A DNA stretch of 64,000 bases. Source: an uncultured Candidatus Kuenenia sp. GTDB lineage: Bacteria > Planctomycetota > UBA11346. The position numbers were made by a program, and so were the translations under genes. Within the stretch, counting starts at the first letter, position 1. The number at the start of each line of letters is the position of its first letter. Where the stretch lies: NCBI GenBank assembly GCA_964654285.1, contig CAZZJC010000021.1, forward strand, positions 5,249 to 69,248, in the 5' to 3' direction. This document shows, piece after piece, positions 1 through 64,000 of the stretch. A model generated the notes under the pieces. It worked only from the letters and a program-made list of their open reading frames with translations, searched no databases and had not been told where the DNA came from.

Positions 1-3000
1 CCGAGAATGTCGCCGTCTTCCCCAATGTGACCGCCTGATCCTCGGGCATGCTTGTCATTGCGGGTGCGGTCCCAGTCGGCTTCACGGTCAAAGTCGCAGC
101 ATTCGTCATGGTGATTCCGATGCTATTCGAAACGACCACCCGGAACAACGCACCATTATCCATGATGGATGCCGCGTTTGTGGTGAAGCTCGATGCCGTT
201 GCACCGCTTATCGTGGTCCAGGTCTTGCCAGCATCGTTCGAACGCTGCCATTGGAAGGTCATTGCAGACGCGCTCGTCGCAGAGCATGAGAACATCGCCG
301 GCTTTCCGACAGTAACCTCGTAATTCGCTGGATGTGAGGTGATCGCTGGGATCTCCCCGGGACTCGTTACAGCCAGGACCGCATCATCCGAGACCACACT
401 GCCCGCACGGTTGCTGGCAACCACGCGGAATCTGGCGTTGTGGTCGCCGATGACGGTTGCGGCGGTGATGTACGTCGCCGCGGTCGCACCGCTGATGGCC
501 GTCCACGTTTTGCCAGCATCGTTCGAACGCGACCACTGGAAGGTCGGCGCCGGCGTGCCGCTGGCCGCTGCGGTGAAGGTCGCGGTCTGGCCGACCGTGA
601 CCGACGCGTTGGCGGGTTGAGTGCTGATCGCCGGTGCCACCGTGGGGATGGTGGCCGTCAGGACGGCTACGTTCGATGTCGCGCTGCCTGCACTGTTGCT
701 GGCGACCACGCGGAATCGGGCGTTGTGGTCGCCAATGACCGTTGCCGGGGTGATGTACGTCGCTGCCGTGGCACCGGCGATCGCGGTCCAGGTGCCTCCG
801 TCATCGTTCGAACGCGACCACTGGAAGGTGGGCGCCGGCGTGCCGCTGGCCGCTGCGGTGAAGGTCGCAGTCTGGCCGACCGTGACCGATGCGTTGGCGG
901 GTTGAGTGCTGATCGCCGGTGCCACCGTGGGGACGGTGACGGTCAGGACAGCCGCATTCGACGTGGCATTGCCGGCGCTGTTGCTGGCGACGACGCGGAA
1001 TTGGGCGTTGTTGTCACCGATGACCATCGCGGCGGTGGTGTACGTCGCCGCGGTCGCACCGCTGATGGCCGTCCACGTTTTGCCAGCATCGTTCGAACGC
1101 GACCACTGGAAGGTCGGCGCCGGCGTGCCGCTGGCCGCTGCGGTGAAGGTCGCAGTCTGGCCGACCGTGACCGATGCGTTGGCGGGTTGAGTGCTGATCG
1201 CCGGTGCCACCGTGGGGACGGTGACGGTCAGGACAGCCGCATTCGACGTGGCATTGCCGGCGCTGTTGCTGGCGACGACGCGGAATTGGGCGTTGTTGTC
1301 ACCGATGACCATCGCGGCGGTGGTATACGTCGCCGCGGTCGCACCGCTGATGGCCGTCCACGTTTTGCCTCCATCGTTCGAACGCGACCACTGGAAGGTG
1401 GGCGCCGGCGTGCCGCTGGCCGCTGCGGTGAAGGTCGCGGTCTGGCCGACCGTGACCGACGCGTTGGCGGGTTGAGTGCTGATCGCCGGTGCCACCGTGG
1501 GGATGGTGACCGTCAGGACAGCCGCATTCGACGTGGCATTGCCGGCGCTGTTGCTGGCGACGACGCGGAATTGGGCGTTGTTGTCACCGATGACCATCGC
1601 GGCGGTGGTGTACGTCGCCGCGGTCGCACCGCTGATGGCCGTCCACGTTTTGCCAGCATCGTTCGAACGCGACCACTGGAAGGTGGGTGCAGGCGTGCCA
1701 CTGGCCGCTGCGGTGAAGGTCGCGGTCTGACCGACCGTGACCGACGCGTTGGCGGGTTGAGTGCCGATCGCCGGTGCCACCGTGGGGACGGTGACGGTCA
1801 GGACAGCCGCTTTCGAGGTCGCACTGCCGGCGCTGTTGCTGACCACGACGCGGAATTGGGCGTTATGGTCGCCGATGACCGTCGCCGGGGTAGTGTACGT
1901 CGCTGCCCTGGCACCGACGATCGCGGTCCAGGTGCCTCCGCCATCATTCGAACGCGACCACTGGAAGGTGGGCACCGGCGTCCCACTGGCCGCAACCGTG
2001 AAGGTTGCGGTCTGGCCAACCGTGACCGAAAGGTTGGCGGGCTGAGTGATGATCGCCGGAGCCGCGATGTTGTTCCCCCCCTGGCTGAGTCCGGTTACGG
2101 CAAGCGAGTAATCCTGATTGCCGTATCTCAGCGACCCCTTGTGGCTGACCGTCAGCGTGTAATTCCCCTGCATCGGCGCACTGATCAGAACCTGTTCCAC
2201 GTTATCGGTCGTATTGTCACCAGGAACAGCCTTGCAGTAGATTCCACCCCAATCCGTGTTCAGCGAACCCCGATCGAAGGGCGGATAGAAATCGCTGCCT
2301 ACGACAAATGGCATGACGAAGGGACGATAGACGCTGCCATCTGGGCCGATGAGTCGCAGGTCCAGATCATTCACCAGCGCCCCGGTGCGCGTGGTAATGG
2401 GCAAGCGAACGGAGGAAGCGGGTGCAGGATCAAGCCAGGCCAGGGTCACCCGGATCGGATTTGCTCCATCGCAGGTATAGCTTCGAGTGGAAACGGTTCC
2501 CTGAGCCAGGTTGGATTCCACGATGACCCCGGATGATGGCTGGTCAGCCTGGCGTTTCACGATGCTGCCCGCAGCCAGGACATTCACGTAACCCCAGCCG
2601 AAATTATAGTCCGGACCGGATACCCCCATGTCGTCCGCCGTGTTGATCAATAACGCCTTCAGGGTTGATGAGCGCAGATACTGACCGGGAAAACGTTTAC
2701 GGTAGTAGTCGATCAATACGACTGCACTTCCAGCCGCATTGGGTGATGACATGCTGGTACCGGTTCTACTGGCATAGTTATCATTGGGATAGGTTGATAA
2801 CAGACCTGAACCATTGGCAGTGAGATCCGGCTTGATCCGTCCACCAAAGGTTGGACCCCGGGATGAACTGGATTCCAATCCGACTGGTGCCACCACCCTT
2901 CCCTGGGCATCGCGTTCCAGGTCCAGGGCATTGGCGATGTCGAGACCGTTCTTGCTGATATTATTCATTCCAGCCATGGTATTTAAGGAATTTCCAGCGG

Positions 3001-4201
3001 AAAAGAACTGCAGATAGAAGGGGGTGTCGTATAATGCGCTATCCATGGATGAACTGGAATTATCGTAATAAGGTTCTTCAGTATGGCCATGACCGTCTGC
3101 CGGGCGTGGTCCGATGGCGCCCCAGCTCAGTGACGCATTGCCGACCACTGAACGATCGGGCTGTCCGGACGTATGCATGCCACCATTCAAAATGTGGGAT
3201 CCGTAGAGATTATAATAGGATCGGAACAACACCTCTGGCGCCATCCCCTTGGCCGCGGGATTGATGCCAGTAGCCCCGATGGTTCCAGCGACATGGGCGG
3301 CGTGTTCAGCATTGTACTGGGTACCGTAGCGGCCGATGATGCGCGAAACCGGGTTTGGCCCGGAAGTCATGAACTCGATATGGTCCGGGATCAAGCCAGC
3401 TTCATGCACCTGGACGATGAGCCCTGCTCCAGTAATGACGCCAACCGATGGATCGAAATCGAGGTTTTCCCGCACCCGGTTCGCATTCGTGCTGATGGCG
3501 GCATTGGCATTGGTGGTGGTCATCCACACGGGAACACCAGCCTCGAATCCGACCAGATGACGGCTCCTTCCGTCGGGATCCTGGCGGATCAGGGGGATGC
3601 CGCGATGAACCGCAACCAGGGGGATCAGGGCCGCGGACATGGTCTCCAACCGCTCCACCCAGGCCCCGTGACGTTGGCGTTCATCCGGTTTCAGATGCTG
3701 GCCATAGAGCTCGCGTGCAGCCAGGATGGCCCTGTGCAGGGTCGATTGATCGGTCGGATCCGCCTGGGGATTATCCCTGCGGAATTCCAGGTAACTTTGA
3801 TGATGCGGCGGTGGCAGAGCCTGGGCGATCGCATCCAGATCCTCAGGCATGACGGTTGACCTGCCGATCTGCGGGGTGCGAGCAACCCCGGATGCCTGGG
3901 GCCCGTCGACGGCTGAAAGTCCGCCCACCGGAATGACCCGGGTCGTATCGACTCGGGAACCTGAATCCGCCCCAGGATCAACGCCGACAGGCGTGGAGGC
4001 CGGGAATGACCTCTGCGCGCAGCCGTCCGGATGCCGCAACCCGGTTTCAACGGCTGGATGTTCCGACCCCATGGAACCGACGGCCTCAGGCACAGACGCT
4101 GCGGGTGCCTCCCGCTTCGAATTCCCCTGCTGCAGGAACAATGCGAGGATGAGTACGGCGACGATGGCAAGGCTCGTCAGCGCACGGGTGCGCATGGTCA
4201 T
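1..4201 (-). CDS. Secreted S8 subtilisin-like peptidase with C-terminal tandem Ig-like (95-aa) repeats; 3' end runs off left edge of window (partial)
   Basis: Reverse-strand translation from the ATG at 4199-4201 gives MTMRTRALTSLAIVAVLILALFLQ, which looks like a signal peptide. A GGAG RBS lies just upstream. Downstream are subtilase motifs: H-motif EHAAHVAGT and Ser-motif GTSMSSPNAAG. From about 2050 to 1 the protein is repeated ...PTVAPAISTQPANASVTVGQTATFTAAASGTPAPTFQWSRSNDAGKTWTAISGATAATYTTAA..., which is Ig-like. No stop codon appears before position 1. The gene is absent from the ORF track because no stop lies in the window. Confidence 0.8.
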   Translation of the reverse strand, partial: MTMRTRALTSLAIVAVLILALFLQQGNSKREAPAASVPEAVGSMGSEHPAVETGLRHPDGCAQRSFPASTPVGVDPGADSGSRVDTTRVIPVGGLSAVDGPQASGVARTPQIGRSTVMPEDLDAIAQALPPPHHQSYLEFRRDNPQADPTDQSTLHRAILAARELYGQHLKPDERQRHGAWVERLETMSAALIPLVAVHRGIPLIRQDPDGRSRHLVGFEAGVPVWMTTTNANAAISTNANRVRENLDFDPSVGVITGAGLIVQVHEAGLIPDHIEFMTSGPNPVSRIIGRYGTQYNAEHAAHVAGTIGATGINPAAKGMAPEVLFRSYYNLYGSHILNGGMHTSGQPDRSVVGNASLSWGAIGPRPADGHGHTEEPYYDNSSSSMDSALYDTPFYLQFFSAGNSLNTMAGMNNISKNGLDIANALDLERDAQGRVVAPVGLESSSSRGPTFGGRIKPDLTANGSGLLSTYPNDNYASRTGTSMSSPNAAGSAVVLIDYYRKRFPGQYLRSSTLKALLINTADDMGVSGPDYNFGWGYVNVLAAGSIVKRQADQPSSGVIVESNLAQGTVSTRSYTCDGANPIRVTLAWLDPAPASSVRLPITTRTGALVNDLDLRLIGPDGSVYRPFVMPFVVGSDFYPPFDRGSLNTDWGGIYCKAVPGDNTTDNVEQVLISAPMQGNYTLTVSHKGSLRYGNQDYSLAVTGLSQGGNNIAAPAIITQPANLSVTVGQTATFTVAASGTPVPTFQWSRSNDGGGTWTAIVGARAATYTTPATVIGDHNAQFRVVVSNSAGSATSKAAVLTVTVPTVAPAIGTQPANASVTVGQTATFTAAASGTPAPTFQWSRSNDAGKTWTAISGATAATYTTAAMVIGDNNAQFRVVASNSAGNATSNAAVLTVTIPTVAPAISTQPANASVTVGQTATFTAAASGTPAPTFQWSRSNDGGKTWTAISGATAATYTTAAMVIGDNNAQFRVVASNSAGNATSNAAVLTVTVPTVAPAISTQPANASVTVGQTATFTAAASGTPAPTFQWSRSNDAGKTWTAISGATAATYTTAAMVIGDNNAQFRVVASNSAGNATSNAAVLTVTVPTVAPAISTQPANASVTVGQTATFTAAASGTPAPTFQWSRSNDDGGTWTAIAGATAATYITPATVIGDHNARFRVVASNSAGSATSNVAVLTATIPTVAPAISTQPANASVTVGQTATFTAAASGTPAPTFQWSRSNDAGKTWTAISGATAATYITAATVIGDHNARFRVVASNRAGSVVSDDAVLAVTSPGEIPAITSHPANYEVTVGKPAMFSCSATSASAMTFQWQRSNDAGKTWTTISGATASSFTTNAASIMDNGALFRVVVSNSIGITMTNAATLTVKPTGTAPAMTSMPEDQAVTLGKTATFS
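48..2045 (-). repeat. Tandem array of ~285-bp near-identical units (at least 7 copies) encoding Ig-like domains of the S8 protein
   Basis: Plus-strand ORFs at 339-620, 621-905, 906-1190, 1191-1475, 1476-1730 and 1761-2045 are almost identical 94-aa antisense translations. Units 906-1190 and 1191-1475 differ by about one residue. A degenerate unit lies at 48-323. Confidence 0.9.
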
Positions 4202-4562
4202 GAATGAACTCCAGGAAGGAAAGAGCTGGGATTGATTTCCCGGCAAGCGGATCAGATTGTATCAGTGCGGGCCGGGATCGCGCGTGCCTATTTTGTCGGT
4301 TTCAGGAGGTTTTCATCGTGGCCGATCACACGCGCAGGGATCTGCGTGACATCATCCGGATCCGACCGTATGGCACCTGTCGCCGTGACGCCATGCGCTC
4401 GGCCGGCGCGAGCCGGCGAGACGGTATTCGTCAGGACATCAGGCAAATCATCCGGGCGCTCCTGCCCGTGGTCGCGGATCAGGCCGCAACCCCAACCCCG
4501 GCTTCATTCCCGCCTGGGCGGAGACGAACTGCCTTCCGCCGTCGCGAACGGTCACCGACGGC

Positions 4563-5567
4563 TCACCTGAGCCGCGTCCGCGCATCCCGTTCCAGCTGCT
4601 CCTGGCGCCAATGATCAGGGGATTTACCGAAGATCCGTCGGAATCCGGCGACGAACGACTGGACGCTGTTGAATGAGCACTTGCGGGCGATGAGCGCGAG
4701 CGACTGATCGGGATTCTCGAGCAGGTATCGGGCAGACGTCTGATAACGCAGATTGCGCAGATAGGCTCCGGCGCTCTGCTTCCTGGCCGCCAGGAACCGG
4801 GTGTTGAAGACCGAGGTGCTCAGGCCGACCATGCCGGCCAGCACCGGTACGGTAAGGCCATAGTCGAAACAGCGTTCGGCAATCCGGGTTGATTCCTCTA
4901 TGACCGGGTCGGCGCATGGTTCGCGACCGGGCAGGAACCGTCCTTCCAGGATTTCAGCGAGAATCCCTCCGAGCCGTCCCTGACAGGTCAGGACGCGCAT
5001 GCCGAAGGATCCTTCCGGACTCCACCACAAGTCACAGATCCGACGGATGGCATACGCGTATTTCCTGCCCAGATCGCCGGTGATGTGCATGGTCATATCC
5101 TGGCCAAACAGCTGCATCCCGGTGGGATGAGGAGGGGACAGGTTCACCGGTCGGTATCCGCCCACCTCCCTGGTCGGCTGCCTGGGTCGTGACACCAGTT
5201 CGAAATCCAGGCGCCAGAACAGAGATGGAGCCCCATTCACCAACCTGATCCTGGCACCATCCACCAGCAGGATCGAGTCCGGATCCAGCCGCAGCCTCCT
5301 GCCTTCGTCAGTCCGGAACTCCAGGGAGGCTCCGATGGTCGTCAGCAGCACCCAGTCACCATAAAAGGGGAACAGGAACTTTTCATGCAATAGACGATTG
5401 GCAAACGACGGGTTTCCCAGCTGCATATTGCGCCAGCGATGCGCCCGCATGATGACTGGCGTCAATGCATCCAACAGCATCGGATCCATGCGGACATTTC
5501 CCACCGCAACGCCTGGGAGACAACCGGCAGCGTCAGGATTGCCGATGACTGTACGGCGGTGTCCCAC
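4563..5567 (-). CDS. AraC-family transcriptional regulator (N-terminal ligand-binding domain, C-terminal AraC HTH)
   Basis: C-terminal ...IAERCFDYGLTVPVLAGMVGLSTSVFNTRFLAARKQSAGAYLRNLRYQTSARYLLENPDQSLALIARKCSFNSVQSFVAGFRRIFGKSPDHWRQ is a typical AraC double HTH. The start is ambiguous, with candidates at 5567, 5489, 5450 and 5426. Confidence 0.7.
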   Translation of the reverse strand: MGHRRTVIGNPDAAGCLPGVAVGNVRMDPMLLDALTPVIMRAHRWRNMQLGNPSFANRLLHEKFLFPFYGDWVLLTTIGASLEFRTDEGRRLRLDPDSILLVDGARIRLVNGAPSLFWRLDFELVSRPRQPTREVGGYRPVNLSPPHPTGMQLFGQDMTMHITGDLGRKYAYAIRRICDLWWSPEGSFGMRVLTCQGRLGGILAEILEGRFLPGREPCADPVIEESTRIAERCFDYGLTVPVLAGMVGLSTSVFNTRFLAARKQSAGAYLRNLRYQTSARYLLENPDQSLALIARKCSFNSVQSFVAGFRRIFGKSPDHWRQEQLERDARTRLR

Positions 5568-5627
5568 TCGGGCCGGACCGCACGGGAATGCGGGCTGGCT
5601 CCGCCGGACGGATCCAGGGGTTTCCGG

Positions 5628-6821
5628 CTATCGCGACCGCGGCGCTGTGCGCCGGACCGCATGATCCGTGTTCGACGCCGCACCCGGCGGACCGGCAGGC
5701 CGCAAACCGGAGCCGGCCATGCGCCACAGCGTCGGGGAAGCCCCATATCGCTTGCGGAAGGCTGCGGCAAACGTGGTCGGATGGGAAAAACCGGCGAGAT
5801 GCGAAACGCGTTCGATGGCGTCCTCGCCGTCGAGCAGCCTCTGCGCCGCCCGTTGCAACCGCTGTTCACGCAACCACTGGGCCGGAGGACAGCCGGTGGC
5901 AGCGGTGAACCGGCGCTGAAATTGCACGAGTGACAGCTTGGCCGACCGGGCCAGCCGAGCCAGGCGGATGGGCCCGTCCGAACCAGCCGCCATGCGCATC
6001 GCACGCACCACCGGATCGACCGCCAGCAGATCCGGGGTGGAATCATGGACTTCCAGCACCGGGGGGACCACCACCCGGCGGAATGGCCCGCGGTCTCCCG
6101 AGAATTGCCGATGCAGCAGCAGGGCGGCATTCCAGCCGACCACCGACATGGGAACCGCCAGCCGGGTCGGGATCGGCAGGTTTCCGAGGTCATCGGTCAG
6201 CGTGGATTGGCATCCGACGACCGCATAATCGCGCCCCAGCACCAGACCGACCGCCAGGCATTCCGAGAGGAACCACATCGCGGCGCGTTCCATCGGAATG
6301 AACATGGCCACCGGACCGGAGCGCGACCGCATCCACTCGCCCAGATGCCGGCGCTGAACCTCCTGGCTTGCGTCGCCGGCCAGGGGTTGGAACTGATCGC
6401 AGCTGCGGGCACGGGTCTGCAGGTGGTCGATGAAGGCTTTGCGCCTGACCTCGTAGTGAGGTCTGTTGACCACCCGGTTCAGGTAGGTCGAGATGGACTG
6501 ATACCCGCGCTCCAGCAGGAATTCAGCCGCCTTTCTTCCGATCGCCACATCATCGGAGATGACGCAGGGCAGGCCTTCGCGGTTGTGTTTGAGCGAGACG
6601 CAGGCGATTCCCTGGGCCTGCAGGTCGAGGATGCGCGTGTCATCGAGGCCGCCGACCAACCCATCGACACGGGGCCGGACCGCATGTTGCATGCCGGGAT
6701 CATAGACGACCTGCCAGTCGAGGGCGTGTTGACGGGCGTAGGCGACCGTTCCCCGGACCAGCCCCTGCGCCGACGACTCCAGCGGCTGGCAAACGGCAAT
6801 GATGCGTTTCCCTCGATCCAT
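5628..6821 (-). CDS. XylR-like regulator: periplasmic-binding-protein-like sugar-binding domain fused to AraC-type HTH
   Basis: N-terminal MDRGKRIIAVCQPLESSAQGLVRGTVAYARQHALDWQVV... resembles a LacI/PBP-type sugar-binding fold. C-terminal ...SLVQFQRRFTAATGCPPAQWLREQRLQRAAQRLLDGEDAIERVSHLAGFSHPTTFAAAFRKRYGASPTLWR is an AraC HTH. Confidence 0.7.
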   Translation of the reverse strand: MDRGKRIIAVCQPLESSAQGLVRGTVAYARQHALDWQVVYDPGMQHAVRPRVDGLVGGLDDTRILDLQAQGIACVSLKHNREGLPCVISDDVAIGRKAAEFLLERGYQSISTYLNRVVNRPHYEVRRKAFIDHLQTRARSCDQFQPLAGDASQEVQRRHLGEWMRSRSGPVAMFIPMERAAMWFLSECLAVGLVLGRDYAVVGCQSTLTDDLGNLPIPTRLAVPMSVVGWNAALLLHRQFSGDRGPFRRVVVPPVLEVHDSTPDLLAVDPVVRAMRMAAGSDGPIRLARLARSAKLSLVQFQRRFTAATGCPPAQWLREQRLQRAAQRLLDGEDAIERVSHLAGFSHPTTFAAAFRKRYGASPTLWRMAGSGLRPAGPPGAASNTDHAVRRTAPRSR

Positions 6822-7099
6822 GCGGCGAATTCCTAGCCAGGGCTGGGGCGAACACCGGTTCGGGCCGGCATGGAGAAGACCGGTCGGTTCAGATGATTAC
6901 CGTGAACCGCGCGTGGACAACCCGGGAGTGGGTGACTGATGGCGAATCCATCGGCGAGAACCGTCCACGTACAGGTCATCGGCCACGTATGAACCTGCGC
7001 CGTCCGGCAACCCCGGCCACAACACCGGTCCGCCTTCCCGCTGCCCTGCCTTCCCTGATTTTGGCGTCCTTGATTCCACCTTCGATCCGGAGCCCCTCC

Positions 7100-8767
7100 A
7101 TGCGATACGCACCCCTGGCGAAACCCTTCATCCTGTTGGCCGTCATGACGGCGGCGGCGCAGGCCGAGCAGACGGCCGGCTACGGGCGCGATGGCTCGCG
7201 CATCTTCCCCGACCGCAAACCGCCCACCGCCTTCTCACTGCCCAAGGATCTGCGTTGGGAATTCCGGCTGAAGGGCTGGGGGCATTCCTCGCCGGTCGTC
7301 GTCCAGGATCAGGTCATCGTGACCATCGAAGCCACACCGGATTGCGATTGGCCCCAGCTGGTCAGCGTCGACCTGAAGACCGGCAAGGAACGTTGGCGGG
7401 CCGTGCTGGATGGGGCCGAGGCCATCTCGGGTGGAGATGCCGCCAAGCGCAAGACGATCACCGACGACTGGCATCTCTTCCGGCAGAAGACCATAAAGAA
7501 CTACCGTTTCCGTGAGGCATTCCGGCAGAATCCGGACAAGGCCCTGAAGGACTGGATCGCCGAGGGCGGGACCTATTCGCCACCCGACCACAAGCCCAAG
7601 ATGTCGCATCCGTGCTATGCCCCGGCCGACGCAGCCCGTGACCGCTGCATCGCCGTCGGCCTGGTCGCGGAAACCTACCACGAGATACGCAACCAATCCG
7701 GCATCGATGCGATCGGCCATACGTTTTCCACCCCGGCCTCGGATGGCAAGACCATCTATGTGGCTACAGCCCAGGGATTCTATGCCGCCTTCGATCTCAC
7801 AGGGAAACGCCTCTGGATGACCTATTCGAAGGGGAACATCCACAACGGCGACACCTGCTACAACGGCCGCTCGCCCATCCTGTACCAGAACCTGCTCATC
7901 TCAGACCCGACCAACAAGCTCCGCGCCTTCGACGTGGTCAGCGGAAAACTGCTCTGGTCCGACGATGCCCCCGCTGGTCCGATGGGGGGGGACGTCGCGT
8001 CGAACAATGACGAGGGCGCGCACACGATCCAATCCCCGATGGTGATGACGGTGGGGGGCAAGGATGTCCTGATCGCAGCAGGCGGCCATTTCTATCTGCT
8101 GCCCGAAGGGAAGCGGGTGAAGATGGACGGGTGGCGCGAATTCGGGATGCAGACCCTGGTCAAGCATGATGAACGCGATGTGGTCTTCTTCGGTGGTGAA
8201 GGCGAACATTGCGGCTGGACGGGCAAGGGCATCTGTCCGACGCCCCCCCCGGCGGCGATCCGTTTCGCCTGGCAGGGTCAGGATCTCAAGGCGACGATCC
8301 TCTGGAGCGGGATCAACGGCAAGCCCTTTGGCGGAAACCTCCCCTGGATGGTCTACAATGCCGGGAAGCTGTTCTGCCCCGGCAGGGGCGCCGTCGATGG
8401 CAAGACCGGGAAGATCCTGTTCGGCGATTTCAACACCAAGCGCATCTATTCGCTGACTGAGACCCCGCGCACCGGCCACCTGCTGCAGATCGCAAACGGC
8501 CATGTCTACGGGCTCCACGGCACGACCAACGTCAAGCCGCAACAGGGGGCCGGATTCATGGATGTCTGCACGATCGATGGGAAGGGCGTCGCCTCCAGCA
8601 TCATCCCTCCCGAGGAGTTCGACGCGTCCGAAACGGCGGCCTGGAGCGGTTGCGCCCTCTATTACAACATCGTGGGCCGATTCTCGCATGGATGGCAGTT
8701 CACCTTCAGCAAGGATGCCATCATCCTGCGGAGCAATCTGCGCATCTATTGCATCGGCCCGAAATGA
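7100..8767 (+). CDS. Secreted PQQ-like beta-propeller repeat protein (BamB/PQQ-repeat family)
   Basis: ATG at 7100 gives MRYAPLAKPFILLAVMTAAAQAEQ, a signal peptide. Repeated W-containing blades follow (GKERWRAVLDG, SGKLLWSDDA). The gene is paralogous to the partial gene at 62869. The ORF-track start at 6893 is probably too far upstream. Confidence 0.6.
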   Translation: MRYAPLAKPFILLAVMTAAAQAEQTAGYGRDGSRIFPDRKPPTAFSLPKDLRWEFRLKGWGHSSPVVVQDQVIVTIEATPDCDWPQLVSVDLKTGKERWRAVLDGAEAISGGDAAKRKTITDDWHLFRQKTIKNYRFREAFRQNPDKALKDWIAEGGTYSPPDHKPKMSHPCYAPADAARDRCIAVGLVAETYHEIRNQSGIDAIGHTFSTPASDGKTIYVATAQGFYAAFDLTGKRLWMTYSKGNIHNGDTCYNGRSPILYQNLLISDPTNKLRAFDVVSGKLLWSDDAPAGPMGGDVASNNDEGAHTIQSPMVMTVGGKDVLIAAGGHFYLLPEGKRVKMDGWREFGMQTLVKHDERDVVFFGGEGEHCGWTGKGICPTPPPAAIRFAWQGQDLKATILWSGINGKPFGGNLPWMVYNAGKLFCPGRGAVDGKTGKILFGDFNTKRIYSLTETPRTGHLLQIANGHVYGLHGTTNVKPQQGAGFMDVCTIDGKGVASSIIPPEEFDASETAAWSGCALYYNIVGRFSHGWQFTFSKDAIILRSNLRIYCIGPK

Positions 8768-9117
8768 GCGGACCGCACCCCCGGTTCGGAGGCCTTCCGT
8801 AAGCGGGCCCGACCCGAAGCGATCCGCCCTTCCTCCGGTTCCGCCACCCTGCTTCCGGCGTCACGACCTGCCGGATCTCCCGGCGGCGGTTCCTGCCTGC
8901 CCCGGCGTGGGGCAGGCAGGGCGGTGGCCACGCCTGCCGCCAGGGAACTGGGACTCCGCCAGCAATCTGCCACGCCTGCCGCGCCGGCTCGGGATCGGCG
9001 GGGACGACCACAATCCACCACCGGCCTGCATGGGAGGCCTTTCGCCCACTCCGGGCCGGACCCAAGCACTCCCCATTCCCCCCCTGTGGACGGGACGGCG
9101 CAGGCACACAAGAGAAA

Positions 9118-9147
9118 ACCCTCGGATTTCTCCGAGGGTTTTCCGCT
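9118..9147. terminator. Bidirectional intrinsic terminator between convergent PQQ-propeller gene and glnA
   Basis: gaaaaccctcgga-tttc-tccgagggttttc has perfect 13-bp arms. An A-run lies on one side and a T-run on the other, so it reads as hairpin plus T-tract on both strands. It sits 21 bp downstream of the glnA stop. Confidence 0.7.
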
Positions 9148-9167
9148 GTTCTGCCGATCTCTACGGA

Positions 9168-10577
9168 CTAGGCGTCGTAGTAGAGGTAGAACTCGTAGGG
9201 ATTCGGGCGCAGCTTCATCGGCTCGACCTCGTTCTCGCGCTTGTAGGCGACGTAGGTGTCGATGAAGTCCTCGGTGAAGACGTCGCCGGCGGTGAGCCAC
9301 GACTTGTCGGCGAGCATCTCATCGATGGCCTGGCCGAGGCTGTCGCAGGTGCCGGGGATGGTGGCCAGCTCCTCGGGCGGCAGGTCGTAGATGTTCTTGT
9401 CCATCGGCTTGCCCGGATCGATCTGGTTCTTGATGCCGTCGATCATGGCCATGGTGATGGCAGCGGTGACCAGGTAGGGGCTGCCGCTGGCGTCGGGGCA
9501 GCGGAACTCGAAGCGGCGGGCCTTGTCGCTGCCGACGTGCGGGATGCGCACCGACGCCGAGCGGTTGCTGGCCGAGTAGGCCAGGTTCACCGGAGCCTCG
9601 TAGTGGGGGACCAGGCGGCGGTAGCTGTTCACCGAGGGGTTGGTGAAGGCCTGGATCGAGCGGCCGTGCTTGAGGATGCCGCCGATGGCCCAGATCGCCT
9701 GCTGGCTGAGCTTGGCGTAGGCGTTGCCGGCGAAGAGGTTCTTGCCGTCCTTCCAGATCGAGGTGTGGCAGTGCATGCCGCTGCCGTTGTCGCCGAACAT
9801 CGGCTTCGGCATGAAGGTCGCCGTCTTGCCGTGCTGGTAGCAGGTGTTCTTGACCGCGTACTTGTAGAGGTGGACCAGGTCGCCCGCGGTGATCGCGGTG
9901 CCGAACTTGATGCCGATCTCGCACTGGCCGGGGCTCGCCACCTCGTGGTGGTGGAGATCCACTTCCATGCCCATGGTCTGCATGTTGGTGGTGATCTCGC
10001 TGCGCAGGTCCATCAGGGTGTCCTGCGGGGTCGCCGGGTAGTAGCCCTGCTTGTGGCGGATCTTGTGGCCGAGGTTGACGCCGTCATCGACGCCCATGTT
10101 CCACGGGGCCTCGACCGAATCGAGGTGGTAGAACGAGCCCTGCGGCGCGCTCTGGTAGCGGATCGAATCGAAGATGAAGAATTCGGGCTCGGGGCCGAAG
10201 TAGATGGTGTCGCCGATGCCAGTGGACTTGAGGTAGTCCTGGGCCTTGCGGGCGATGGAACGGGCGTCGCGCGAGTAGCGCTGGCCGGTGCGCGGATCGA
10301 AGATGTCGCCGAAGAAGCAGATCGTGGGCTGCTCGCGGAACGGGTCGATGAAGACCGACGCCGGATCCGGCTTGATCAGCATGTCCGACTTCTCGATGCC
10401 CTGCCAGCCGCGGATCGAGCTGCCGTCGAACGGCAGGCCGTCCTCGAAGATCGACGCCTCGAGCCGGCGCGCGACGATCGTGAAGTGCTGGAGGGTGCCG
10501 AAGATGTCGCCGAACATGATGTCGACGTACTTGGCGCCGTGGTCTTTGGCGAGCTGGAGGGCTTTCGCAACGCTCAT
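9168..10577 (-). CDS. glnA: Glutamine synthetase type I
   Basis: MSVAKALQLAKDHGAKYVDIMFGDIFG... continues to ...KPMFGDNGSGMHCHTSIWKDGKNLFAG...NPSVNSYRRLVPHYEAPVNLAYSASNRSASVRIP, which are canonical GS-I motifs. A GGGAGAA RBS precedes the ATG at 10577. The ORF-track start at 10751 is an upstream extension. Confidence 0.95.
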   Translation of the reverse strand: MSVAKALQLAKDHGAKYVDIMFGDIFGTLQHFTIVARRLEASIFEDGLPFDGSSIRGWQGIEKSDMLIKPDPASVFIDPFREQPTICFFGDIFDPRTGQRYSRDARSIARKAQDYLKSTGIGDTIYFGPEPEFFIFDSIRYQSAPQGSFYHLDSVEAPWNMGVDDGVNLGHKIRHKQGYYPATPQDTLMDLRSEITTNMQTMGMEVDLHHHEVASPGQCEIGIKFGTAITAGDLVHLYKYAVKNTCYQHGKTATFMPKPMFGDNGSGMHCHTSIWKDGKNLFAGNAYAKLSQQAIWAIGGILKHGRSIQAFTNPSVNSYRRLVPHYEAPVNLAYSASNRSASVRIPHVGSDKARRFEFRCPDASGSPYLVTAAITMAMIDGIKNQIDPGKPMDKNIYDLPPEELATIPGTCDSLGQAIDEMLADKSWLTAGDVFTEDFIDTYVAYKRENEVEPMKLRPNPYEFYLYYDA

Positions 10578-10906
10578 GGGTTCTCCCGGGGGGGTAGGCA
10601 GCGAGCGCTGCCATGGAGGTGGGGTGGGCAAGCTAGACGGCCTTCGCAGGGTGGCAACCCTCAGGAAGGGTGGGAAGTGTTGCGCAGATATACAATATCT
10701 GATGACCTCGGCTGCCGACCTGGCCTGGATGGCAAAACCAGCGCAGGTCAATCGATGGCGGGCTCAATCGCTGGTTAATGCGGAAAAAGAATGGTTCACC
10801 CAGGCGGGCGGAGCAGACCACCAAAACAACATCAGGAGCCTCCTGCCCTGATTTGCGAGTCCACCATTCGCGGGTTACCCTCCCAGACCCAACCCACGGA
10901 GCCAAC

Positions 10907-11875
10907 ATGCGCCAATTCCATCCAGCGACCGCAGCTCTTGTCGTCCTCCTTGCCGGCTGGTCCGGTATCTCTGCCGGCGAGGCGGCGGGGGCGGCAGCAG
11001 GCAAAAAAGTCCTGTACCTCAACGCCTATCACCAAGGCTACGCCTGGAGCGATGAGATCCAGAAGGCCATCGAAACCAGGCTGGGTTCGGCCGGGGCCGA
11101 GCTGAAAACCATCCTGATGGACACCAAGAACGCTCCCGCCGGGGGCGCCGCCAAGGCGGAAGAAGCCAAGGGCCTGATCGAAACCTGGAAACCCAATGTG
11201 GTCATCGTCTCGGACGACAACCCGATGAAGCTGGTGGTCAAACCCTACCTGAAGGACGCCGCCACGCCGGTGGTATTCTGCGGCGTCAACTGGGACGGCA
11301 GCGCCTACGGCCTGCCCTACCGCAACACCGCCGGCATGTACGAGGTCGCCCTGGTGCAGCAGCTCGTCGCCACCCTGCGCAAGCACGCCAAGGGCGATCG
11401 CGTCGGGCTCTTGGCGGGCGACAACGAAAGCTCGCGCGCCGACGGAGCCGGCTTCAAGAAGCATTGCGGGGTCGCCGACCTGCAGGAGCTCTACGTGCCC
11501 GATCTGGCCGGATGGAAGGCGGGCTACATCGACCTGCAGACCAAGGTCGACATCCTGCTGGTCCGCAACGACGGGATCAAAGGCTGGCAAAAGGACGAAA
11601 TGGCCACGTTCTGCGAAGAAAACGCGCGCATCCCGACCGGTGCGATCCAGGAGGAGATCCGCTTCTTCGCCTTCGCCACCTACGCCAAGATCGCGGCCGA
11701 ACAGGGCGAATGGGCGGCCGACGCCACGCTCCAGATCCTCGGCGGCAAGAAGCCGTCAGAAGTCGGCGAAACCGCCAACAAGAAGGCCAAGATCATCCTC
11801 AACATGAGGATCGCCAAGCGCCTGGGCGTGATGCCCGATATCGCCCTGGTGAAGCAGGCCGAACTGGTGAAATGA
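10907..11875 (+). CDS. Periplasmic substrate-binding protein (ABC-type/COG2984-like sensor-associated SBP)
   Basis: [28 protein letters not shown] is a signal peptide. The body resembles an ABC substrate-binding fold ([24 protein letters not shown]...). It lies immediately upstream of a chemoreceptor gene. Confidence 0.6.
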
Positions 11876-11906
11876 ATGGCTCGATCGTTCCCCCCGGAGA
11901 GTCACC

Positions 11907-13385
11907 ATGCGTCTGTCACTGAACGCCAAGATCCTCCTGCCGCTGGTGCTGGGGGCGCTGCTGCTCGGGCTCTCCGCCGGGGTGGTCAGCTATTTCGGCC
12001 TCAAACACGTCACGGATGAACGCTACGAGAGCGATTTCGCCAACCGCATCGCGACCATCCGCTCCTTCCTGGCGGCGCAGCAGAAGGAACTCGACGCCAC
12101 CGGCATGGCCGAGGCCTATGACGAACAATTTCGCAAAAACGCGCTCGCCGCCCTGCGGGCCCAGTACTACAAGGAAGGAATGGCGAGCAGTTCCTACCCG
12201 TTCATCCGTGACGCCAAGGGAGCTGTGGTGCTGCATCCGGTCATGAAGGCGGGCGACACCACGGGGTCCGACGCTGACTATGTCCGCTTCATGCTGACGA
12301 CCAAAACGGGCAGCCAAATCTACTCCTTCAAGGGCGAGCCGAAGTGGATGATCTTCGACACCGATCCGCGCTGGGGTTGGACGCTCGGGTTTGGCGTGTC
12401 ATTGCAGGAGAAATACGGCGATCTCCGCAGCGTCCTGATCCAGCTCGGGGTTGTCCTGGGGGCTCTGCTTCTGATCGTCCTGGCCGTCACGGTGTGGGCG
12501 GTCACCCGTTCCGTCACCCGGCCGCTGGGGGCCATCGCCACCCACCTGCGCCAGGGTGATGGCGCTGCACTGCCGCCGGCGCTGCTCGCACGCCGCGATG
12601 AGCTCGGCCTGCTCGCCCAGGCTCTTGAACGCAGCCAGACGGCGACGCGGCAGGCGCAGGAGGAGCAGCGCGCCCACGCCGCCCGCGCCGAGGAGACCAT
12701 CCGTCGCCGCCTCGACGAGGTCCTGGGCGGAGTCGCCGGGCACAGCGACACGCTGAAGGGCACCAGCGGCACCGTGGCCAGCGCGGCCACCGAGGTGTCG
12801 AGCAGCGTCAACACGGTCGCGGCCAGCACCGAGGAGCTCGCCGCGAGCGTGAAGGAGATCGCGCGCAACACCTCCGAGGCCGCCCGCATCGCCGGCGAGG
12901 CCGCCACCATGGCCGGCAAGATGGACACCGTCATGGCCCGCCTGGCCAGTTCGAACCAGAAGATCGGGGCGGTGGTGCAGACCATCCAGGGCATCGCCGG
13001 GCAGACCAACCTGCTCGCCCTGAACGCCACCATCGAGGCCGCCCGCGCCGGCGAGGCCGGCCGCGGCTTCGCCGTCGTCGCCAGCGAGGTGAAGGAACTG
13101 GCGCGCCAGACCGCCACCGCCACCGGCGACATCGCCGGCAAGATCGCCGCCGTCCAGGGCGACGCCGCCGCGGTGGCCGAGGCGATCAAGCAGATCACCG
13201 CGACGATCACCAGCATCAACCAGATCCAGCAGACCGTCGCCAGCGCCGTCGAAGAACAGAGCGCCACCACCGACGAGATGTCCCGCAACGTCGGCGAAGC
13301 CGCGCGCGGCACCGCCGGGATCGCGCAACAGGTCAACGAACTCGCGCAACTGGCGGCGAAATTGCAGGAATTGGTGCGCCGCTGA
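11907..13385 (+). CDS. Methyl-accepting chemotaxis protein (sensor domain + TM + MCP signalling domain)
   Basis: N-terminal TM and periplasmic sensor region, then a second TM, then an MCP signalling domain ...[108 protein letters not shown] is present. Confidence 0.85.
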
Positions 13386-13734
13386 TCATCCGGTGGGAAC
13401 GGATTCCGGATGACGGACGGGAATCCTCATTTCGGCCCGCCGGGACGGGCACAGGATACGTCGCCTTGGGATCACCGACCGAATGGGGACAGGAATGCAG
13501 AGGGCCAGGGAGATCCCCTGGCTCTTTGCGTTTGCCTGGCGGATACGCCCTGCGGTAGCCGGATACGACGACACCCGGCCGCAAGGCCGGGTGTCGTCGT
13601 CTGTCATCAGTCAACAGAAGCCATGAGGAAAACGTCCAGAGCACCTCAGCTGCAAGGCGGGAGGTGGGATTTGGGCAGCGCCAGCACACCCGCGACCACC
13701 GCCGCAGATGCGGTGCTATGGACGTCTTCCGGGA

Positions 13735-14868
<1,134 letters not shown>

Positions 14869-14958
14869 CTATGCGCTCAGGGACGCGCGCAAGCCGACCA
14901 CGACCAGGCATCGTGCCAGGTATGTCCGCAACGGAGGTGATGCATGCTCCACATGCAA

Positions 14959-14983
14959 GAACCCCGGCAATCAGCCGGGGTTC
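14959..14983 (-). terminator. Hairpin (10-bp perfect stem) downstream of small basic protein gene; candidate intrinsic terminator
   Basis: gaaccccggc-aatca-gccggggttc. On the minus strand it is followed by TTCTTGCATG. It lies 50 bp after the stop of the 15034..15192 gene. Confidence 0.4.
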
Positions 14984-15033
14984 CTGGCGCAAACCTGGGA
15001 TGAGAAGAAGCGGCAGGCCACCCGGCCCGCGCG

Positions 15034-15192
15034 GCTCAGGTCATCTTGATGTTGCGGACCTTGGGCAGGTTGAAGATCGAGCCCTTCTCAGCCGACCAGC
15101 GGCCTTCGGACTTGAGGCGCTCGATGCGCTCGGCCCGGGACAGGACGTTGCGGTGCTTCGAGAAACCGCCCTTGCTGGCGAACGTACCGTGC
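15034..15192 (-). CDS. Small basic protein (52 aa; Sbp-like, PVC-type)
   Basis: Reverse translation gives MSMHGTFASKGGFSKHRNVLSRAERIERLKSEGRWSAEKGSIFNLPKVRNIKMT. A perfect GGAGGTGA Shine-Dalgarno sits 5 nt upstream of the ATG. The gene is missing from the ORF track, presumably because of its length. Confidence 0.65.
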
Positions 15193-15249
15193 ATGCTCAT
15201 GGATCACCTCCGGCGTGGGGGCGCGGAACATAGCAGGATCGGCCGGGGA

Positions 15250-16116
15250 TCAAGTCCCGGCTGCCACCTGGGTCGTCGGCCTGGAACCGGGACCGCCGCC
15301 GACGACGGGCGGACGGTGGGCCTCCTGCACCCGCCCCTTCACCGACTGTTCGAGATGGCGTTCCATCCAGCGCACCAGGCGCAGCACCGGGGTGTCGGCG
15401 GAGTCGGCCAGGCTGTCGCGCAGCTCTTCCAGCGCCTCGGCGCGCGGGCGGCTGCGGTCGTGGAAGAGGATGCGGTAGGCATCGCGCATGGCCGAGATCT
15501 GGTCTTCCGGGATGCCGGCGCGGCGCATGCCGATCTGGTTCACGTTGCGCGGCTCGGCCGGATTGCCCTCGGCGATCATGTAGGGCGGGATGTCGAACTT
15601 GATGCCGCACATCGCGCCGACGTAGGCGAGCTCGCCCACCGAGACGAAGTGGTGCACCCCGGTCATCGGCCCGACGACCGAGCGGTCGGCGAGGTTCACG
15701 TGCCCGGCCAGGTTCGCCGCGTTGCCGACGATCACCCGGTTGCCCAGGATGCAGTCGTGGGCGACGTGGCAGTAGGCCATGAGCAGGCAGTCGTCGCCGA
15801 CCACGGTCTTCATGCCGCCGCCCTCGGTGCCCTTGTTGACGGTCACGCATTCGTGCACGCGGCAGTTGCGGCCGATGATGACCTCGCTGTCCTCGTTCTT
15901 GAACTTGAGATCCTGGGGATCGCCGCCGACCACCGCGCCGGGGAAGACCTTGGTGCCGTCGCCGATGGTGGTGCGCCCGATCACCGTCACGTGGCTGACC
16001 AGCTCGACGCCGGCCCCCAGCACGACCCTGCCGCGCACCAGGCAGAAGGGTCCGACGGTGGCCTGGGGATGGATCTCGGCGGCGGGATCGACCACGGCGA
16101 GGGCATGGACGGGCAT
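15250..16116 (-). CDS. lpxA: Acyl-ACP--UDP-N-acetylglucosamine O-acyltransferase
   Basis: Left-handed beta-helix hexapeptide repeats. MPVHALAVVDPAAEIHPQATVGPFCLVRG...GNRVIVGNAANLAGHVNLADRSVVG...IGMRRAG is typical LpxA. There is a ~25-aa C-terminal extension relative to typical LpxA. Confidence 0.85.
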   Translation of the reverse strand: MPVHALAVVDPAAEIHPQATVGPFCLVRGRVVLGAGVELVSHVTVIGRTTIGDGTKVFPGAVVGGDPQDLKFKNEDSEVIIGRNCRVHECVTVNKGTEGGGMKTVVGDDCLLMAYCHVAHDCILGNRVIVGNAANLAGHVNLADRSVVGPMTGVHHFVSVGELAYVGAMCGIKFDIPPYMIAEGNPAEPRNVNQIGMRRAGIPEDQISAMRDAYRILFHDRSRPRAEALEELRDSLADSADTPVLRLVRWMERHLEQSVKGRVQEAHRPPVVGGGPGSRPTTQVAAGT

Positions 16117-16198
16117 GGGGCGGCTCCGGCTTCCCGCCTGGGCGGGATGGTTGGGTCAGGAAGGAAGCCGCACCGCTTAGTCGTTGGCGGGGGCGCGG

Positions 16199-16777
16199 TC
16201 AAGACGTAACGGGCGAAATCGCGGGATTTTCCGGGGCGCGCACCAGCAAGGCGACCCAGCTCCGGCCGTAGGCCCGGCGATCGCGCTCGACCAGCTCCGG
16301 ATGCTCCGGCAGATCCGCGCCGGCTTCGCCCCGGATGACCACGCTGCCGTCCGGCGCGAGCGCCGCCGCCGCGAGGCGCAGCAGCTCTGCGATCAGCGCC
16401 GGCTCCTCGGCGAACCACGGGAACGGCGGATCGGCGAATACCAGATCGAGTCCGGAGAGGCCCGGCAGTGCGGCCTGGAAGGGCCGGGGATGCAGGCGGA
16501 TCACCGGCGGTTCGCCGAGACGGCGCAGATTGGCGCGGATCACCGGGATGGCGTGGCGGCCGGGCTCGATGAGGTGGACGGCCGTCGCGCCCCGGCTGGC
16601 GGCCTCGATGCCGAAGCCACCGGATCCGGCGCAGATGTCGGCGACGGTCAGTCCGCTGAGATCCTGCCCGAGCCAGTCGAAGAGCGACTGCTTGATCCGG
16701 TCCGGCAGCGGCCGGGTCGCCAGGCCGTCGGGCGCATCCAGGGCGCGGCCCTTCCACTTCCCGGCGATCACCCTCAC
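16199..16777 (-). CDS. rsmD: 16S rRNA (guanine966-N2)-methyltransferase RsmD
   Basis: (V)RVIAGKWKGRALDAP...DICAGSGGFGIEAASRGA...LVFADPPF are RsmD motifs. The GTG start overlaps the aroA stop (GTGA). The ORF-track call 16199..17920 is an over-extended frame. Confidence 0.8.
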   Translation of the reverse strand: MRVIAGKWKGRALDAPDGLATRPLPDRIKQSLFDWLGQDLSGLTVADICAGSGGFGIEAASRGATAVHLIEPGRHAIPVIRANLRRLGEPPVIRLHPRPFQAALPGLSGLDLVFADPPFPWFAEEPALIAELLRLAAAALAPDGSVVIRGEAGADLPEHPELVERDRRAYGRSWVALLVRAPENPAISPVTS

Positions 16778-18108
16778 GCCGGAACCGTCGCCGCGACCGT
16801 CGCGAGATCGCGCCAGAATCCGGGATACGTCTTGGCGGTGCAGGCGGGATCCGCGATGGTCACCTTTCCGGTGAGCGCGCCGAGCACGCCGAAGCTCATC
16901 GCCATGCGGTGGTCGGCGTAGCATTCCACCGTGGCGGGGATGATCGGCCGGGGCGAGATGCGCAGCCAGTCGTCGCCGTGCTCGACCTGCTGCCCCAGTC
17001 GGCGCAGCTCGGCCACCGTCGCGGCGAGGCGGTCGGTCTCCTTGATGCGGATGTTGGCGATGTTGCGGATCACGGTGTCGCCGCGGCACAGCGGCGCGAT
17101 CGCGGCAAGGGTCATCACCGTGTCGCTGATGTGGTGCAGATCGGCATCGATTCCGGCCAGACCGCCCGCCGGCGCCGCGACGCTCGTGCCGCCGGCATCG
17201 CTGGTCACGCTCGCGCCCATGCGGCGCAGCAGCTCGACGAAGGCGTAGTCGCCCTGGAGCGACGTGGCGTCGAGTCCAGGGACGGTGATGCGGCCGCCGC
17301 CGGCCGCCGCGAGCGCGAACGGATAGCTGGCCGAGCTCGCGTCCGGCTCGATCGCGTAGCCGCGGGCGCGGTAGGCGCGGATCGGCGTGGTGCGGAAGCC
17401 GGTCGAGACCCCGGCCTGATAGGCCGCGCCGGAACCGCCGAGCACGTCGATGCGGCCGCCGAAGTCCGCGACCAGGCGCCGGGTCATCTCGATGTAGGGC
17501 AGGCTGACCAGCTCGCCCTCGACGCTGATCTCCAAGGCCGCATCGGCAAAGCCGCTGACGAGCAGCAGGGCGGTGAAATACTGGCTCGAACGGTCGCCAC
17601 GCATGCGGATGCGGCCGCCGGGGATGCGGCCGCCGTGGACGGTCAGCGGCGGGCAGCCGGTCGCGCAGTCGACCGTGACGCCGAGCTGGCGCAGGCCGTC
17701 GACGAGATCCGCGATCGGCCGCTTCGCCATGTGCTGGTCGCCGACGAAGGTCGTCCTGCCGGGGATGAGCGCGGCGAGCGCGGCGCAGAACCGCACCGTG
17801 GTGCCGCTGTTGCCGACGAAGCACGGCGCAGACGGGACGCGCAGGCGGTCGCGGCCGCCGCGCACGATGAGCTCGTCCGCACCGCCATCGCGGATCGCCA
17901 CCCCCATCGCGCCCAGGCAATCGCGCATGCGCTGGGTGTCGTCGGAGGCCAGCACGTTGCGCAGGACGGTCTCATCCCCCTCGGCGAGCGCGGCGCAGAC
18001 CAGGGCGCGGTTGGTGATGCTCTTCGATCCGGGCACGGCCCAGGTCGTGTCGACGCGGCCGCGCAGGTGGGGGACGAGGAACGGGCCGGACGCTTGCATG
18101 GCGGCCAC
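16774..18108 (-). CDS. aroA: 3-phosphoshikimate 1-carboxyvinyltransferase (EPSP synthase)
   Basis: ...VPGSKSITNRALVCAALAEG...GNSGTTVRFCAA...DHRMAMSFGVLGAL are EPSPS signature regions. Confidence 0.9.
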   Translation of the reverse strand: MAAMQASGPFLVPHLRGRVDTTWAVPGSKSITNRALVCAALAEGDETVLRNVLASDDTQRMRDCLGAMGVAIRDGGADELIVRGGRDRLRVPSAPCFVGNSGTTVRFCAALAALIPGRTTFVGDQHMAKRPIADLVDGLRQLGVTVDCATGCPPLTVHGGRIPGGRIRMRGDRSSQYFTALLLVSGFADAALEISVEGELVSLPYIEMTRRLVADFGGRIDVLGGSGAAYQAGVSTGFRTTPIRAYRARGYAIEPDASSASYPFALAAAGGGRITVPGLDATSLQGDYAFVELLRRMGASVTSDAGGTSVAAPAGGLAGIDADLHHISDTVMTLAAIAPLCRGDTVIRNIANIRIKETDRLAATVAELRRLGQQVEHGDDWLRISPRPIIPATVECYADHRMAMSFGVLGALTGKVTIADPACTAKTYPGFWRDLATVAATVPA

Positions 18109-18140
18109 GATCGCAACAGGTCCGGGGCTGGCAATCGGAC

Positions 18141-20909
18141 GTGCCTGCCGGAGCTCGACCTGGACCGGACTTGCGCTCCGCCCTGGCGATCGACCCTGGG
18201 CTCATGGCCAGTTCCGCCCCGATCGCCGCCCATGTCGTCCATGTCCCGGATCCGCTGCACCTGCGCGATGAGCTCGCCGGCTTCGCCGACCGCCCACGGC
18301 CGGAGGTGGTGGCCGGGGTGAAGGCGCTGCGCCAGCGCGAACTCGCGGCGATCGCGCGGACCCAGATCGAGCACTCCAACGAGCTCACCGGCCTCGACAC
18401 CGCGCTCGCGATCTCGGGCATGACCGACGCGGTGGTACGCGCGCTCGCCCACCGCGCCTTCCTGCGCGCGGGCGCGCCGGGCGACTGGTACGACCAGGTC
18501 GGCATCTTCGCCATCGGCGGCTATGGCCGGGGCGAGATGAACCCGCACAGCGACCTCGACCTCCTGGTGTTCGCCCTCGACCGCCCCTGCCCATGGCTCG
18601 ACAAGGGCTGGGCCGAACTGCAGACCCTGCTCTGGGACGTGAAATTCCAGGTCGGCGCATCGAAGCGCGGCGCGGCCGAGCTGTCCCGCATCATCGATGA
18701 CGATTACGTCACCGCGACCGCGGTGATCGAAGGGCGCTCGATCCTCGCCAGCGCGGCGGTGGACGCGCGCTTCCTGGAGCTGCTCGCGCGCTTCCGCGAC
18801 CGCCGCAGCCTGCCTTTCCTGCGCTTCAAGATGGAGGAGCTCGCCAAGCGGCGCGAGGCCGCCGGCGCCAGCCCGTTCCTGATGGAACCCAACCTGAAGT
18901 CGAATCCGGGCTGCCTGCGCGACGTGCAGCTGCTGCGCAACCTCGGCTTCTGCGTCTCGGGCTCGCGCAACCTCTACCACCTGGAGGAGCTGGAGGTCAT
19001 CACCCGCGCCGACCTCACCGGGGTCGTCGCGGCCAACGACCATCTGCTGATGCTGCGCAGCCTGCTGCACTTCCATCACGGCCGGAAGCACGACACCTTC
19101 CAGCTCGCGGACCAGGTGCGCATCGCGAAGCAGCTCGGCTATGCCGACGTCAGCCGGCTGAGCGCGGTCGAGCACTTCATGAAGCTGCACTACGCCAAGG
19201 TGCTGCACGTGCACCAGATCGTCGACCTCGCGCTCAGCCGCGCCCGCGCCAAGGGGCACCTGGGGCGCCGGCCGATCCTGATCAAGACGCGGCGCAGGCT
19301 GGATGAGGACTTCGTCGCGGTCGACGGCCAGGTCTATCCCGGCCACGACGCCTGGTGGCAGAAGCCGGACTGGGTGCGCCGCATCTTTTCCGTCTGCCGC
19401 CTCGCCCAGGACCGCAAACTCTCGCTTTCACTGGAGTTCCAGCGCCAGATCCGGCACCACCTGGATCGCGTCACCGACGAGGTCCGCCACGATGCCGCCA
19501 CCGCGCAGGCGTTCCTCGCGGTGATGGGCAATCTCGGCCAGGTGCGGCCGATCCTCACCGACCTCCACCGCGCCGGGCTGCTCGGGGCCTACCTACCCGA
19601 GTTCGGCGTGCTGACCTGCCACATGCAGTTCGACAGCTACCACCAGTACACGGTGGACGAGCACACCCTGATCGCCCTCGGCAACCTCGACGCGGTCGCC
19701 ACCGGCCGCGCCCAGGGCGCCCCGGGCATGACCCGCATCCTGCCCGAGGTGCGGCGCAAGGACCTGCTCGCGCTGTCGCTGCTGCTCCATGACATGGGCA
19801 AGTACATGGGCCGCGGCCACGTCGCGCGCGGGGCGATGATGGCGGTCGGCGTCGGCGAACGCCTGCACCTGGAAAAGGATGCGGCCGACTTCGTGTATTT
19901 CCTCGTCGAACGCCATGTGATCCTGTCCGACGCCAGCCGCATGCGCGACTTCCACCAGCCGTCGTTCCTCGGCCCGTTCGCGCAGAAGATCGGCGACCGC
20001 GCCCGGCTCGACGCGCTCTACTGCATGACCTGGTGCGACGCCAAGGCGGTCGGCGAAGGCATCCTGACCGGCTGGCAGGAGGCCATCCTGGGCGAGCTCT
20101 ACGAGGCCGTCGCGGCCGAACTGGCCTCGTCGGGTGCACACCGCGCCATCGCGGTCGAGGACCGCCTCGCGCAGGAGCTGGTCGTCGCCAAGGTCGCCAC
20201 CCCCGAGGCGCAGGAGTTCATCCGCTCGCTGTCCGGCACCTACCCGCATCAGGTCGTCGCGGGCGAGATCGTACGCCACTGGCGCGTCCACGCCGAGGCC
20301 AAGCGCGACGGCGTCGGCCTGGATCCCGACTTCCGCGACAGCCACGTCCACCTGGTCGCCGCCGCGCCCGACCGCCACGCCCTGTTCGCCGATGTCACCG
20401 CGACCCTGTGCGGCCACGGCTTCGACGTGATCGACGCCCGCACCTGGGTCACCGCCAACGCCATGGTGATCTACAGCTTCCGCCTCGCCTCGATCTTCCC
20501 GGCGAAGCTGCGCGAGGATTCCACCTGGGCCGCGCTCAAACGCGACCTCATCGCGGTGGTCGGCGGCAGGCTGGATGCGCGCACCCTGCTCGAACGCCGG
20601 CGCAAGACCTTCACCGACAAGCCCGCCGACAGCGGCTTCGACGACCCGGCGGTGAAACTGGAAGGCGTCACCAGCGACACCCACACCATCGTCGACGTCC
20701 ACACCAAGGACGAGGTCGGCCTGCTGTCGCGCCTATGCCGCGAGATCAGCGACGCCGGCATCGAGATCGGCCACGCCTGCATCAACACCATGGGCGATGT
20801 CGCCGTCGACGTGTTCTACGTCCAGCGCCAGGGCCGGAAGCTGGATGAAGCCGAGGCCGAGGACCTGCGCGGGCGGCTGATCCGGATGCTGAACCTCAAG
20901 ACGGCGTGA
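18141..20909 (+). CDS. glnD: Bifunctional [protein-PII] uridylyltransferase / uridylyl-removing enzyme
   Basis: Nucleotidyltransferase domain (GGYGRGEMNPHSDLDLLVF), HD domain (LLLHDMGK...) and two C-terminal ACT domains. Length 922 aa. The start may instead be the ATG at 18204. Confidence 0.9.
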   Translation: MPAGARPGPDLRSALAIDPGLMASSAPIAAHVVHVPDPLHLRDELAGFADRPRPEVVAGVKALRQRELAAIARTQIEHSNELTGLDTALAISGMTDAVVRALAHRAFLRAGAPGDWYDQVGIFAIGGYGRGEMNPHSDLDLLVFALDRPCPWLDKGWAELQTLLWDVKFQVGASKRGAAELSRIIDDDYVTATAVIEGRSILASAAVDARFLELLARFRDRRSLPFLRFKMEELAKRREAAGASPFLMEPNLKSNPGCLRDVQLLRNLGFCVSGSRNLYHLEELEVITRADLTGVVAANDHLLMLRSLLHFHHGRKHDTFQLADQVRIAKQLGYADVSRLSAVEHFMKLHYAKVLHVHQIVDLALSRARAKGHLGRRPILIKTRRRLDEDFVAVDGQVYPGHDAWWQKPDWVRRIFSVCRLAQDRKLSLSLEFQRQIRHHLDRVTDEVRHDAATAQAFLAVMGNLGQVRPILTDLHRAGLLGAYLPEFGVLTCHMQFDSYHQYTVDEHTLIALGNLDAVATGRAQGAPGMTRILPEVRRKDLLALSLLLHDMGKYMGRGHVARGAMMAVGVGERLHLEKDAADFVYFLVERHVILSDASRMRDFHQPSFLGPFAQKIGDRARLDALYCMTWCDAKAVGEGILTGWQEAILGELYEAVAAELASSGAHRAIAVEDRLAQELVVAKVATPEAQEFIRSLSGTYPHQVVAGEIVRHWRVHAEAKRDGVGLDPDFRDSHVHLVAAAPDRHALFADVTATLCGHGFDVIDARTWVTANAMVIYSFRLASIFPAKLREDSTWAALKRDLIAVVGGRLDARTLLERRRKTFTDKPADSGFDDPAVKLEGVTSDTHTIVDVHTKDEVGLLSRLCREISDAGIEIGHACINTMGDVAVDVFYVQRQGRKLDEAEAEDLRGRLIRMLNLKTA

Positions 20910-20921
20910 ACCGGGGCGCAG

Positions 20922-21680
20922 TCAACGCAGGATCAACTGCATCCCCTCGAACCGGTGCGCGTCGCGCAACTGCCCCGCCGTCAGGATGCGGATACCACTG
21001 AGCGGATCCGCGATCTCCCAGGCATCGCCCTTGCGACCGAGGACGGCCACGAAGTGCCCGGATCCTCCGACCATGATGCCGATGATCGCGTTGGGGCGGA
21101 TGTCCTGGCGATCGAAGCGGAACTCGACGGCGAAGCCCAGCGACCGCGCATAGCGAGCCAGGTACCAGAGTTCGCTACCACTGCCGCTGGTGAAGCAGGA
21201 TTCCGCGATCCTGCGTTCATCGACGATGACGCCGTGGTGATGCAGAAGGCTGGCAAGCGACGCCGGACCGCAGGTGCTGCTGGTCGACTGCAGGCAGACC
21301 GGCCCGTTCCAGCGGTCGTGGAATTGACCCGGATCCACGGGGGACAGCAGCGGTTTCACCCAGGGCAGGCCTACGAAGACGAACGACAGGAAGGCCGTCA
21401 CCCCCACGCCGCATGGGCGGATCCAACCCTTTGCCGTGGCCACAAGGTGTCCGACCAGCAGGCCGGACAACGTCGGGACGAAATCAGTCCACACCCACGA
21501 ACGGTAGGTGAAGTAACCGGCCCAGTGGTCGAACCAGTGGGCGTAGTGGAGGGCATTGGCAGAGGCGACAAGGAAGAAGAGGAGACAAAGCGGTCTGACC
21601 CAGGCGGCTCGTCCGAGGTAAAACCCCAGGACCAGAAGCATCGACCAGATCAATGCAGAACAGCAGACGATGCTCGTCAC
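20922..21680 (-). CDS. Membrane protein with C-terminal C39-like cysteine peptidase domain
   Basis: About 4 predicted TM helices at the N-terminus. The C-terminal QSTSSTCGPASLASLLHHHG...GSGHFVAVLG pattern is Cys/His C39-peptidase-like. GTG start. Confidence 0.55.
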   Translation of the reverse strand: MTSIVCCSALIWSMLLVLGFYLGRAAWVRPLCLLFFLVASANALHYAHWFDHWAGYFTYRSWVWTDFVPTLSGLLVGHLVATAKGWIRPCGVGVTAFLSFVFVGLPWVKPLLSPVDPGQFHDRWNGPVCLQSTSSTCGPASLASLLHHHGVIVDERRIAESCFTSGSGSELWYLARYARSLGFAVEFRFDRQDIRPNAIIGIMVGGSGHFVAVLGRKGDAWEIADPLSGIRILTAGQLRDAHRFEGMQLILR

Positions 21681-21702
21681 GATTCCGCCCTGAGGGCTGC
21701 TT

Positions 21703-22116
21703 TCAGCCGTGTTTCGCCATGGAGCTGATCAGGAGCCACAAGCCCAGGATGACGTTCAGGCCCAGGCCGATGCCGGCGACGATCCGGTTCGAGCGTTTGA
21801 CGACCAGGCCGATGATCCCCAGCACGGTGCCGCCGATGGGGAAGAGCAGGGAGGCGAGTCCGATCAGTCCGCCTGCCGCAAGGCCGTTCAGGTTCTGGCT
21901 GCGGGCCGAATCCATCATCAAGCCCATGGCCAGGAACATTCCGAGCCAGAACAGCACGAAGCAGACGATGGACAGGATGCCCAGGGTCGGCCTGGTCCCC
22001 GTGGGCTTTTTCCGCCGGCTGAATCCCCGTGTCTGGGGCTGACGGCCCGGGGCCGGAACCCGGTTCTGGGTCGCGGGTCTGACGGTCCGATAGGAAGTGC
22101 GCGTGGCATAGGTCAT
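21703..22116 (-). CDS. Small membrane protein (DUF4190-like)
   Basis: MTYATRTSY...TLGILSIVCFVLFWLGMFLAMGL...GGLIGLASLLFPIGGTVLGIIGLVVKRSN...GIGLGLNVILGLWLL. An AGGAA-like RBS is present. The ORF-track extension to 22458 is Ala/Arg-rich and implausible. Confidence 0.5.
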   Translation of the reverse strand: MTYATRTSYRTVRPATQNRVPAPGRQPQTRGFSRRKKPTGTRPTLGILSIVCFVLFWLGMFLAMGLMMDSARSQNLNGLAAGGLIGLASLLFPIGGTVLGIIGLVVKRSNRIVAGIGLGLNVILGLWLLISSMAKHG

Positions 22117-22171
22117 GGGGGCGTTCCTGAAGATGCGCGGTGGAATAGCTTCCGGGCGATGATCGGCAAGG

Positions 22172-23095
22172 ATGGGCTGCTTCGCGCGTCCGTGCTCGGG
22201 CGCAGCGGCGACGATCGTGGCGGCTGCACGTCCGGGCCGGACCGGTGCCGGCTTTCGCCCCGGTGGCGTTTCCCGGTTTCGGCCTAGCCTTCCCGCCGTG
22301 CCGTCATCCTCGTCCCATGCCATCCAGGGGGGCATCGCCGCCGCCGCCCGCGCGCTGGCGGCGTGCACGCGCCTGCTCGTGCTGACCGGGGCCGGGTCGA
22401 GCAAGGATGCGGGCGTGCCGACCTTCCGCTGCGCAGATGGGCTCTGGCGCGACCACAAACCGGAGGATCTCGCCGCTCCGGAAGGGTTCGCCCGCGATCC
22501 CGACCTGGTCTGGGACTGGTATCGCGAACGCCGCCTGCTGGTCGCCCGGGCGAAGCCCCATGTCGGTCAGCGTGCCATCGCCCTGCTGCAGCAGCATTTC
22601 CCTGCACCGGGCCGGGTGCTGGTGGCGACCACCAACGAGGACGACCTGCTCGACCGGGCCGGCGTCGAAGGGGTCGTGCACCTGCACGGCTCGCTCTTCG
22701 AGACCGCGTGCGCCGCCGGGTGCGGCTGGCGGCACCAGGACGCCCTCGACAACGGCCTGAGCATGCAGCCGTGCCCGGCCTGCGGGGCGCGCACGCGGCC
22801 GGGTTCGACCTGGTACGGCGAGTCGCTGCCGGCCGGGGTGCTCGAAGCCATCGCCGCGTTCAAGCCGGACGGCTGCCTGCTGGTCGGGTCGTCGTGCCTG
22901 GTGCAGCCGACCTCGGTGATCGCACCCGAACTGATCGCCGCCGGCTGCCCGGTGGTCGAGATCAACCCGGAAGAGACCCCGATCTCGCCGCTCGCCGCGT
23001 GCAGCCTGCGCGCCAAGGCCAAGGACGCGATCCCGCCGCTCGTCGACCTGCTGACCTCGCCGACCGTGCGGGACCAGAAGCGGCGGATCACCTGA
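22172..23095 (+). CDS. cobB: NAD-dependent protein deacylase (sirtuin, CobB/Sir2 family)
   Basis: ...LLVLTGAGSSKDAGVPTFRCADGLW... and a zinc ribbon ...CPACGARTRPGSTWYGE... The true start is probably an internal alternative start about 40 codons downstream of 22172. Confidence 0.75.
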   Translation: MGCFARPCSGAAATIVAAARPGRTGAGFRPGGVSRFRPSLPAVPSSSSHAIQGGIAAAARALAACTRLLVLTGAGSSKDAGVPTFRCADGLWRDHKPEDLAAPEGFARDPDLVWDWYRERRLLVARAKPHVGQRAIALLQQHFPAPGRVLVATTNEDDLLDRAGVEGVVHLHGSLFETACAAGCGWRHQDALDNGLSMQPCPACGARTRPGSTWYGESLPAGVLEAIAAFKPDGCLLVGSSCLVQPTSVIAPELIAAGCPVVEINPEETPISPLAACSLRAKAKDAIPPLVDLLTSPTVRDQKRRIT

Positions 23096-23101
23096 CCCGC
23101 C

Positions 23102-24841
23102 GTGCTCGACGCCAGCCTCCTTCCCCCGCCGCCGGCGCGGCTGGTCGTCGCGGTAAGCGGTGGCGCGGATTCCTGCGCCCTGTGGGATCTGCTGCTGGCT
23201 GACGGCCGCTGGCCGCTGCTCATCTGGCATCTCGACCATGGCCTGCGACCGGAAGCGGCGGCGGACGCGGCGTTCGTGCGCAAGCGCGCGGAGCACTACT
23301 GCGCCCAGGGGAAGAGCGCGGACATCATCGTCGAATCCGCCGATGTGGCCGCGCTGGCCCGGGCCTGGGGCTGCGGCCTGGAGGAAGCCGGCCGCCGGCA
23401 CCGCTATGAGCGCCTGGCCGCCGTGGCGCTGGCCCACGGCGGCCAGGCGGTCTGCACCGCGCACCACGCCGACGACCAGGCCGAGACCGTGCTCGCGCAC
23501 CTGCTGCGCGGCGCCGGGCCGGTCGGGCTGGCGGGCATCCCGCCGCAGCGCGAGCTCGTGCCCGGCGTCCTGCTGGTCCGGCCGCTGCTCGGCGCCGGTC
23601 GGGCGCACCTGCGGCAGCACCTGGAACAGCGCGATCTTTCCTGGCGTGAAGACGGCAGCAACGCGGACGTGCGCTGGCAACGCAACCGCCTGCGCCAGCG
23701 CGTGCTGCCGGACCTGGAACGGGCCTGCCCCGGCATCGGCGCGGCCTTGGCCGCAGCGGCGGCCGACGCCCGGAAGCAGGTCGATCGCGGAGCGGCCCTG
23801 GTCGCTGCGGCCTGGCATGAGGACGCCGAGGGGCTCGATCTGCGACCGCTGCTCGCGCTCGATCGCCCGGTGCGGCTGCTGGCCTGGCGCCGGCTGCTGG
23901 TGCGGCTCGGCCTGCCGCTCAGCCGCCCGCACCTGGAGCGGCTGGAGGCGGTCGCTTCCGGGCCGCCGGACCGCCGGCTGGGACTCAGGGGGTGGGAACT
24001 CTGGCGCCGGCAAGGACGACTGCGCTGGCGCCCGGCCCCGCTTGCGCGCAAGGCCCCACGGACGCAGTCTGCTGCCATCATGTCGACCACCGCCGTCATC
24101 CTCGCCGCGGGCAAAGGCACGCGGATGAACTCCGATCTCGCCAAGGTGCTGCATCCGCTCGCCGGCCGGCCGCTGGTGGCGCATGTGCTGGATGCCTGCC
24201 GCGTCGCCGGCATCGACCAGACCGTGGTCGTGGTGGGCTGGCAGCGTGAACAGGTCGAGGCCGCGGTGGCGCGCTGGCGGCCGACCTGCGTCGTGCAGGA
24301 CCGCCAGCTCGGCACCGGCCACGCGGTGCTGGTCAGCGAATCCGCGGTGAAAGGCGACGATGTCGTGGTGCTCTGCGGCGACTCGCCGCTCATCCCCGGC
24401 CATCTCCTGCGCGAGCTGATGCGCACCCACAAGGAATCCGGCGCGGCCTGCACCGCGGTCGCGGCGCGGATGAAGGATCCCACCGGCTACGGCCGGATGG
24501 TGGTCGATGCCGCCGGCAACCTGGTCCGCATCGTCGAACAGCGCGACGCCAGCCCGGACGAGCAGAGGATCGATCTGATCAACAGCGGCCTCTACGCCTT
24601 CCGCCGCGCCGATCTGTTCCGCTGCCTGCATCAGGTCCGGCCGACGAACGCCCAGGGCGAATACTACCTGACCGACGTGGTGAGGATGCTGGTCGAGGAG
24701 CGCGCCAAGGTCGGCATGAAGGTCTGCGAAAGCCCGTCCCTGATCCTCGGGATCAACACCCCCGCCGATCTGCAGTTGGCGGCGCGCATCTACGCGGAGA
24801 AATCCGAGACGTTGGCGATGGACCCGGCCGACAGCCCATGA
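23102..24841 (+). CDS. tilS: tRNA(Ile)-lysidine synthetase (TilS, PP-loop) read in-frame into a GlmU-N-terminal-like sugar-1-phosphate nucleotidyltransferase domain (from ATG 24080)
   Basis: N-terminal LVVAVSGGADSCAL...HLDHGLRPEAAADAAFVRKRAE...HHADDQAETVLAHLLRGAG are TilS motifs. From residue 327, MSTTAVILAAGKGTRMNSDLAKVLHPLAGRPLVAHVLDA... follows the GlmU pyrophosphorylase-domain pattern. No LbH acetyltransferase domain follows. No stop codon separates the two. Confidence 0.65.
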   Translation: MLDASLLPPPPARLVVAVSGGADSCALWDLLLADGRWPLLIWHLDHGLRPEAAADAAFVRKRAEHYCAQGKSADIIVESADVAALARAWGCGLEEAGRRHRYERLAAVALAHGGQAVCTAHHADDQAETVLAHLLRGAGPVGLAGIPPQRELVPGVLLVRPLLGAGRAHLRQHLEQRDLSWREDGSNADVRWQRNRLRQRVLPDLERACPGIGAALAAAAADARKQVDRGAALVAAAWHEDAEGLDLRPLLALDRPVRLLAWRRLLVRLGLPLSRPHLERLEAVASGPPDRRLGLRGWELWRRQGRLRWRPAPLARKAPRTQSAAIMSTTAVILAAGKGTRMNSDLAKVLHPLAGRPLVAHVLDACRVAGIDQTVVVVGWQREQVEAAVARWRPTCVVQDRQLGTGHAVLVSESAVKGDDVVVLCGDSPLIPGHLLRELMRTHKESGAACTAVAARMKDPTGYGRMVVDAAGNLVRIVEQRDASPDEQRIDLINSGLYAFRRADLFRCLHQVRPTNAQGEYYLTDVVRMLVEERAKVGMKVCESPSLILGINTPADLQLAARIYAEKSETLAMDPADSP

Positions 24842-24857
24842 ATCGACCGGGGCCACG

Positions 24858-26411
24858 GTGACCACCATCCGTTTCGCCGATGGCACCCTGACCCTGCATG
24901 AGGCCGAACCGGCCGCGCTGGCGGCCCTGGGCGCGTTGGCGGTCGCCGACCCGCGCATCGGCGGCCACCGCGCCCGCGCCTGCGACTACGCCGAGATCCT
25001 GCGCCGCCTGCACGGCCGTCACGCCTACCGCGACGAGGCGCGGCAGTACCGCGAGCTGGACCTCACCGAGCACGAAACGCTGCCGCTGCGCGAGTATCAG
25101 CGTCTCGCCCTTGCGGCCTGGAGCACCGGACGCAAGCGCGGCGTGGTGGTGCTGCCTACCGGCGCGGGCAAGACCTACGTCGCCCTCCAGGCGATGCTCC
25201 TGGCGAAGCGCTCGACCCTGGTGCTCGCCCCGACCATCGACCTGGTGCAGCAGTGGGCGGGCGATCTCGGCCGCCGCCTGCGGGTGCCGATCGGGGTCTA
25301 CGGCGGCGGCGAGAAGCGGCTGGAGGACATCACGGTCTCGACCTACGATTCCGCCGTGCTGTTCATGCCGTTCCACGGCAACCGCTTCGGCCTGCTGGTC
25401 TTCGACGAATGCCACCACCTGCCCGCGCTGGTCACCGCCGGCGCGGCGGAGCAGTGCCTGGCCCCGTTCCGCCTTGGCCTGACCGCCACCCCCGAACGCA
25501 CCGACGGCCAGCACGCCCGCCTCGACGACCTCATCGGACCGGAGGTGCACCGGTCGCACATCGGCGAACTCGAAGGCCGATTCCTCGCGTCCTACCAGGC
25601 GGAGGTGCTGGAGGTCGCCCTCGATCCCGACGAGGCGGCCGCCTACCGCGAGGCGCGGGCCGAATACGTGGCCTTCATCCGCACCCACGGCATCGATTTC
25701 TCCGCCCCCGACGGCTGGGCCCAGTTCCTCGCCGCCGCCGGGCGCTCTCCCGAGGGCCGCCAGGCGATGCGGGCCTACCGCGAGCAGCGCCGCCTGGCGC
25801 GCTCCGGCCGCGCCAAGCTGCGCGCGCTCTGGCAGCTCCTGCGCGAGCACGCCGGCGAACGCTGCCTGGTGTTCACCGACGACAACGACACCGCCTACCG
25901 CATCGGCAGCGAGTTCGTCCTGCCGGTGCTGACCCACCACACCAAGGGCGGCGAGCGCAAGCGGCTGCTCGACGCCTTCCGCGCCGGCGCCCTGCCGGTG
26001 CTGGTCACCAGCAAGGTGCTGAACGAGGGGGTCGACGTGCCCGAGGCGTCGGTGGGCATCATCGTGAGCGGCTCCGGCAGCGTGCGCGAGCACGTCCAGC
26101 GCCTCGGCCGATTGCTGCGGCCGAAGCAGGGCAAGACCGCGATCCTCTACGAGCTCATCGCGGCCGGCACGGCCGAGGCGTACACCTCGCAGCGGCGGCG
26201 CTCGCACGCGGCTTTTGGCGAGCAAGTCCGGAACGGCGAGCAGGTCCGGACTGGCGACCAGGTCCGCAACGGCGGCGAAGTCCGCAGCTATGGCCCGAAC
26301 CGGATGGGCGGACCAGCGCGCAAGCCCCGCGAGGATCCCGGCGACGACGGGGTTCCCGAGGCCGACGCGGAGTGGCCGGAAGACCTCTTTTCCCACGCCG
26401 ACACCGACTGA
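24858..26411 (+). CDS. XPB/Ssl2-like DEAD/DEAH-box DNA helicase
   Basis: ...VVVLPTGAGKTYVALQAM...LVLAPTIDLVQQW...LVFDECHHL... are helicase motifs I to II. The C-terminal helicase domain contains VLVTSKVLNEGVDVPEASVGI. The overall architecture resembles bacterial XPB. GTG start. Confidence 0.7.
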   Translation: MTTIRFADGTLTLHEAEPAALAALGALAVADPRIGGHRARACDYAEILRRLHGRHAYRDEARQYRELDLTEHETLPLREYQRLALAAWSTGRKRGVVVLPTGAGKTYVALQAMLLAKRSTLVLAPTIDLVQQWAGDLGRRLRVPIGVYGGGEKRLEDITVSTYDSAVLFMPFHGNRFGLLVFDECHHLPALVTAGAAEQCLAPFRLGLTATPERTDGQHARLDDLIGPEVHRSHIGELEGRFLASYQAEVLEVALDPDEAAAYREARAEYVAFIRTHGIDFSAPDGWAQFLAAAGRSPEGRQAMRAYREQRRLARSGRAKLRALWQLLREHAGERCLVFTDDNDTAYRIGSEFVLPVLTHHTKGGERKRLLDAFRAGALPVLVTSKVLNEGVDVPEASVGIIVSGSGSVREHVQRLGRLLRPKQGKTAILYELIAAGTAEAYTSQRRRSHAAFGEQVRNGEQVRTGDQVRNGGEVRSYGPNRMGGPARKPREDPGDDGVPEADAEWPEDLFSHADTD

Positions 26412-26490
26412 CGCGACGCCCGGCCGGACCGCCCAGCGGCGGGCGGGCACGGTTGCACCCGTGCCGCGTCCGGCGTAAGGTGCCGATGGC

Positions 26491-27543
26491 ATGCGCCTCC
26501 TCGACCGAATCCTCGGCATGTTCAGCCTCGATCTCGGGATCGACCTGGGCACCGCCAACACCCTGGTCGCGGTGCAGGGACGCGGGGTGGTGATCTGCGA
26601 ACCGAGCGTGGTCGCGGTCAAGCGCGGCACCAAGCAGGTGCTGATGGACGGCAACGCGGTCGGCGACCAGGCCAAGATCATGCTCGGCAAGAACCCGGGC
26701 AACATCGACGTGGTGCGGCCGATGAAGGACGGCGTCATCGCCGATCTGGAGATCACCGAGGCGATGCTGCGCTACTTCATCCGCAAGGCCAACGGCCGGC
26801 GCGGGATGTTCCGCCCGCGCCTGGTGATCGCGGTGCCGTCGGGCCTCAACGAGGTGGAAAAGGGCGCGGTCACCAACAGCGCGATGAACTCCGGCGCGCG
26901 CGAGGTCTTCCTCATCGCCCAGCCGATGGCGGCGGCGATCGGCGCCGGCCTGCCGGTGGCCGATCCGATCGGCTCGATGATCGTCGACATCGGCGGCGGC
27001 ACGACCGAGGTCGCGGTGATCTCGCTCGCCGGCATCGTCGCGAGCGAATCGGTGCGGGTGGCCGGCGACGAACTCAACCATGCCATCATCAAGTACCTGA
27101 AATCGCAGTATTCCGTCGTGGTCGGCGAGAACACCGCCGAGATGGTCAAATGCCAGATCGGCTGCGCCCAGCCGCTCGCGGACGAAGCCAGGATGACCAT
27201 CCGCGGCCGCGACCTGCGCACCGGCATGCCGCGCTCGATCGAGGTCACCTCGACCGAGGCGCTGGAAGCCCTGCGCCCGTCGGTGCAGACCATCGTCAAC
27301 TCCATCAAGATGGTGCTCGAACGCACCCAGCCCGAACTCGCCGCCGACCTCATCGAACGCGGCATCGTCATGGCCGGCGGCACCAGCCAGCTGCACGGCC
27401 TGTGCGAACTCGTCGCCCAGGAGACCGGCCTGCCGGTGCGCATGGCGCAGGATCCGATGACCTGCGTCGCGCGCGGCTGCGCCGCCCTGCTCGACAACCT
27501 CGATGCGCTGTCCCAGATTCTGGAGACGGGGACGGAGCAGTAG
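26491..27543 (+). CDS. mreB: Rod shape-determining protein MreB
   Basis: DLGIDLGTANTLVAV...MKDGVIAD...IVDIGGGTTEVAVISL... are actin-fold MreB signatures. Confidence 0.95.
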   Translation: MRLLDRILGMFSLDLGIDLGTANTLVAVQGRGVVICEPSVVAVKRGTKQVLMDGNAVGDQAKIMLGKNPGNIDVVRPMKDGVIADLEITEAMLRYFIRKANGRRGMFRPRLVIAVPSGLNEVEKGAVTNSAMNSGAREVFLIAQPMAAAIGAGLPVADPIGSMIVDIGGGTTEVAVISLAGIVASESVRVAGDELNHAIIKYLKSQYSVVVGENTAEMVKCQIGCAQPLADEARMTIRGRDLRTGMPRSIEVTSTEALEALRPSVQTIVNSIKMVLERTQPELAADLIERGIVMAGGTSQLHGLCELVAQETGLPVRMAQDPMTCVARGCAALLDNLDALSQILETGTEQ

Positions 27544-27632
27544 CCGGCCCTGCACCGGTAATCGGTGGACGGGCTTGTCGTCGGAGCAGGAATTTCTTGC
27601 CTGCGGAGGCGATCCGCCAAGTCTACGCACCC

Positions 27633-28344
27633 ATGCCCAGAACCCTGATCGCCGTCGAGTCCATTCAGCGTTCGATCCACCACTTGCGCGGCCAGCGGGT
27701 CATGACCGACGCCGACCTTGCCCGGTTGTACGGCGTCACGACCAAACGCCTGAACGAAGCCGTGAAACGCAACAGCAAGCGTTTTCCCTCGGATTTCATG
27801 TTCGAACTGACGCTGGCGGAGGAGGATGGTTTGAGGTCGCAATCTGCGACCTCAAAGGCCACGCCACCAGCCAGGGGCGGTCGCCGCTATCGGACCCACG
27901 TCTTCACCGAGCAGGGCGTGGCGATGCTCTCGAGCGTGCTTCCAAAGAACTTCCCCGCTGCGCGGGGTTCCGGCTGGGCCGGAAGGGTCGGCTTCGCCGT
28001 CCCAAGTTCTTGTTTGTCCGGGGGCTGCCCCCCCGTAACGCGCCTCCGGCGCTCCCCCATGAGCAGCCTGATGGCTGCTCAACAGCCCGCGCGCCATTGC
28101 GGTCAATATCGAGATCATGCGCGCCTTCGTGCAGATGCGGAAAACGCTGACGGCGAACGTTGATCTGGCCAAGCGGCTGGCGGTGCTCGAAGCCGAGATG
28201 GGTCGCCACGCCGCCGAGTTCGGGCACCACAAGGCTGAGACGGTGCGGGCAATGAAAGTGGTCTTCGCCACCTTGAAAGCCCTGGCAGCCGAAAAGGCGG
28301 CGCCTGAACCCAAACGCAATCCCGTCGGATTCGTGCTGAAATAG
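27633..28344 (+). pseudogene. ORF6N (KilA-N-like) domain protein gene disrupted by insertion of a ~150-bp MITE-like element
   Basis: MPRTLIAVESIQRSIHHLRGQRVMTDADLARLYGVTTKRLNEAVKRNSKRFPSDFMFELTLAEE...RRYRTHVFTEQGVAMLSSVL is a canonical ORF6N domain. After the insert the protein continues in another frame as NSPRAIAVNIEIMRAFVQMRKTLTANVDLAKRLAVLEAEM... (ORF 28117..28344). Confidence 0.7.
27936..28084. mobile_element. MITE/REP-like multi-hairpin repeat element, copy A
   Basis: About 92% identical to 36893..37044. It contains the nested inverted repeat aagaacttcc...ccaagttctt and hairpins ccccgc-tgc-gcgggg, ttccggc-tgg-gccggaa, cggggg-ctgc-cccccg, gcgcc-tcc-ggcgc and gcagcc-tgat-ggctgc. Confidence 0.75.
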
Positions 28345-28384
28345 CGGCTTGTCCGCAGCCAGGGCGCGGGCACCCTCGACACCC

Positions 28385-30571
<2,187 letters not shown>

Positions 30572-30575
30572 CCAT

Positions 30576-30677
30576 AAAAATCGCAATTGCACCCCATCTG
30601 CCGCGTTGGTCGTCGGTCATTTGGCGCTGCCCAACTCCCTCCTCCCGCCTTGCAACTGGGGCGCACTTGCGATTTTT
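30576..30677. terminator. Long imperfect inverted repeat (20-bp arms, ~60-nt loop) starting 5 nt after the glgB stop, flanked by A5/T5; terminator-like structured element
   Basis: aaaaatcgcaattgcacccc ... ggggcgcacttgcgattttt. 18 of 20 positions are complementary. Confidence 0.45.
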
Positions 30678-30845
30678 ACGAGGAGTCGTGGGTGGGCTGA
30701 TTTCTCGCGCGGGGGCATTTCCGACCCTCCACGTACCTCAGAGCGTCCGGACCCCATTGCCGATTTGGTGCCCGCACAAGCCTGTTCAAAACCTCGTTCC
30801 GAGGCCACCTGGGGACGGAATCGCGGTTTTTCCGGGTTGTCTAGG

Positions 30846-31910
30846 ATGACCGGGTACCCGGCGGCGGACGACGACGCCGCGATCGTCAAGAACGAGGTCA
30901 AGGTCCTGAAGCGGCTGGATGAGCACCACCGCGAGGTGTCCTTCACCGTCGGCCGCCGGCACCAGACCTCGTGGCGGCTGGACGACTACCTGCGCGTGTT
31001 CTGTCCGCGCTATCCCAAGGAGCTCATCGCCCGCTGGTGCGCCGATGGCCGCCTGACCGTCGATGACGCGGCCTGCACCGCGGATCAGATCGTCGCCGGC
31101 GGCCAGCGCGTGCGCCTGCTCGCACCGCTGCCGAAACCCGATCCGACCTACGTCGTGCCGCCGCTCGAGATCCTGCACCACGACGACGATTGCATCGCCG
31201 CCAACAAGCCGGTGGCGCAGCTCGCGCATCCCGCCGGCAAGATCATGACCGGGACGCTGCTCAACCTGCTCGCCGACTGGGTCGCGGCGCGCGGCGGAGC
31301 GCCGGACCAGGTGCGCCTGGTCAACCGCATCGACCGCGACACGAGCGGGATCTGCCTTGCCTCACGGACGCTGGAGGCGCACGTCGCGCTTGCCACCGCG
31401 CTGGCCGAACGCCGCGCGGTGAAGGAATACCTCGCGATCTGCCACGGCGTCCCGGCCGCGCCGACGGGCGAGTGGACCGAACCCCTGGGCGAGGATCCGC
31501 GCGGCAGCGTGGCCCGCGTGGTGCGCGACGACGGCCAGCCATGCCGGACGGAATACCGGGTCGTCGCGGTCGCGCCGGCGACTGCCGCGGATCAGGCCCC
31601 GCGCTTCGCCCTGCTGCGCCTGGTCCTGCATACCGGCCGCCAGCACCAGATCCGCGTCCACTGCGCCCACCACGGGCATCCGCTCGTCGGGGACTGGGTC
31701 TACGGCACGCCGTGCGCCGAACTGCCCGGCCAGGCCCTGCACAGCGCGCTGCTGACGATTCCCCATCCACGCGGCGGCGAACTGGCGATCACCGCGCCGC
31801 TGACCTCAGCGCTGGAAAAACTCTGGCAAAGCCTGCTTGATGGCGGTGCGCCGACGCCGGTGCCGCTGAACCCCGAACAACGCTCGCGGCTGAAATTGCC
31901 GCCAGCATAG
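30846..31910 (+). CDS. RluA-family 23S rRNA pseudouridine synthase (S4 domain + catalytic domain)
   Basis: ...HRLDRDTSG... appears here as NRIDRDTSGICLASRT. The conserved ...HTGRQHQIRVHCAHHGHPLVGD... motif is present. The upstream 80 codons of the ORF-track call lack coding character. Confidence 0.8.
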   Translation: MTGYPAADDDAAIVKNEVKVLKRLDEHHREVSFTVGRRHQTSWRLDDYLRVFCPRYPKELIARWCADGRLTVDDAACTADQIVAGGQRVRLLAPLPKPDPTYVVPPLEILHHDDDCIAANKPVAQLAHPAGKIMTGTLLNLLADWVAARGGAPDQVRLVNRIDRDTSGICLASRTLEAHVALATALAERRAVKEYLAICHGVPAAPTGEWTEPLGEDPRGSVARVVRDDGQPCRTEYRVVAVAPATAADQAPRFALLRLVLHTGRQHQIRVHCAHHGHPLVGDWVYGTPCAELPGQALHSALLTIPHPRGGELAITAPLTSALEKLWQSLLDGGAPTPVPLNPEQRSRLKLPPA

Positions 31911-31916
31911 GCGGCG

Positions 31917-32840
31917 TTGAACCGGCGCACGGAGCGCGGATCTCCGGTCCGCAAGTCTTTTCGAGCGGACCGGAGGTCCGCGTTCCGGGATTGGCTGGCG
32001 CGCAACACCATTAGCCTGCGCTGCGTGCTGCGCGCCCTCAAGCTGGCCTGGCTGATGTTCACCGTCGTGCTCAAGCGGCGGCTGGCCTATCGCGGCGACC
32101 TGCTCATCCAGGCGCTGGACGAACTCCTGCGCGGGCTGGTCGCCTTCGCGCTGCTGCAGGTGTACGTCAGCAAGTCGCAGGATCTTGCCGGCTGGAACCG
32201 GGACCAGCTCCTCTTCGTGCTCGGCTTTTCCCTGGTGCCGATCGCGTTCTTCCACTGCCTGTGCGGCAACCTCTACCAGCTGTCCAGCCGCTACATCATC
32301 AACGGCGAACTCGACCGCATCCTGCTGCGACCGTATCCGAGCTACCTCCAGATCTGCTTCGACCGCCTGGCGATCGAGGATCTGTCGGGCGCGGTGTTCG
32401 GCTTCGCCCTGATGGCGATCGCGGCGGCGCGCCTGCCCGGCTTCGACTGGTCGCCGCTCAATCTCGGCCTGCTCGCCCTGATGCTGGCTTCGGCATTCGG
32501 GGTGGTGGTGGCGGTGTTCATGGCCTTCGCCTCGACCGGCTTCTGGTTCGAGGACCGCGTCGGCATGGTGCCGCCGGTCTACAACCTGATGGAGTTCGGC
32601 CGCTGGCCGGTCGACATCTACCATCGCCTGGTGCGGCTGCTCATCACCTGCGCCATCCCGTTCGGCTTCGTCGCCTTCTTTCCCGCCAGCTTGTTCGTGG
32701 GCGGGCCGGCGGGCGAGGCCGCCAGCCCCTGGTGGCACCACCCCGGCGTCTGGACCCCGGTGGTTGCCGCAGTCGCGTTGGCTGTGGCCATGTCGTTGTG
32801 GCGGATGGGCATACGCCGCTACAACTCGGCCGGCAACTGA
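31917..32840 (+). CDS. ABC-2 family transporter permease (ABC2_membrane_6-like)
   Basis: Six predicted TM helices. The start region ...LKRRLAYRGDLLIQALDELLRGLVAFALLQVY... is typical of this permease family. Start uncertain (TTG at 31917 or ATG at 32055). No cognate ATPase is adjacent. Confidence 0.5.
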   Translation: MNRRTERGSPVRKSFRADRRSAFRDWLARNTISLRCVLRALKLAWLMFTVVLKRRLAYRGDLLIQALDELLRGLVAFALLQVYVSKSQDLAGWNRDQLLFVLGFSLVPIAFFHCLCGNLYQLSSRYIINGELDRILLRPYPSYLQICFDRLAIEDLSGAVFGFALMAIAAARLPGFDWSPLNLGLLALMLASAFGVVVAVFMAFASTGFWFEDRVGMVPPVYNLMEFGRWPVDIYHRLVRLLITCAIPFGFVAFFPASLFVGGPAGEAASPWWHHPGVWTPVVAAVALAVAMSLWRMGIRRYNSAGN

Positions 32841-32922
32841 GCCTGAACCGTGCGTCGCGACCCGCGTTGACCCTCGTTTGACCGCCGACCGAATCCGCCG
32901 ACCAGCCGGACAAGGACACCCC

Positions 32923-34569
32923 ATGACGCAACCTCCTGCCCCGAATCCTGCCGGAAATCCCAACCAACCCGCAAAGCCGCCGAAACCGCCAAAGATGAAG
33001 AAGAAGGGCGGTTTCACCTGGCTTGTCCTGTCCGTCGTCATCCTGGGCCTGGCCGCGTTGTTCCTCCTCGCCGGCGACAAGCTGCGCGCCGCCTTCGGCC
33101 TGGGAAATCCGCAGACCGATGAAGGCCCCGATCCCAAGGCGATCGCCGGGATCAAGATCAGCGAAGGCGCCGGTCGTACCGGGGCCGGCGCGGCCGTGAC
33201 CTTCGAGCCGCGCAACTTCGGCACCGCCGAGACGAAGACGACCGAGCCGGTGAAGATCGCTCCCACGCCCACCGTGACCCAGGCGGCCAAGACCTTCAAG
33301 GATGAGGCGAAGGGCACCGAGTTCCTCGCCCAGGCGGAAAAGGCCCTGGCCGCGATGCAGTGGGACGCCGCCGCCAGCCAGGCCCGCCGCCTGGAAAACC
33401 TCGATGTGCCGCCGCGCCTGAAATCACGCGCCTACGACATCACCGAACGCGCACCGCAGATCGCCGATCTCTTCAAGCGCCTGGGCGACCGTGACGAGCT
33501 GACCCGCGGCTGGGACACCCATCCCGGCCTGGTCGCGCTGTCGGGCCTGAGTGGCGAAGGCAGCCGGTCGCTCGCGGTGCCCCTCGCGGACGGTTCGACC
33601 ACCGAGGGCGTGGCCGACGATCCGCTCGGCTTCATCGCGTCGAGACGCCGCATCGGCGAGGTGTCGTTCCTCCTCCAGGCCAAGAACCAGTTCATCCCCG
33701 GCACCCTCCCCGACGACAAGATCGGCACGGTCGAGAAGGTCGACGTGCGGAAGATCATCGCCGAGCGCACGCAGGAGCTCGCCGGCATGGCCGACCGCAT
33801 CCGCAACAGCGACCGCGCTGCCGACAGCCTGGCCTGGTACGACGCCGGCAAGTACGCCTTCCGCAACCGCATCGATGGGCGCGTCGGCGAACTGCTGGAG
33901 CGCACCGTCGCGCTCGACCCGAAGATCGCCGGCAAGATCCGCGAGATCCGCGCCGAGACGATCATCGCCATCGTGAAGATCCATCGCAACACCGGCAACA
34001 AGACCGCCGAAGCAGGCTGGACGGTGTCACTCAAGAAGCACTTCTCCGACACCGAGGCCTTCAAGGAATACGACGCCTGGGTGAAGGGCGAGAAGGACCG
34101 TCAGATCCAGCTGGCCAAGGAACAGGACGACAAGCGCCGGCGTGAAGAGGCGGAACGCATCGATTACCTGAGGAAGGAAGCCGAAAGGAAGGCGCGGCAA
34201 GGCGACGAGGAGGCCGCAGCCGCTGCCCGGACCGCCGTCACCATCGCCGTCAAGGAGGCCACGCCCGACCCCGCCGTTCCCGAAGCGGTCACGACCCCCG
34301 CCACGGGCCCTGTGCTTGCCGCGCTCACCGAGGACGAGAAGACCGCCGACGCCCTCAAGGCCGCCGCCGAGACCGAACTCGGCAAACTCGTCGACATGCC
34401 GCCCACCGCCGAACGCTCACGCCGCTACCACGCCCTCATCCCCAACGTCACCAAGGCCAAGGGCATCTACGACCGCCTGATCCGGGCCCACAAGGCCAGC
34501 CCTGATGCCGAGATGAAATTGATCGAGACCAGCAAACTCCTGTTCATGATCAAGAAATCGCCGATGTAG
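32923..34569 (+). CDS. Hypothetical membrane-anchored protein (basic N-terminus, single TM, Ala/Glu-rich coiled-coil C-terminus)
   Basis: MTQPPAPNPAGNPNQPAKPPKPPKMKKKGGFTWLVLSVVILGLAALFLLAG..., with a C-terminal KEQDDKRRREEAERIDYLRKEAERKARQG. No recognisable family. Confidence 0.5.
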   Translation: MTQPPAPNPAGNPNQPAKPPKPPKMKKKGGFTWLVLSVVILGLAALFLLAGDKLRAAFGLGNPQTDEGPDPKAIAGIKISEGAGRTGAGAAVTFEPRNFGTAETKTTEPVKIAPTPTVTQAAKTFKDEAKGTEFLAQAEKALAAMQWDAAASQARRLENLDVPPRLKSRAYDITERAPQIADLFKRLGDRDELTRGWDTHPGLVALSGLSGEGSRSLAVPLADGSTTEGVADDPLGFIASRRRIGEVSFLLQAKNQFIPGTLPDDKIGTVEKVDVRKIIAERTQELAGMADRIRNSDRAADSLAWYDAGKYAFRNRIDGRVGELLERTVALDPKIAGKIREIRAETIIAIVKIHRNTGNKTAEAGWTVSLKKHFSDTEAFKEYDAWVKGEKDRQIQLAKEQDDKRRREEAERIDYLRKEAERKARQGDEEAAAAARTAVTIAVKEATPDPAVPEAVTTPATGPVLAALTEDEKTADALKAAAETELGKLVDMPPTAERSRRYHALIPNVTKAKGIYDRLIRAHKASPDAEMKLIETSKLLFMIKKSPM

Positions 34570-34577
34570 GCGGTTCG

Positions 34578-36236
34578 TCATACCGCCATCAATCGCACCA
34601 GGGCACGATGCCGCTCGACCGTGTCGGTGGCTGAGCGCAGATCGCACTCGATCAGCCGCCATCCCGCCTGATCCGCGGCGGCGGCGGCAAGGGCGCCATT
34701 CAATCCCGCGCGGTCGGCCACGTGGTGGTAGGTCAGGCCGAATTGCGCGGCGATGTTGATGAAATCCAAGTCATGTGCCGTCCTCACCCAGTGCTGGTAG
34801 CCGGGCTCGTTGGCCACCGGCAGGTAGTCGAAGATGCCGCCGCCGCCGTTGTTGAGGACGATGATCGCACCCGGTCCCTGCACCCGGGCGAGTCCGGCAA
34901 GAGCGGGCAGATCGTGCAGCAGCGCCAGGTCGCCGGTGAGCAGCCACGTCGGCCCGGCCGCAGCGGTGCCGGCCAGGCCGATCAGCGTCCCGACCTGGCC
35001 GTCGATGCCGTTGACGCCGCGGTTGGCGAAAATCTGGAAATCCTTCGAGCGAGGAGCGCAATGCAGGTTGGCGTGGCGCACCGCCATGCTGTTGGCGACC
35101 ATCAGGCGACGCGGAGCCGCATGACGGCAGACGAGGTGCGCCGCGAGCGGTTCGCTCCACGGGCTGTCGGCCATGGCGGTGATCAGCGTCTGATCCGCGC
35201 GGTGATCCGCCGATCGCCATGCGGAAATCCAGGCCGGATCGACGCCAGAACACGCGGGCATTTTCCCGTCAGCAGGCAGCACGGTCTCCGCCCGTGCAAG
35301 CCAGTCGCGGTTGCGGCCATCGGGTTCGTCGCAGATCCAGGTCGCACCAGCGCGGTCGAGCCACTCGTAGACGGCGCGACCCAGCGGCACGTCGCCGCAT
35401 TGGATGATGGTGTCCGGCCGTTCGCGCCCGAGCGGGCCGGAGACCAGCGCATCCGCATGGCAGATGAGGTGCGGCACGTCGTCGCGGCGCAGCCCGCTGA
35501 TCGCATCCGCGAGCACCGGATAGCCGATCGCCTCGGCCAGATGCAGGACGCGGTCGGCCACCGCGCCGTGGCCGGCGGTGATCAGGCCGCGTCGACCCAA
35601 GGCGGGTTCGCTGACGCGCAGCCGGGTGTATGGCGCTGTTCCGCCTGGATTCTTCCTTCCGGTAACCGCTGAATCCGACAACCCTTCCGGCGCCGCCCAT
35701 GATCCCGTCGGCACCAGGGGATCGCGCAGCGGCACGTTGATCACGGCCGGGCCGGATCCCTGGGCGAGCCGGCTGATCTGCGACCGCAGGGCGCGCAGGG
35801 CGCGGTCGCTGGCGACCGGTTCGCCGAGGTCGCATTCGCGTCCGCCGACCAGACCGCGCAGCACCTGGACCTGCGGCATCGTCTGCGGCGCGCCGCAACC
35901 GTGCAGTTCCCACGGGCGGTCGGCGACGACGACGATGAGCGGCAAGTGCGCGCCTTGCGCCTCGGCCAGGGCGGGGGCGCAATTCGCCAAAGCGGAACCG
36001 GAGGTGACGCAGACCAGGGCCGGCCGGCCGGTACCGCGCGACGCGCCGAGCGCGATGAACGCGCCGCTGCGCTCATCGACATGGCTGACCGCATCGTCGC
36101 CGAACGCAGATGCGAGGGCGAACAGCAGCGGGCTGTTGCGGCTGCCCGGGCAGAGCACCGCCCGGCCCACGCCGCTGCGGCGGAGTTCCTCCGCCAACGC
36201 CCGGCACCAGAGGCCATTGAGATCGCGATCACTCAC
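34578..36236 (-). CDS. menD: 2-succinyl-5-enolpyruvyl-6-hydroxy-3-cyclohexene-1-carboxylate synthase (ThDP enzyme)
   Basis: ...AVLCPGSRNSPLLFALA...ALVCVTSGSALANCAPALAEA... is a MenD-type ThDP fold. GTG start at 36236. Confidence 0.8.
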   Translation of the reverse strand: MSDRDLNGLWCRALAEELRRSGVGRAVLCPGSRNSPLLFALASAFGDDAVSHVDERSGAFIALGASRGTGRPALVCVTSGSALANCAPALAEAQGAHLPLIVVVADRPWELHGCGAPQTMPQVQVLRGLVGGRECDLGEPVASDRALRALRSQISRLAQGSGPAVINVPLRDPLVPTGSWAAPEGLSDSAVTGRKNPGGTAPYTRLRVSEPALGRRGLITAGHGAVADRVLHLAEAIGYPVLADAISGLRRDDVPHLICHADALVSGPLGRERPDTIIQCGDVPLGRAVYEWLDRAGATWICDEPDGRNRDWLARAETVLPADGKMPACSGVDPAWISAWRSADHRADQTLITAMADSPWSEPLAAHLVCRHAAPRRLMVANSMAVRHANLHCAPRSKDFQIFANRGVNGIDGQVGTLIGLAGTAAAGPTWLLTGDLALLHDLPALAGLARVQGPGAIIVLNNGGGGIFDYLPVANEPGYQHWVRTAHDLDFINIAAQFGLTYHHVADRAGLNGALAAAAADQAGWRLIECDLRSATDTVERHRALVRLMAV

Positions 36237-36299
36237 GCCGGCATCACACCGGGGTCGCCGCGATGGGGAAGAGGGCGATCGGCGCCGCCATCCAGCGGT

Positions 36300-39200
36300 T
36301 CACCGCCGCAACCGGACCCGCACCGACACGATCGCCCAGGCCCCGATCGCGAAGGTGAATCCCTCGCCATCGATCGCGGCCGTCGCACCGGCCAGCGGCC
36401 GTTCGAGCAGATCGACCGGAACCGCCGCGGCGATCGCGCCCCACGCGGCGGCATCGAGATGGACGCGGGCGGTGGCAGCGGTGCCGATGAGTTCCTGCAC
36501 CCGGATGATCACGCCATCGCCGTCCTCGGCCGGCTTGAGCTGGGTCACCGCAACGTGGGCTGGAGTACAGGCGGTGACGGTCGGACTGGTGCCGGCCAGG
36601 CGTCCGGCATGGGCGTCGGTGACGGCCCAGCGCAGGGCGTGGTTGGCTTCGACGCCCAGGCGGTGCGGAAGTTCAGGCGCGAGCTTCGTTCCGACCTGGA
36701 AGAGGAAGTTCCAGGCGTGGTCGCCGATCTCGGGCAGCGGATCCGGATCCCAGGTCGCCCGCAGCAGGTGGACCACCAGGGCATCGGTTTCGAGGGCGTA
36801 GTTGGAAATACCGTCGTTGGCCAGCACCGCGCCGGCATCGCGGCCGCGCACCGCGACCCGGCGCAGGGTGGGCAGGGTGCGGCCCTTGGGTTCGCGCTTC
36901 CTAAGAACTTCCCCGCTATGCGGGGTTCCGGCTGCGCCGGAAGGGTCGGCTTCGCCGTCCCAAGTTCTTGTTTGTCCGGGGGCTGCCTGCCCCCGTAGCG
37001 CGCCTCCGGCGCTCCCCCATGAGCAGCCTGACGGCCGCTCCAGCGACCCGAAGGGGATCTCGGCGGTGGCGAGCGGCGACGATCCGTCGTCCGACAGGCC
37101 AAGCGGGAAACGCAGCGACAGGCGCGGAGTGCCCAGTTCCGCTGACCCGCGTTCGAGCCAACGCGTCTCGACCTTCAGCCGCAGGCGGTTTTCGCCGCCG
37201 GCCAGGGTCCAGGTCAGGGTGATGCGGCTGTCGCGGTGGCGGAAGACCGCCTGGATCACCGCGAGATACGGCCCGTGCTGGAGAATCTCGATCTTGTCGC
37301 AGCCGAGCGCCACGATGTCGCGGGTATCATGGATCACCCACGACGAAGCCGGAGCGGGCCGTTCGATGGTGACCACGGGCAGGCCCAGGCAGGCGCCGGC
37401 GGGGACGAACTCGCGACCGCTCGACCGCTCGACCAGGCTCCCGATGCCGCCGCGCACGGTGTCGAAACGCACGGTGAGATGCTCGTTTTCGAAACCCAGA
37501 CGGCCGAAGGGCGAGGCGATCTTCCCTTGGCTTTCCAACTGCCCTTCGTGGTCGCACACCGTGCCGACCGTACCCGGTCCGGCAGCGGCCTTCGCAACCG
37601 CGGGCGCGGCGGGATCGACGACCAGGGCATAGGCGGTCCAGCCGCCGGCCGCCACTCGCGCCGGCACGGCGAGGTCGGTCCACGAGTGCGCCCACCAGCG
37701 GCCGGTGCCCAGCACCTGGGCCCGGACCATGGTGCCCTGGGCATCGCGGACGGCGAACGCATGCGGTGGCGGCACCGGCTGAGCGCGATCGATGTTGCCT
37801 TCCCAGGCGCGCACGGTGATCACCTCCTGGCGGTCCCAGGCGCTGGGATTGGCGACCACGATGGCGAGCGGCCAGCCGTCGACCGCCTGCGCCGCGCTCG
37901 CGTTGCCGACGACGAAACCGGCACCGGCGCCCAGGTTCAGACGCGCCAGGTTGGGGACGGGGTTCCGGCCGGCGGTGCTGGCGCTGGGGGAAGGCTGACC
38001 GGCCCAGGACGTGTCGACCACCTGGGCGAGGGCGCGCAGGGCGGTGGACTGCACGCTCTGCGCTTCGGCCAGCACGCGCTGGGTCATGCCCACAGTGTAG
38101 GCCTTCGAGTCGGCGGTGTTCGATCCCGGCAGGATGTCATGGAAATGCGTGAGCAGCGCGTCGCGCCAGGCGGTGGCCAGGCGCGCGCGCGGCGGCTGCA
38201 CGCCGCAGGCGGCGAAGGCCAGCGCGCCGGCGCCATCGGCGTCGGCCAGCGCGTTCTCACCCTGGCGGTTGGCGCGCTTGACCGCCGACTGCGAGATCAG
38301 GCAGCCGGTCAGCTCGAAGTTGAGTTCGCGATCCCAGGTCGGCAGGCGGTCGCCGAGTTTTTCCAGTTCCGTGAAGAAGGTCCGCGCGGTCGAGAACTCC
38401 CAGCGCGGCCACACCGGCCAGGCATCCATGTCGAGGATGCGTTCGATGTGCCGCCGGGTCGGGCCGCCGCCGTGGTCGCCGACGCCGTAGACCATCATCC
38501 AGGTGCGCGCGCCGGTGGCGCGGGCGAAGGTCGTCACCGCTTTGATTTGATCCGGGCCGCAGAGGTTCATGTAGTCGGCGAGTTCGCGCAGGACGAGCAC
38601 CCGCGAGCCATCAGCGGTCTGCCACCAGAACGCCGGCGGACGGTCGTTCCCGCCGCTGCGTTGCAGGTAATAGTATTTCACCCCGGCGCGGGCATCGATC
38701 GCGGGGATGCTGGCGGCGTGGCCGAAGCAGTCCGGCACCCAGTCCACCGGCACGTCATCGGGCATCAGGCCGAGGTGTTCCTGCATCCAGGCGCGGGTGG
38801 TGAGCAGCTGCCGCGCGACCGCCTCGCCGCCGGCGGTGTTGCGTTCGCCCTCGACCCAGTGGCTGGCGGTGACCTCCCAGCGGCCCTCGCGGATGCGCGC
38901 CGCGACCTCGGCGAACAGGTCCGGATCGTGGTGGCGCAGAACCTCGTACAGCACGCCCTGCGACTGGCTGAAGCGGAAACCCGGATATTCGCGCATCAGG
39001 CGCAGCACGGTGCGGGTGGTGTCGAGCATGGTGCCGACCGTTTCCTGCCACGGCCACTGCCAGTTGATATCGAGGTGCGCGTGGCCGACGCAGTGGACGC
39101 GGTACGACCGCGCCGTCGCCGCCGCCGGCGCGAGCACGGCTTCGGCCTCGGCCAGCGCCGCGTCGACCGGCCGGCCGGCCTCGACCGCAGCGGCGAACCC

Positions 39201-39356
39201 GCGTTCGGCCGCCTCGGCCAGCGCCGGCCAGAGCGCGCCTTCGGCCGGATGCAGGGTCGCCAGATCGCGCACGAACCCGGCCTGCGCCCGCAGCCGTTCG
39301 GCGAAATGCTTCTCACGGACCTGACGGCGGGCGATGGCGGCGGCGGGCGTGGTCAT
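36300..39356 (-). CDS. Glycoside hydrolase family 38 alpha-mannosidase carrying an in-frame 49-aa insert derived from the MITE-like element
   Basis: N-terminal ...HCVGHAHLDINWQWPWQETV... is a GH38 signature. The C-terminal beta-sandwich runs ...AEIPFGSLER[PSGCSWGSAGGALRGQAAPGQTRTWDGEADPSGAAGTPHSGEVLRK]REPKGRTLPTLRRVAV..., where the bracketed segment is encoded by repeat copy B. The ATG at 39354-39356 has a GAGGA RBS. Confidence 0.75.
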   Translation of the reverse strand: MTTPAAAIARRQVREKHFAERLRAQAGFVRDLATLHPAEGALWPALAEAAERGFAAAVEAGRPVDAALAEAEAVLAPAAATARSYRVHCVGHAHLDINWQWPWQETVGTMLDTTRTVLRLMREYPGFRFSQSQGVLYEVLRHHDPDLFAEVAARIREGRWEVTASHWVEGERNTAGGEAVARQLLTTRAWMQEHLGLMPDDVPVDWVPDCFGHAASIPAIDARAGVKYYYLQRSGGNDRPPAFWWQTADGSRVLVLRELADYMNLCGPDQIKAVTTFARATGARTWMMVYGVGDHGGGPTRRHIERILDMDAWPVWPRWEFSTARTFFTELEKLGDRLPTWDRELNFELTGCLISQSAVKRANRQGENALADADGAGALAFAACGVQPPRARLATAWRDALLTHFHDILPGSNTADSKAYTVGMTQRVLAEAQSVQSTALRALAQVVDTSWAGQPSPSASTAGRNPVPNLARLNLGAGAGFVVGNASAAQAVDGWPLAIVVANPSAWDRQEVITVRAWEGNIDRAQPVPPPHAFAVRDAQGTMVRAQVLGTGRWWAHSWTDLAVPARVAAGGWTAYALVVDPAAPAVAKAAAGPGTVGTVCDHEGQLESQGKIASPFGRLGFENEHLTVRFDTVRGGIGSLVERSSGREFVPAGACLGLPVVTIERPAPASSWVIHDTRDIVALGCDKIEILQHGPYLAVIQAVFRHRDSRITLTWTLAGGENRLRLKVETRWLERGSAELGTPRLSLRFPLGLSDDGSSPLATAEIPFGSLERPSGCSWGSAGGALRGQAAPGQTRTWDGEADPSGAAGTPHSGEVLRKREPKGRTLPTLRRVAVRGRDAGAVLANDGISNYALETDALVVHLLRATWDPDPLPEIGDHAWNFLFQVGTKLAPELPHRLGVEANHALRWAVTDAHAGRLAGTSPTVTACTPAHVAVTQLKPAEDGDGVIIRVQELIGTAATARVHLDAAAWGAIAAAVPVDLLERPLAGATAAIDGEGFTFAIGAWAIVSVRVRLRR
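36893..37044. mobile_element. MITE/REP-like multi-hairpin repeat element, copy B (inside GH38 CDS)
   Basis: Same element as 27936..28084. Most differences fall in hairpin loops (tgc to tat, tgg to tgc, ctgc to ctgcct) with the stems preserved. Confidence 0.75.
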
Positions 39357-39458
39357 GGGGCGTCCTCGTCGCTTCAGCATGATTCCAGGCGGATCGGCGC
39401 CAGATGCGACAGGCCGTCCCGCCTTGCCCCGGCCAGGTCGCACCTAGCCTGCCCGGCC

Positions 39459-40700
39459 ATGTCCGAGAACGTCTTCGATCTGCTCACCGCCCGCGGGCTG
39501 ATCTCGCAGTGCACCGATCCCGAGGGCATCCGCGCCCGTCTGACCAAGCCCGTCACCGCGTATGTCGGTTTCGACCCCACCGCCGACAGCCTGCACATCG
39601 GCAGCCTGGTGCCGATCATGGGACTGTATTGGCTGCAGCAGTGCGGACACCGGCCGCTGGTGCTGGTCGGCGGCGCGACCGGACTGGTGGGAGATCCATC
39701 CGGCAAGACCGAATCGCGCACCATGCTCACCCGCGAGCAGGTCGACGCGAACGCCAACGCGATCGCGGCGCAGATCGCCCGGCTGGTGCGCTTCGACGCC
39801 TCGCCGACCGGGGCGAAGCTGGTCAACAACGTGGACTGGCTCGGCACGCTCAACTGGATCGAGATGCTGCGCGCGGTCGGGCCGCATTTCGGCATCAACC
39901 GCATGCTGAGCATGGATTCGGTGAAGGGCCGGCTTGAGGCGGGCGGCATGACCTTCCTCGAATTCAACTACATGGTCATGCAGGCCTACGATTTCGCGCA
40001 CCTGCACCGGGCCGAAGGCTGCACCGTGCAGTTCGGCGGCCAGGACCAGTGGGGCAACATCGTGATGGGCATCGAACTCGCCCGGCGCACGGACGGCGCC
40101 GACCTCGCGGGGGTGACCTTCCCGCTCGTGACGAAGGCCGACGGCGGCAAATTCGGCAAGTCGGAGAAGGGCAACATCTGGCTGTCGGCCGAGCGCACGC
40201 CGGTGCACGAGTTCTTCCAATTCTGGCGCAACGTCGCCGACGCCGACGTGCGGCGGTTCCTCGGCTTCTTCACCACCCTGCCGATGACCGAGGTCGACGC
40301 CCTGACCGCCGCCGGCGGCGAGGCGCTCAACCCCGCCAAGGAACGCCTGGCGTGGGAGGTCACCCGCCTGATCCACGGCCAGGCTGCCGCCGATGCGGCG
40401 CGCGAGGCGGCACGCAAGGCCTTCGGCGCCGGCCACGATGCCACCGCCGCCGCCGTGCCGCACGGCCCGCTCGCCAGCGCCGATCTGGCCGCTGGCGTGC
40501 CGTTCACCGTGCTGCTGGTGAAGGCGGGCCTGGCGTCGTCGAACTCGGAAGCCAAGCGCCTGATCAAGGGCGGCGGCGCCCAGCTCAACGACACCGTGAT
40601 CGCCGACGAGCAGCGCAGCGTCACCGCCGCCGACGCGGTCAACGGTCGCATCGTCATCCGGGCGGGAAAGAAGCGGCTGTTCCGGTTCGATGTGGCGTAG
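39459..40700 (+). CDS. tyrS: Tyrosine--tRNA ligase
   Basis: ...YVGFDPTADSLHIGSLVPI... is HIGH-like, and ...KFGKSE... is KMSKS-like. A C-terminal S4 domain is present. The ORF-track extension back to 37236 is an artefact. Confidence 0.95.
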   Translation: MSENVFDLLTARGLISQCTDPEGIRARLTKPVTAYVGFDPTADSLHIGSLVPIMGLYWLQQCGHRPLVLVGGATGLVGDPSGKTESRTMLTREQVDANANAIAAQIARLVRFDASPTGAKLVNNVDWLGTLNWIEMLRAVGPHFGINRMLSMDSVKGRLEAGGMTFLEFNYMVMQAYDFAHLHRAEGCTVQFGGQDQWGNIVMGIELARRTDGADLAGVTFPLVTKADGGKFGKSEKGNIWLSAERTPVHEFFQFWRNVADADVRRFLGFFTTLPMTEVDALTAAGGEALNPAKERLAWEVTRLIHGQAAADAAREAARKAFGAGHDATAAAVPHGPLASADLAAGVPFTVLLVKAGLASSNSEAKRLIKGGGAQLNDTVIADEQRSVTAADAVNGRIVIRAGKKRLFRFDVA

Positions 40701-40703
40701 GCG

Positions 40704-41180
40704 GTGAAGAGCATCCGAGTCCGCGAGGCCATCGCCGCCGACCAGGATGTTGTCCGCCGGGTCCACCAGCTGGCGTTCGCTCCGATGCGGGAGATCTATC
40801 GTCCCGGCCCCCGTGCGCAGTCGGCCACGGAACAGACGGGATCCATCGTTCGCCTCGTCGCCGAGGTCGAAGGGCGGATCTTGGCGACGGCCTGCTATGA
40901 ACAGATACCGGACCAACTGGAATTATTCTCCTTTGCTTGCGATCCTGCGCATCAACGGCAAGGAATGGCCCGCGCGCTGGTACAGCAGATCGAAACCATC
41001 GCGCGGCAGGCGGGCATCCGGCGGCTGCGCGCCGTGGTCGTCAGCGAAACCGGCAACGCCGCCATCTACGAGCGGTTGGGCTTCGCCAGCGTGACGACGG
41101 CACCATCGACGATTTTGATCAGCGACCGATTCCCTGTCATCCATGAGACGGTGATGGAAAAATCCTTGAGGGGGCCATGA
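40704..41180 (+). CDS. GNAT-family N-acetyltransferase
   Basis: ...CDPAHQRQGMARALVQQIETIARQAGIRRLRAVV... is the acetyl-CoA-binding motif A (Q/RxxGxA). GTG start. Confidence 0.7.
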   Translation: MKSIRVREAIAADQDVVRRVHQLAFAPMREIYRPGPRAQSATEQTGSIVRLVAEVEGRILATACYEQIPDQLELFSFACDPAHQRQGMARALVQQIETIARQAGIRRLRAVVVSETGNAAIYERLGFASVTTAPSTILISDRFPVIHETVMEKSLRGP

Positions 41181-41211
41181 ACCGACGCTCCCAACTTCAA
41201 CGGGACGCCCC

Positions 41212-41832
41212 ATGACCCTGGCCTGCGATTGCGACGGCACCCTGCTTGATTCGGAACGGGTGGTGAAGGAGGTCTTCCTCGGCATCCTCGCCGAGATCGG
41301 CCATCCGATGGATGGTGATCTCTACGACACCTTCATCGGGTCACCGGATCACGACATCCGGTACCTGCTCGCACATGGCATGGATCGGTAGACCCTGGAT
41401 CGGCTCTATGCCCGGTTCAATGAAGCCATGGACATCTGCGAGATTCCACTCAAGCCCGGTGTGGTGGACCTGCTCGATCATGGCCGATCGATCGGCCATC
41501 GTCTGGTGCTGGCCACCAGTTCGTCACGTCGCCATGTCGACCGCTACCTGCCGCGGGAGGTCGTGGCGCGGTTCGATCTGATCCTGACCAAGGAATCCGT
41601 GACGCGCCGCAAGCCGGACCCGGAGATCTACCGCCAGGCCAAGGCCTCCTTCCCGGATCAGCGCCTGGTGGTGCTGGAGGATTCGCCGCACGGGATCACC
41701 GCCGCGATCGGGGCCGGGGCGACGTGCTACCTCATCCCGGACCTCGCCCGCTGCGACGCCGCCTGCCGGGCGACCTGCGCCGGGGTGGTCGCTGCGGCCC
41801 GGGATCTCATCGGCCGCCTGCCGCCACCGTGA
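41212..41832 (+). pseudogene. HAD-superfamily hydrolase (beta-phosphoglucomutase-like) with in-frame TAG at codon 60 (41389-41391)
   Basis: Motif I is MTLACDCDGTLLDSE. Translation runs ...YLLAHGMDR*TLDRLYARFNEAMD..., and the same frame continues with motif II LVLATSSSR, motif III RRKPDPE and motif IV LEDSPHG. The ORF track only calls the downstream part (41428..41832). Confidence 0.6.
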
Positions 41833-41838
41833 ACCGAT

Positions 41839-42771
41839 CTACCGCACCTCGCACAACCGCTGCGGGGTGAGGCCATAGGCGATCTGCAGGGCGGCTGCGG
41901 ATCCGCTGCCATGGCGGATGGCGTCGAGCAGGTTCGGCAGAGCGGCGCGCTGGCCGGGTTGGACGAGCACGGCGACGATCGCGGCGGCCAGTTCGTCCTC
42001 GGGTTCGCTGGCGGTGAAGGTCGCGGCGATCGCGGCGGCACCCCGGCGCTGGCGCAGTTCCAACGCGGTCGCGGGGCCGGGTTCCTGGCCGGTGGCCTTG
42101 CGCATCGCCAGGACGCCCAGGCCCTGGACCAGCCAGGGTGGCCAGCCCTCGGCGGGCGGATCGGCAAGGGCGAGGTGGAGCGCGATCACGGCGGCGGCGA
42201 CGCGGCCGCGCAGCACGGCCGGGTCCGCCGCGTCCATGCCGACGCGGATGATCGGCAGGGCGGGACGCACCGCGACTCCGGGGGTTGGCTGCTCGCCGGC
42301 AACCACGACCAGCGGCCCGGCCCAGCGCGGCCAGGCATCGGTCTGGAGCAGTTCCCCGGCATCGCGCACACCCTGGCTGGTGGCGGTGATCAGCGCCTCG
42401 ACCTGGGCGGGGCTGGCGACCGCGATGTTGCCCTGCCGCACCGCGGGCAGGCCTTGGCGGCCGGCCTCGGCAAGGGCCCAGGTGGCGAGCACGCGTTGGC
42501 AGTTCGGCAGCGACGCGAGCGGTCTGTCCAGGCGCTTGAGCAGGGCGAAGGCGAGATCGATGCGGTTCGCCGCGATCGCGGCAGCGAGGCGGGTCTCGGG
42601 CGGGGTCCGCCCGTCCGCCAGCATCGGCGGCAGGCGCAACGCGGCGGGCACGGCCTCCGCCCGCACGACCAGCGGCAGCCAGGCTCCACGCCAGGCGACG
42701 GCGCGGGCGTCCGCCATCGCCGGCGGTCCCTGCAGGGCGAGGATCAGGGCGGCGTCCATGACAGGAAGCAT
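41839..42771 (-). CDS. Hypothetical Ala-rich protein
   Basis: Minus-strand ORF starting MLPVMDAALILALQGPPAMAD.... It is the tail of ORF 41839..43662. No recognisable family. Coding status is moderate. Confidence 0.4.
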   Translation of the reverse strand: MLPVMDAALILALQGPPAMADARAVAWRGAWLPLVVRAEAVPAALRLPPMLADGRTPPETRLAAAIAANRIDLAFALLKRLDRPLASLPNCQRVLATWALAEAGRQGLPAVRQGNIAVASPAQVEALITATSQGVRDAGELLQTDAWPRWAGPLVVVAGEQPTPGVAVRPALPIIRVGMDAADPAVLRGRVAAAVIALHLALADPPAEGWPPWLVQGLGVLAMRKATGQEPGPATALELRQRRGAAAIAATFTASEPEDELAAAIVAVLVQPGQRAALPNLLDAIRHGSGSAAALQIAYGLTPQRLCEVR

Positions 42772-42963
42772 CCGAGGCTCGGACGGGGTTGCCACCTGCG
42801 AACGGGATCGGGGCGGGGGGATGGCCGCAAAGTGAGCCAAAAGCACGAAGGTTTGGGATCCAATAGAAAGGATCCTGGTACAGACCGCTTCCCTGGGGAA
42901 TCGGAAGGCCCGCTCTGGCGTGGGTAGGGTCTGGCGGCACACTCGGCCGCACCGCAGCACCCC

Positions 42964-43755
42964 ATGTTCCGACGCAAGACCGATCAGATCTTCGACACGC
43001 TCCAGGCGGTGCAGCGGCGCATCACGGAACAGGGTGGTGCGCCACCACGTCCGCCGGTGCCGGCCGCCCCGGCAGTGCGCCCGATCCTGCCCATCGGCAA
43101 GGCCCGGCCGACGACCGAGATCCCGCCACCACCACCCGGCCCGCCACCGTCTCCGGTTCGTGCCGCAGGTCCGCCACCCCTCTCGCCGCCACCGGCTCCA
43201 CCGACGCTGTCGCCGCAGTCCGCCCTGGCGCGGGCCGCGACCCCGACCGCCTACACCCCCAATCCGCCAGGCGGCCCGCCACCGTTGATCACCTTGTCGC
43301 TGTCGCAGGTCATCACCGTGCTGATCGCCTGGCTGGGATCGCTCGCCCTGGTCTGGGTGGTCGCAGCCCGGTCGAGCGATCCCATCCCACCACGCGAACC
43401 CACGTCGTCCGGCAACGCCTACCAGCAGCAGCCGGCCGAGTTCCAGCCTAAACGCCACATCATCGTTTTGACCTCGGTGCCCAGCACGGAAGAGCGCTCG
43501 GTGAAGGCGCTGCAGGCCCAATGCGAGCAGCTCAACGAGCAGATGCGCCGCAGCAAATCCGGAAAGTACAAGCCGTGGTTCAGCGTCCGCCCGCACCCGA
43601 ACGGCCAGACCGAACTGATCTTCGGCGCGACCGAAGGCCAGGACGGCATCGATCGCAGCCAACCGCAGTGGGCGGACTTCTTCCGCTTGCTCGCAGCGCC
43701 GGCCAAGGACAAGGGCGCGGGGTTCAGCCGGGCGCAGTGGCGGCCGGTGAATTGA
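42964..43755 (+). CDS. Hypothetical proline-rich membrane protein
   Basis: A Pro-rich stretch (PPPPPGPPPSPVRAAGPPPLSPPPAPP), then a TM helix (ITVLIAWLGSLALVWVVAA), then a ~110-aa C-terminal domain. Confidence 0.5.
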   Translation: MFRRKTDQIFDTLQAVQRRITEQGGAPPRPPVPAAPAVRPILPIGKARPTTEIPPPPPGPPPSPVRAAGPPPLSPPPAPPTLSPQSALARAATPTAYTPNPPGGPPPLITLSLSQVITVLIAWLGSLALVWVVAARSSDPIPPREPTSSGNAYQQQPAEFQPKRHIIVLTSVPSTEERSVKALQAQCEQLNEQMRRSKSGKYKPWFSVRPHPNGQTELIFGATEGQDGIDRSQPQWADFFRLLAAPAKDKGAGFSRAQWRPVN

Positions 43756-43778
43756 AACATGACTTGAACTAGGGTGTC

Positions 43779-44249
43779 ATGATCCACAGCGCCGAGGAAT
43801 TTGTCAGACTACGTGACAGCACTGAATTGGCCGAGTATCAGAAGGCGGCATGGGATGAGGCCCCGATCGAAGTGTGGCAGGACGTGATCGCCAAATACCC
43901 GGACTACAAAAAATGGGTGGTTCACAACAAAACCGTTCCTTTGGAAATTCTCGCTCAACTCATCAATGATTCAGACGCTGAGGTCAGGTGCTGGATTGCG
44001 CAAAAACGGAAAATCACATTGGAGATGCAAATGAAATTGGCCAAAGACCCGGAAGAAAACGTTAGGGCGAAATTGATCTACAATGGAAAAATCAATCGAC
44101 AGGTATGGGATGTGCTGAGTCAGGATCCCAGCGCATTCATCCAAAAATCACTGAAAGAAAAACATCAAGCGGACACAGCTATTCATCCGACCGCGGATGT
44201 TGATGCTGGAACCCCCGCCACTTTCACTGCCCAACTTGGTGACCATTGA
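43779..44249 (+). CDS. Low-GC island gene: HEAT/LRV-repeat-like helical protein (possible immunity-type protein)
   Basis: GC drops to about 47% against a ~70% background. MIHSAEEFVRLRDSTELAEYQKAAWDEAPIEVWQDVIAKYPDYKKWVVHNKTVPLEILAQLINDSDAEVRCWIAQKRKITLEMQMKLAKDPEENVRAKLIYNGKI shows repeated xLExLAxDxDxxVRxxIA units. The stop overlaps the start of the next gene (ATGA). Confidence 0.6.
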   Translation: MIHSAEEFVRLRDSTELAEYQKAAWDEAPIEVWQDVIAKYPDYKKWVVHNKTVPLEILAQLINDSDAEVRCWIAQKRKITLEMQMKLAKDPEENVRAKLIYNGKINRQVWDVLSQDPSAFIQKSLKEKHQADTAIHPTADVDAGTPATFTAQLGDH

Positions 44250-44950
44250 CGATGGCCAAGCAGGCGTCCTTCCTCTCCCCCATCTTCCCCCGCCACAACG
44301 TCCTCTGGCCGCTGGTAGCCAGCCGCCTGAAACCGGGCGAGCTCGCGCACGACCGCCACCACCTGGAGCGCGTCTACGTCTGGATGCTGCGCCTCGCACC
44401 GGAAGCCGGCGCGGACGCCGATTGCTGCGGAGCGGCAGCGCTGGTGCATGACCTCGCGTTCATTCCGAAGGAATCGCCGGAGCGCCACCTGGGCGGCGCG
44501 AAGTCGGCGGAACTGGCGGGAGACCTGCTGCGCGCCGCCGGCTACGACGCGACCGAGGTCGACGCCATCGCGGCGGCGGTGGCGACCTCGTCGTGGTCGC
44601 GCGGCCTGGCGCCGGCGAATGCGATCGGCGTGACGCTCCAGGATGCGGATCGGCTGGATGCGATCGGCGCAGTCGGGCTCCTGCGCAACGTCGCCTGCGG
44701 CCAGGACATGGCGCTGCGAAAATCCCCTGACAATGCGGGTGGATTCTACCATCCTGAGGATCCGTTCGCGGCGGGCGGGCGGCCGCTGGACGACCGCACC
44801 TGGGTGGTCGACCACCTGCCGGCGAAGCTGCTGAAACTCGCGGCCGGCATGCGCCTGCCGTCGGCCCAGGCCGAGGCGCAGCGCCGGCACGCGTTCCTGC
44901 TCGCGTTCCGCGCCCAGCTGGCGTCCGAACTCGGTCTGACCCTGCCCTGA
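44246..44950 (+). CDS. YedJ-like HD-domain phosphohydrolase
   Basis: ...HDRHHLERVYVWMLRL...ALVHDLAF...LQDADRLDAIGAVGLLR...EDPFAAGGRPLDDRTWVVDHLPAKLLKL... matches E. coli YedJ-family proteins region by region (HD motif, DADRLEALGAIG, RPLDDK, HFQTKLLKL). Confidence 0.7.
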   Translation: MTMAKQASFLSPIFPRHNVLWPLVASRLKPGELAHDRHHLERVYVWMLRLAPEAGADADCCGAAALVHDLAFIPKESPERHLGGAKSAELAGDLLRAAGYDATEVDAIAAAVATSSWSRGLAPANAIGVTLQDADRLDAIGAVGLLRNVACGQDMALRKSPDNAGGFYHPEDPFAAGGRPLDDRTWVVDHLPAKLLKLAAGMRLPSAQAEAQRRHAFLLAFRAQLASELGLTLP

Positions 44951-45050
44951 CTGGGCGCAGGTCCGCCCTTGGGCCGGCTTGCCCGTGCCGGCCAGCGTCA
45001 CATGCTGCGCGACCCGCCAGAACCGCGATGCCGCGCTGAGGAATGACGCC

Positions 45051-47717
45051 ATGACCGAGCCGAAAGCCTACGAACCCGCCGTGGTCGAAGCGAAGTGGCA
45101 GCGCCAGTGGGAAGCCGCCGGCGCGCACGAGGTGCGCGACGACCTGCCGCGCGAGCGCTGCTACTACGTGCTGGAGATGTTCCCGTACCCCAGCGGCAAG
45201 CTGCACATGGGGCACGTGCGCAACTACACGATCGGCGACGCGGTGGCGCGCTACAAGCGCATGCGCGGCTTCGCGGTGCTGCATCCGATGGGCTGGGACT
45301 CCTTCGGCCTGCCGGCCGAGCAGGCGGCGATCGAACGCGGCATCCACCCCCGCAAGTGGACCTACGAGAACATCGCCTACATGCGCGACCAGCTGAAGCG
45401 CATGGGCTTCAGCTACGCGTGGTCGCGCGAGTTCGCCTGTTCCGACCCCGGCTATGCCGCGCGCGAACAGGACATCTTCCTCGATCTGGTCGAGAAGGGC
45501 CTGGTCTACCGCAAGTCGAGCCTGGTGAACTGGTCGACCGGCCTGAACTGCGTCCTCGCCAATGAACAGGTCGTCGACGGCAAGTGCTGGCGCACCGGCA
45601 CGGTGGTGGTGCAGAAGGAGCTGCCGCAGTGGTACCTGCGCATCACCGCCTACGCCGAGGAGCTGCTGGAGAGCACCTGGAGGCTGTCCGGCTGGCCCGA
45701 GGCGGTGCTGATCCAGCAGCGCAACTGGCTCGGCAAGAGCGTCGGCGCCGAGATCGACTTCACCGTCGATGGACACCCGGACGTGAAGCTGACCGCGTTC
45801 ACCACCCGGCCCGACACCCTGTTCGGCGTGACGTTCGTCTCGATCGCGCCCGAGCACGCGGCCCTGGCGCGCATCGTGCCCGCCAGCCACCGCGCGGCGG
45901 TCGACGCCTTCACCGCCGAGGTGCGCGCGGTGTCGGCGCATGAACGCCTGGGCGACGCGGCGGAGAAGAAGGGCTGCTTCTCGGGCGTGCACGTGATCAA
46001 CCCGGCGAACGGGAGGAAGGTGCCGCTCTACCTCGCCAACTTCGTGGTCGCCGACTACGGCACGGGCGTGGTGATGGCGGTGCCGGCGCACGACAGCCGC
46101 GACTTCGCCTTCGCGAGGAAGTACGGCATCGACATCGTCACGGTGATCCGCGCCAGCGACCCCAAGGACGCCGGCTGGCTGAAACTGCAGGCGGGCGAGG
46201 ACGCGTTCACGGACGCGGGCGTGATGCAGAACAGCGCCCAGTTCGACGGCCAGCCGAGCGAATCGGCCAAGGCCGCGATCACCGCCTGGCTGGAGGAGCG
46301 GAAGTCCGGCCGCAAGACCGTGACCTGGCGCCTGCGCGACTGGTGCCTGAGCCGGCAGCGCTACTGGGGCAACCCGATCCCCTACCTGTACAGCGACAAG
46401 CTGGGCGCGACCCCGCTGCGCAAGCAGGACCTGCCGGTGACCCTGCCCGACGACGTGGCCTTCGACGGCGCCGGCAATCCGCTCACCCGGCATCCGACCT
46501 GGGCCGCGACCGACCGCGACGGCAGGGCGCTCAGCGTGCGCGGCCCCGACGGCCCCGAGCCGGCGCGGCGCGAGACCGACACCATGGACACCTTCGTGGA
46601 GTCGTCGTGGTACTTCGCGCGCTACACCTGCCACGACAACCGCAAGGCGGATCTCGGCTGCGCCGCGCCGCTCGACCGCACGCGGGTCGACCACTGGCTG
46701 CCGGTCGATCTCTACATCGGCGGCATCGAGCACGCCGTGCTGCACCTGCTCTACGCGCGCTTCTTCCAGAAGGCGCTCGCGGATCTCGGCTACACCGGGG
46801 TGCGCGAACCGTTCAAGCGCCTGCTCTGCCAGGGCATGGTCTGCATGGAGACCTATTCGCGCGAGACCGGTCCGGGCAAGAAGCAGTACTTCTACCCGGA
46901 TGAGGTCGAGATCCGCACCGACGCCAAGGGCGCGGTGGTCGGCGCGACGCTGAAGGCCGACGGCCAGCCGGTGACCGTGGGCCGCATCGAGAAGATGTCC
47001 AAGTCCAAGCGCAACACCGTCGATCCGCAGCGTTTGGTCGATGCCTACGGCGCCGACACCGCGCGGCTGTTCACCCTGTTCGCCGCACCGATCGAACGCG
47101 ACCTGGACTGGGACGAGGAGAGCGTCAAGGGCTGCAGCCGCTACCTCAAGCGCCTGTGGACCCTGGTGCAGGAGCACCGCGAGCGCCTGGCCGGCATCAG
47201 CGCGTTCGCCGGCCACGCCAGGGAACTGGCCGGCCACGACCAGGCGGTGGTGCGCAAGGTGCACCAGACGATCAAGCGCGCGACCGACGCGATGGAGCGC
47301 GACTTCGGCTTCAACACCACCATCGCCGCCTGCATGGAACTGACCAACGAGCTGAAGCCCGACGCGCTGAAGCCCGAGGTCTTCAAGCTGGGACTCACCA
47401 CCCTGGTGCGCCTGCTCGCGCCCATGGTGCCGCACATCACGAGCGAGCTGTGGGCCGAACTCGGCGGCGGCGACGACCTGACCGGCGCCGGCTGGCCGGC
47501 GTTCGATGCCAGCCAGATCGATGCCGACGAGGTCGACTACCCGGTGCAGGTCGCCGGCCGGCTGAAGGGCCGGATCAGCCTGCCGCGCACCCTGGTCGGC
47601 AAGGATCTCGACGCCGCCGTCCTCGCCCACCCCGAGGTGGTCGCGCTGATCGCCGGTCAGAAGGTGCGCAAGCTCATCGCGATCCACGGCAAGATCATCA
47701 ACCTCGTCCTGGGCTGA
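45051..47717 (+). CDS. leuS: Leucine--tRNA ligase
   Basis: ...MFPYPSGKLHMGHVRNYTIGD... is the HIGH motif, and ...KMSKSKRN... is KMSKS. Length 888 aa. The ORF-track start at 44979 is 24 codons upstream. Confidence 0.95.
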   Translation: MTEPKAYEPAVVEAKWQRQWEAAGAHEVRDDLPRERCYYVLEMFPYPSGKLHMGHVRNYTIGDAVARYKRMRGFAVLHPMGWDSFGLPAEQAAIERGIHPRKWTYENIAYMRDQLKRMGFSYAWSREFACSDPGYAAREQDIFLDLVEKGLVYRKSSLVNWSTGLNCVLANEQVVDGKCWRTGTVVVQKELPQWYLRITAYAEELLESTWRLSGWPEAVLIQQRNWLGKSVGAEIDFTVDGHPDVKLTAFTTRPDTLFGVTFVSIAPEHAALARIVPASHRAAVDAFTAEVRAVSAHERLGDAAEKKGCFSGVHVINPANGRKVPLYLANFVVADYGTGVVMAVPAHDSRDFAFARKYGIDIVTVIRASDPKDAGWLKLQAGEDAFTDAGVMQNSAQFDGQPSESAKAAITAWLEERKSGRKTVTWRLRDWCLSRQRYWGNPIPYLYSDKLGATPLRKQDLPVTLPDDVAFDGAGNPLTRHPTWAATDRDGRALSVRGPDGPEPARRETDTMDTFVESSWYFARYTCHDNRKADLGCAAPLDRTRVDHWLPVDLYIGGIEHAVLHLLYARFFQKALADLGYTGVREPFKRLLCQGMVCMETYSRETGPGKKQYFYPDEVEIRTDAKGAVVGATLKADGQPVTVGRIEKMSKSKRNTVDPQRLVDAYGADTARLFTLFAAPIERDLDWDEESVKGCSRYLKRLWTLVQEHRERLAGISAFAGHARELAGHDQAVVRKVHQTIKRATDAMERDFGFNTTIAACMELTNELKPDALKPEVFKLGLTTLVRLLAPMVPHITSELWAELGGGDDLTGAGWPAFDASQIDADEVDYPVQVAGRLKGRISLPRTLVGKDLDAAVLAHPEVVALIAGQKVRKLIAIHGKIINLVLG

Positions 47718-47739
47718 AATCCCAGAAGAAAGTCGGGAG

Positions 47740-48031
47740 AGGGCACACCATGGCCGACCAGCCCGCCATCGTCTTCAACGGCACTGCGATCCCGGCGACC
47801 CCGACCACGCCGGGGAGCGATCTGCTCGGGCTGATGCTCGACGCCAAGGCGAACGTGCGGTTCCTCTGCATGGGCGGTTCGTGCCGGCAATGCCGGGTGG
47901 AACTGGTCTCGGGCGGCGAGCATCTCGAACCCAAGTCGGACGGCGAAGCGTGGGGTTGCCCGGATGATGGCGCGCGTCTCGCCTGCCAAGCCATCCATCG
48001 CGGCACCGGCACCGTGGTGCTCAAGCAATGA
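47740..48031 (+). CDS. Small 2Fe-2S ferredoxin-like protein
   Basis: MADQPAIVFNGTAIPA...CMGGSCRQCRV...LACQA has a CX4CX2C...C pattern. A GGGAGAGGG RBS is present. The stop overlaps the start of the next gene (ATGA). Confidence 0.6.
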
Positions 48032-50073
48032 TCGACCATCCCTTCGCCATCCAGATCATCGCCGAGCCGGAACAGCGCGGCACCTTGGCCAGCAGGATCG
48101 AACGCCTGCCCGACTCCGATCGGCCACGTTGGCGCCTGACCTTCACCGCCGGTGCGGAGGTATTCCGGGGTCGGTTGCGCATCGTGCTGCCGCTCGCCAC
48201 GCCGACGGTGCCGTGGTTCCTCATCCCCGGCTATTTCTACGGCCAGGGCCGCACCGATCCGAAACTCAACACACCGACGCTCGGTCGCCTCGGCGCCGAC
48301 CGCTGGACCGCGCCGGCGTGGGACATCGCGCTGGAACGCGCCGCGTATCCGTTGGTGCTCGCCTTCCACGGTGGTCGCTGGCGCGGCCTGGACGCCGAGC
48401 CGCACCATCGCCTCTACGGCGCCCCCGACCGGCCGGCGACCTGGGGCAACGACGAGCCGCAGATCGGTCTTGGGCTCGCCTGGGACGACGGTCAGGGCCA
48501 CGTCGCCATCAACCTGCCAGCGTTCGAGGGGCCGCTGCGCCAGGTGCGCCACCGCCATGACGGCGCGTTGGCGCGGCGGCTGACCCTGCCGGCCGGGGCG
48601 CGACTCGAACTCGACGTCGGCGTCTGGGATTTCCCTGGCGACGCCCACGGCTACCAGCCGGTGCTGGAACGGCTGTACCGCGAACTCAAGCCGCAGCATC
48701 CCAGCGCAGCCGAGGAACCGCACGACGAGCTCGCCGCCTGCGCCGCGCACGGCTTGAAGGCCTGGCACTGGACGCCGGCGGCCGGCGGCCGGCCGGGCTA
48801 CTTCGTCTACACCGCCGCGCTCGACCGCAGCGTCGAGTTCAACGCCAACGTCAACCGGAAGACCTCGCTCGGTTGGCACTTCGACGCCACCGGCTTCGTC
48901 GGCGGCTTCCCGGTCGCGTTCGGGCTGGCCTGGCAGGGTCTGCGGCAGAACGATGCGGAATCGCTGGCGATCGTCGACCAGTACGTCGACCGCCTCTGCC
49001 GCGAGGCGCCGGCGCCCAACGGCCTGTTCCGCACCAGCTACCATCCCGGCCGCGCGCGCACACCGAACGGCGAATTCGCCAACGGGCCGGACACGCCCGG
49101 TTATGGATCCTGTTGGCAGGGCGGCACCGCGGTGGCGCATGCGCGCACCACGGCGGATGCATCGTTCCACCTCGCCCGGCTCATCGGCCTCTTCGGCGCT
49201 GAACGCCGGCCAGCGTGGCGGTTGGCGCTCCGCCGATCGCTGGAGGCCGCCCTGCGGTTCCAGGATGCCGATGGCCGGCATCCGCAGCTGTACGACCTGG
49301 CCGCGGATCGGCCGCAGCAGCGCGACGGCTGCGGCGGCCTGACCTGGATCCCGGCGATGGAAGCGGCGCATGATCTCTTCGCGGACGATCCGGATCTCCA
49401 GGAACGTCTGCGCGATTCCATGCTTGCCGCCGGTGCGGGCTACGCCCGCGACATCGAGGCGGAACGCATCTACGGCGCGCCCGAGGATGTCAGCCTGTCG
49501 CCCACCAGCGAGGACGGCTACGCGGCGGTGATGGCCTATGCCGGTCTGCACCGGCGCTTCGGCGCTGCTCCGGGTGGAGGCGATCCGCGTTGGCTGCCGC
49601 TGCTGGTGCGCGCCGCCGACTGGATGCTGACCTGGCGCAAGGCCTACAATGTGCGCTTCGATCCGCGCAACATCCTTGGCGCAGGAGGACTGCGCACGGT
49701 GGGGGGCGACTTCGCCTCCATGAACAACAACCACCTGCACGTCTACGGCATGAACTGCCTCGGCGAGCTGCATCGGCTGACGGCGATCACCGGCAATCCG
49801 TACTACGCCGAGCGCGCCGACGACCATTTCCGCTTCACCTGCCAGCTGCTGTGCAAGGTCGACGGCCAGTGGAACGGCCAGCGCGGCATGCTGACGGAAC
49901 AGTTCTACACCTCCGACTGGTCGATCTGGGACGGCTGGGATCCGACCCCGGCGCACGTGCAGAAGGGCACCCTGATGGGCTTCAGCCATTCGTGGTGCAT
50001 CAACATGGTTCTGCTGGGGCTGTCTTCAGCGGGACACTGCCGGCTCTGCCCTGGACCCGGATTGACCAGATAG
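48028..50073 (+). CDS. Uncharacterised 681-aa protein, possibly (alpha/alpha)6-barrel hydrolase/lyase-like, translationally coupled to the ferredoxin-like gene
   Basis: A long ORF with coding character. Segments such as ...GGDFASMNNNHLHVYGMNCLGELHRLTAITGNPYYAERADDHF... and ...SHSWCINMVLLG... suggest a helical-barrel enzyme. No confident family assignment. Confidence 0.5.
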   Translation: MIDHPFAIQIIAEPEQRGTLASRIERLPDSDRPRWRLTFTAGAEVFRGRLRIVLPLATPTVPWFLIPGYFYGQGRTDPKLNTPTLGRLGADRWTAPAWDIALERAAYPLVLAFHGGRWRGLDAEPHHRLYGAPDRPATWGNDEPQIGLGLAWDDGQGHVAINLPAFEGPLRQVRHRHDGALARRLTLPAGARLELDVGVWDFPGDAHGYQPVLERLYRELKPQHPSAAEEPHDELAACAAHGLKAWHWTPAAGGRPGYFVYTAALDRSVEFNANVNRKTSLGWHFDATGFVGGFPVAFGLAWQGLRQNDAESLAIVDQYVDRLCREAPAPNGLFRTSYHPGRARTPNGEFANGPDTPGYGSCWQGGTAVAHARTTADASFHLARLIGLFGAERRPAWRLALRRSLEAALRFQDADGRHPQLYDLAADRPQQRDGCGGLTWIPAMEAAHDLFADDPDLQERLRDSMLAAGAGYARDIEAERIYGAPEDVSLSPTSEDGYAAVMAYAGLHRRFGAAPGGGDPRWLPLLVRAADWMLTWRKAYNVRFDPRNILGAGGLRTVGGDFASMNNNHLHVYGMNCLGELHRLTAITGNPYYAERADDHFRFTCQLLCKVDGQWNGQRGMLTEQFYTSDWSIWDGWDPTPAHVQKGTLMGFSHSWCINMVLLGLSSAGHCRLCPGPGLTR

Positions 50074-50414
50074 GCGCAACACCGCGTCCTTCCGCTACCT
50101 ACCCGCTTGCCCGGATGGGCGGGGGGCGCTGCGCTGCCCCGCCACGTCACAAATAGGCGCTACGCTGTGCTGTACTGCCCTGGCCGCTGGTTCTCATGCT
50201 GAATGAGGTGTCATCGGACTGGGTGGAAGCTTTGCCGCGCCCTACGGCTTTCTTCTGCGGGGCGCTGCCGGCAGAACCCCGCACGTCAGCGCGCGCGCCA
50301 AAGGGCAAACGGCTCCGCGTTCATCACTTCCCCTTCCCACGGCTTCAACCGGCCGGCGGCCGTGGGGTCGAGGGGCGATGGCCCCTCGCGGGGGCCGGGG
50401 CAGCGCCCCGCACG

Positions 50415-51383
50415 TCAGTTGCCGGTCCAGAGGAACGCCATGCCGGGTTGGAGCAGGCGGGTCAGGTCGCCGGCGTCGAGGTTGATGCCGTTGACGACCT
50501 GCGGGGGGTGGGTCTGGGCGTCGGCGATGAAGCCGAAGGACAGGGTGCTGCGTTCGTAGCGGAAGACGGCGGCTTCCTTGACCTTGGCCAGGCGGCGGGC
50601 TTCGGCGAGGGCTTCGGGCAGGTGGCCGAAACCGTCGACCAGGCCGAGGGCCAGGGCCTGTTCGCCGGTGTAGACGCGGCCGTCGGCGAGCGGGCGCAAT
50701 GTCGCTTCGGCGGCAGCGGTGTCGGCCGGCACCGGGCCTCGGCCCTTGCGGCCCTGCACCACCACCGCCAGGAACTGGGCGTACAGCTGGTCGATCATGC
50801 CTTGGATGAGGGCACGTTCGTCGTCCTTCATCGGGCGGAACATGCTGCCCAGATCCTTGCGCGGGCCGCTGGTGATGACGTTCATCCCGACCCCGATCTT
50901 GCCTGCCAGACCCATGATCTCGGGGCTCATGAAGATCACCCCGATCGATCCGGTGAGCGTTCCTCTGCCGCAGAGCACGGTGTCGGCAGCGCATGCGATG
51001 TAGTAGCCGCCACTGGCGCAGACGCTGCGCTGAAGAGCCACCACCGGCTTGCCCTTGGCACGCAGGGCGAGCACCCGGGCGTGCACGGCATCGCTCGCCA
51101 CCACGTCGCCGCCGGGCGTGTCGAGGGTCACCACGATGGCCTTCACCGCGTCATCCTGTTCGGCCATGCGCAGCTGCCGGCAGACTTCATCCATGCCGCC
51201 GCCTTCGCTGAAACGGCTGCCGCCAAAGCGGATCGGGCCCCTGATGTCGACCACCGCGATGCGGGCCGGGCCCGAGCCTTCCTCCTCGATGGCGGTCTGG
51301 CGCCAGCTGCGGTCGTGGCTGATGCAGCCGGCGACGAACAGGACGCAGGTGCAGAGGGCTGCGGCGGACAGGATGCGGCGCAT
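50415..51383 (-). CDS. sppA: Signal peptide peptidase SppA (36K type, S49 family)
   Basis: MRRILSAAALCTCVLFVAGC is a signal or lipoprotein-like leader. ...IVVTLDTPGGDVVASD... and ...SVCASGGYYIACAADTVL... match the S49 ClpP/crotonase fold. It is the real gene inside the artefactual 1387-aa ORF. Confidence 0.8.
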   Translation of the reverse strand: MRRILSAAALCTCVLFVAGCISHDRSWRQTAIEEEGSGPARIAVVDIRGPIRFGGSRFSEGGGMDEVCRQLRMAEQDDAVKAIVVTLDTPGGDVVASDAVHARVLALRAKGKPVVALQRSVCASGGYYIACAADTVLCGRGTLTGSIGVIFMSPEIMGLAGKIGVGMNVITSGPRKDLGSMFRPMKDDERALIQGMIDQLYAQFLAVVVQGRKGRGPVPADTAAAEATLRPLADGRVYTGEQALALGLVDGFGHLPEALAEARRLAKVKEAAVFRYERSTLSFGFIADAQTHPPQVVNGINLDAGDLTRLLQPGMAFLWTGN

Positions 51384-51629
51384 GGGACGGCTCCAGGTCG
51401 GGGATCCGCAGCGGGTGCGGACGGCAGAGAGGACTACCGGCCCGAGGCAGGGCCGGAAGGGTCCAGCCGTCGATCCTGCGGACGCATCGACGGGCTGCCC
51501 TGCCTGGGTATGTCCGCGGTCCAGCCGTTTTACGAACCGATCCGGCGCGGGATCCGGGCGGGATGCGGGTCTGCAGAGATACGGCGCACCGGGCCGCGCG
51601 GCCTGGACTTTCCTGGGGTATGCTGGTCC

Positions 51630-54600
51630 ATGCCTGAAGTTTCGACGAGCGGCCATGGCCGGGAATTGGCGAACGGGACCAGCGTCGGGATGTACCGCAT
51701 CACGGGGCAGCTGGGCAAGGGCGGCATGGCGGTGGTCTACCGCGCGGTGCATGCGGCGCTCGGGCGCGAGGTCGCGCTCAAGGTGGTCTCGCCGCAGTTC
51801 GCCGAGGATCCGACCTTCCGTTCGCGCTTCCTGCGCGAGGCGCAGGTGGCGGCGCGGATCAACCATCCCAACGTGGTGACCTGCTTCGATGCCGGCGAGG
51901 GCGACGGCCGGCTGTTCATGGCCTTGGAACTGGTCACCGGCGGCGATCTGCTCGATCTGCTCGATCGCCGTGGCGGCCGGCTCGACGAGGTGCTCGCGCT
52001 CGGCCTCATGCGCGACGCCCTGGCCGGGCTGGAGGCGGTCGAGGCGGCGGGCCTGGTGCACCGCGATATCAAGCCGGCCAACATCTTCATCACCGACGGC
52101 GGCCAGGCCAAGGTCGCCGATCTCGGCCTGGCGCGGGTCAGCGGCAACGACCAGGTCACCCAACCGGGCGTGATCATGGGCACGCCGGCGTACATCGCGC
52201 CGGAACAGGCCAACGGCGTGCCGGATCTCGACATCCGCGCCGATCTCTACTCGCTCGGGGCGTCGCTCTACCATCTGCTGACCGGCCAGCCGCCGTTCTC
52301 GTCCGACAGCGCGGTGGCGACGCTGATCAAGGCGCTCAACGAACCGGTGCCCGACCCCGCCATCCTGCGGCCTGACCTCACGCCCGGCTGCCGCACGCTG
52401 ATCCTGCGCCTGATGGAAAAGGACCGCAACCGCCGCCATGTCTCGGCCCGGCAGGCGCGCGAAGAGGTCGAAACGCTGCTCACCGGCCGCCAGCCCGAGC
52501 TCGCCTCCGGCGGCCATCCCGGGGTGCGCACCCAGCGCCTCGCCGCCGCGCCGGTGCGCGATCCGGCCCTGGTGCGGGCGGTGGAGCAGCGCGACGCCGG
52601 CCAGGTGGAACCGAACGCCGAGCGGCAGCGCACCACGGCCGCGCCGGCGCAGCCCACGACCGAACGGCGGCGCAGCGAGACCAGCCTCGCCCCGTCGCGC
52701 CCGGATTCCGGCAGCAACCGTCCGGCCTCGGCTTCGGATCGCCAGCGCACCCAGGCAGGCGAACGTCCGGCCACGCCGACGCCTGCGGCGCCAGGCCCGG
52801 GTACCGACCGCCAGGGCCCTGCTCCTGACCGCCAAGGCTCCGCCGCTGACCGCCACGGCTCCGCCTCGGACCGCCAGCGGGTGCAGACCGGGGATCGTTC
52901 GCGCTCCAGCCCGGCGGTGACCGCGAAGTCCGGCGGCCCGGCCACGCCGGCTCCGCGACCGGCCACGCCCGCCCCGCCCGGTTCCGGCCAGCCGCCGGCG
53001 AACCTGCGCATCGACCCGACCCAGCTCGCCCTCCTGGTCAAGCGCATCATCGTGGATTTCGAGGCCATGACGGCAGCGATCGTCCTCGCGCCCGGCGCCA
53101 GCTTCCCGCGCTTCCTCCTCGACCAGATCATCAGCGGGGCGGGCATCGTGCATGGCCTCATCCCCGGCGCGATCCACGAGACCACGCGCACCAGCCAGGT
53201 CGCGCGGCGGATCGTGCTCGCGCGCGGCGATCCGCCCAGTCCGGGCTTTCCCGGCCGCAACGTGCGCGGCGAGGACATCCCGGCGCTGGAGGTGCCGCTG
53301 ACCATCCGCATCAGCGACGACGCGATGACCGCGTGGGCGTTCAGCAAACCGAACCTCATCGTCACCCGCGAGGCGCTGGAGCCGATCCTCAAGCGTTCGG
53401 GCATCCGCTACGGACTCGACCTCGATGCGCTGCGCAAGCTCGTCGACGGGCCACCCGCCCCCGATGGCCGCCGCGCCATCGCCCGCGGCCGGCCGATGGA
53501 TCCGGGCCGCGCAGCCGGCTTCGTCCCGCCCGGACGCGAGGGCGGCACGCCGGATCTCGCGACCGTGGCCAACCTGCAGGAAGTGCCGGCGGGCACCGTG
53601 CTCGGCACCTTCACCGACGCCGAACCCGGCATCCCCGGCATGGACGTGCTCGGACGCGAACTGCCCTGCCCGAAGCTGGAAGCGATCCCGCCGGAACAGC
53701 TCGCCGGCGAGGGCACCGAGATCGGGCGCGACCGCGACGGCCGGCTCGTCCTGCGCTCCACCCGCCAGGGCATGGTCGTCCGCAATCCCGACGGCGTGGT
53801 GCGGGTGGTCGGCGTGTTCGAGGTCAAAGGCGACTTCGGCCCGGGCGACCCGCCGATCGAGACCAACGACGTGGTGGTCATCCGCGGCGCGGTGAAGGAC
53901 GGCGCGAAGATCAGCAGCGCCAGCGATGTCTTCGTCTGCGGCGACCTGCACGACGCCGAGATCAGCGCCGGCGGCAGCCTCCAGGTCGAAGGCGCCATCC
54001 ACGGCGGCGACCAGGCCCTGGTGGTCGGCGAGACCATCGTCGCCGAATCGTGCGAGGTCCGCCGCGTGCTCGCGAGCTCGGTGCGGATCACCGGCGAGGT
54101 GCGCAACTGCGAGATCCGCGCCACCGGCAAGATCAGCGTCGGCAGCATCGCCGGCGGCAGCCTGGTCGCGGGCGGCGATGTCGACATCGGCACCGCCGGC
54201 GACCTCGCCGGCACCACCACCGAGCTGTGGGCCGGCCACAGCCTGAGCTATTCCGAGCAGGAGCGCCTGTCGCGCCTCGACGACCAGCGCCGCGAGGCCG
54301 AACGCACCCGCCTGGTCGACGAGGCCAAGCTGCTGCACGCCGACCTCGCCGACGCCGAACTGAAGAAGAAGCGCCACGCCAGCGCCAGCTACGCCAACCG
54401 CGACCACCTCCAGGCGATCGAGGCCAAGCTGCGCCAGTTCGAATCGGCGCAGGAGAACCTGCGCAACGCCGCCGAGGAGCACCGCAAGGCGCTGGAGAAG
54501 CGCCGCGCCGCCAGCGACCGCCTGAGGAAGCTCGGCGACAACACCGAGGCCCGCGTCTCGGTGAAGGTCGTCGCGCACAAGGGCGTCGTCGCCCGCCTCG

Positions 54601-54659
54601 CCGACATCGAACCCGAGGTGCTGGGCGAATCCAGGCTGCGCTACACCTTGAAGATGTGA
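51630..54659 (+). CDS. Ser/Thr protein kinase fused to a C-terminal DUF342/FapA-like beta-helical domain via a long disordered linker
   Basis: Kinase motifs GQLGKGGMAVVYRA...VALK, HRDIKPANIF, DLGLA and GTPAYIAPE. Then about 170 aa of low-complexity sequence with a repeated (S/P)DRQ motif. Then ...VVIRGAVKDGAKISSASDVFVCGDLHDAEISAGGSLQVEGAIHGGDQALVVGETIVAE...CEIRATGKISVGSIAGGSLVAGGDVDIG, which are FapA-like G/D beta-helix turns. A coiled coil ends the protein. It is the real gene inside the artefactual 1487-aa ORF 50196..54659. Confidence 0.8.
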   Translation: MPEVSTSGHGRELANGTSVGMYRITGQLGKGGMAVVYRAVHAALGREVALKVVSPQFAEDPTFRSRFLREAQVAARINHPNVVTCFDAGEGDGRLFMALELVTGGDLLDLLDRRGGRLDEVLALGLMRDALAGLEAVEAAGLVHRDIKPANIFITDGGQAKVADLGLARVSGNDQVTQPGVIMGTPAYIAPEQANGVPDLDIRADLYSLGASLYHLLTGQPPFSSDSAVATLIKALNEPVPDPAILRPDLTPGCRTLILRLMEKDRNRRHVSARQAREEVETLLTGRQPELASGGHPGVRTQRLAAAPVRDPALVRAVEQRDAGQVEPNAERQRTTAAPAQPTTERRRSETSLAPSRPDSGSNRPASASDRQRTQAGERPATPTPAAPGPGTDRQGPAPDRQGSAADRHGSASDRQRVQTGDRSRSSPAVTAKSGGPATPAPRPATPAPPGSGQPPANLRIDPTQLALLVKRIIVDFEAMTAAIVLAPGASFPRFLLDQIISGAGIVHGLIPGAIHETTRTSQVARRIVLARGDPPSPGFPGRNVRGEDIPALEVPLTIRISDDAMTAWAFSKPNLIVTREALEPILKRSGIRYGLDLDALRKLVDGPPAPDGRRAIARGRPMDPGRAAGFVPPGREGGTPDLATVANLQEVPAGTVLGTFTDAEPGIPGMDVLGRELPCPKLEAIPPEQLAGEGTEIGRDRDGRLVLRSTRQGMVVRNPDGVVRVVGVFEVKGDFGPGDPPIETNDVVVIRGAVKDGAKISSASDVFVCGDLHDAEISAGGSLQVEGAIHGGDQALVVGETIVAESCEVRRVLASSVRITGEVRNCEIRATGKISVGSIAGGSLVAGGDVDIGTAGDLAGTTTELWAGHSLSYSEQERLSRLDDQRREAERTRLVDEAKLLHADLADAELKKKRHASASYANRDHLQAIEAKLRQFESAQENLRNAAEEHRKALEKRRAASDRLRKLGDNTEARVSVKVVAHKGVVARLADIEPEVLGESRLRYTLKM

Positions 54660-54926
54660 CCAGCGAGGCTTGCGCCCCAGCCCGACGGCGCCGCATGCTG
54701 CGCATGTCCCCGCTGCGCGGGGATCGGACTGCGGCGACGGTGGCTACGCCACCTTCCCGCTGCGCGGGACAAGCCCGCCCCCGCTCACTCGCTGGCGCTC
54801 CTTCGGGGGATTGCTCCTCGCGGGCTATGCCCGCCAGGGACTCTCGTCCCTGGACCCGCACAGACCCGACTCGTGCGGAAGTCTGACTTCCTGAATCAAA
54901 CCCCCTTCACTCAAGGACCCTCGCGC

Positions 54927-56075
54927 TCAGCCGAAGGCGCGCGTCAGGCGTTCCAAGGCGGTTTCCAGCGTCGCGCGCGGGCAGCCGAAGTTCAGGCGCA
55001 GCCAGCCCGGGGCGGCGAAATCGCGGCCGTCGGACAGGCCCACGCCATGCGCCACCGCATGCGCGGCCGGATCGGCGACGCCGCTCTGCCGCGCGTCGAT
55101 CCAGGCCAGGTAGGTCGCCTGGCCCGGTTGCCAGGACAGGCGCGGGAGCTTCGCCAACGCCTTGCCGACCAGGTCGCGGTTGCGCCGCAGGTGGTCGAGC
55201 AGCGCGTCGAGCCACGGCCCGCCGGTGCGCCAGGCGGTCTCGGCCCCGAGCATGCCCAGGCCCTCGGCGCTCGGCACGATGCCGGCCCCGGCGGCGCGGA
55301 AGCGCTTGCGCAGGTCGGCATCGGGGATGATCGCGATGGCGCAGCACAGGCCGGGCAGGTTGAAGGTCTTCGATGGCGCGTAGAGCGTGACCGTGCGCTT
55401 GACCAGGTCGGGCGCGGCGCACACGAACGGCTGGTGCCGGCCGTCCAGCACGAGGTCGGCCCAGATCTCGTCGCTGAGCACCCACAGATCGTACCGCCGG
55501 CAGTGCTCGGCCCAGGTCGCGAGTTCGCCCTCCGTCCAGACCCGGCCGGTGGGATTGTGCGGATGGCAGAAGAGCAGGCTGCGCGTGGTCGCGTCGGTGG
55601 CGGCCTCCAGCGCTGTTTGATCAAGCGCCCACCCCCCATGCCCGGACGCAGCGGATCCCTGGGCCAGGCCGACGCGCAGCAGGCGCTGGCCCTGATTGCC
55701 CGGCGCGCTGAGGAACGGCGGATAGCAGGGGGTCGGGCAGAGATGCCCATCGCCCGGCGCGCCGATCGCGCGGCAGAACATGTTGAATCCGGTCACCACG
55801 CCGGGCAGCGGCACGATCGCGTCCGGTTCGACCGTCCAGCCGTGGCGGGTCGACAGCCAGGCGCAGGCGGCTTCCGCGAACGAGCGCTGCGGCACGGAAT
55901 AGCCCAGCACCCCATGGTCGAGCCGCGCCCGCAACGCCGCCAGCACCGCCGGCGGCGCCGGCGTGTCCATGTCCGCCACCCAGGCCGGCACCACGTCGCG
56001 CCCGGCCCAGCGCTCCCACTTCATGCTGCCGGTGCCACGGCGATCGGGGCAGCGGTCGAAATCCCAGGCGGTCAC
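54927..56075 (-). CDS. PatB/MalY-type cystathionine beta-lyase (class I/II aminotransferase fold, C-S lyase)
   Basis: (V)TAWDFDRCPDRRGTGSMKWE... is the MalY/PatB N-terminal signature. A PLP lysine is present in ...LYAPSKTFNLPGL.... GTG start at 56075 (alternative ATG at 56024). Confidence 0.7.
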   Translation of the reverse strand: MTAWDFDRCPDRRGTGSMKWERWAGRDVVPAWVADMDTPAPPAVLAALRARLDHGVLGYSVPQRSFAEAACAWLSTRHGWTVEPDAIVPLPGVVTGFNMFCRAIGAPGDGHLCPTPCYPPFLSAPGNQGQRLLRVGLAQGSAASGHGGWALDQTALEAATDATTRSLLFCHPHNPTGRVWTEGELATWAEHCRRYDLWVLSDEIWADLVLDGRHQPFVCAAPDLVKRTVTLYAPSKTFNLPGLCCAIAIIPDADLRKRFRAAGAGIVPSAEGLGMLGAETAWRTGGPWLDALLDHLRRNRDLVGKALAKLPRLSWQPGQATYLAWIDARQSGVADPAAHAVAHGVGLSDGRDFAAPGWLRLNFGCPRATLETALERLTRAFG

Positions 56076-56343
56076 GATCTGATCCTGGGCAAGGGAGTGC
56101 TCGCGCTTCGCATGGCTCGCATCGTTGATGCCTGCCCTCTGCGTCAATGCGTGGCCGTTGCTGCGCGAACAAGGCAACCGGATCAGAGCGCAGGATCCGT
56201 CCGGCCCGACGCCAAGATCCGTGAATCGGGATCCACCAACCGGTTGACGGATGGCGCCTGGTCTCGCAGACGGCGATCCCGGAAAGCGACGAGCCCGGGG
56301 CGGCGGTGCCCTGCCGAGGCGTCGTGAACCATGACCGCGCTGA

Positions 56344-57162
56344 TCACGGCACGAAGGAGAAGCCGACCAGGATGCGGTTGGTCCGTTCGCGGTAGTTGAG
56401 CAGGGTCTCGCCGTAGCCGCAGTACCACTGGGCATGCAGGGCGAGGTCCAGGCGCGGCACCAGCCGCTTGATCGGGAAGCTGGCGTCGAGCTGCACGTTG
56501 CCGTAGCGGCCGCCCTCGCCGATCCGTCCCCACAGGTCGACATTGAACCAGCGATGATCCAGCAGCACATGGGCGTCGAACCGGCCCCGGTAGCTGGCGA
56601 TGTCGGGATTGTCGGAGAGCTGGCTGGGCAGCACCTTCCAGCGCGGATCCACGGTCAGTCGCAGACGGTCATCCAGTCTGGCGCGGATGGGAGCGCGGAC
56701 GAAGCCGTACCAGTCGATCGAACGCGAGTCCTCGCCCGACTTGCCGTTGGATTCGTGGCCGAGGCCGGTCGCCAGGCCGACATGCGGATCCTTGCCGAGG
56801 GCGGGCAGCAGGTCGGGGAACAGATGGCCGAAGTAGAACCAGCCCTCCGGCCGGTAGCTGCTGTCGTAGAACGGCTTCGATTCGTGATAGAGATCCCACC
56901 AGGAGGTCTGGGAATAGCTGAAGTAGAAGCCATCGCGCCGTTCCGCCCCGGCGGCGGCCTGGTTGTCCCAGCCCACCGTGCGCAGGGCGATGCTGAACTG
57001 GAACTTGGCGTTGATCTTCTCGACCGGTTCGACCAGGAAGTAGATCGGCTCGTAGGCGGTGACGTTGAGCGGCATGCGGCCGGGATCGTCGCCGGCGGAA
57101 ACCGGAGCAAGACCGGCAGCCAGGGCGGCGACGAGCGCGGCTTTAGGTACGCAGGAGCGCAT
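56344..57162 (-). CDS. pldA: Outer-membrane phospholipase A (OMPLA)
   Basis: MRSCVPKAALVAALAAGLAPVSAGDD is a signal peptide. ...YEPIYFLV...FSYSQTSWWDLY...GLGHESNG...VGFSFVP matches the OMPLA fold, including the HxSNG catalytic motif. Confidence 0.8.
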   Translation of the reverse strand: MRSCVPKAALVAALAAGLAPVSAGDDPGRMPLNVTAYEPIYFLVEPVEKINAKFQFSIALRTVGWDNQAAAGAERRDGFYFSYSQTSWWDLYHESKPFYDSSYRPEGWFYFGHLFPDLLPALGKDPHVGLATGLGHESNGKSGEDSRSIDWYGFVRAPIRARLDDRLRLTVDPRWKVLPSQLSDNPDIASYRGRFDAHVLLDHRWFNVDLWGRIGEGGRYGNVQLDASFPIKRLVPRLDLALHAQWYCGYGETLLNYRERTNRILVGFSFVP

Positions 57163-57314
57163 GGAGTTCCTTGGGCCACAGGGTTCACGGAACGTCCCTG
57201 GGCAGGCGGACGTTCGCTGCACCGGTCGCCCCCGCAACGACGAGCTTCCGACCTCGGCGCCGGCGCCGACTCCACCGCCCCTTCCCACGCCGACCGCCGC
57301 TCCAGCATGCCGCC

Positions 57315-58628
57315 ATGCCCTTCGCCCCGCCTTCCGCCCCGGTCGTGCAACTCGCCCTGGATTTCCTCAACCTCGAACCCGCGCTGCGCTGCGCCCATGA
57401 GGCCGAACCGGCCGGCTTGCAGTGGGTCGAGGCCGGCACGCCGCTGATCAAGTCGGTCGGGCTGGAGGCCGTGCGCCGCCTGCGCGCCGAGTTCCCGCGC
57501 GCGGTGGTGGTCGCCGACATGAAGGTCATGGACGCGGGCCGCACCGAGGTCGAAGCAGCCAAGAAGTCCGGCGCCGATCTGGTGATGGTGCTCGCCGCCG
57601 CGTCGGACGCGACGATCCAGGAGTGCGTCACCGCCGGCCGGCATCTTGGCGTCGCGATCGGCTGCGACCTGGTGAACTGCGCCGATCCGGTGGCGCGGGC
57701 CAGGCGCTGCGAAGAGCTCGGCGTTGACCTGGTCAGCGTCCACACCCCGATCGACGTGCAGATGACCGGCGCGGACTCCTTCGCACATCTCGCGGCGGTG
57801 GCCCAGGCCGTGCGCATCCCGGTCGCCTGCGCCGGCGGCATCAGCCCGGCGAGCGCCCCGCGTGCGGTCGCGGCCGGGGCGCGGGTGGTCATCGTCGGCG
57901 GCGCCATCACCAAGGCGCCGGATCCGCGCGCCGCGCTGGCGGCGCTCAACGCCGCCCTGGCCACCGGCACGGTCAGTGCGGAAGACGCCGGCCGCTTCCG
58001 CCGGCTCGGGCTGGACGAGATCCGCAAGGTGCTGGAAAAAGTCTCGACCCCGAACCTGTCCGACGCGATGCATCGCGGCGGCGGCCTGCACGGCCTGGTC
58101 AGCCGCAATCCCGCGAAGCGCCTGTGCGGCCCGGCGTTCACCGTGCTCACCGCGCCCGGCGACTGGGCCAAGCCGGTGCAGGCGATCGACGAGGCCAAGC
58201 CGGGCGACGTGCTGGTGATCGACGCCGGCGACGACTATCCCGCGATGTGGGGCGGCCTGGCGTCGCTCACCGCGGTGCAGCGCGGTCTGGGCGGCGTGGT
58301 CATCCGGGGCGCGTGCCGCGATCTCGCCGACATCGTCAGCTCAGGCCTCGCCCTGTGGTCGACCAGGACCTGCGCCGACGCTGGCGAACCACGCGGCCTG
58401 GGCTGCTTCGGCATCCCGCTGGTGCTCGGCGACCAGGCCATCCGCCCCGGCGACTGGCTGGTCGGCGATGAAGACGGCCTCGTCGTCATCCCCGCCGCCC
58501 AGGTGGTCGAGGTCGCCAACCGCGCCGCCGACGTGAACGAACGCGAGACGCGCCTCGCCGCCGAGATCCGCGCCGGCCACAGCCTTTCGACCCTGGCCGA
58601 ACTGAAGCGCTGGGAACAGCGGCGCTGA
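57315..58628 (+). CDS. Bifunctional 3-hexulose-6-phosphate synthase-like (OMP-decarboxylase fold) / RraA-family domain protein
   Basis: N-terminal ...VVQLALDFLNLEPAL...GTPLIKSVGLEAVRRLRAEFPRAVVVADMKVMDAGRTEVEAAKKSGADLVMV... matches HPS/KGPDC. C-terminal ...LSDAMHRGGGLHGL...GDVLVIDAGDDYPAMWGGLASLTAVQRGLGGVVIRGACRD... is an RraA/MenG-like fold. The ATG at 57315 is preferred over the ORF-track start at 57171. Confidence 0.7.
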   Translation: MPFAPPSAPVVQLALDFLNLEPALRCAHEAEPAGLQWVEAGTPLIKSVGLEAVRRLRAEFPRAVVVADMKVMDAGRTEVEAAKKSGADLVMVLAAASDATIQECVTAGRHLGVAIGCDLVNCADPVARARRCEELGVDLVSVHTPIDVQMTGADSFAHLAAVAQAVRIPVACAGGISPASAPRAVAAGARVVIVGGAITKAPDPRAALAALNAALATGTVSAEDAGRFRRLGLDEIRKVLEKVSTPNLSDAMHRGGGLHGLVSRNPAKRLCGPAFTVLTAPGDWAKPVQAIDEAKPGDVLVIDAGDDYPAMWGGLASLTAVQRGLGGVVIRGACRDLADIVSSGLALWSTRTCADAGEPRGLGCFGIPLVLGDQAIRPGDWLVGDEDGLVVIPAAQVVEVANRAADVNERETRLAAEIRAGHSLSTLAELKRWEQRR

Positions 58629-58678
58629 CCTGCGCATCCAGGGGCCGGATCCGGTGGCCTGGGGCCACCGTGCAGCCA

Positions 58679-59635
58679 TCAGCGCAGATGGCGGCGCATC
58701 AGCCGGCGGGTGATGGCATGCAGGCCTTCGGGATCCTCGTTGTCATGCCCATAGTAGTACACGGATAGATGGTCCGGCAGCGGCCCGGACAGATAGGCCT
58801 CGAGATTCGTCTCGTAGATGCCATGGCTCGAGGCCGGGGTCAGCATGTTCTCGACCAGGGCGAAGGTGCCGAGCCCGGCGGCCTCGGCCTCGGCGGCGAA
58901 GCGGGCGCGGATGCGCGGGTCATCGATGCGGTATTTGAACCAGCCGACCTCGCCGCTGCGACGCCACTGGGGCGCCAGGTTGCCGTCGTAGCCATGGAAG
59001 TTCAGACCCGCCGCCCGGCTGACCACCTGGGTGAAACCGGGCGGATCGGTGTCCTGGGCGAAGAGGGTGATGGACAGTTCCGGGCGCAGGCTGCGGGCCA
59101 GCAGATTCAGCTCGCTGAGCAAGTCGCGGTAGGCGACTGCCGTGTCGGCCGGGGTTCCGGGCCGGCCCAGGGCGGCGATGGTGTCGGGGTGGCTGCTGCC
59201 CAGCTTGGTGCCCTTGGGTTCGTCCCAGATGATGCCATCGACGCCGTGATCCGCGACGAGGGTACGTACCAGCTTGCGCAGGTGCTCGCGGTAGAGCGGG
59301 CTATGCAGGCAGGCGAGGGGCCCAGTGACCGGTTGGGGCCCGGGTTCGCCGCATTCCGGATGGGCGGCCAGGAACAGGCTCGGCATCAGGGGCGCACCGG
59401 CCATCCGTCCGCCGATCCGGCTCGGGATCGCCAGCGCCCGCATCCCCCTGGACTGGATCATGCGCACCTGGCGGGCGAAGGTGTGGTATCCGTAGACGTC
59501 ATCGCTCTCCGAATAGGACAGGGCGACCGCGTTGAAACCGCACGCCGCCATCTCCGCCAGATCCTCCTCGATCTGATGCGGGATGACGGTCCAGTTCTGG
59601 TAGCTCAGGGTGTAGGCGGATATCAGCGTTGGCAT
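58679..59635 (-). CDS. Hypothetical protein (possible TIM-barrel glycosyl-hydrolase-like)
   Basis: MPTLISAYTLSYQNWTVIPHQIEEDLAEMAACGFNAVALSYSE...GVDGIIWDEPKG.... It is the tail of ORF 58679..60802, whose upstream part is an artefact. Confidence 0.45.
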   Translation of the reverse strand: MPTLISAYTLSYQNWTVIPHQIEEDLAEMAACGFNAVALSYSESDDVYGYHTFARQVRMIQSRGMRALAIPSRIGGRMAGAPLMPSLFLAAHPECGEPGPQPVTGPLACLHSPLYREHLRKLVRTLVADHGVDGIIWDEPKGTKLGSSHPDTIAALGRPGTPADTAVAYRDLLSELNLLARSLRPELSITLFAQDTDPPGFTQVVSRAAGLNFHGYDGNLAPQWRRSGEVGWFKYRIDDPRIRARFAAEAEAAGLGTFALVENMLTPASSHGIYETNLEAYLSGPLPDHLSVYYYGHDNEDPEGLHAITRRLMRRHLR

Positions 59636-59887
59636 GGGTTCTCGTCGCGTACAGGAGTGACTGCCCGGTGCACCGTGGACACCGGCGAGGGTCCAGGCGA
59701 TCGCGCAGCAGTCAATCTTGACGCCCATGCCTGATCCGCCTGATGCGGATGCCAGCCGCCGACCCGCTCCTCCCCGGCTGGAAGCAGCCGCCGCTGAGCC
59801 GGCAGCGAAGACCGTTCTGCCAGGCGCAGGCGGGATGGTCCGGGTGGGCGTCTTGTCCGGATCCGGGGACGGCCCTACCGTCCGGGC

Positions 59888-60826
59888 ATGGCCCCGCCGA
59901 ACGTGCTCCCGCCCGGCACCGTCGTGTGCGGCTGCGTCATCGAACGGGCGATCGGGCGCGGCGGCATGGGCACGGTCTACCGGGCGCAGCAGGTGTCGCT
60001 CGACCGCGTCGTCGCGGTGAAGGTGCTGCACCCCGGGCGCTGCCGCGACGTGAACCAGCTCGAGGCCTTCCGCCGCGAGGCGCTGGCCACCGGCGCGCTG
60101 CTCCATCCCAACCTCGTCCGCATCCATCAGGTCGAGATCGATCCGGCGCGGCTGCTCGCGGCGTACAGCATGGACCTCGTCCCCGGGCAGAGCGCCACCG
60201 CGCTGCTCGCGGCGCGCGGGCCGTGCGGCCGGGCCCAGGCGCTCGACATCACGGCCCAGGTCGCGGATGCGCTCGGCTACGCCCACCGCAAGGGCGTGGT
60301 GCATCGCGATGTCAAACCGGACAACATCCTCATCGATGCCGAGTTCAACGTGAAGCTGCTCGATCTCGGCCTCGCGCACGACCTCTTCGCCGGTGCGTCC
60401 CAGGCCGCGTCGGTGCACCGCATCTCGCTGGTCGGCACGCCGCAGTGGTCGGCGCCGGAGCAGCTGCGCAACCCCAACCGGGCGGTGCCGGCGAGCGATG
60501 TCTGGAGCCTCGGCGCGACCCTGCATTTCCTGCTGACCGGTTCGCCGCCGTTCAGCGGCGAGACGGTGATCGACCTCATCGTGCGCATCGCCACCGAACC
60601 CCTGCACCTGCCCCTCAACCTGCCGGCCGACTGCGCCCGGCTGCTCCAGGCCATGCTGGTGAAGGATCCCGCGCACCGTCTGCGCGACGGTGCGGCGGTG
60701 GTCGATGCCATCGGCCGGCTCAGCGACGGCCAGCCGTTCGATCTTCCCGAAGGCGAGACCGCGTCGGATGGCCCCGCCGGCCCGGGCGTGGTCCGGCGCC
60801 ACCGCCGCCGCTTCAGGTTGCGCTGA
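59888..60826 (+). CDS. Ser/Thr protein kinase (kinase domain only)
   Basis: GRGGMGTVYRA...VAVK, HRDVKPDNIL, DLGLA and GTPQWSAPE. Confidence 0.8.
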   Translation: MAPPNVLPPGTVVCGCVIERAIGRGGMGTVYRAQQVSLDRVVAVKVLHPGRCRDVNQLEAFRREALATGALLHPNLVRIHQVEIDPARLLAAYSMDLVPGQSATALLAARGPCGRAQALDITAQVADALGYAHRKGVVHRDVKPDNILIDAEFNVKLLDLGLAHDLFAGASQAASVHRISLVGTPQWSAPEQLRNPNRAVPASDVWSLGATLHFLLTGSPPFSGETVIDLIVRIATEPLHLPLNLPADCARLLQAMLVKDPAHRLRDGAAVVDAIGRLSDGQPFDLPEGETASDGPAGPGVVRRHRRRFRLR

Positions 60827-60871
60827 CCGGCGTGCAGCGTTTCAGTTTGGCCGGCATGCGCCGTGCCGCGC

Positions 60872-61714
60872 TCAGGTCGTGCGGCGGTGCTCGGCGGGCC
60901 GCTGGCCGCGTTGGCGGCGCAGGGCCCGCGCCAGATGCGAGGCCGACGAGAACCCCGCCCGCCGCGCCGCCTCGGCCACCTTCATGGCCGGGTCGGCAAG
61001 CAGGCCGGTCGCGAGGTCGAGCCGGGCCTGGAGCACGTGGCGGTGCACGCTGGTGCCGATCTCGCCGGTGAAACGCTGGCAGAAGCGCGAACGCGACAGG
61101 CCGGCGAGGGCGGCGAGGCGTTCGACCGTCCAGCGCGCGGCGGGGTCGGCCTGGATCCCGCGCAGGACGGTCGCCATTTCCGGATCCTTGGGCCAGGCCG
61201 GCGGGGCGCTGGCCGGGGCGCCGAGGCGCAGCGATTCGCCGAGCACCAGGATCAGGGCCGCCCGCACCAGGGCCGGACGCAGGTCATCGGTCCGGCCGAG
61301 CTGCTGCAGGAGCAGGCGGAGCGGGATCTGCACCCCGGTCGCGCCGCGCAGGACGGACCACCGCCCGGCCGGCCAGAGGTCGAGGATGCCCGGCAGCTCG
61401 CGGCGGTAGCGCGCAAGATCGACCCCGAAAAAGAGGAAGCGGTGCCGCGGCTGGGGATTCTCCTCCAGCGCGTGCTCGACCCCGGGCGGAACGATGAGCA
61501 GGTCGCCCGGCCCGATCCGGACCGCCTCGGCCTCGGACCGCCAGCGCGACCAGCCCTCCAACTGCAGGTACCATTCCCAGATCCGGTGCCGGTGGGAGGG
61601 GATGTGCCGCCCGGCCGGCCACCAGTTCTCGCCGGCATGGGTGAGGCCGAGCTCCGCCGGCTCGACGGGGTCGATCCGGTATCCGAGCGGAGCGGTCTGG
61701 GAGGGTCGCGCCAT
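60872..61714 (-). CDS. AraC-family transcriptional regulator (cupin N-domain + AraC HTH)
   Basis: N-terminal cupin-like region (...HRHRIWEWYLQLEGWSRWRSEAEAVRIGPGDLLIVPPGVEHA...). C-terminal ...LSRSRFCQRFTGEIGTSVHRHVLQARLDLATGLLADPAMKVAEAARRAGFSSASHLARALRR is an AraC HTH. The ATG at 61714 is preferred. The ORF-track start at 62014 is upstream. Confidence 0.7.
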   Translation of the reverse strand: MARPSQTAPLGYRIDPVEPAELGLTHAGENWWPAGRHIPSHRHRIWEWYLQLEGWSRWRSEAEAVRIGPGDLLIVPPGVEHALEENPQPRHRFLFFGVDLARYRRELPGILDLWPAGRWSVLRGATGVQIPLRLLLQQLGRTDDLRPALVRAALILVLGESLRLGAPASAPPAWPKDPEMATVLRGIQADPAARWTVERLAALAGLSRSRFCQRFTGEIGTSVHRHVLQARLDLATGLLADPAMKVAEAARRAGFSSASHLARALRRQRGQRPAEHRRTT

Positions 61715-61814
61715 CGGACGGAAGTATCCGTTCCCTGGACGGAAGTACAACGCCGCCCGGCATCCTGCGCCGCCAGGTTCCGCGACGATACCGGCGCAAA
61801 CCCAGGAGAACCCC

Positions 61815-62828
61815 ATGAACAGCCGCGAGCGCGTCAAGCGCACCATCGAGTTCCGCAACCCCGACCGCGCCCCGCGCGACCTCTGGCAGCTGCCGCTGCT
61901 GCGCATGCGCCAGGGCGCGGCGGTGGTCGACGCCTTCGAAGCCCGCTGGGCGCGCGACATCCGCCAGGCGACCGGCCGCAAGAACAAGGCGGTGATGACC
62001 CGTGGCGACGCCACCGCCCTCGGCGAATACCGCGACGAATGGGGCTGCGTCTACGTCAACAAGACCGCCGGCCTCATGGGCGAGGTCAAGGATCCCGTCC
62101 TGGCGGACTGGGACTTCGACCGCATGCACGTGCCGACCGAGCTCCTCGATGTCGACCTTGAGAAGGTCAACGCGTTCGCCACCAACTGCGAGCAATACGT
62201 CCTGGCCTCGGGCTGGGCCCGGCCCTTCGAACGCATCCAGTTCCTGCGCGGGACCGAGAATGTCTACATGGATCTGGCGCAGGACTCGCCCGAGATCCGC
62301 AAGCTGATCGACATCGTGCACGGTTTCTACCTCAAGGACATGCAGACCTGGGTGAAGACCCCGGTCGATGCAGTCGTCATCATGGACGACTGGGGCATGC
62401 AGCGGTCGCTGCTCATCCGCCCGGCGATCTGGCGCAAGGTCTTCAAGCCGCTCTACAAGGAATACTGCGACCTCGCGCACAGCCACGGCAAGCACGTCTG
62501 GATGCACTCCGACGGCTACATCCTCGACATCCTGCCCGACCTCATCGAGATCGGGGTCAACGTCATCAACAGCCAGCTCTTCTGCATGCCGATCGAGGAG
62601 ATCGGTCAGCGCTGCAAGGGGAAGATCGCGTTCTGGGGCGAGATCGACCGCCAGTACGTCCTGCCCACCGGCACGGTGCGCGAGGTCGAGCAGGCGGTGG
62701 AGCGGGTGCATCAGAACCTGTGGCAGAACGGCGGCTGCATCGCCCAGTTCGAATGGACGGCCGAGACGCCACCGGCCAACGCCGAGGCGGTGTATGCCAC
62801 GTGGGATCGCCTGACCGCCACGCGCTGA
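61815..62828 (+). CDS. Uroporphyrinogen-decarboxylase (URO-D) family protein
   Basis: MNSRERVKRTIEFRNPDRAPRDLW... is the characteristic URO-D-like N-terminus. An AGGAGA RBS is present. It is divergent from the AraC regulator. Confidence 0.6.
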   Translation: MNSRERVKRTIEFRNPDRAPRDLWQLPLLRMRQGAAVVDAFEARWARDIRQATGRKNKAVMTRGDATALGEYRDEWGCVYVNKTAGLMGEVKDPVLADWDFDRMHVPTELLDVDLEKVNAFATNCEQYVLASGWARPFERIQFLRGTENVYMDLAQDSPEIRKLIDIVHGFYLKDMQTWVKTPVDAVVIMDDWGMQRSLLIRPAIWRKVFKPLYKEYCDLAHSHGKHVWMHSDGYILDILPDLIEIGVNVINSQLFCMPIEEIGQRCKGKIAFWGEIDRQYVLPTGTVREVEQAVERVHQNLWQNGGCIAQFEWTAETPPANAEAVYATWDRLTATR

Positions 62829-62868
62829 TACCCCTTCTGGCGCGTCGGTTTCCCATCCACATCAACAA

Positions 62869-64000
62869 GGATGCCCCATGCCCCGATGCCTCCACGCGTT
62901 CCTCGCCCTCGCCAGCCTGTCGGTCCTGCCGGCCGGCGAGGCGCCGTTCGGCGCCGATGACTGGAAGGCCTCGCCCACCGATCCGGTCGGCTTCGCCGGC
63001 CAGGGCGGCCACTGGTATCCAGGCGCGACTCCGCCGAGCGAGTTCTGGGAAGGAACCCCGGTCGAGACCGAGGTGAAGAACGCCGAGGGCAAGGTGCGGA
63101 AGGAATGGGGCTACGCCGACCAGAAGGCGAAGAACATCCTCTGGAAGGTCGCGGTGCCGGGCTGGAGCGACAGCCTGCCCGTCGTCGTCGGCAAGCGGGT
63201 GATCAGCCTGACCTCGCCGCACTACGTGACCTGCTACGATGCCGACACCGGCAAGGTGCTGTGGCAGGATGCGCTGAAATTCATGACCCTGCCGGTGCTG
63301 GCCAAGGACCGCAAGTCCATCGGACCGGTTCCCGACCCGGCGAAGGCCGTCGCGCAGCAGCAGCTGTTCGAACTCACCCTGGGCTGGTGGCGGGCGCGCC
63401 TGGGGGCGACGGCGACCTACCGGGACAACAGGGCGCCGGTGGATCTGACCCCGCGCAAGGAATTCATCCAGAGCCTGATCCCGGATCTGGAAAGGTGGAA
63501 GAACGAATTGAAGGGCGCCTACCCCGATATCGGGCCGGTCCTGGACGGCGAGATCGCCTTCCTCCAACGCTGCCTCAAGCCGGGCGAAGATCTCAGCGTG
63601 GTGCCGGCGGGCATGAAATCGCACCGCCACGCCGTCTACGCGGGCAAGGTTCCGGCGACGGTGTCCGCCGGTCCGGACCTGATCTTCTACGCCGGCGAGA
63701 AGCTGGGCGTGCCGGCGGACGACACCTTCTGCAATGGCTGGCAGGGGAACCACAGCGACACCATGGCCACCCCGGTCAGCGATGGCGAGATCGTCGGCGT
63801 CACCTTCGGCCATGGGCAGATCGCCGCATATGAGGTGGTCACCGGCAAGCGGCTGTGGGCCTGGCGCGATCCGCAATTGTTCGCCAGCAGTGCGGGACAT
63901 TGCCAGTCACCGCTGCTGTGGAAGGATCTGCTGCTCGTCCCCGGCGGCGGGATGAGCGCCAAGCGGGGCAAGTCGGATCCGGACAGCTACACCATGACCA
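62869..64000 (+). CDS. Secreted PQQ-like beta-propeller repeat protein, paralog of 7100..8767 (3' end beyond window)
   Basis: MPRCLHAFLALASLSVLPAGEA is a signal peptide. WKVAVPGWSDSLPVVVGKRVISLTSPHYVTCYDADTGKVLWQD parallels WEFRLKGWGHSSPVVVQDQVIVTIEA...VDLKTGKERWR in the first paralog. It reads openly to position 64000. Confidence 0.6.

Follow-up and report, generated by a model that had tools for sequence, protein, structure and literature searches.

A probable exported S8 subtilase with a Glu-His-Ser triad and a C-terminal array of I-set Ig domains in a Planctomycetota genome

The closest described counterparts of the protein analysed here are the Bacillus subtilases KP-43 and SubHal (PDB 1wmd, 5fax; MEROPS S08.123), in which a long N-terminal stretch precedes the enzyme and the catalytic domain is followed by a jelly-roll domain. 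KP-43 is a two-domain enzyme with the catalytic triad Asp30/His68/Ser255 (PMC7471176), and members of its clade, the OSP subgroup, share about 92% mutual identity (PMC9549277). Subtilases carrying glutamate in place of the triad aspartate (E-H-S) are recognised as a class, according to a passage in PMC3937732 that refers to Siezen, Renckens & Boekhorst (2007). SprP (PA1242) of Pseudomonas aeruginosa, a predicted member of this class, is an exported protease that retains the catalytic His and Ser and is active on skim milk and on Suc-AAPF-pNA, and its S499A mutant is inactive (PMC3937732). Protease heads mounted on a series of β-sandwich domains are found in the Gram-positive cell-envelope proteinases and C5a peptidases (PrtP, ScpA, SpyCEP) and in the myxosortase-dependent M36 metallopeptidases (NF038112). 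Tandem arrays of I-set repeats also occur in bacterial and phage proteins, such as the phage tail protein 9c2d_S.

The gene described here probably encodes an exported S8 subtilase of KP-43 architecture, with an E-H-S triad and a C-terminal stalk of at least eight I-set Ig domains. The order of its domains is signal or anchor helix, disordered linker, presumed pro-region, Peptidase_S8, KP-43-type jelly-roll β-barrel and I-set Ig array. Judged by its sequence, the protein appears to represent a known type, the large exported subtilase with an E-H-S triad, to which this gene adds a long Ig array. The coding sequence occupies positions 2..4201 of the minus strand of the window, which is the whole 64-kb stretch of DNA analysed, and from 4201 to 2 it forms a single stop-free frame of 1400 codons, beginning MTMRTRALTSLAIVAVLILALF (translation of window positions 1-4201). 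The 5′ end is complete and the frame continues beyond the window edge. A previous sequence-only reading of this DNA had proposed a very large reverse-strand gene of more than 1400 amino acids running off the edge, and the search that it recommended for interrupting stops between 4201 and 1 found none. The ATG at 4201 has an in-frame stop 20 codons upstream and a GGAG motif 7 nt before it. The intergenic region upstream (4202..4562, minus strand, 361 bp) presumably contains the promoter together with this GGAG ribosome-binding site, and no sigma-70-like site was found in it.

The protein starts with a predicted signal peptide or signal anchor (aa 1-27; 4121..4201, minus strand), which consists of the n-region MTMRTR and the 17-residue hydrophobic core ALTSLAIVAVLILALFL. 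With a mean Kyte-Doolittle hydropathy of 2.86 it is the sole TM-like segment in the 1400 residues, and its residues 7-23 are helical in the structure model. This segment would direct Sec-dependent export, in agreement with the exported protein of the earlier reading, and it could be an uncleaved anchor instead of a cleaved signal peptide. It leads into a Gly/Ser/Ala/Pro-rich linker (aa 24-116; 3854..4132, minus strand), the composition of which and a pLDDT below 50 throughout indicate disorder. Next comes a folded domain of four helices and a β-hairpin (aa 117-230; 3512..3853, minus strand; pLDDT ~85-96), the β part of which is kept across the subfamily and stops just before the invariant residues N231/A234. 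Residues 229-235 constitute a low-confidence junction in the structure model, and in the profile alignment residue 11 of SubHal falls near it. The Pfam scan gave no match to the propeptide family I9 in the protein. By analogy with other subtilases, we presume that aa 117-230 act as propeptide, and the ~200 residues before Asn231, comprising linker and pro-region, would be removed or displaced during maturation.

The catalytic domain (aa 231-545; 2567..3511, minus strand) was recognised by Pfam as well as by phmmer and Foldseek matches to KP-43 (1wmd). Peptidase_S8 (PF00082) matched aa 258-537 over profile positions 1-288 of 288 with an E-value of 1.2e-23 (84.3 bits vs a cut-off of 21.8), and the predicted fold matches subtilisins, so that the S8 assignment made from the sequence is borne out by the HMM search proposed with it. 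The structure model of the catalytic half has an overall pLDDT of 77.6, with confident core domains. The catalytic His300 (EHAAHVAGT; 3302..3304), the oxyanion-hole Asn404 (SAGNS; 2990..2992) and the nucleophile Ser483 (GTSMSSP; 2753..2755), all on the minus strand, do not vary in any of the 121 family members. His and Ser motifs had already been called clear, and VQVHEAGLI had been pointed out at the putative Asp motif. Here, we found that the glutamate of this sequence, Glu267 (VQVHEAG; 3401..3403, minus strand), falls into the catalytic Asp column of the family; in the profile it aligns to the Asp of the SubHal motif VAVADTG, which was assigned as the counterpart of Asp30 in KP-43. The protein is therefore not a classical D-H-S enzyme with its aspartate in a D(T/S)G motif but, judged by the triad residues, an E-H-S subtilase, and since E-H-S is a known variant Glu267 does not exclude it from S8. 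Peptide bonds would be cut by the triad Glu267-His300-Ser483 assisted by the Asn404 oxyanion hole.

Directly behind the catalytic domain, as in KP-43, lies an all-β domain (aa 546-714; 2060..2566, minus strand; pLDDT mostly >90) that corresponds to the KP-43 jelly-roll β-barrel and probably packs against the catalytic domain as it does there. KP-43/SubHal is the best sequence match (profile E 4e-50). The phmmer alignment to 1wmd (E 6e-19) reaches query residue 703 and KP-43 residue 433 and thus spans the C-domain. Foldseek returned 1wmd, 5fax and 3afg as top hits, with an E-value of 1e-28, a target-normalised TM-score of 0.71 and ~25% identity for 1wmd. At this low identity only the architecture is shared, and we rejected membership in the OSP subgroup proper. 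A further difference is that KP-43 stops after the barrel, whereas the present protein continues with at least eight Ig domains; the hosts also differ (Bacillus vs a Planctomycetota bacterium). A P-domain, which the earlier reading had suggested looking for, was absent: PF01483 is not among the Pfam matches at a whole-protein E ≤ 0.01, and what follows the catalytic domain is instead a β-barrel of the KP-43 jelly-roll type. Kex2 and furin were recovered only as distant fold matches, and a proprotein-convertase type (kexin/furin, S8B) was rejected.

The array comprises seven complete I-set units of 95 aa (aa 715-1379), followed by 21 aa from the start of an eighth, which agrees with the previous estimate of at least seven 95-aa copies running off the window. 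Units 1-6 (aa 715-1284; 350..2059, minus strand) have their borders at 1775-2059, 1490-1774, 1205-1489, 920-1204, 635-919 and 350-634. Unit 7 (65-349; Pfam Ig_2 at aa 1285-1373) and the fragment of unit 8 (2-64) together cover 2..349 of the same strand. Pfam I-set (PF07679) matched seven stretches (E 1.9e-61), and in the AF2 model units 6-7 form Ig β-sandwiches (pLDDT 96.2) for which Foldseek found Ig pairs of FGFR, Robo and titin. A B-F disulphide of the eukaryotic type is not present; units 1-6 are free of Cys, and unit 7 contributes the only one of the array, C1306. The lack of this disulphide is usual for bacterial Ig-like domains. At 397-2063, Tandem Repeats Finder reported 5.8 copies of a 285-bp period with 90% matches, and the repeat analysis included synonymous and non-synonymous counts beside the unit identities. 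The description of the modules as near-identical holds for units 1-6 (77-99% mutual identity) but not for units 7-8, which are clearly diverged (about 50-60% identical to units 1-6). Units 2-4 are 96-98% identical even at the DNA level, and this near-identity shows that the array has recently undergone tandem duplication or gene conversion.

With their short Pro-rich linkers (…TVPTVAPAI…) the Ig units may form an extended stalk, and at about 4 nm for each domain at least eight units would make it longer than 30 nm. Such a stalk might hold the enzyme off a C-terminal attachment point beyond the window or might tether it to polymeric substrates. PrtP, ScpA, SpyCEP and the NF038112 proteins end in a sorting or anchor signal, whereas the 3′ end of the present gene lies outside the window, and C-terminal anchoring and a spacer role are for this reason conjecture. 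In NCBIfam, the array hit NF038112 in the repeat region at its C-terminus (E 5.6e-18), although these protease-on-stalk systems belong to other catalytic subfamilies or classes and carry other types of β-sandwich.

Each of units 1-7 contains one Asp-box (SxDxGxTW, for instance SRSNDGGKTW), and BNR/Asp-box (PF02012) scored 28 bits vs a cut-off of 27. In the AF2 model the motif sits between strands C and C′ in an enlarged C-C′ loop, and with its position inside an Ig sandwich a sialidase-like β-propeller blade was rejected as its context. The bacterial and phage I-set repeat proteins (9c2d_S; hits P0121-P0240) have the same module in tandem arrays and share the signature …TQP…V..G…F.V.A.G…YQW…ISGAT…Y…D.G.Y.V.V.N..G..TS..A.LTV with the present units. 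Their standard unit has, however, ~89 aa and a 6-residue C-C′ loop, compared with 95 aa and a 12-residue Asp-box loop here. Of the 120 hit proteins, 4 have this loop form (9 motif occurrences vs 318 Ig units detected), so that the Asp-box Ig unit, as far as these hits indicate, represents a less common version of a bacterial Ig module that is itself widespread. One could also envisage that the array serves chiefly in binding: its Asp-box I-set domains would attach to glycans or proteins of prey, particles or host surfaces and thereby enrich the protease at its substrate. Such a role has been proposed for phage-displayed Ig-like domains. For the present array this is a tentative suggestion, which draws on the phage tail protein of the same repeat type as best solved match of the unit (9c2d_S, E 2.5e-21), on the enlarged loop, which lies at the surface and distinguishes this variant, and on the genes neighbouring the closest named homologue (a sulfatase, an esterase and lyase-like genes). 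Near-identical repeats without diversification of the loops, however, fit a spacer better. Moreover, the Asp-box is a structural hairpin motif that is not known to have a ligand function. A binding function is compatible with the explanation that we prefer, an exported E-H-S subtilase on an Ig stalk, and does not exclude it.

The best S8 relative of the protein is 43% identical, with none above this value. Uncharacterised S8 peptidases of Verrucomicrobiota, Kiritimatiellota, Lentisphaerota, Planctomycetota and Bacteroidota (P0001-P0120, L001-L080) share the conserved N-terminal segment, the catalytic domain and the barrel at 30-43% identity, but C-terminally they carry PKD, Calx-beta, P-domain or fn3 extensions, dockerin-like tails or T9SS C-terminal domains, and the present Ig unit gave a single weak match in 1 of 82 relatives. 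The host was placed in the Planctomycetota by its LeuRS. GC3 is 0.59-0.79 in the subtilase gene (0.59 in the protease part, 0.79 in the array) vs 0.91-0.96 in housekeeping genes. The low and mosaic GC3 and the absence of a close orthologue suggest, at the level of sequence, that the gene is a product of domain shuffling and reached this Planctomycetota genome by horizontal transfer, although amino-acid composition or expression level could account for part of the GC3 deviation. A more specific scenario, a recently acquired chimera in which an Opitutales-like E-H-S protease head was fused in a Planctomycetota genome to an expanding Asp-box I-set array serving as length-variable, ligand-binding stalk, appears unlikely. 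If it were true, repeat number and Asp-box loop would tune the distance of the protease from the cell and the surface on which it acts.

We consider it very improbable that the gene structure is an assembly artefact, with the array or the protease junction misjoined from another Ig-repeat gene or with copies collapsed or expanded. The 96-98% DNA identity of units 2-4 over 285-bp periods is difficult for short reads, the step in GC3 between protease part and array would fit a misjoin, and apart from the one weak case no other S8 peptidase of the subfamily has such an array. However, the frame is uninterrupted across the barrel-Ig junction and all unit borders, unit identity is graded from 99% down to 50% rather than that of exact copies, and no second copy of the module is present elsewhere in the 64-kb window. 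Copy number within units 2-4 could still be mis-assembled.

Of the 121 family members, 106 have Asp and 15 have Glu in the triad-acid column. The residue switched independently at least six times, and His, Asn and Ser are invariant; an independent genome sample had 4 Glu and 76 Asp in this column, again with His/Asn/Ser retained. Glu thus replaces Asp in about 5-12% of the subfamily, and the other three residues are kept in every case; since Asp and Glu interchange repeatedly, E-H-S appears to be a recurrent state of this clade and not a single lineage. Because Glu267 retains the acid, His, Asn and Ser are invariant and SprP is active, the subtilase is most likely active. SprP resembles the present protein in its triad residues; it has a Pseudomonas-specific DUF domain and lacks an Ig array. 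The sequence-only reading had left the catalytic status uncertain; the variant site it saw is real, but the doubt it drew from this site is largely resolved. A pseudoprotease disabled by the Asp to Glu exchange, with a non-catalytic binding or signalling role like the Csp proteins of Clostridioides difficile, is highly unlikely: subtilase-fold pseudoproteases exist (PMC7200643), the protein lacks a canonical D(S/T)G motif and NCBIfam shows weak similarity to CspC/CspBA over aa 444-541, but these matches reach 36 bits vs cut-offs of 675-1250 in the Ser-motif region only, the carboxylate is preserved, His300, Asn404 and Ser483 are present in intact motifs, all 15 Glu-bearing members from at least six lineages keep His/Asn/Ser, which is unexpected under relaxed selection, and SprP as an E-H-S subtilase is active. 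The triad and motif loss that defines the Csp type is not seen here, and we rejected this assignment.

A minor observation concerns the strand opposite the array. Since no stop codon ends the subtilase frame inside the window, the gene does not appear in the ORF list, as the earlier reading had explained. Of the antisense ORFs, 906-1190 and 440-2536 (698 aa) were scanned and neither gave a credible Pfam match. The antisense ladder described before can be seen in the list as six plus-strand ORFs (339-620, 621-905, 906-1190, 1191-1475, 1476-1730, 1761-2045), and the view that the antisense ORFs over the array are artefacts holds.

Translation of the minus strand from window position 4201 yielded 1400 codons without a stop. 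This finding bears out the proposal of the sequence-only reading that a large reverse-strand gene starts here and continues past the window edge (2-4201, minus strand). The ATG at 4201 is the first start past an in-frame stop located 20 codons upstream and serves as start codon, with a GGAG motif spaced 7 nt ahead of it. As had also been noticed, this gene is missing from the ORF list only because it lacks a stop inside the window, and the list contains plus-strand ORFs of 84-94 amino acids that form an antisense ladder. Genes on the plus strand beneath the array were rejected since the ORFs at 440-2536, 906-1190 and 3173-3859 gave no credible Pfam match. The first of them (440-2536, plus strand, 698 aa) is open across both the barrel and the Ig array. 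High GC combined with the repeat structure produces this spurious frame, which a naive gene caller could annotate as a gene. An ORF caller that requires a stop inside the window loses the whole gene of more than 4.2 kb and yields the antisense ladder instead, and the same artefact should be routine for tandem Ig arrays in high-GC genomes.

Pfam searches of the encoded protein returned a full-length Peptidase_S8 profile match at residues 258-537 (E 1.2e-23), and the original S8 assignment therefore stands. The protein starts with a hydrophobic segment (residues 7-23), which is its sole TM-like stretch. This segment is followed by a disordered Gly/Ser/Ala/Pro-rich linker (24-116, pLDDT <50), a helical-plus-hairpin domain that is confidently folded in the AlphaFold2 model (117-230), the catalytic domain (231-545), a β-barrel (546-714) and the Ig array (715 to at least 1400). 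The best solved relatives are KP-43 (PDB 1wmd) and SubHal (5fax), which were matched at E 6e-19 and, when the family profile was used, at 4e-50; the alignments extend from near the mature N-terminus through query residue 703. The AlphaFold2 model of residues 1-708 has a mean pLDDT of 77.6, with values mostly between 85 and 97 over the catalytic and barrel domains, and Foldseek ranked 1wmd first (E 1e-28), ahead of SubHal and Tk-SP. KP-43 consists of a subtilisin-like N-domain together with a jelly-roll β-barrel at the C-terminus, and its catalytic triad is Asp30/His68/Ser255 (PMC7471176). The order of catalytic domain and β-barrel is common to KP-43 and our S8 protein. Ahead of the invariant N231/A234 lies a folded segment that shows conservation within the subfamily and ends at a low-confidence junction (residues 229-235), and we interpret this segment as a putative pro-region. 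A classic I9 propeptide was rejected because there was no Pfam match and the modelled N-terminal domain is helical plus hairpin. Similarly, the proprotein-convertase P-domain, for which a search had been suggested, had no Pfam match in the S8 protein.

The sequence-only reading had remarked that the segment expected to hold the catalytic Asp reads VQVHEAGLI and lacks a D(S/T/D)G motif, and it considered the catalytic status uncertain. When 40 homologues were aligned to the query, the consensus of the family at this segment was VGVWDxG and Glu267 of the query was located in the family Asp column. A profile built from this alignment placed the Glu267 column on the Asp of the SubHal motif VAVADTG. 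Extending the comparison to 120 homologues plus the query, we found Asp as triad acid in 106 of 121 sequences and Glu in the remaining 15, and His300, Asn404 and Ser483 were invariant in all 121. Named genomes provided a separate set of 82 S8 ORFs, of which 76 carried Asp and 4 carried Glu, with His, Asn and Ser kept (two of the ORFs end before the acid column). The clade in which the acid switches is KP-43-like and spans the PVC group (Planctomycetota-Verrucomicrobiota and relatives) and the Bacteroidota. In a neighbour-joining tree, the sequences with Glu are spread over seven distinct groups, which implies at least six changes. Such repeated flips between Asp and Glu with constant His, Asn and Ser support the E-H-S combination as a freely accessible functional state of the triad rather than as a mark of inactivation.

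S8 has been termed the classical D-H-S family (PMC9549277), and an E-H-S family of prokaryotic subtilases was defined by Siezen, Renckens and Boekhorst (2007). SprP of P. aeruginosa, which has been assigned to the E-H-S family, shows activity towards skim milk and Suc-AAPF-pNA that is lost in the S499A variant (PMC3937732). If the exchanged acid had made the S8 protein a pseudoprotease, interchange of Glu and Asp next to invariant His, Asn and Ser would be atypical, since such a pattern is expected of a working Glu triad acid and not of decaying pseudoenzymes. Together with the activity of SprP, this pattern renders the pseudoprotease reading unlikely, and we rejected it. Thus, the missing D(S/T/D)G motif was correctly noted, but the doubt about catalytic status was not upheld, since the conservation pattern and the E-H-S literature identify Glu267, as judged from sequence comparison, as a known and probably functional variant of the triad acid.

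Downstream of the barrel, Pfam detected I-set/Ig_3 domains in seven stretches from residue 715 on (E 1.9e-61). The array comprises seven complete units of 95 amino acids (residues 715-1379, window 65-2059) and an eighth that is cut off by the window edge after 21 residues (window 2-64), in line with the at least seven copies that had been proposed. At the DNA level, Tandem Repeats Finder reported a 285-bp period at 397-2063 with 5.8 copies and 90% matches. The description of these modules as near-identical holds for units 1-6 (77-99% identity) but not for units 7 and 8, which share about 50-60% with the rest. Units 2-4 are 96-98% identical in DNA and differ by 1-3 non-synonymous and 4-8 synonymous codon changes. 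Cysteines are absent from units 1-6, and no second copy of the module was found elsewhere in the 64-kb window. The best solved match of a single unit was a phage tail protein with the same repeat (9c2d_S, E 2.5e-21), followed by I-set domains of Robo1 and titin. The AlphaFold2 model of units 6-7 (pLDDT 96.2) consists of two all-β domains, and Foldseek aligned it with tandem I-set pairs of FGFR, Robo and titin.

A search with units 6-8 retrieved 368 proteins at E <= 1e-5, and all of the matches listed were I-set/Ig_3 proteins annotated as immunoglobulin domain-containing. The usual unit has about 89 residues and a 6-residue C-C' loop (YQWQKNGTAISGAT). The loop of the window unit comprises 12 residues (FQWSRSNDGGKTWTAISGAT) and constitutes a textbook Asp-box, S-x-D-x-G-x-T-W; in the model, this Asp-box sits in the hairpin that connects strand C with a short C' strand. 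Among the matches listed, 4 of 120 proteins carried an Asp-box, with 9 occurrences versus 318 Ig units detected. Copley, Russell and Ponting reportedly described Asp-boxes outside propellers in 2001.

The fusion of the protease with such an array appears to be rare as judged from available relatives. According to precomputed Pfam domains, none of the 120 nearest S8 relatives carries an I-set domain, and they have PKD, Calx-beta, P-domain, fn3 or T9SS C-terminal domains instead. One of the 82 genome-derived relatives gave a weak single match to the Ig unit. It is a giant S8 ORF of a Brevifollis MAG (locus L006, 7580-18445, >3622 aa) with Glu at the acid position, and the match lies at residues 3340-3420. 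In the 80 genome loci of the S8 relatives, many Verrucomicrobiota proteins share the C-terminal tail '…(K/R)F(L/M)RL(R/K)(V/F)xxP', Planctomycetota proteins have dockerin-like ends ('D..G.I.F.DF..FA..W') and those of Bacteroidota have T9SS-CTD-like ends ('…KKI(V/I)…'). These phylum-dependent tails look like phylum-specific sorting or attachment signals.

Regarding the origin of the gene, no relative of the S8 half exceeded 43% identity in a database of 5.8 billion protein clusters, and an exact 50-mer of the catalytic domain was absent from genome and metagenome contig collections. The nearest name-bearing neighbours belong to Opitutales and Rariglobus (Verrucomicrobiota). The catalytic domain has a GC3 of 0.59, the barrel one of 0.67 and the Ig array one of 0.79; the two adjacent AraC genes (0.71, 0.78) and a PQQ-like propeller gene (0.80) are also low, and the housekeeping genes glnA, GAPDH, LeuRS and glgB range from 0.91 to 0.96. 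Window 1-9000 thus looks like a compositional island, which is mosaic even inside the S8 ORF. The remote S8 relatives and the low, mosaic GC3 suggest that about the first 9 kb may have been horizontally acquired or poorly ameliorated and that the protease head and the Ig array may have separate histories. Mis-assembly of the junction or of the repeat copy number is unlikely, given that the frame is uninterrupted, that the units diverge in a graded manner and that the window holds no further copy of the module. It seems rather improbable that the array is a recently fused, actively expanding, ligand-binding and length-variable stalk on a horizontally acquired E-H-S protease.

The domains and folds that were identified, the positions and conservation of residues, and the repeat structure are compatible with the following scenario. 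The protein would be exported via its N-terminal hydrophobic segment, and the pro-region would assist folding and then be released. The Glu267-His300-Ser483 triad together with Asn404 would hydrolyze peptide bonds, with the KP-43-type barrel packed onto the catalytic domain. Eight or more Ig domains with short Pro-rich linkers between them would form an extended, semi-rigid stalk, which may space the enzyme from a C-terminal anchor beyond the window, in analogy to cell-envelope proteinases and C5a peptidases. Another possibility, compatible with a spacer role, is that the stalk attaches to substrate surfaces. In NCBIfam, the array matches the repeat region of myxosortase-dependent M36 peptidases and thus, the layout of protease plus Ig array plus sorting signal exists elsewhere. 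The S8 protein probably serves its host, an uncultured Planctomycetota bacterium, in extracellular protein degradation. All of the components are already known, from S8 subtilases of KP-43 architecture and the E-H-S variant of the triad to I-set arrays in bacteria and Asp-boxes outside propellers. It is uncommon to find S8 and Ig array combined, or an Ig unit with an Asp-box, but neither differs in kind, and nothing in the protein points to a new mechanism.

The gene content of the window is that of ordinary chromosome. The S8 gene is directly preceded, upstream, by a tandem pair of AraC-family regulators (4563-5567 and 5628-6821, both minus strand), which may act as local regulators; the second carries a periplasmic-binding-protein-like sensor domain. 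A promoter/terminator scan upstream of the S8 gene found nothing, and no Rfam match to structured RNAs was obtained across the window. The AraC pair is not conserved beside the closest named S8 homologue, P0003, which is encoded in an Opitutales MAG (contig JBMYOQ010000023.1). The neighbours of P0003 are a sulfatase, a GDSL esterase, a DLH/S9-like hydrolase and a β-propeller lyase-like gene, and these surroundings look like a polymer-degradation neighbourhood.

Past the AraC pair, the window encodes a PQQ-like β-propeller protein, GlnA, a chemoreceptor, GAPDH, GlnD, GlgB, a GH38 mannosidase, LeuRS and a Ser/Thr kinase-FapA fusion. The closest organism-named LeuRS relatives are all labelled Planctomycetota, with the best one being 94% identical. 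When ±10 kb around LeuRS of this nearest genome were compared, synteny between its contig and the window covered 35.9-50.0 kb of the window with 81-90% identity at the DNA level, which is too distant for an exact-protein walk to the S8 locus. Synteny stops at about 50.0 kb, just before the unusual kinase-FapA ORF (50196-54659, plus strand, 1487 aa), which combines a Ser/Thr kinase (residues 500-754), FapA_N and a FapA β-solenoid (residues 1036-1470). Two long high-GC3 ORFs, at 58679-60802 (minus strand, 707 aa) and 48028-50073 (plus strand, 681 aa), had no Pfam match at E <= 1e-5, and the latter is conserved in the LeuRS relative's contig at 13367-15382.

Follow-up and report, generated by a model that had tools for sequence, protein, structure and literature searches.

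Two copies of a 141-nt element lie within protein-coding genes

The window, i.e., the whole 64,000-nt stretch of DNA that we analyzed, is an ordinary chromosomal region of 68% G+C, with glnA, gap, murA-like, mreB, glgB, menD, tyrS and leuS among its genes. Within this region we identified two copies (A and B) of a repeated, non-coding element that was previously uncatalogued, and whose canonical unit is 141 nt, i.e., 47 codons, with a G+C content of ~70%. Both copies are located inside coding sequences, as the first-pass annotation had claimed, with copy A in a gene encoding an ORF6N-domain protein on the plus strand and copy B in a gene encoding a GH38 alpha-mannosidase on the minus strand. 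The genes and inserts are as follows:

27633..28347, plus strand: host gene 1, encoding an ORF6N-domain protein, interrupted by copy A
27941..28079, minus strand (the putative folding strand): copy A insert, 139 nt, i.e., the canonical 141 nt minus 2 nt
27938..28076: alternative placement of the copy A insert, GCT being present at either junction
27938..27940, no strand assigned: GCT triplet left of copy A, with its second occurrence at 28077..28079
36300..39356, minus strand: host gene 2, encoding a GH38 alpha-mannosidase of 1018 aa with four Pfam GH38 domains
36899..37039, minus strand: copy B insert, 141 nt, in frame with the GH38 gene (alternative placement 36896..37036)

Two copies of ~92% identity had been reported at these places from inspection of the sequence, and our alignments bear this out: the copies are 92-93% identical over ~146 nt (MAFFT, blastn), with the similarity ending abruptly on both sides, and 32-mers taken one from each half of the element occur in the window only in copies A and B, where shuffled sequences lead us to expect 0 occurrences. 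The borders of both copies were refined using empty orthologous sites, and because GCT is present at both junctions, each border can be shifted by 3 nt. The GCT triplet of copy A is either a 3-nt target duplication or a conserved cleavage-site triplet. The 2-nt deletion in copy A lies within the loop and stem of one hairpin (H4, below).

Searching the window and all related loci with nhmmer and a five-copy profile found no further copies, the sole extra signal being a weak partial match at 54698..54752 (E = 0.036). The spacer at 54660..54925 separates two genes that converge on it, a Ser/Thr kinase-FapA ORF (end at 54659) and an aminotransferase ORF (end near 54927). It is dense in short perfect hairpins, with a DNA fold z of -4.75, and its hairpins at 54709 and 54756 are CCCGCTGCGCGGG, the same as element hairpin H1; this spacer may represent a second REP-like repeat family with a module in common with the element. 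Elsewhere in the window, at 173..1897, there are six 285-nt tandem repeats that are 67-70% identical to the first. These lie inside a long ORF (440..2536), the protein of which would have 95-residue repeats, and in another frame the same region has a stop codon every 285 nt.

Three orthologous sites are empty in close relatives

An ENA metagenome contig (L001) is syntenic with the window (mreB, ORF6N, glgB ... menD, GH38, tyrS) and encodes a GH38 protein 88% identical to that of the window. The element is absent at both sites in L001, and we therefore class copies A and B as recent insertions. At site A, the L001 sequence reads AGCGTGCT/CAACAG (here and below, a slash marks the point of insertion or junction), where the window carries 139 extra bases, and this empty site already has the TGCTCA motif. 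The Pfam ORF6N domain of the interrupted gene (E = 5.6e-32) ends at the copy A insertion point, and copy A frameshifts the gene just after this domain; in silico removal of 27941..28079 gives an intact 190-aa ORF6N protein that is near-identical to the L001 ortholog. In the public annotation, a spurious out-of-frame ORF of 215 aa (P0127; 27503..28150, plus strand) spans copy A and is present in place of the interrupted ORF6N gene.

Site B has 141 nt inserted and 3 adjacent host bases lost when compared to L001, a net gain of 138 nt, i.e., 46 codons. The host loss of exactly 3 nt (one His codon) relative to L001 is located at 36893..36898, beside copy B. The GH38 reading frame continues uninterrupted through copy B, which encodes residues 775-820, and exactly these 46 residues are missing from all six aligned homologs, at identities from 88% down to ~41%. 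An AlphaFold model of the C-terminal 466 residues of GH38 (mean pLDDT 83) places the insert as a structureless loop (pLDDT 30-50) between two confident beta strands, and on the strength of this prediction the insert is plausibly tolerated as a disordered loop.

A third empty site is present in a contig (L011) encoding a RadC ortholog that is 91% identical to the RadC of another element-bearing contig, L004. In L011 the site reads ...GCTGTGAGC/GACCGC... (GTGAGC/GAC), with the RadC start codon GTG overlapping the stop codon of the upstream gene, and in L004 141 nt are inserted exactly after ATGAGC. The RadC start codon is thus ATG with the element (L004, position 10001) and GTG without it (L011, position 2284). 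The A of the L004 start codon pairs with the last T of the terminal hairpin H6, and the corresponding pair in a further copy, L010, is G-C. Either selection for a longer hairpin or chance could account for this ATG/GTG difference.

The element folds into seven helices with conserved stems

In both copies, an outer 8-bp stem (H0), formed by AAGAACTT and AAGTTCTT, encloses three perfect hairpins (H1-H3) with no unpaired bases at the junction. This four-way junction is followed by three more hairpins (H4-H6), giving seven helices in total:

27945..28011, minus strand: copy A four-way junction, with H0 at 27945-27952 and 28004-28011
27953-27967, 27968-27984 and 27985-28003: copy A H1, H2 and H3, inside H0
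28019..28052, minus strand: copy A H4 (~28019-28036, with the 2-nt deletion) and H5 (28040-28052, GCGCC TCC GGCGC)
28060..28081, minus strand: copy A terminal hairpin H6, TGAGCAGCC TGAT GGCTGCTCA, with its outer five bases at 28077-28081 (GCTCA on the plus strand, TGAGC on the minus strand) being host DNA
36903..36969, minus strand: copy B four-way junction, with H0 at 36903-36910 and 36962-36969 enclosing H1-H3
37020..37041, minus strand: copy B terminal hairpin H6, with one G-T wobble and one terminal mismatch, its outer arm at 37037-37041 (GCTCC on the plus strand, GGAGC on the minus strand) being host DNA

The arrangement of hairpins nested in a longer inverted repeat is therefore as the first-pass annotation had described it, and this fold is far more stable than expected by chance. 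Minimum free energies are ~-80 kcal/mol for RNA (z ~-4.5) and between -48 and -54 kcal/mol for DNA (z between -6.9 and -7.9), whichever strand is folded, and none of 200 shuffled sequences matches this stability in either case. The differences between copies had been described as falling in loops with the stems conserved, and this holds in the four full copies that we compared, where 16 of 47 unpaired columns are variable vs. 9 of 98 paired columns (Fisher p = 0.0007). Covariation, which had been proposed as a check, was also found: across six copies, 97% of cells are paired, the observed covariation is reached in 0 of 500 shuffles, and three compensatory pairs are real, two in H0 of L005 (A-T to C-G and T-A to G-C) and one in H6 of L010 (G-C to A-T). 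A fourth pair counted as covarying proved to be an alignment artefact from a truncated copy, and we rejected it. Three stem changes affect one side only; each produces G-T on the minus strand, and would be an A-C mismatch on the plus strand. These data support the conclusion that the hairpins are maintained, in that substitutions avoid the stems, are compensated, or form a G-T wobble.

The loops show a strand-specific pattern. On the minus strand, G is the first and A the last base of every consensus loop. There are four consensus triloops (GCA, GCA, GAA and GGA), all closed by C-G, and H1-H3 contain exact heptamers, namely GCGCAGC, GCGCAGC and GCGAAGC. As tetraloop we find GYCA and, in most copies, GNNCA as pentaloop. 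Outside the two copies, only ~5% of the perfect triloop hairpins in the window show this loop type on that strand. DNA of the type d(GCGNAGC), like d(GNA) loops closed by a C-G pair, forms extraordinarily stable mini-hairpins, which occur in single-strand replication origins (PMC13037366, PMC3201870). We take the loop pattern as evidence, rather than proof, that it is the minus strand that folds, as single-stranded DNA; support for this strand is thin, consisting of the three wobble changes (p ~0.125) together with the loop pattern. GC skew is flat in this region and does not indicate the lagging-strand template.

Insertion occurs next to TGAGC, which completes the terminal hairpin

Direct comparison of the two ends of the element found no terminal inverted repeats: the left end, TCCAAAGAAC, and the reverse complement of the right end, AGCCGTCAGG, share only GCC/GGC. 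The first-pass description of the element as MITE-like is not supported by this comparison. The ends themselves, which had been listed for definition along with any target-site duplication, are now placed to within 3 nt. On the minus strand, TGAGC is located immediately 5′ of the element in copy A, L004, L005, L006 and L010, with GGAGC in copy B, and the MSS/MSN N-termini of two copies known from protein sequence only (P0122 and P0129) imply ATGAGC there. The element ends in AGC on this strand, so that the order on the plus strand is GCT, element, GCT CA, and GCT/AGC is present at both junctions in five of the six full copies, where it is always the same triplet and may thus be a fixed cleavage triplet and not a duplication.

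Examination of the three empty sites demonstrated that TGAGC (GGAGC for copy B) is host DNA. This host pentanucleotide pairs with a GCTCA located 12 nt inside the element, and the pairing forms the 9-10 bp H6, i.e., a hairpin that is half host and half element. Start codons of the form [A/G]TGAGC make up five of nine insertion sites. This share may in part reflect detection and survival bias, five of the nine sites having been found via annotated ORFs, which could bias the set toward start codons.

Further copies are rare and found in related metagenomic assemblies

Since gene callers translate the element, we searched protein databases with the element translated in six frames. In collections of 5.8 and 1.8 billion proteins, this identified seven further independent sites, all in related metagenomic assemblies, bringing the total to nine; an exhaustive search in one frame of 1.84 billion protein representatives found four proteins. 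The further sites are as follows:

L004 (the same site as L008): start of a RadC gene
L005: start of a glycosyltransferase gene, on a contig of 76% G+C
L010: start of an aminotransferase gene
L006 (the same site as L007), 10316..10467: 5′-truncated copy, without H1 and the outer stem
P0122: two tandem units after Met-Ser, identical at the protein level
P0125: 3′ end of an ABC-transporter gene, known as protein only
P0129: variant 18 nt shorter, known as protein only

In L004, L005, L010 and each of the tandem units of P0122, the element adds 47 aa after Met-Ser, and element-encoded N-terminal segments of the form MSS(R/P)QAAHGG... are present in P0122, P0123, P0124, P0128 and P0129. The truncated L006 copy lies in an ORF without a known domain and adjoins genes of toxin-antitoxin type (BrnT, PIN). 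With seven more sites and conserved stems, both things on which the first-pass annotation had made its reading depend, further copies and a conserved structure, are present.

Nucleotide searches gave few matches. Exact scans found 0 matches to a 45-mer in genome contigs and 0 matches to a first 23-mer in metagenome contigs. A better 23-mer, CCGGCGCTCCCNCATGAGCAGCC, is shared without change by six of the seven copies for which DNA sequence is available. In a set of 185,579 species representatives it occurs in two places, both in one genome (CAMCMZ01); in JGI metagenomes it has no true match, the single match (L009) sharing only ~26 nt with the element; and in viral contigs it has 0 matches. A blastn search against phages and plasmids gave no match. 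Rfam 15, another check that had been proposed, gave 0 matches at gathering score in the window, and a permissive search of the copy A region yielded chance-level matches only, with a best E of 1.2, well short of gathering scores. The element is thus novel, as first described, with no Rfam, phage or plasmid match. The expectation that two insertions in 64 kb point to an abundant family fails: two places in one of 185,579 genomes, and nine sites in billion-protein collections, are those of a rare, low-copy family. That the family is active is supported, in that three orthologous sites are empty in close relatives.

The genome CAMCMZ01 is titled Candidatus Kuenenia stuttgartiensis, and its element is on contigs CAMCMZ010000016.1 (L007) and CAMCMZ010000053.1 (L008), of 67% G+C. 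We consider this label or binning doubtful, because the element contigs, at 67% G+C, match the window's high-GC relative (the L006 and L004 sites). Named homologs of GH38 and RadC are mostly from Planctomycetota or Phycisphaerae, at 40-60% identity. Judging from sequence alone, the host of the element family is probably an uncultured, high-GC, deep planctomycete lineage.

How the element would move

The element is mobile, as the empty sites demonstrate directly; its mode of movement is what we infer. The reading that we favor, and that we hold somewhat likelier to be right than wrong, is that of a family of non-autonomous 141-nt elements moved as folded single-stranded DNA by an enzyme acting in trans. 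The element would be cut out and pasted as folded minus-strand single-stranded DNA, with the putative enzyme, encoded elsewhere in the genome, recognizing the hairpins, and with the internal GCTCA acting as a guide that base-pairs with the target to choose the site. The principle would be that of the HUH (Y1) transposases of IS200/IS605 and of REP-associated TnpA. This enzyme is purely a supposition, since no candidate gene is present in the window or near the other copies: we found no HUH, DDE or recombinase gene among the ~40 ORFs of the window, all of which are housekeeping by Pfam, and no HUH, DDE, recombinase, tnpA, RAYT or tnpB gene near the other copies in the related loci. What points to a single-strand HUH logic is the lack of inverted repeats, the hairpin-rich ends, a pentanucleotide target paired with a guide, the same triplet at the other end, the strand asymmetry and the presence of tandem units. 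Excision by this route would yield a circle or tandem junction of the form ...TTCTTTGGCAGC/AGCCGTCAGG... For comparison, IS608 picks its target by pairing with a guide beside a subterminal hairpin, and has no inverted repeats and no target duplication (PMC3201880, PMC3333891, PMC5934647).

Insertions within genes could survive because the element is 47 codons long and four of its six frames are free of stop codons. Copy B and the copies right after Met-Ser starts are examples of survivors, and copy A is an example of an insertion that inactivates. We rejected the idea that the element is designed to be stop-free, since four open frames vs. the ~2.4 expected at this G+C content (our own estimate) is not significant.

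Several observations argue against an HUH mechanism: the two ends have no similar subterminal hairpins; the guide helix is of plain Watson-Crick type and takes in the junction, unlike the IS608 geometry; only nine sites are known; and AGC at both junctions would equally fit a 3-bp target duplication made by a DDE transposase. This last point is the basis of a reading as a classical MITE, i.e., a deletion derivative of an insertion sequence moved by double-stranded DDE transposition, with a 3-bp GCT/AGC duplication and a preference for TGAGC-like targets. The same triplet flanks the insert in five of six fully sequenced copies, the tandem pair in P0122 shares one triplet, and a short (141 nt), non-coding and strongly folding unit has typical MITE traits (PMC10969869). 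The element has, however, no terminal inverted repeats beyond GCC...GGC, these being the defining feature of MITEs; conservation of the target reaches two bases past the triplet, to bases that pair with the interior of the element; the strand-asymmetric loop pattern is not explained by a double-stranded mechanism; and no insertion sequence is present in the 64 kb or in the related loci. We therefore regard a MITE as an unlikely explanation.

Less probable again is a mini-cassette that a site-specific recombinase would move by acting on its single-stranded, folded form, in the manner of attC or XerCD, with exchange within the shared AGC core. An integrated terminal hairpin made of element plus flanking DNA would be as in attC, the core triplet is present at both junctions, and tandem units occur; against this, we see no core of the GTTRRRY type, no R′′/L′′/L′/R′ organization and no integrase or attI-like platform, and the sites are scattered in ordinary genes and not in an array.

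We think it highly improbable that the element, instead of being selfish DNA, is retained by the host as a functional structured RNA, be it a small RNA, a cis-regulatory element or a small self-excising intron. Its conserved stems, with compensatory and G-U-compatible changes, and its RNA fold (z ~-4.5) would suit such an RNA, and splicing of the element at the RNA level would restore ORF6N exactly. Its orientation with respect to the host gene differs, though, being antisense in ORF6N and sense in GH38; it lies within coding regions and is absent from the orthologous sites of relatives with 88-91% identical proteins; the Rfam searches described above are likewise negative; and copy B, when scanned for promoters and terminators, showed no signal resembling either. 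The intron variant of this reading we rejected on the opposite orientations in the two host genes, and no group I or group II intron known to us comes close to so small a size. Finally, an assembly or chimera artefact, or chance similarity, which the origin of the window in a metagenome-assembled contig might have suggested, is refuted by the presence of the element in independent ENA, Logan and NCBI assemblies, at different sites and at 80-94% identity, and by the shuffles, which expect 0 occurrences; we give it practically no credence.

Returning to the folded single-strand element, a bolder version of this reading can be put forward tentatively. The element could represent a new class of single-strand, hairpin-built mobile DNA, the target of which would be programmed by GCTCA-TGAGC Watson-Crick pairing, with the target itself serving as the outer arm of the element's terminal hairpin. 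An unrecognized enzyme of HUH or recombinase type would move the element, or the element would be an orphan IS605-like end or omega-RNA module, and it would be a second, independent case of "selfish DNA in protein-coding genes," outside Rickettsia.

Significance

Very small palindromic elements can colonize protein-coding genes outside Rickettsia, and the effect on the gene is either a disordered segment of 46-47 residues or an N-terminal extension right after Met-Ser. The target rule is unusually clear, in that TGAGC is chosen and then becomes part of the element's own terminal hairpin, and this makes the mechanism directly testable. If the guide and target do pair in the way proposed, the target could be re-programmed, as has reportedly been done already for IS608. 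What is unusual about this element is that its terminal hairpin is completed by the target and that its loops are all of GNA type. For annotation, the element misleads gene callers, giving rise to false "MSSRQAAHGG..." N-termini and to the spurious 215-aa ORF that replaces the broken ORF6N gene. The element is also a sensitive strain-level marker for this uncultured lineage.

Comparison with known systems

Integron attC sites are 57-141 nt in length and fold as single strands, and their recombination point splits the terminal stem. The likeness to our element is that the integrated unit takes part of a hairpin from neighboring DNA; in contrast to attC, the element has no R′′/L′′-L′/R′ boxes, no GTTRRRY core and no integron platform, and its copies are scattered in housekeeping genes.

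The defining trait of MITEs is a pair of terminal inverted repeats (~4-30 bp), and MITEs are usually AT-rich and intergenic, whereas the element described here has no terminal inverted repeats, is ~70% G+C and has strict target specificity. Bacterial MITEs (Correia, ERIC, Chunjie, QMITE) are small, non-coding, strongly folding and strain-polymorphic, and can fuse with host ORFs (PMC10969869).

Rickettsia palindromic elements (RPEs) are ~150 bp, highly palindromic and non-autonomous, and are often found in frame within genes, adding a peptide without destroying the protein (PMC10969869). The insertions in copy B (which adds 46 aa to GH38), L004, L005, L010 and P0122 are likewise in-frame and palindromic. 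For RPEs, a single reading frame specifying a conserved peptide has been reported; the present element, which occurs in a different phylum, is translated by its host genes in no fewer than four frames and in either orientation. We know of no sequence relationship between the element and RPEs, and a pentanucleotide target completing a terminal hairpin is not, to our knowledge, a described RPE feature.

The REP/BIME family consists of short, GC-rich hairpins repeated in the genome and sometimes located in genes, which a domesticated HUH enzyme, encoded at another locus, is believed to move as single strands, and which also occur as tandem units (PMC3733652, PMC3333891). Our element is similarly made of short GC-rich hairpins repeated in the genome and in genes, and has tandem units. 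A REP is one imperfect palindrome of 20-40 bp that carries a conserved tag, GTAG or CGTC, and REPs are usually extragenic and present in many copies. Here, by contrast, the mobile unit is a fixed 141-nt composite with seven helices; the position resembling GTAG varies, with GTAG 5′ of H5 in copy B only and GTAA, GTAC or GGAA in the other copies; and there are two copies in 64 kb and two in the sole positive species-representative genome, with most copies inside ORFs. The first-pass label "REP-like" therefore does not fit an element with no conserved tag, no single 20-40 bp palindrome and a low copy number.

Members of the IS200/IS605 family transpose in a strand-specific manner as single strands, with no true target duplication (PMC3201880, PMC3333891, PMC5934647). 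Like these and their miniature derivatives (PATEs), the element has no inverted repeats, has hairpins near its ends, and is inserted 3′ of a fixed 4-5 nt guide-paired target, which is here the pentanucleotide TGAGC (GGAGC once). It differs in three respects: no hairpin sequence is common to its H6 end and its four-way-junction end, whereas IS200/IS605 elements have similar imperfect palindromes, bound by TnpA, near both ends; its guide is located 3′ of a mini-hairpin of 4 bp, and target and guide make up one continuous Watson-Crick helix, whereas the IS200/IS605 guide is located 5′ of the hairpin foot; and it is far richer in hairpins than known ends. The element resembles RPEs in its effect on genes, and IS200/IS605 and REP in its probable mechanism, and by the tests that we ran it is a member of neither.

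Follow-up and report, generated by a model that had tools for sequence, protein, structure and literature searches.

A small structured repeat has inserted in frame into a gene for a GH38 alpha-mannosidase and adds 47 codons to a reading frame that is otherwise undamaged. At a rough probability of 0.7, we read this as a tolerated insertion of a structured mobile repeat, derived in this lineage and comparable in its behaviour to the Rickettsia palindromic elements (RPEs). The gene is part of a 64,000-nt stretch of DNA, referred to as the window in the following, which holds a second copy of the same repeat in an ORF6N-domain gene.

The insertion in the GH38 gene

The minus strand of positions 36300-39443 forms a single long open reading frame (ORF), in which a Met codon at 39356 yields a protein of 1018 residues (P0001). 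All four GH38 domains, i.e., the N-terminal, middle, C-terminal and C-terminal beta-sandwich domains, are recognised in P0001 by Pfam (PF01074, 9.9e-54; PF09261, 3.8e-13; PF07748, 3e-10; PF17677, 1.2e-8). Furthermore, P0001 keeps 91 of the 91 columns that are invariant across 73 GH38 homologues, including those of the motifs HxD, PDxFGH, GDHGGGP and FHDILPGS. With regard to motif roles, this covers the HxD, the nucleophile Asp in PDxFGH and the HD of the helical bundle. H94, D96, D209, D294, H406 and D407 are likewise located in invariant columns and are, by analogy with H13, D15, D125, D232, H351 and D352 of SpGH38 (PMC2815779), the putative metal-binding and catalytic residues. The features of the locus are as follows.

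36300 to 39356, minus strand: GH38 alpha-mannosidase gene, 1018 aa plus TGA stop, intact except for the in-frame insert
36894 to 37034, minus strand: 47 added codons in the translation of the GH38 ORF, P0001 residues 775-821 (PSGCSWGSAGGALRGQAAPGQTRTWDGEADPSGAAGTPHSGEVLRKR)
36895 to 36898, no strand: left 4-bp flanking duplication CGCT of copy B
36899 to 37035, plus strand: repeat copy B, 137 nt, antisense to the GH38 gene
37036 to 37039, no strand: right 4-bp flanking duplication CGCT, which completes the 3' arm of the terminal hairpin (GAGCAGCC-TGAC-GGC/CGCT/C)

Within P0001, the added residues are found between ...AEIPFGSLER and EPKGRTLP. Gly, Ala, Ser, Pro and Thr account for 62% of them, and the insert contains the peptides TWDGEADPSGAAGTPHSGEVLR (a tryptic peptide) and GQAAPGQTR. 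The net length gap to the closest orthologue (P0002) is 46 rather than 47 residues, because the window apparently is without one His codon at the junction. That is, the orthologue reads LEHHEP, and for the window lineage we infer LE-R-EP prior to insertion. Since the orthologue sequence has diverged there, the CGCT duplication at the GH38 site is read from the window sequence itself. We found no terminator or promoter signal inside this repeat copy.

The preserved frame follows from simple arithmetic. The element and its 4-bp duplication sum up to 137 + 4 = 141 = 3 x 47 nt, such that insertions of the un-deleted form always leave the downstream frame in place. In addition, at an element GC content of about 70%, stop codons are absent from three (copy B) to four (copy L007) of the six frames, and the frame used within the GH38 gene is among the stop-free frames of copy B. 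Given the total length and the open frames, an in-frame, stop-free outcome is thus to be expected from the element and is no special coincidence. L007 and L009 are as long as copy B. Nevertheless, we do not claim that a length of 3n is selected, because the subfamily of L004 and L005 is about 10 nt longer and a multiple-of-three length is not established.

Most of what the earlier note had described at this locus agrees with these results. It had placed a repeat here (with exact limits now at 36899-37035 plus CGCT flanks), within the C-terminal beta region (Pfam Glyco_hydro_38C) of a GH38 enzyme and with the frame kept, and the peptide it quoted is the exact minus-strand translation. Its insert size of 49 residues, however, has to be corrected to 47 codons.

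The second copy and the empty sites

The earlier note had also recognised the same element in a broken ORF6N gene. Here, the following features are located.

27633 to 28344, plus strand: ORF6N-domain gene, interrupted by copy A after codon 103 of 190
27937 to 27940, no strand: left 4-bp duplication TGCT, present as a single TGCT at the empty site of L001
27941 to 28075, plus strand: repeat copy A, 135 nt, in sense orientation within the ORF6N gene, frameshifting
28076 to 28079, no strand: right 4-bp duplication TGCT of copy A

Copies A and B are 94.9% identical over 136 aligned bases, i.e., they differ by 7 substitutions and one 2-nt indel, and both pairwise alignment and repeat search show that their similarity begins and ends sharply. 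For a 54-nt stretch of the element, no match was observed in 100 shuffles of the window, which rules out a chance resemblance. Relative to copy B, L007 and L009, copy A lacks 2 nt, and it is this deletion that shifts the frame of the ORF6N gene. When 27941-28079 (139 nt) are removed in silico, an ORF6N ORF of 190 aa is restored that is colinear with the intact orthologue, which bears out the earlier claim. The respective empty site is found in L001, which reads ...AGCGTGCT/CAACAGC..., in comparison to ...AGCGTGCT[135 nt]TGCT/CAACAGC... in the window. By this sequence comparison, the element was cleanly inserted at the ORF6N site, with 4 bp being duplicated.

L001 (from ENA sample ERZ27280257) also encodes P0002, which is the closest GH38 homologue with 972 aa and 92% identity. 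The locus is syntenic to the window (TyrRS, GH38, TPP enzyme, GlgB, ORF6N, MreB), its GH38 gene is uninterrupted and its ORF6N gene intact, i.e., both insertion sites are empty. Beside P0002, 71 further aligned GH38 homologues are without the insert. Both sites being empty in L001 and all 72 homologues being without the insert, the insertion is derived and fairly young. A native lineage-specific loop is ruled out, since the orthologues are without the stretch and the underlying DNA is that of the repeat. The earlier note had named orthologues with the same stretch as evidence for native sequence; what we find instead supports its reading as a secondary insertion.

The filled GH38 allele is found on one contig only, and the empty allele on five contigs. 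A single filled contig would also result if the repeat had been wrongly joined into the GH38 gene during MAG assembly, and some copies in other MAGs are indeed close to the starts of the retrieved stretches, which are possibly contig ends, as is often the case for repeats. Such an artefact is nevertheless very improbable, given that the junctions are exact to the base, a 4-bp flanking duplication is present and the codon phase is preserved. Moreover, copy B has private substitutions, hence it is no pasted duplicate of the ORF6N copy, and the sequence to its left and right runs colinear with the orthologue.

Distribution of the repeat family

In total, eight DNA copies were collected, which are found in the window and in six foreign loci. 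The scan of the genome collection provided four MAG copies, namely two labelled as Planctomycetota, one as Caulobacterales and one from a contig labelled 'Kuenenia' that, given its GC content of 67%, is probably mis-binned. A protein census based on the six frame translations of the element identified seven proteins among 5.8 billion clusters, and an index-free search of 1.84 billion representative proteins gave four matches. Further copies are known only from translated proteins (P0121, P0123, P0127 and P0248), of which P0121 starts with two tandem copies of the element. In metagenome and viral collections, no copies of the element were found with two different anchors. Thus, the repeat family is real but rare in public data. 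It is undescribed, uncatalogued and low-copy, and the named MAGs are mostly Planctomycetota. The host of the window is itself placed within uncultured Planctomycetota by its MreB.

The copies outside the window occupy unrelated sites on MAG contigs, and one of them stems from the same sample as L001. An internal in-frame insert is seen for one of the eight DNA copies, i.e., that of the GH38 gene, and one C-terminal fusion was found at the protein level (ABC ATPase P0123). The remaining copies are intergenic, disruptive or give rise to N-terminal miscalls. For instance, L008 is a 5'-truncated copy with intact right end that disrupts an MNT-like nucleotidyltransferase gene.

A covariance model of the element detects both window copies with E of about 1e-45. 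Weaker matches of this model within the window were rejected as further diverged copies, since they reflect the self-match of the palindromic terminal hairpin or GC-rich hairpins.

Fold and ends of the element

The element folds into seven helices. A four-way junction, closed by the stem AAGAACTT/AAGTTCTT, encloses three GC-rich hairpins whose loops measure 3 nt, and is followed on its 3' side by a GTTTGT linker and three further hairpins. For the two strands, we obtain folding energies of -80.7 and -84.9 kcal/mol with z-scores of -4.5 and -4.95 compared to shuffled sequences. Within the alignment of the eight DNA copies, which was fitted to the model, 94.8% of the pair cells are standard pairs, compared to 40-51% in controls with slid partners. 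Pairs that show double, i.e., covarying changes are observed 13 times vs. 0-1 times in the slid controls, and none of 500 shuffles reaches the observed values. The copy L009, which was found via another part of the element than that of the DNA pattern, shows two double compensatory changes within the closing stem.

We also compared G-U wobbles (11) with A-C mismatches (7), where most such cells come from misaligned or shortened copies; this bias provides no signal for the strand of a putative RNA. The pairing is strand-symmetric, such that a role of the structure at the DNA level or in an RNA of either strand is conceivable. With regard to known RNA families, the search of the window against Rfam 15 (up to E 10) provided no hit above the gathering thresholds; the best sub-threshold scores are 15.7 and 11.5 bits with E of at least 1. 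A tRNA-like cloverleaf was ruled out, given that ARAGORN calls neither a tRNA nor a tmRNA.

A conserved and very stable fold within a coding region raises the question whether the insert is removed before the enzyme matures, be it via RNA excision, translational bypass or protein splicing, such that the enzyme would be unchanged. Mobile bypass elements are known from yeast mitochondria and provide a precedent. Still, we consider removal the least probable of all explanations discussed here. No Rfam intron or ribozyme family matches up to E 10, and 137 nt are below the size of known self-splicing introns. The fold is strand-symmetric without a G-U vs. A-C bias, the Gly/Ala-rich 47-mer shows no intein motifs, and the ORF6N copy of the element is not frame-neutral.

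The right end of the element always reads ...GAGCAGCC-TGxx-GGC-NGCT, followed by CA or CC. That is, the 3' arm of the terminal hairpin is completed by the duplicated or target bases. On the left side, NGCT is present in 4/7 copies that possess a left end, and the two window copies are the only ones whose variable N is identical on both flanks. L007 is flanked by CGCT (left) and TGCT (right), and for L009, L004 and L005 the left flank does not match. On the sequence level, the agreement of the variable N in both window copies speaks for a true duplication. In three copies (L004, L005 and L007), the right end is directly adjacent to the TGA with which a minus-strand gene terminates (TGAGCA being the reverse complement of TGCTCA).

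The earlier note had called the element a MITE (miniature inverted-repeat element), which does not hold in the strict sense, since terminal inverted repeats are absent and no parent insertion sequence (IS) was found. When compared by eye, the left end and the reverse complement of the right end match in 7/18 positions, and there is no inverted pair at the termini. Scans with the exact left/core and right-end patterns for a parent IS with the same ends identified short copies only.

Effect on the enzyme

AlphaFold2 predicts the structure of P0001 (based on an alignment of 73 sequences) with a mean pLDDT of 87.9 and a pTM of 0.89. The model matches every solved GH38 structure, with TM values of 0.65-0.69 to Ams1, Bl_Man38A and SpGH38. 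Its sole long segment of low confidence, residues 778-820, is the insert, which is modelled as coil between the strands 770-775 and 827-829. Here, the pLDDT ranges from 26 to 35, a low score that is partly due to absent homologous sequences, i.e., to the alignment depth in this region. According to the model, the insert is thus predicted to leave the GH38 fold, which is otherwise modelled with confidence, as an unstructured loop.

A C-terminal profile alignment with PDB sequences places the insertion point directly after the nearly invariant motif YEIPFGxxxR774. Ams1 and Bl_Man38C show about 7 extra residues exactly at this point, which therefore is a natural indel site, i.e., a loop of variable length. 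On the other hand, the beta-domains of GH38 enzymes help to form the substrate cleft (PMC2815779), such that altered specificity or access may result. By sequence, the C-terminal profile alignment did not reach SpGH38 within the insertion region; residues 757-773 of SpGH38 form a loop along the +1/+2 subsites, and by a rough offset estimate this loop would be closer to the DPDPLPEIG motif than the insertion loop is.

Given these observations, we evaluated the selection on the gene. Compared to L001, the GH38 gene shows a dS of 0.298 and a dN/dS of 0.149, and a dN/dS of 0.160 is found for the 198 codons downstream of the insert. Using P0003 as outgroup, 17 amino-acid changes are assigned to the window branch and 18 to the L001 branch; when polarised by the family majority, the ratio is 35 vs. 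35. No stop codon or frameshift is present over 3 kb. Judged by its sequence, the GH38 gene is therefore free of decay.

The power of these tests depends on the age of the insertion. Copy B differs in 5/137 positions from the consensus of close copies, and copy A in 2 positions plus the 2-nt deletion. If the five substitutions accrued after insertion, copy B is not brand new, and the event would date to about the last quarter of the branch. A gene dead since then should show an excess of replacements as well as stop codons, and neither is present. However, the divergence of copy B may also come from its source copy, in which case the insertion is possibly too recent and the selection tests would be of low power.

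This bears on the main competing explanation, namely that the insertion has already inactivated the enzyme (by misfolding, a blocked cleft or stalled translation) and that the GH38 gene is a very young pseudogene without visible damage yet. The position of the insert would fit such a loss, i.e., a motif with hardly any variation directly precedes it and the domain contributes to the substrate cleft, and so would the strongly structured sense-strand mRNA segment (about -85 kcal/mol). Other copies have damaged genes: copy A knocked out the C-terminal half of ORF6N and the L008 copy disrupted the MNT-like gene. Furthermore, the filled allele was found just once. Even so, we consider inactivation unlikely, albeit the most serious of the competing explanations. 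The ORF is open throughout, dN/dS amounts to 0.15-0.16 on either side of the insert, and the amino-acid changes are balanced with respect to the orthologue. If the 3.6% divergence were neutral drift after insertion, we estimate about 70 extra non-synonymous changes and several stops for a dead gene, none of which are present. Finally, the site is a loop with extra residues in other active GH38 enzymes.

The earlier note had left open whether the loop is tolerated or the gene is being inactivated. With intact ORF and motifs, a dN/dS of 0.15, balanced changes and a variable loop as insertion site, the evidence leans towards tolerance, and a very recent inactivation is the less likely outcome. 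We thus infer that the protein tolerates the loop. By analogy with in-frame palindromic elements of Rickettsia, P0001 is in all likelihood still produced and retains at least part of its function.

A possible route of insertion

The tolerated insertion most likely came about as follows. A small, non-autonomous, hairpin-rich repeat entered a variable loop of the GH38 beta-domain after the split from the closest sampled relative. The un-deleted element of 137 nt together with the 4-bp duplication provides the 141 nt, i.e., 47 codons, that keep the downstream frame. The resulting Gly/Ala/Ser/Pro-rich excursion of 47 residues lies between two conserved strands and leaves the rest of the enzyme unchanged. 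Presumably, the element is mobilised by a trans-acting enzyme to which its folded ends serve as recognition sites. Here, the 4-bp duplication suggests a staggered cut, and the absent inverted terminal repeats along with the target-completed hairpin (NGCT-CA) suggest a mechanism that depends on a hairpin or on single strands.

No transposase or recombinase was found among the 20 largest ORFs of the window or in the Pfam tables of the fetched loci; the same holds for TnpA or RAYT genes (Y1 HUH). A bolder reading is that the repeat is a new structured mobile element rather than the decayed remnant of a transposon, that junction and hairpin serve as substrate or guide for the enzyme acting in trans, and that the 3n length is selected. 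We regard this combination as doubtful. If true, a selected 3n length would let copies survive within genes and would make the element a source of new protein loops in Planctomycetota.

With respect to the tolerated insertion, the case is of interest beyond this gene. It is a clean and datable example of a selfish repeat from which a large enzyme has gained a 47-residue loop while its gene was not destroyed, and such a gain of loops in frame is described mainly for Rickettsia and few other bacteria. The pair of filled and empty alleles (P0001/P0002) makes tolerance directly testable by expression. The covariation support is unusually good, which renders the family a tractable case for how repeats without terminal inverted repeats move. 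There is also a lesson for annotation: in high-GC MAGs, proteins called across the element may be given N-terminal extensions or C-terminal fusions that are spurious.

Comparison with known systems

We compared the element with four kinds of known systems. The natural loops of GH38 enzymes (Ams1, Bl_Man38C) have extra residues at the same position, i.e., after (Y)E-x-x-(F/Y)G-x-x-x-R. They are, however, only about 7 residues longer, conserved within subfamilies and not derived from a repeat.

Similar to MITEs such as Correia/NEMIS, ERIC, QMITE1 and those of Anabaena, the element is small, non-autonomous, scattered over unrelated loci and occasionally fused in frame to an ORF; short putative target-site duplications, as MITEs have them, flank the two window copies. 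With 135-137 nt, it is small, non-coding and present at several unrelated loci, as MITEs are. For ERIC, QMITE1 and the Anabaena MITEs, occasional in-frame insertions into genes are reported as well (PMC10969869). In contrast to MITEs, our element shows neither terminal inverted repeats nor a found parent IS, and its interior is a conserved multi-helix fold instead of one long hairpin.

Elements moved by HUH enzymes (IS200/IS605 PATEs, REP/REPIN with RAYT) share the lack of terminal inverted repeats, the folded ends, a short target preference (here NGCT, then CA) and a structure that is readable on either strand. These elements insert without target duplication, while the window copies are flanked by matching tetranucleotides. 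In addition, the bases of the cleavage site are part of the terminal stem in our element, and no TnpA or RAYT was seen near the copies.

The closest resemblance in behaviour is to RPEs (Ogata et al. 2000), which the review PMC10969869 presents as the extreme case of small palindromic repeats found in frame within genes. According to this review, RPEs share with our element a size of about 100-150 bp and a non-coding and strongly self-complementary sequence without associated transposase. As the GH38 copy does in its one gene, RPEs occur in frame within unrelated protein-coding genes; the proteins are thereby extended by about 45-50 residues, which are considered compatible with their fold. The likeness is one of description, and there are differences: the host here is from Planctomycetota instead of Rickettsiales, the family is of very low copy number and most of its copies are intergenic or disruptive. 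Furthermore, the window copies show a clear 4-bp flanking duplication, and the added peptide is Gly/Ala/Pro-rich and predicted to be disordered. Since terminal inverted repeats and a known parent IS are lacking, the element is no MITE in the strict sense either. We therefore regard it as a new low-copy family of small, structured, non-autonomous repeats, seen mostly in Planctomycetota MAGs, which, although not a demonstrated RPE member, behaves like an RPE.

GH38 insertion junction and terminator-like signal

We compared the junction of the mobile repeat (the element) in the GH38 gene (36890-36898, 37036-37045) with positions 12310-12330 of L001, the syntenic contig on which the site is empty. 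Excluding the insert, the window gene is one codon short, i.e., we infer the residues LE-R-EP for the window vs. LEHHEP or LERHEP in orthologues. The missing codon reflects either a separate 3-nt deletion or an insertion event that was less than fully conservative.

The two copies of the element in the window also differ with regard to a possible terminator. In the ORF6N copy, the first hairpin of the element is followed by AAGTTCTTTG (27953-27967, minus strand), which was classified as terminator-like by the scan, whereas the GH38 copy shows AAGTTCTTAG at the corresponding place (36911-36925, minus strand) and received no terminator flag. For the GH38 copy, the minus strand of the element is the sense strand of the gene. 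The contrast may be due to chance, or a weak terminator may have been lost within the GH38 gene.

Placement of the element at foreign loci

Respective copies from other metagenome-assembled genomes (MAGs) are:

L004, ~450: right end of the element on an opposite-strand TGA stop codon
L005, ~528: right end on an opposite-strand TGA stop codon
L007, ~5676: right end on an opposite-strand TGA stop codon
L008, 10332-10463: 5'-truncated copy with intact right end (ENA ERZ27280257, the sample of L001)

Read on the other strand, the right-end junction NGCT-CA gives TGAGCA, and the TGA stop coincides with the right end in the first three of these copies. The element therefore tends to sit directly 3' of genes. 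Contig L007 (CAMCMZ010000053.1) is labelled Candidatus Kuenenia stuttgartiensis but shows 67% GC across the 8 kb fetched; it is thus probably mis-binned and stems from a high-GC Planctomycetota genome.

The L008 copy shows that the community with the empty GH38 allele has the element at another locus. Its host gene has a weak, below-threshold match to a nucleotidyltransferase domain (MNT-like) and adjoins BrnT and PIN toxin genes.

Other repeats in the window

397-2063: tandem array, period 285 nt, 5.8 copies, 90% matches
13629-13719 (+) and 30586-30676 (-): second repeat of ~95 nt, 80% identity between copies

The array at the window start corresponds to ~95-aa units repeated in a coding frame. 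The second repeat is unrelated to the GH38/ORF6N element and has no above-threshold Rfam match. One copy is located directly 3' of gap and the other directly 3' of glgB, both in the same orientation relative to the adjoining gene. Since its fold is a single long imperfect hairpin followed by UUUU (-50.3 kcal/mol, z -4.6), this repeat has the appearance of a terminator-type element.

Annotation artefacts

Because the terminal hairpin of the element includes ATGAGCAGCC and its reading frames are open, gene callers place protein starts within the element (MSSRQAAHGGAPEARYGG...) or, where a gene ends, continue the reading frame across it. Element sequence forms the N-termini of P0121 (two copies in tandem), P0122, P0124 and P0127 and the C-terminus of P0123; these termini are annotation artefacts. 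Proteins called in MAGs with the element should be checked for such termini.

Follow-up and report, generated by a model that had tools for sequence, protein, structure and literature searches.

A low-GC helical-repeat gene between two conserved neighbours, probably an acquired orphan immunity gene of an Rhs-type polymorphic-toxin system

The locus and its composition

The window, by which we mean the whole 64-kb stretch of DNA analysed here, carries on its forward strand, at 43779-44249, an open frame for a protein of 156 aa, with ATG as its start and TGA as its stop. We refer to it as the LRV gene, after the repeat type of its family. Its neighbours are tyrS, a GNAT gene, a HAD gene, the gene of a membrane protein, the gene of an HD-domain phosphohydrolase and leuS; the features that matter for the argument are collected in Table 1.

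Table 1. Features of the LRV locus and of related loci. Coordinates refer to the window, except in the last row, where they refer to the loci named.
Feature	Position	Strand	Basis and remarks
Resident divergent neighbour, 310 aa	41839..42771	-	Gene call on contig L001; part of a three-gene synteny block
Resident upstream gene, 263 aa	42964..43755	+	ORF; syntenic in 5 lineages
Insertion in the broad sense, 532 nt without counterpart in L004	43756..44287		blastn and MAFFT against L004
LRV/HEAT-like helical-repeat gene	43779..44249	+	ORF, GC 48.4%, GC3 54%, homologues, AF2; read as a probable orphan Rhs-type immunity gene
Family-homologous core, residues 1-135	43779..44183	+	Homologues end at ~130-135 (alignment A2); helices 5 to 135
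C-terminal tail, 21 residues	44184..44249	+	Missing in most family members (alignment A2); predicted disordered
10-nt direct repeat CCCCCGCCAC	44212..44221 (second copy 44287-44296)	+	Exact; repeat family D12
Resident HD-domain phosphohydrolase, 232 aa	44252..44950	+	Pfam HD 26.2 bits (cut-off 22)
Toxin domain, examples	L002 7727-7996; L018 6732-7001; L064 982-1251; 21 further loci		

The LRV gene is compositionally foreign. Its GC content is 48.4%, compared with 68.4% for the window as a whole, and over all stretches of 471 nt in the window, which have a mean of 68.5% and a standard deviation of 4.5%, it lies about 4.5 standard deviations under the mean. The window-wide minimum for that length is 47.8%, starting at 43741; stretches equally low in GC number 34 out of 63,530, and each of them overlaps the LRV gene. 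In steps of 150 nt the fall begins at about 43740-43800 and has recovered by about 44225-44300, so the island is one gene wide. By codon position, the GC content of the LRV gene is 56/35/54%, against 77/51/87% in the HD gene, 67/58/83% in the upstream gene and 66/46/95% in leuS. The low GC is therefore not merely a matter of amino-acid composition, because GC at third positions (GC3) is 54% where the neighbours have 83-95%. The first-pass annotation had described a drop from about 70% to about 47% across exactly one 156-aa gene, and both the sliding-window profile and the codon-position check bear it out: the profile is not homogeneous and the LRV gene is its minimum.

The second low-GC stretch of the window is at 2378-3476 (minimum 50%), in the protease part of a large ORF at the window start. 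This ORF (2-4261, reverse strand) leaves the window at its start and encodes at least 1420 aa, with a subtilase-like HVAGTIGATG motif and a tandem repeat at 397-2063 that comprises 5.8 copies of 285 nt (95 aa, Ig-like) at 90% identity.

The membrane protein encoded upstream of the LRV gene has a Pro-rich N-terminal half, one predicted transmembrane helix (LITLSLSQVITVLIAWLGSLALVWVVAA, read from the sequence) and a C-terminal domain of about 100 aa. It has no match in Pfam, NCBIfam or PADLOC, and it is 66% identical over its full length to its counterpart on the related contig L004. The HD protein downstream aligns over nearly its whole length with NCBIfam PRK10119 (E 1.4e-31), scoring 109.8 bits against a cut-off of 286. 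It had been called a YedJ-like hydrolase, a label of which the homology to PRK10119 stands and the equivalog assignment, at this score, does not. It has 521 homologues at E<=1e-30, some of them named as proteins of Planctomycetes MAGs.

The LRV gene is tightly fitted between these two, starting 23 nt past the upstream stop and ending 2 nt before the HD start. The downstream junction reads GAC CAT TGA CG ATG GCC, with the TGA of the LRV gene at 44247-44249. The HD gene starts either at the ATG at 44252, the gene caller's choice on the duplicate contig L001, which leaves the 2-nt gap, or at a TTG at 44246, which gives a TTGA overlap; the ATGA overlap of stop and start reported earlier is not what the junction shows. 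With the two genes so tightly juxtaposed, translational coupling is possible. Co-transcription is probable, because of the 23-nt and 2-nt spacing and because the forward strand between 42700 and 45200 showed no promoter- or terminator-like site, and the LRV gene would thus be transcribed within the resident operon.

No tRNA or Rfam match was found in the 64-kb window, hence no tRNA or structured-RNA integration site, and no integrase or recombinase occurs among the ORFs neighbouring the LRV gene. PADLOC returned no match for the upstream, LRV and HD genes, and on that ground a role of the locus in anti-phage defence was set aside. In the nearby HAD hydrolase gene (41212-41832, forward strand) an in-frame TAG at 41389-41391 splits the frame into ORFs of 59 aa and 134 aa; L004 has CAG at this codon and a single ORF of 206 aa, and the TAG is either a nonsense mutation, making the gene a pseudogene, or a sequencing error.

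The empty site in related genomes

A genome scan with the HD protein gave two related loci, L004 and L005. The flanks on L004 show 81-90% DNA identity to the window and its HD protein 93% amino-acid identity, while L005 comes from a Planctomycetota MAG with an HD protein 64% identical to that of the window. At both loci the upstream gene adjoins the HD gene: on L004 its TGA is followed by 5 nt and the GTG of the HD gene, and on L005 the two overlap as TAAGTG. The same trio of a reverse-strand gene of ~300 aa, a forward-strand gene of ~257-273 aa and the forward-strand HD gene, with nothing between, recurs on L101 (of the L004 type), L102/L103, L104 and L105/L106. The HD proteins of the last three groups are 70%, 69% and 67% identical to that of the window, respectively. 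By tblastn the 310-aa neighbour keeps its relative position, at 88% identity in L004 and 39-44% in L102-L106. The syntenic relatives have GC contents of 65-74%.

Searches with tblastn found no LRV homologue in L004/L101, L005, L102/L103, L104 or L105/L106. Five syntenic lineages, whose HD proteins range from 93% down to 64% identity, thus have the trio without the LRV gene, and by parsimony this implies a single-gene insertion on the lineage of the window. Because the GC3 of the LRV gene is very low, the acquisition is taken to be recent. The earlier suggestion of a recently acquired gene placed just upstream of a resident one, together with the proposed check on whether the orthologous loci of relatives lack it, is thus upheld. 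A second assembly, contig L001 (Logan, run SRR6262237), has the identical arrangement, though it may stem from the same reads.

The insertion can be delimited closely against L004. Homology is lost past the upstream stop and is back at CCCCGCCAC, position 44288, so that 43756-44287 stands for about 34 nt of L004. The HD protein of the window begins SFLSPIFPRH, which resembles VFPEPRFARH in L005; this suggests that the native 5' end of the HD gene was mostly kept, and that translation would now start five codons further upstream. The second copy of the 10-nt repeat CCCCCGCCAC sits where L004 homology resumes, and the repeat may be junction microhomology or may be due to chance, the number of chance 10-mers expected in 1.2 kb of GC-rich DNA being of order 1 by our own estimate. 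A target-site duplication or inverted repeats of a mobile element were also considered and rejected: only this repeat, at 44212 and 44287, came to light, and it is possibly a chance one.

Other differences between the two genomes lie close by. On L004, the 3' half of the upstream gene (5640-6000, corresponding to about 43440-43755 in the window) is itself low in GC, at 47-50% in a contig of 67% GC. The C-terminal domain of the upstream protein is about 50% identical between window and L004, where the flanking DNA is 81-90% identical. In both lineages, the junction of the LRV insertion seems to act as a hot spot of recombination. L004 also has a 246-aa methyltransferase-like ORF at 2906-3646, lacking at 41833/41834 of the window, and about 390 extra nucleotides at 9757-10146, lacking at 48027/48028; these extra segments imply that indels at gene boundaries are frequent between the two genomes. 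The L004 contig (CAMCMZ010000007.1) is titled Candidatus Kuenenia stuttgartiensis, yet it has 67% GC and its HD protein groups with proteins of high-GC Planctomycetes MAGs. The genus Kuenenia has a GC content of about 41%. The bin label of L004 thus looks doubtful, as if the bin were mislabelled.

The LRV protein

Taken by itself, the window protein stays below the Pfam thresholds, with 20.9 bits for HEAT (PF02985; cut-off 23.5) and 12.9 bits for LRV (PF01816; cut-off 21.6). Homologues in its family clear the LRV threshold (P0029 with 53 bits and P0018 with 34 bits), and phmmer aligns the window protein over its repeats with PDB 1lrv at E 0.0021. The protein is LRV-like by homology and fold, not by its own Pfam score. 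AF2 with the family alignment gives a model with a pLDDT of 93.9 and ten helices between residues 5 and 135, and with the weak HEAT, LRV and 1lrv matches this agrees with the all-helical repeat product that had been proposed. Against the PDB, Foldseek returned for this model only generic alpha-solenoids (alphaRep, PP2A-A and 1lrv, the last at TM 0.43), all with E >= 0.02, and no known immunity protein.

The core consists of a family-specific N-terminal segment (residues ~1-40) followed by LRV repeats (~42-130). The N-terminal segment is what sets the family apart from other repeat proteins: it is common to all kinds of members described below, and long LRV-repeat proteins match the family profile at positions ~42-130 only. 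In an alignment of 37 sequences (A2) the window protein retains 12 of the 12 family-invariant residues. The frame is accordingly judged intact, because all the invariant residues are kept and residues 1-135 are predicted with confidence as a complete fold.

Residues 136-156 form a tail with a pLDDT of 68-73 and no secondary structure in the model. Within the part that encodes it the GC content is up to 67% (44190-44219). We suggest that the insertion, at its right-hand junction, cost the gene its own stop, and that read-through as far as the next stop in frame, directly ahead of the HD start, would have added the 21-residue disordered tail. At the other end, the N-terminus MIHSAEEFVRLRDSTELAEY is hydrophilic and the first modelled helix begins at residue 5; judged by inspection, this would be a small intracellular protein without a secretion signal.

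The family and its link to Rhs-type toxins

A search of 5.8 billion proteins returned one identical sequence and 42 other clusters at 39-56% identity to the window protein. The homologues are mostly of 130-145 aa (~133 aa), most of them annotated as PF01816, and come from Gorillibacterium, Streptomyces, Aquabacterium, Burkholderiaceae and many metagenomes, which makes for a patchy taxonomy of Firmicutes, Actinobacteria, Burkholderiales and metagenomes. When JGI metagenomes were scanned with the alignment of the family, 217 more occurrences were confirmed, and 80 of these were retrieved. Altogether 90 family loci were compared; eight have too little upstream sequence, which leaves 82 informative ones. 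A profile search of 1.84 billion representatives was dominated by about 20,000 generic LRV-repeat proteins and yields no usable size for the family.

The family adjoins one particular domain. By tblastn and an iterated HMM, the same C-terminal toxin domain of about 85 aa precedes the LRV gene in 24 of the 82 informative loci, always on the same strand. The distance is 0-53 nt in 22 of these loci, 79 nt in one truncated contig (L098) and 524 nt in one. All 24 partners match a single HMM with E values from 1e-16 to 1e-39, and the proteins that carry the domain have RHS repeats, RHS core, PT-HINT, PT-TG or VgrG-like Phage_GPD domains. In an Aquabacterium MAG, for example, the LRV homologue starts 2 nt past the gene of a 1687-aa RHS-repeat protein, and in L018-L020 there is an overlap between it and the end of a PT-HINT protein. 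A Streptomyces homologue belongs to an array of small ORFs that follows a 1749-aa RHS protein. Such carriers have the usual make-up of polymorphic toxins (Zhang et al. 2012, PMC3482391). Because it lies directly downstream of a polymorphic-toxin C-terminal domain, the LRV-family gene is in the classic position of an immunity gene. The first-pass annotation had spoken of the kind of protein that is found as immunity protein in polymorphic-toxin contexts, which has proved apt for this very family.

The remaining 58 informative loci are orphans, with unrelated upstream genes or small ORFs, and among them no other gene was seen to recur as a neighbour. In Gorillibacterium the homologue stands alone. 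Orphan members in L013 (6595-6915), L014 (1194-1514) and L016/L017 occur in same-strand runs of small unannotated ORFs of a poly-immunity-like kind, and the orphan member of L016 has an IS110-type transposase 4 kb away. The window protein is 44-54% identical to toxin-linked members and 38-58% identical to orphans.

A low GC content is common in the family. The LRV gene lies more than 5 GC points under its flanks in 34 of 54 loci and over them in only one, a pattern that would fit a mobile cassette. The difference of -20 points at the window copy is beyond that of any of the 54 loci compared.

The toxin domain

The C-termini of the RHS and PT-HINT proteins share the pattern LW.iTkeGt...FY.S.SDGLWWskD.AGHGGS.WKV..eT.kGLeW..DAD.YGDfIvGKHKG..G.fIPw, with conserved WW, D, AGH, WKV, DADxYGD and GKxKG; the invariant residues include one His, several Asp and several Lys. 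The domain is carried by RHS, RHS+PT-HINT, RHS+PT-TG and VgrG-RHS proteins of Proteobacteria and Actinobacteria. A search for its relatives gave 17 proteins only, all unannotated, and AF2 on 15 of these sequences predicts an all-beta structure with a pLDDT of about 90 in the domain. Neither Pfam (at E<=1) nor NCBIfam has a match for it, and against the PDB there was no sequence-profile relative, the best Foldseek TM score being 0.27. Membership in one of the all-beta Ntox families of Zhang et al. 2012 was considered and dropped, since the comparison of motifs was unconvincing. The domain is a candidate unannotated toxin family, and it is the only part of the case that may be new.

Neither the toxin domain nor RHS or PT-HINT has a homologue in the 64-kb window (best tblastn E 0.12), so that the search for nearby toxin-domain genes suggested earlier came out negative within these bounds. 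The gene next to the window copy on the upstream side, where the toxin lies in linked members, is the resident membrane-protein gene. That this resident protein might itself be a polymorphic toxin with the LRV protein as its immunity was suggested by its C-terminal domain, which is less conserved between window and L004 (~50%) than the protein overall (66%) and is low-GC in L004. The idea was rejected: the relatives have no immunity gene after it, and across the window, L004 and L005 its C-terminal domains are all homologous, and they are unrelated to the actual toxin partner of the family.

Interpretation

We consider it probable that the 156-aa gene is a horizontally acquired orphan immunity gene of an Rhs-type polymorphic-toxin system, inserted between membrane-protein and HD genes that are normally adjacent. 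Immunity is the most likely assignment for the window gene and would rest on family association at 40-58% identity. Its product would be a helical solenoid in the cytoplasm which, as is usual for immunity proteins, binds its toxin, here the ~85-aa domain, and so blocks toxin delivered by neighbouring bacteria. Since there is no toxin in the window, the protection would be against toxins from other bacteria, of the kind on record for orphan immunity genes, in a cell that makes no such toxin itself; the cognate toxin could also lie elsewhere in the genome, outside the 64-kb window. In a more far-reaching form, which we put forward tentatively and hold to have rather less than an even chance, the LRV-type family and the all-beta domain would be an undescribed toxin-immunity pair with a new toxin fold and activity, and the window copy a lone immunity gene "plugged into" a conserved operon, which lost its own stop, took over the tight spacing of the operon and would be constitutively co-expressed with it.

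The most serious competitor is a gene without any benefit, a neutral hitch-hiker or decaying relic of a toxin-immunity cassette that arrived by illegitimate recombination, gives no protection and has kept its frame only because it is recent. The apparent loss of its own stop and the added tail would be expected of such a relic, as would its unameliorated GC, its presence in a single lineage only, and the other indels of this lineage and the nonsense codon in the HAD gene relative to the closest relative. However, the ORF is intact, with every invariant residue and a confidently predicted complete fold over residues 1-135; the preserved tight spacing to the HD gene suggests that it is likely expressed; and orphans are common in the family, which suggests retention. 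We therefore regard a relic as unlikely, though worth keeping in mind. Still less probable, in our judgement, is a role that has nothing to do with toxins, such as that of an adaptor or scaffold, with the immunity link confined to a subset of the family. That 71% of the informative loci have no toxin and place the gene beside unrelated genes speaks for it, as does the nature of LRV/HEAT solenoids, which are generic protein-binding scaffolds: Foldseek hits are of this kind only, and the repeat part of the profile is matched by about 20,000 proteins. But when there is a conserved partner it is always the same toxin domain, upstream, abutting and on the same strand, whereas the orphans offer no other recurrent neighbour, and the N-terminal ~40 residues are family-specific in toxin-linked and orphan members alike.

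The proximity of the LRV and HD genes, with their 2-nt gap or TTGA overlap, had also raised the possibility of a functional two-gene module. This alternative is effectively refuted, and we give it very little credence: in all five related lineages the HD gene does without the LRV gene and abuts the upstream gene just as tightly, and a homologue of the HD gene or of the upstream gene is found in none of the 90 family loci. The least probable explanation of all, almost negligible, is an assembly chimera that places in the genome a gene that is not truly there. The assemblies are of metagenome type and the change in composition is abrupt, but the contig continues on both sides in native high-GC sequence, the insert consists of a single complete ORF exactly between two genes, and the Logan assembly of SRR6262237 repeats the arrangement (possibly from the same reads).

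Read as an acquired immunity gene, the locus offers a clean and dated example of the pick-up of a single antidote gene against the contact-dependent toxins of neighbours, resolved to about 530 nt, with both junctions visible and five "empty-site" relatives available for comparison. The acquisition seems to have needed no mobile-element machinery, and the host, probably a planctomycete, belongs to a community that is either engineered or environmental. Both the toxin domain and the immunity family lie outside Pfam, NCBIfam and PADLOC as searched, and annotating them would improve surveys of the genes of interbacterial warfare. No concept is changed by this, since both orphan immunity genes and immunity proteins of the HEAT type were established before.

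Comparison with known systems

Immunity proteins built of HEAT repeats form a recognised class (Zhang et al. 2012, PMC3482391), and the family described here is like Imm-HEAT in being small, cytoplasmic and all-alpha, built of HEAT/LRV repeats and encoded downstream of a toxin domain on RHS, PT-HINT or VgrG proteins. It shares with polymorphic-toxin immunity proteins a patchy distribution and a GC content below that of its flanks. Imm-HEAT is paired with Tox-REase-7 and Ntox34, the latter described as all-alpha (PMC3482391), whereas the toxin domain of the present family has no Pfam match at E<=1 and is modelled as all-beta, and the window copy has no toxin partner.

Protective orphan immunity genes have been documented (bioRxiv 10.1101/471110; PMC10539506). 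By analogy with the AID clusters (Ross et al. 2019, 10.1101/471110) and with the orphan immunity genes of Serratia Rhs systems (PMC10539506), the window copy would be an immunity-type gene without a toxin, acquired horizontally and expected to protect. AID systems comprise many immunity genes arrayed on mobile elements (10.1101/471110), whereas the window has one gene in an operon of housekeeping type, and neither an integrase nor a tRNA or array lies near it.

The LRV protein of Azotobacter vinelandii (PDB 1lrv; Pfam LRV PF01816, LRV_2 PF25591) has the same type of repeat, but the window protein, much the shorter of the two, lacks the Fe-S domain, starts with a segment specific to its family and stays below the Pfam cut-offs for LRV and HEAT. 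The comparison with YedJ (PRK10119) concerns the HD gene only: the HD domain is common to both, the HD protein is a homologue and not an orthologue of YedJ, and this homology is unrelated to the function of the LRV gene, for which the orphan immunity genes of Rhs-type systems are the probable counterpart.
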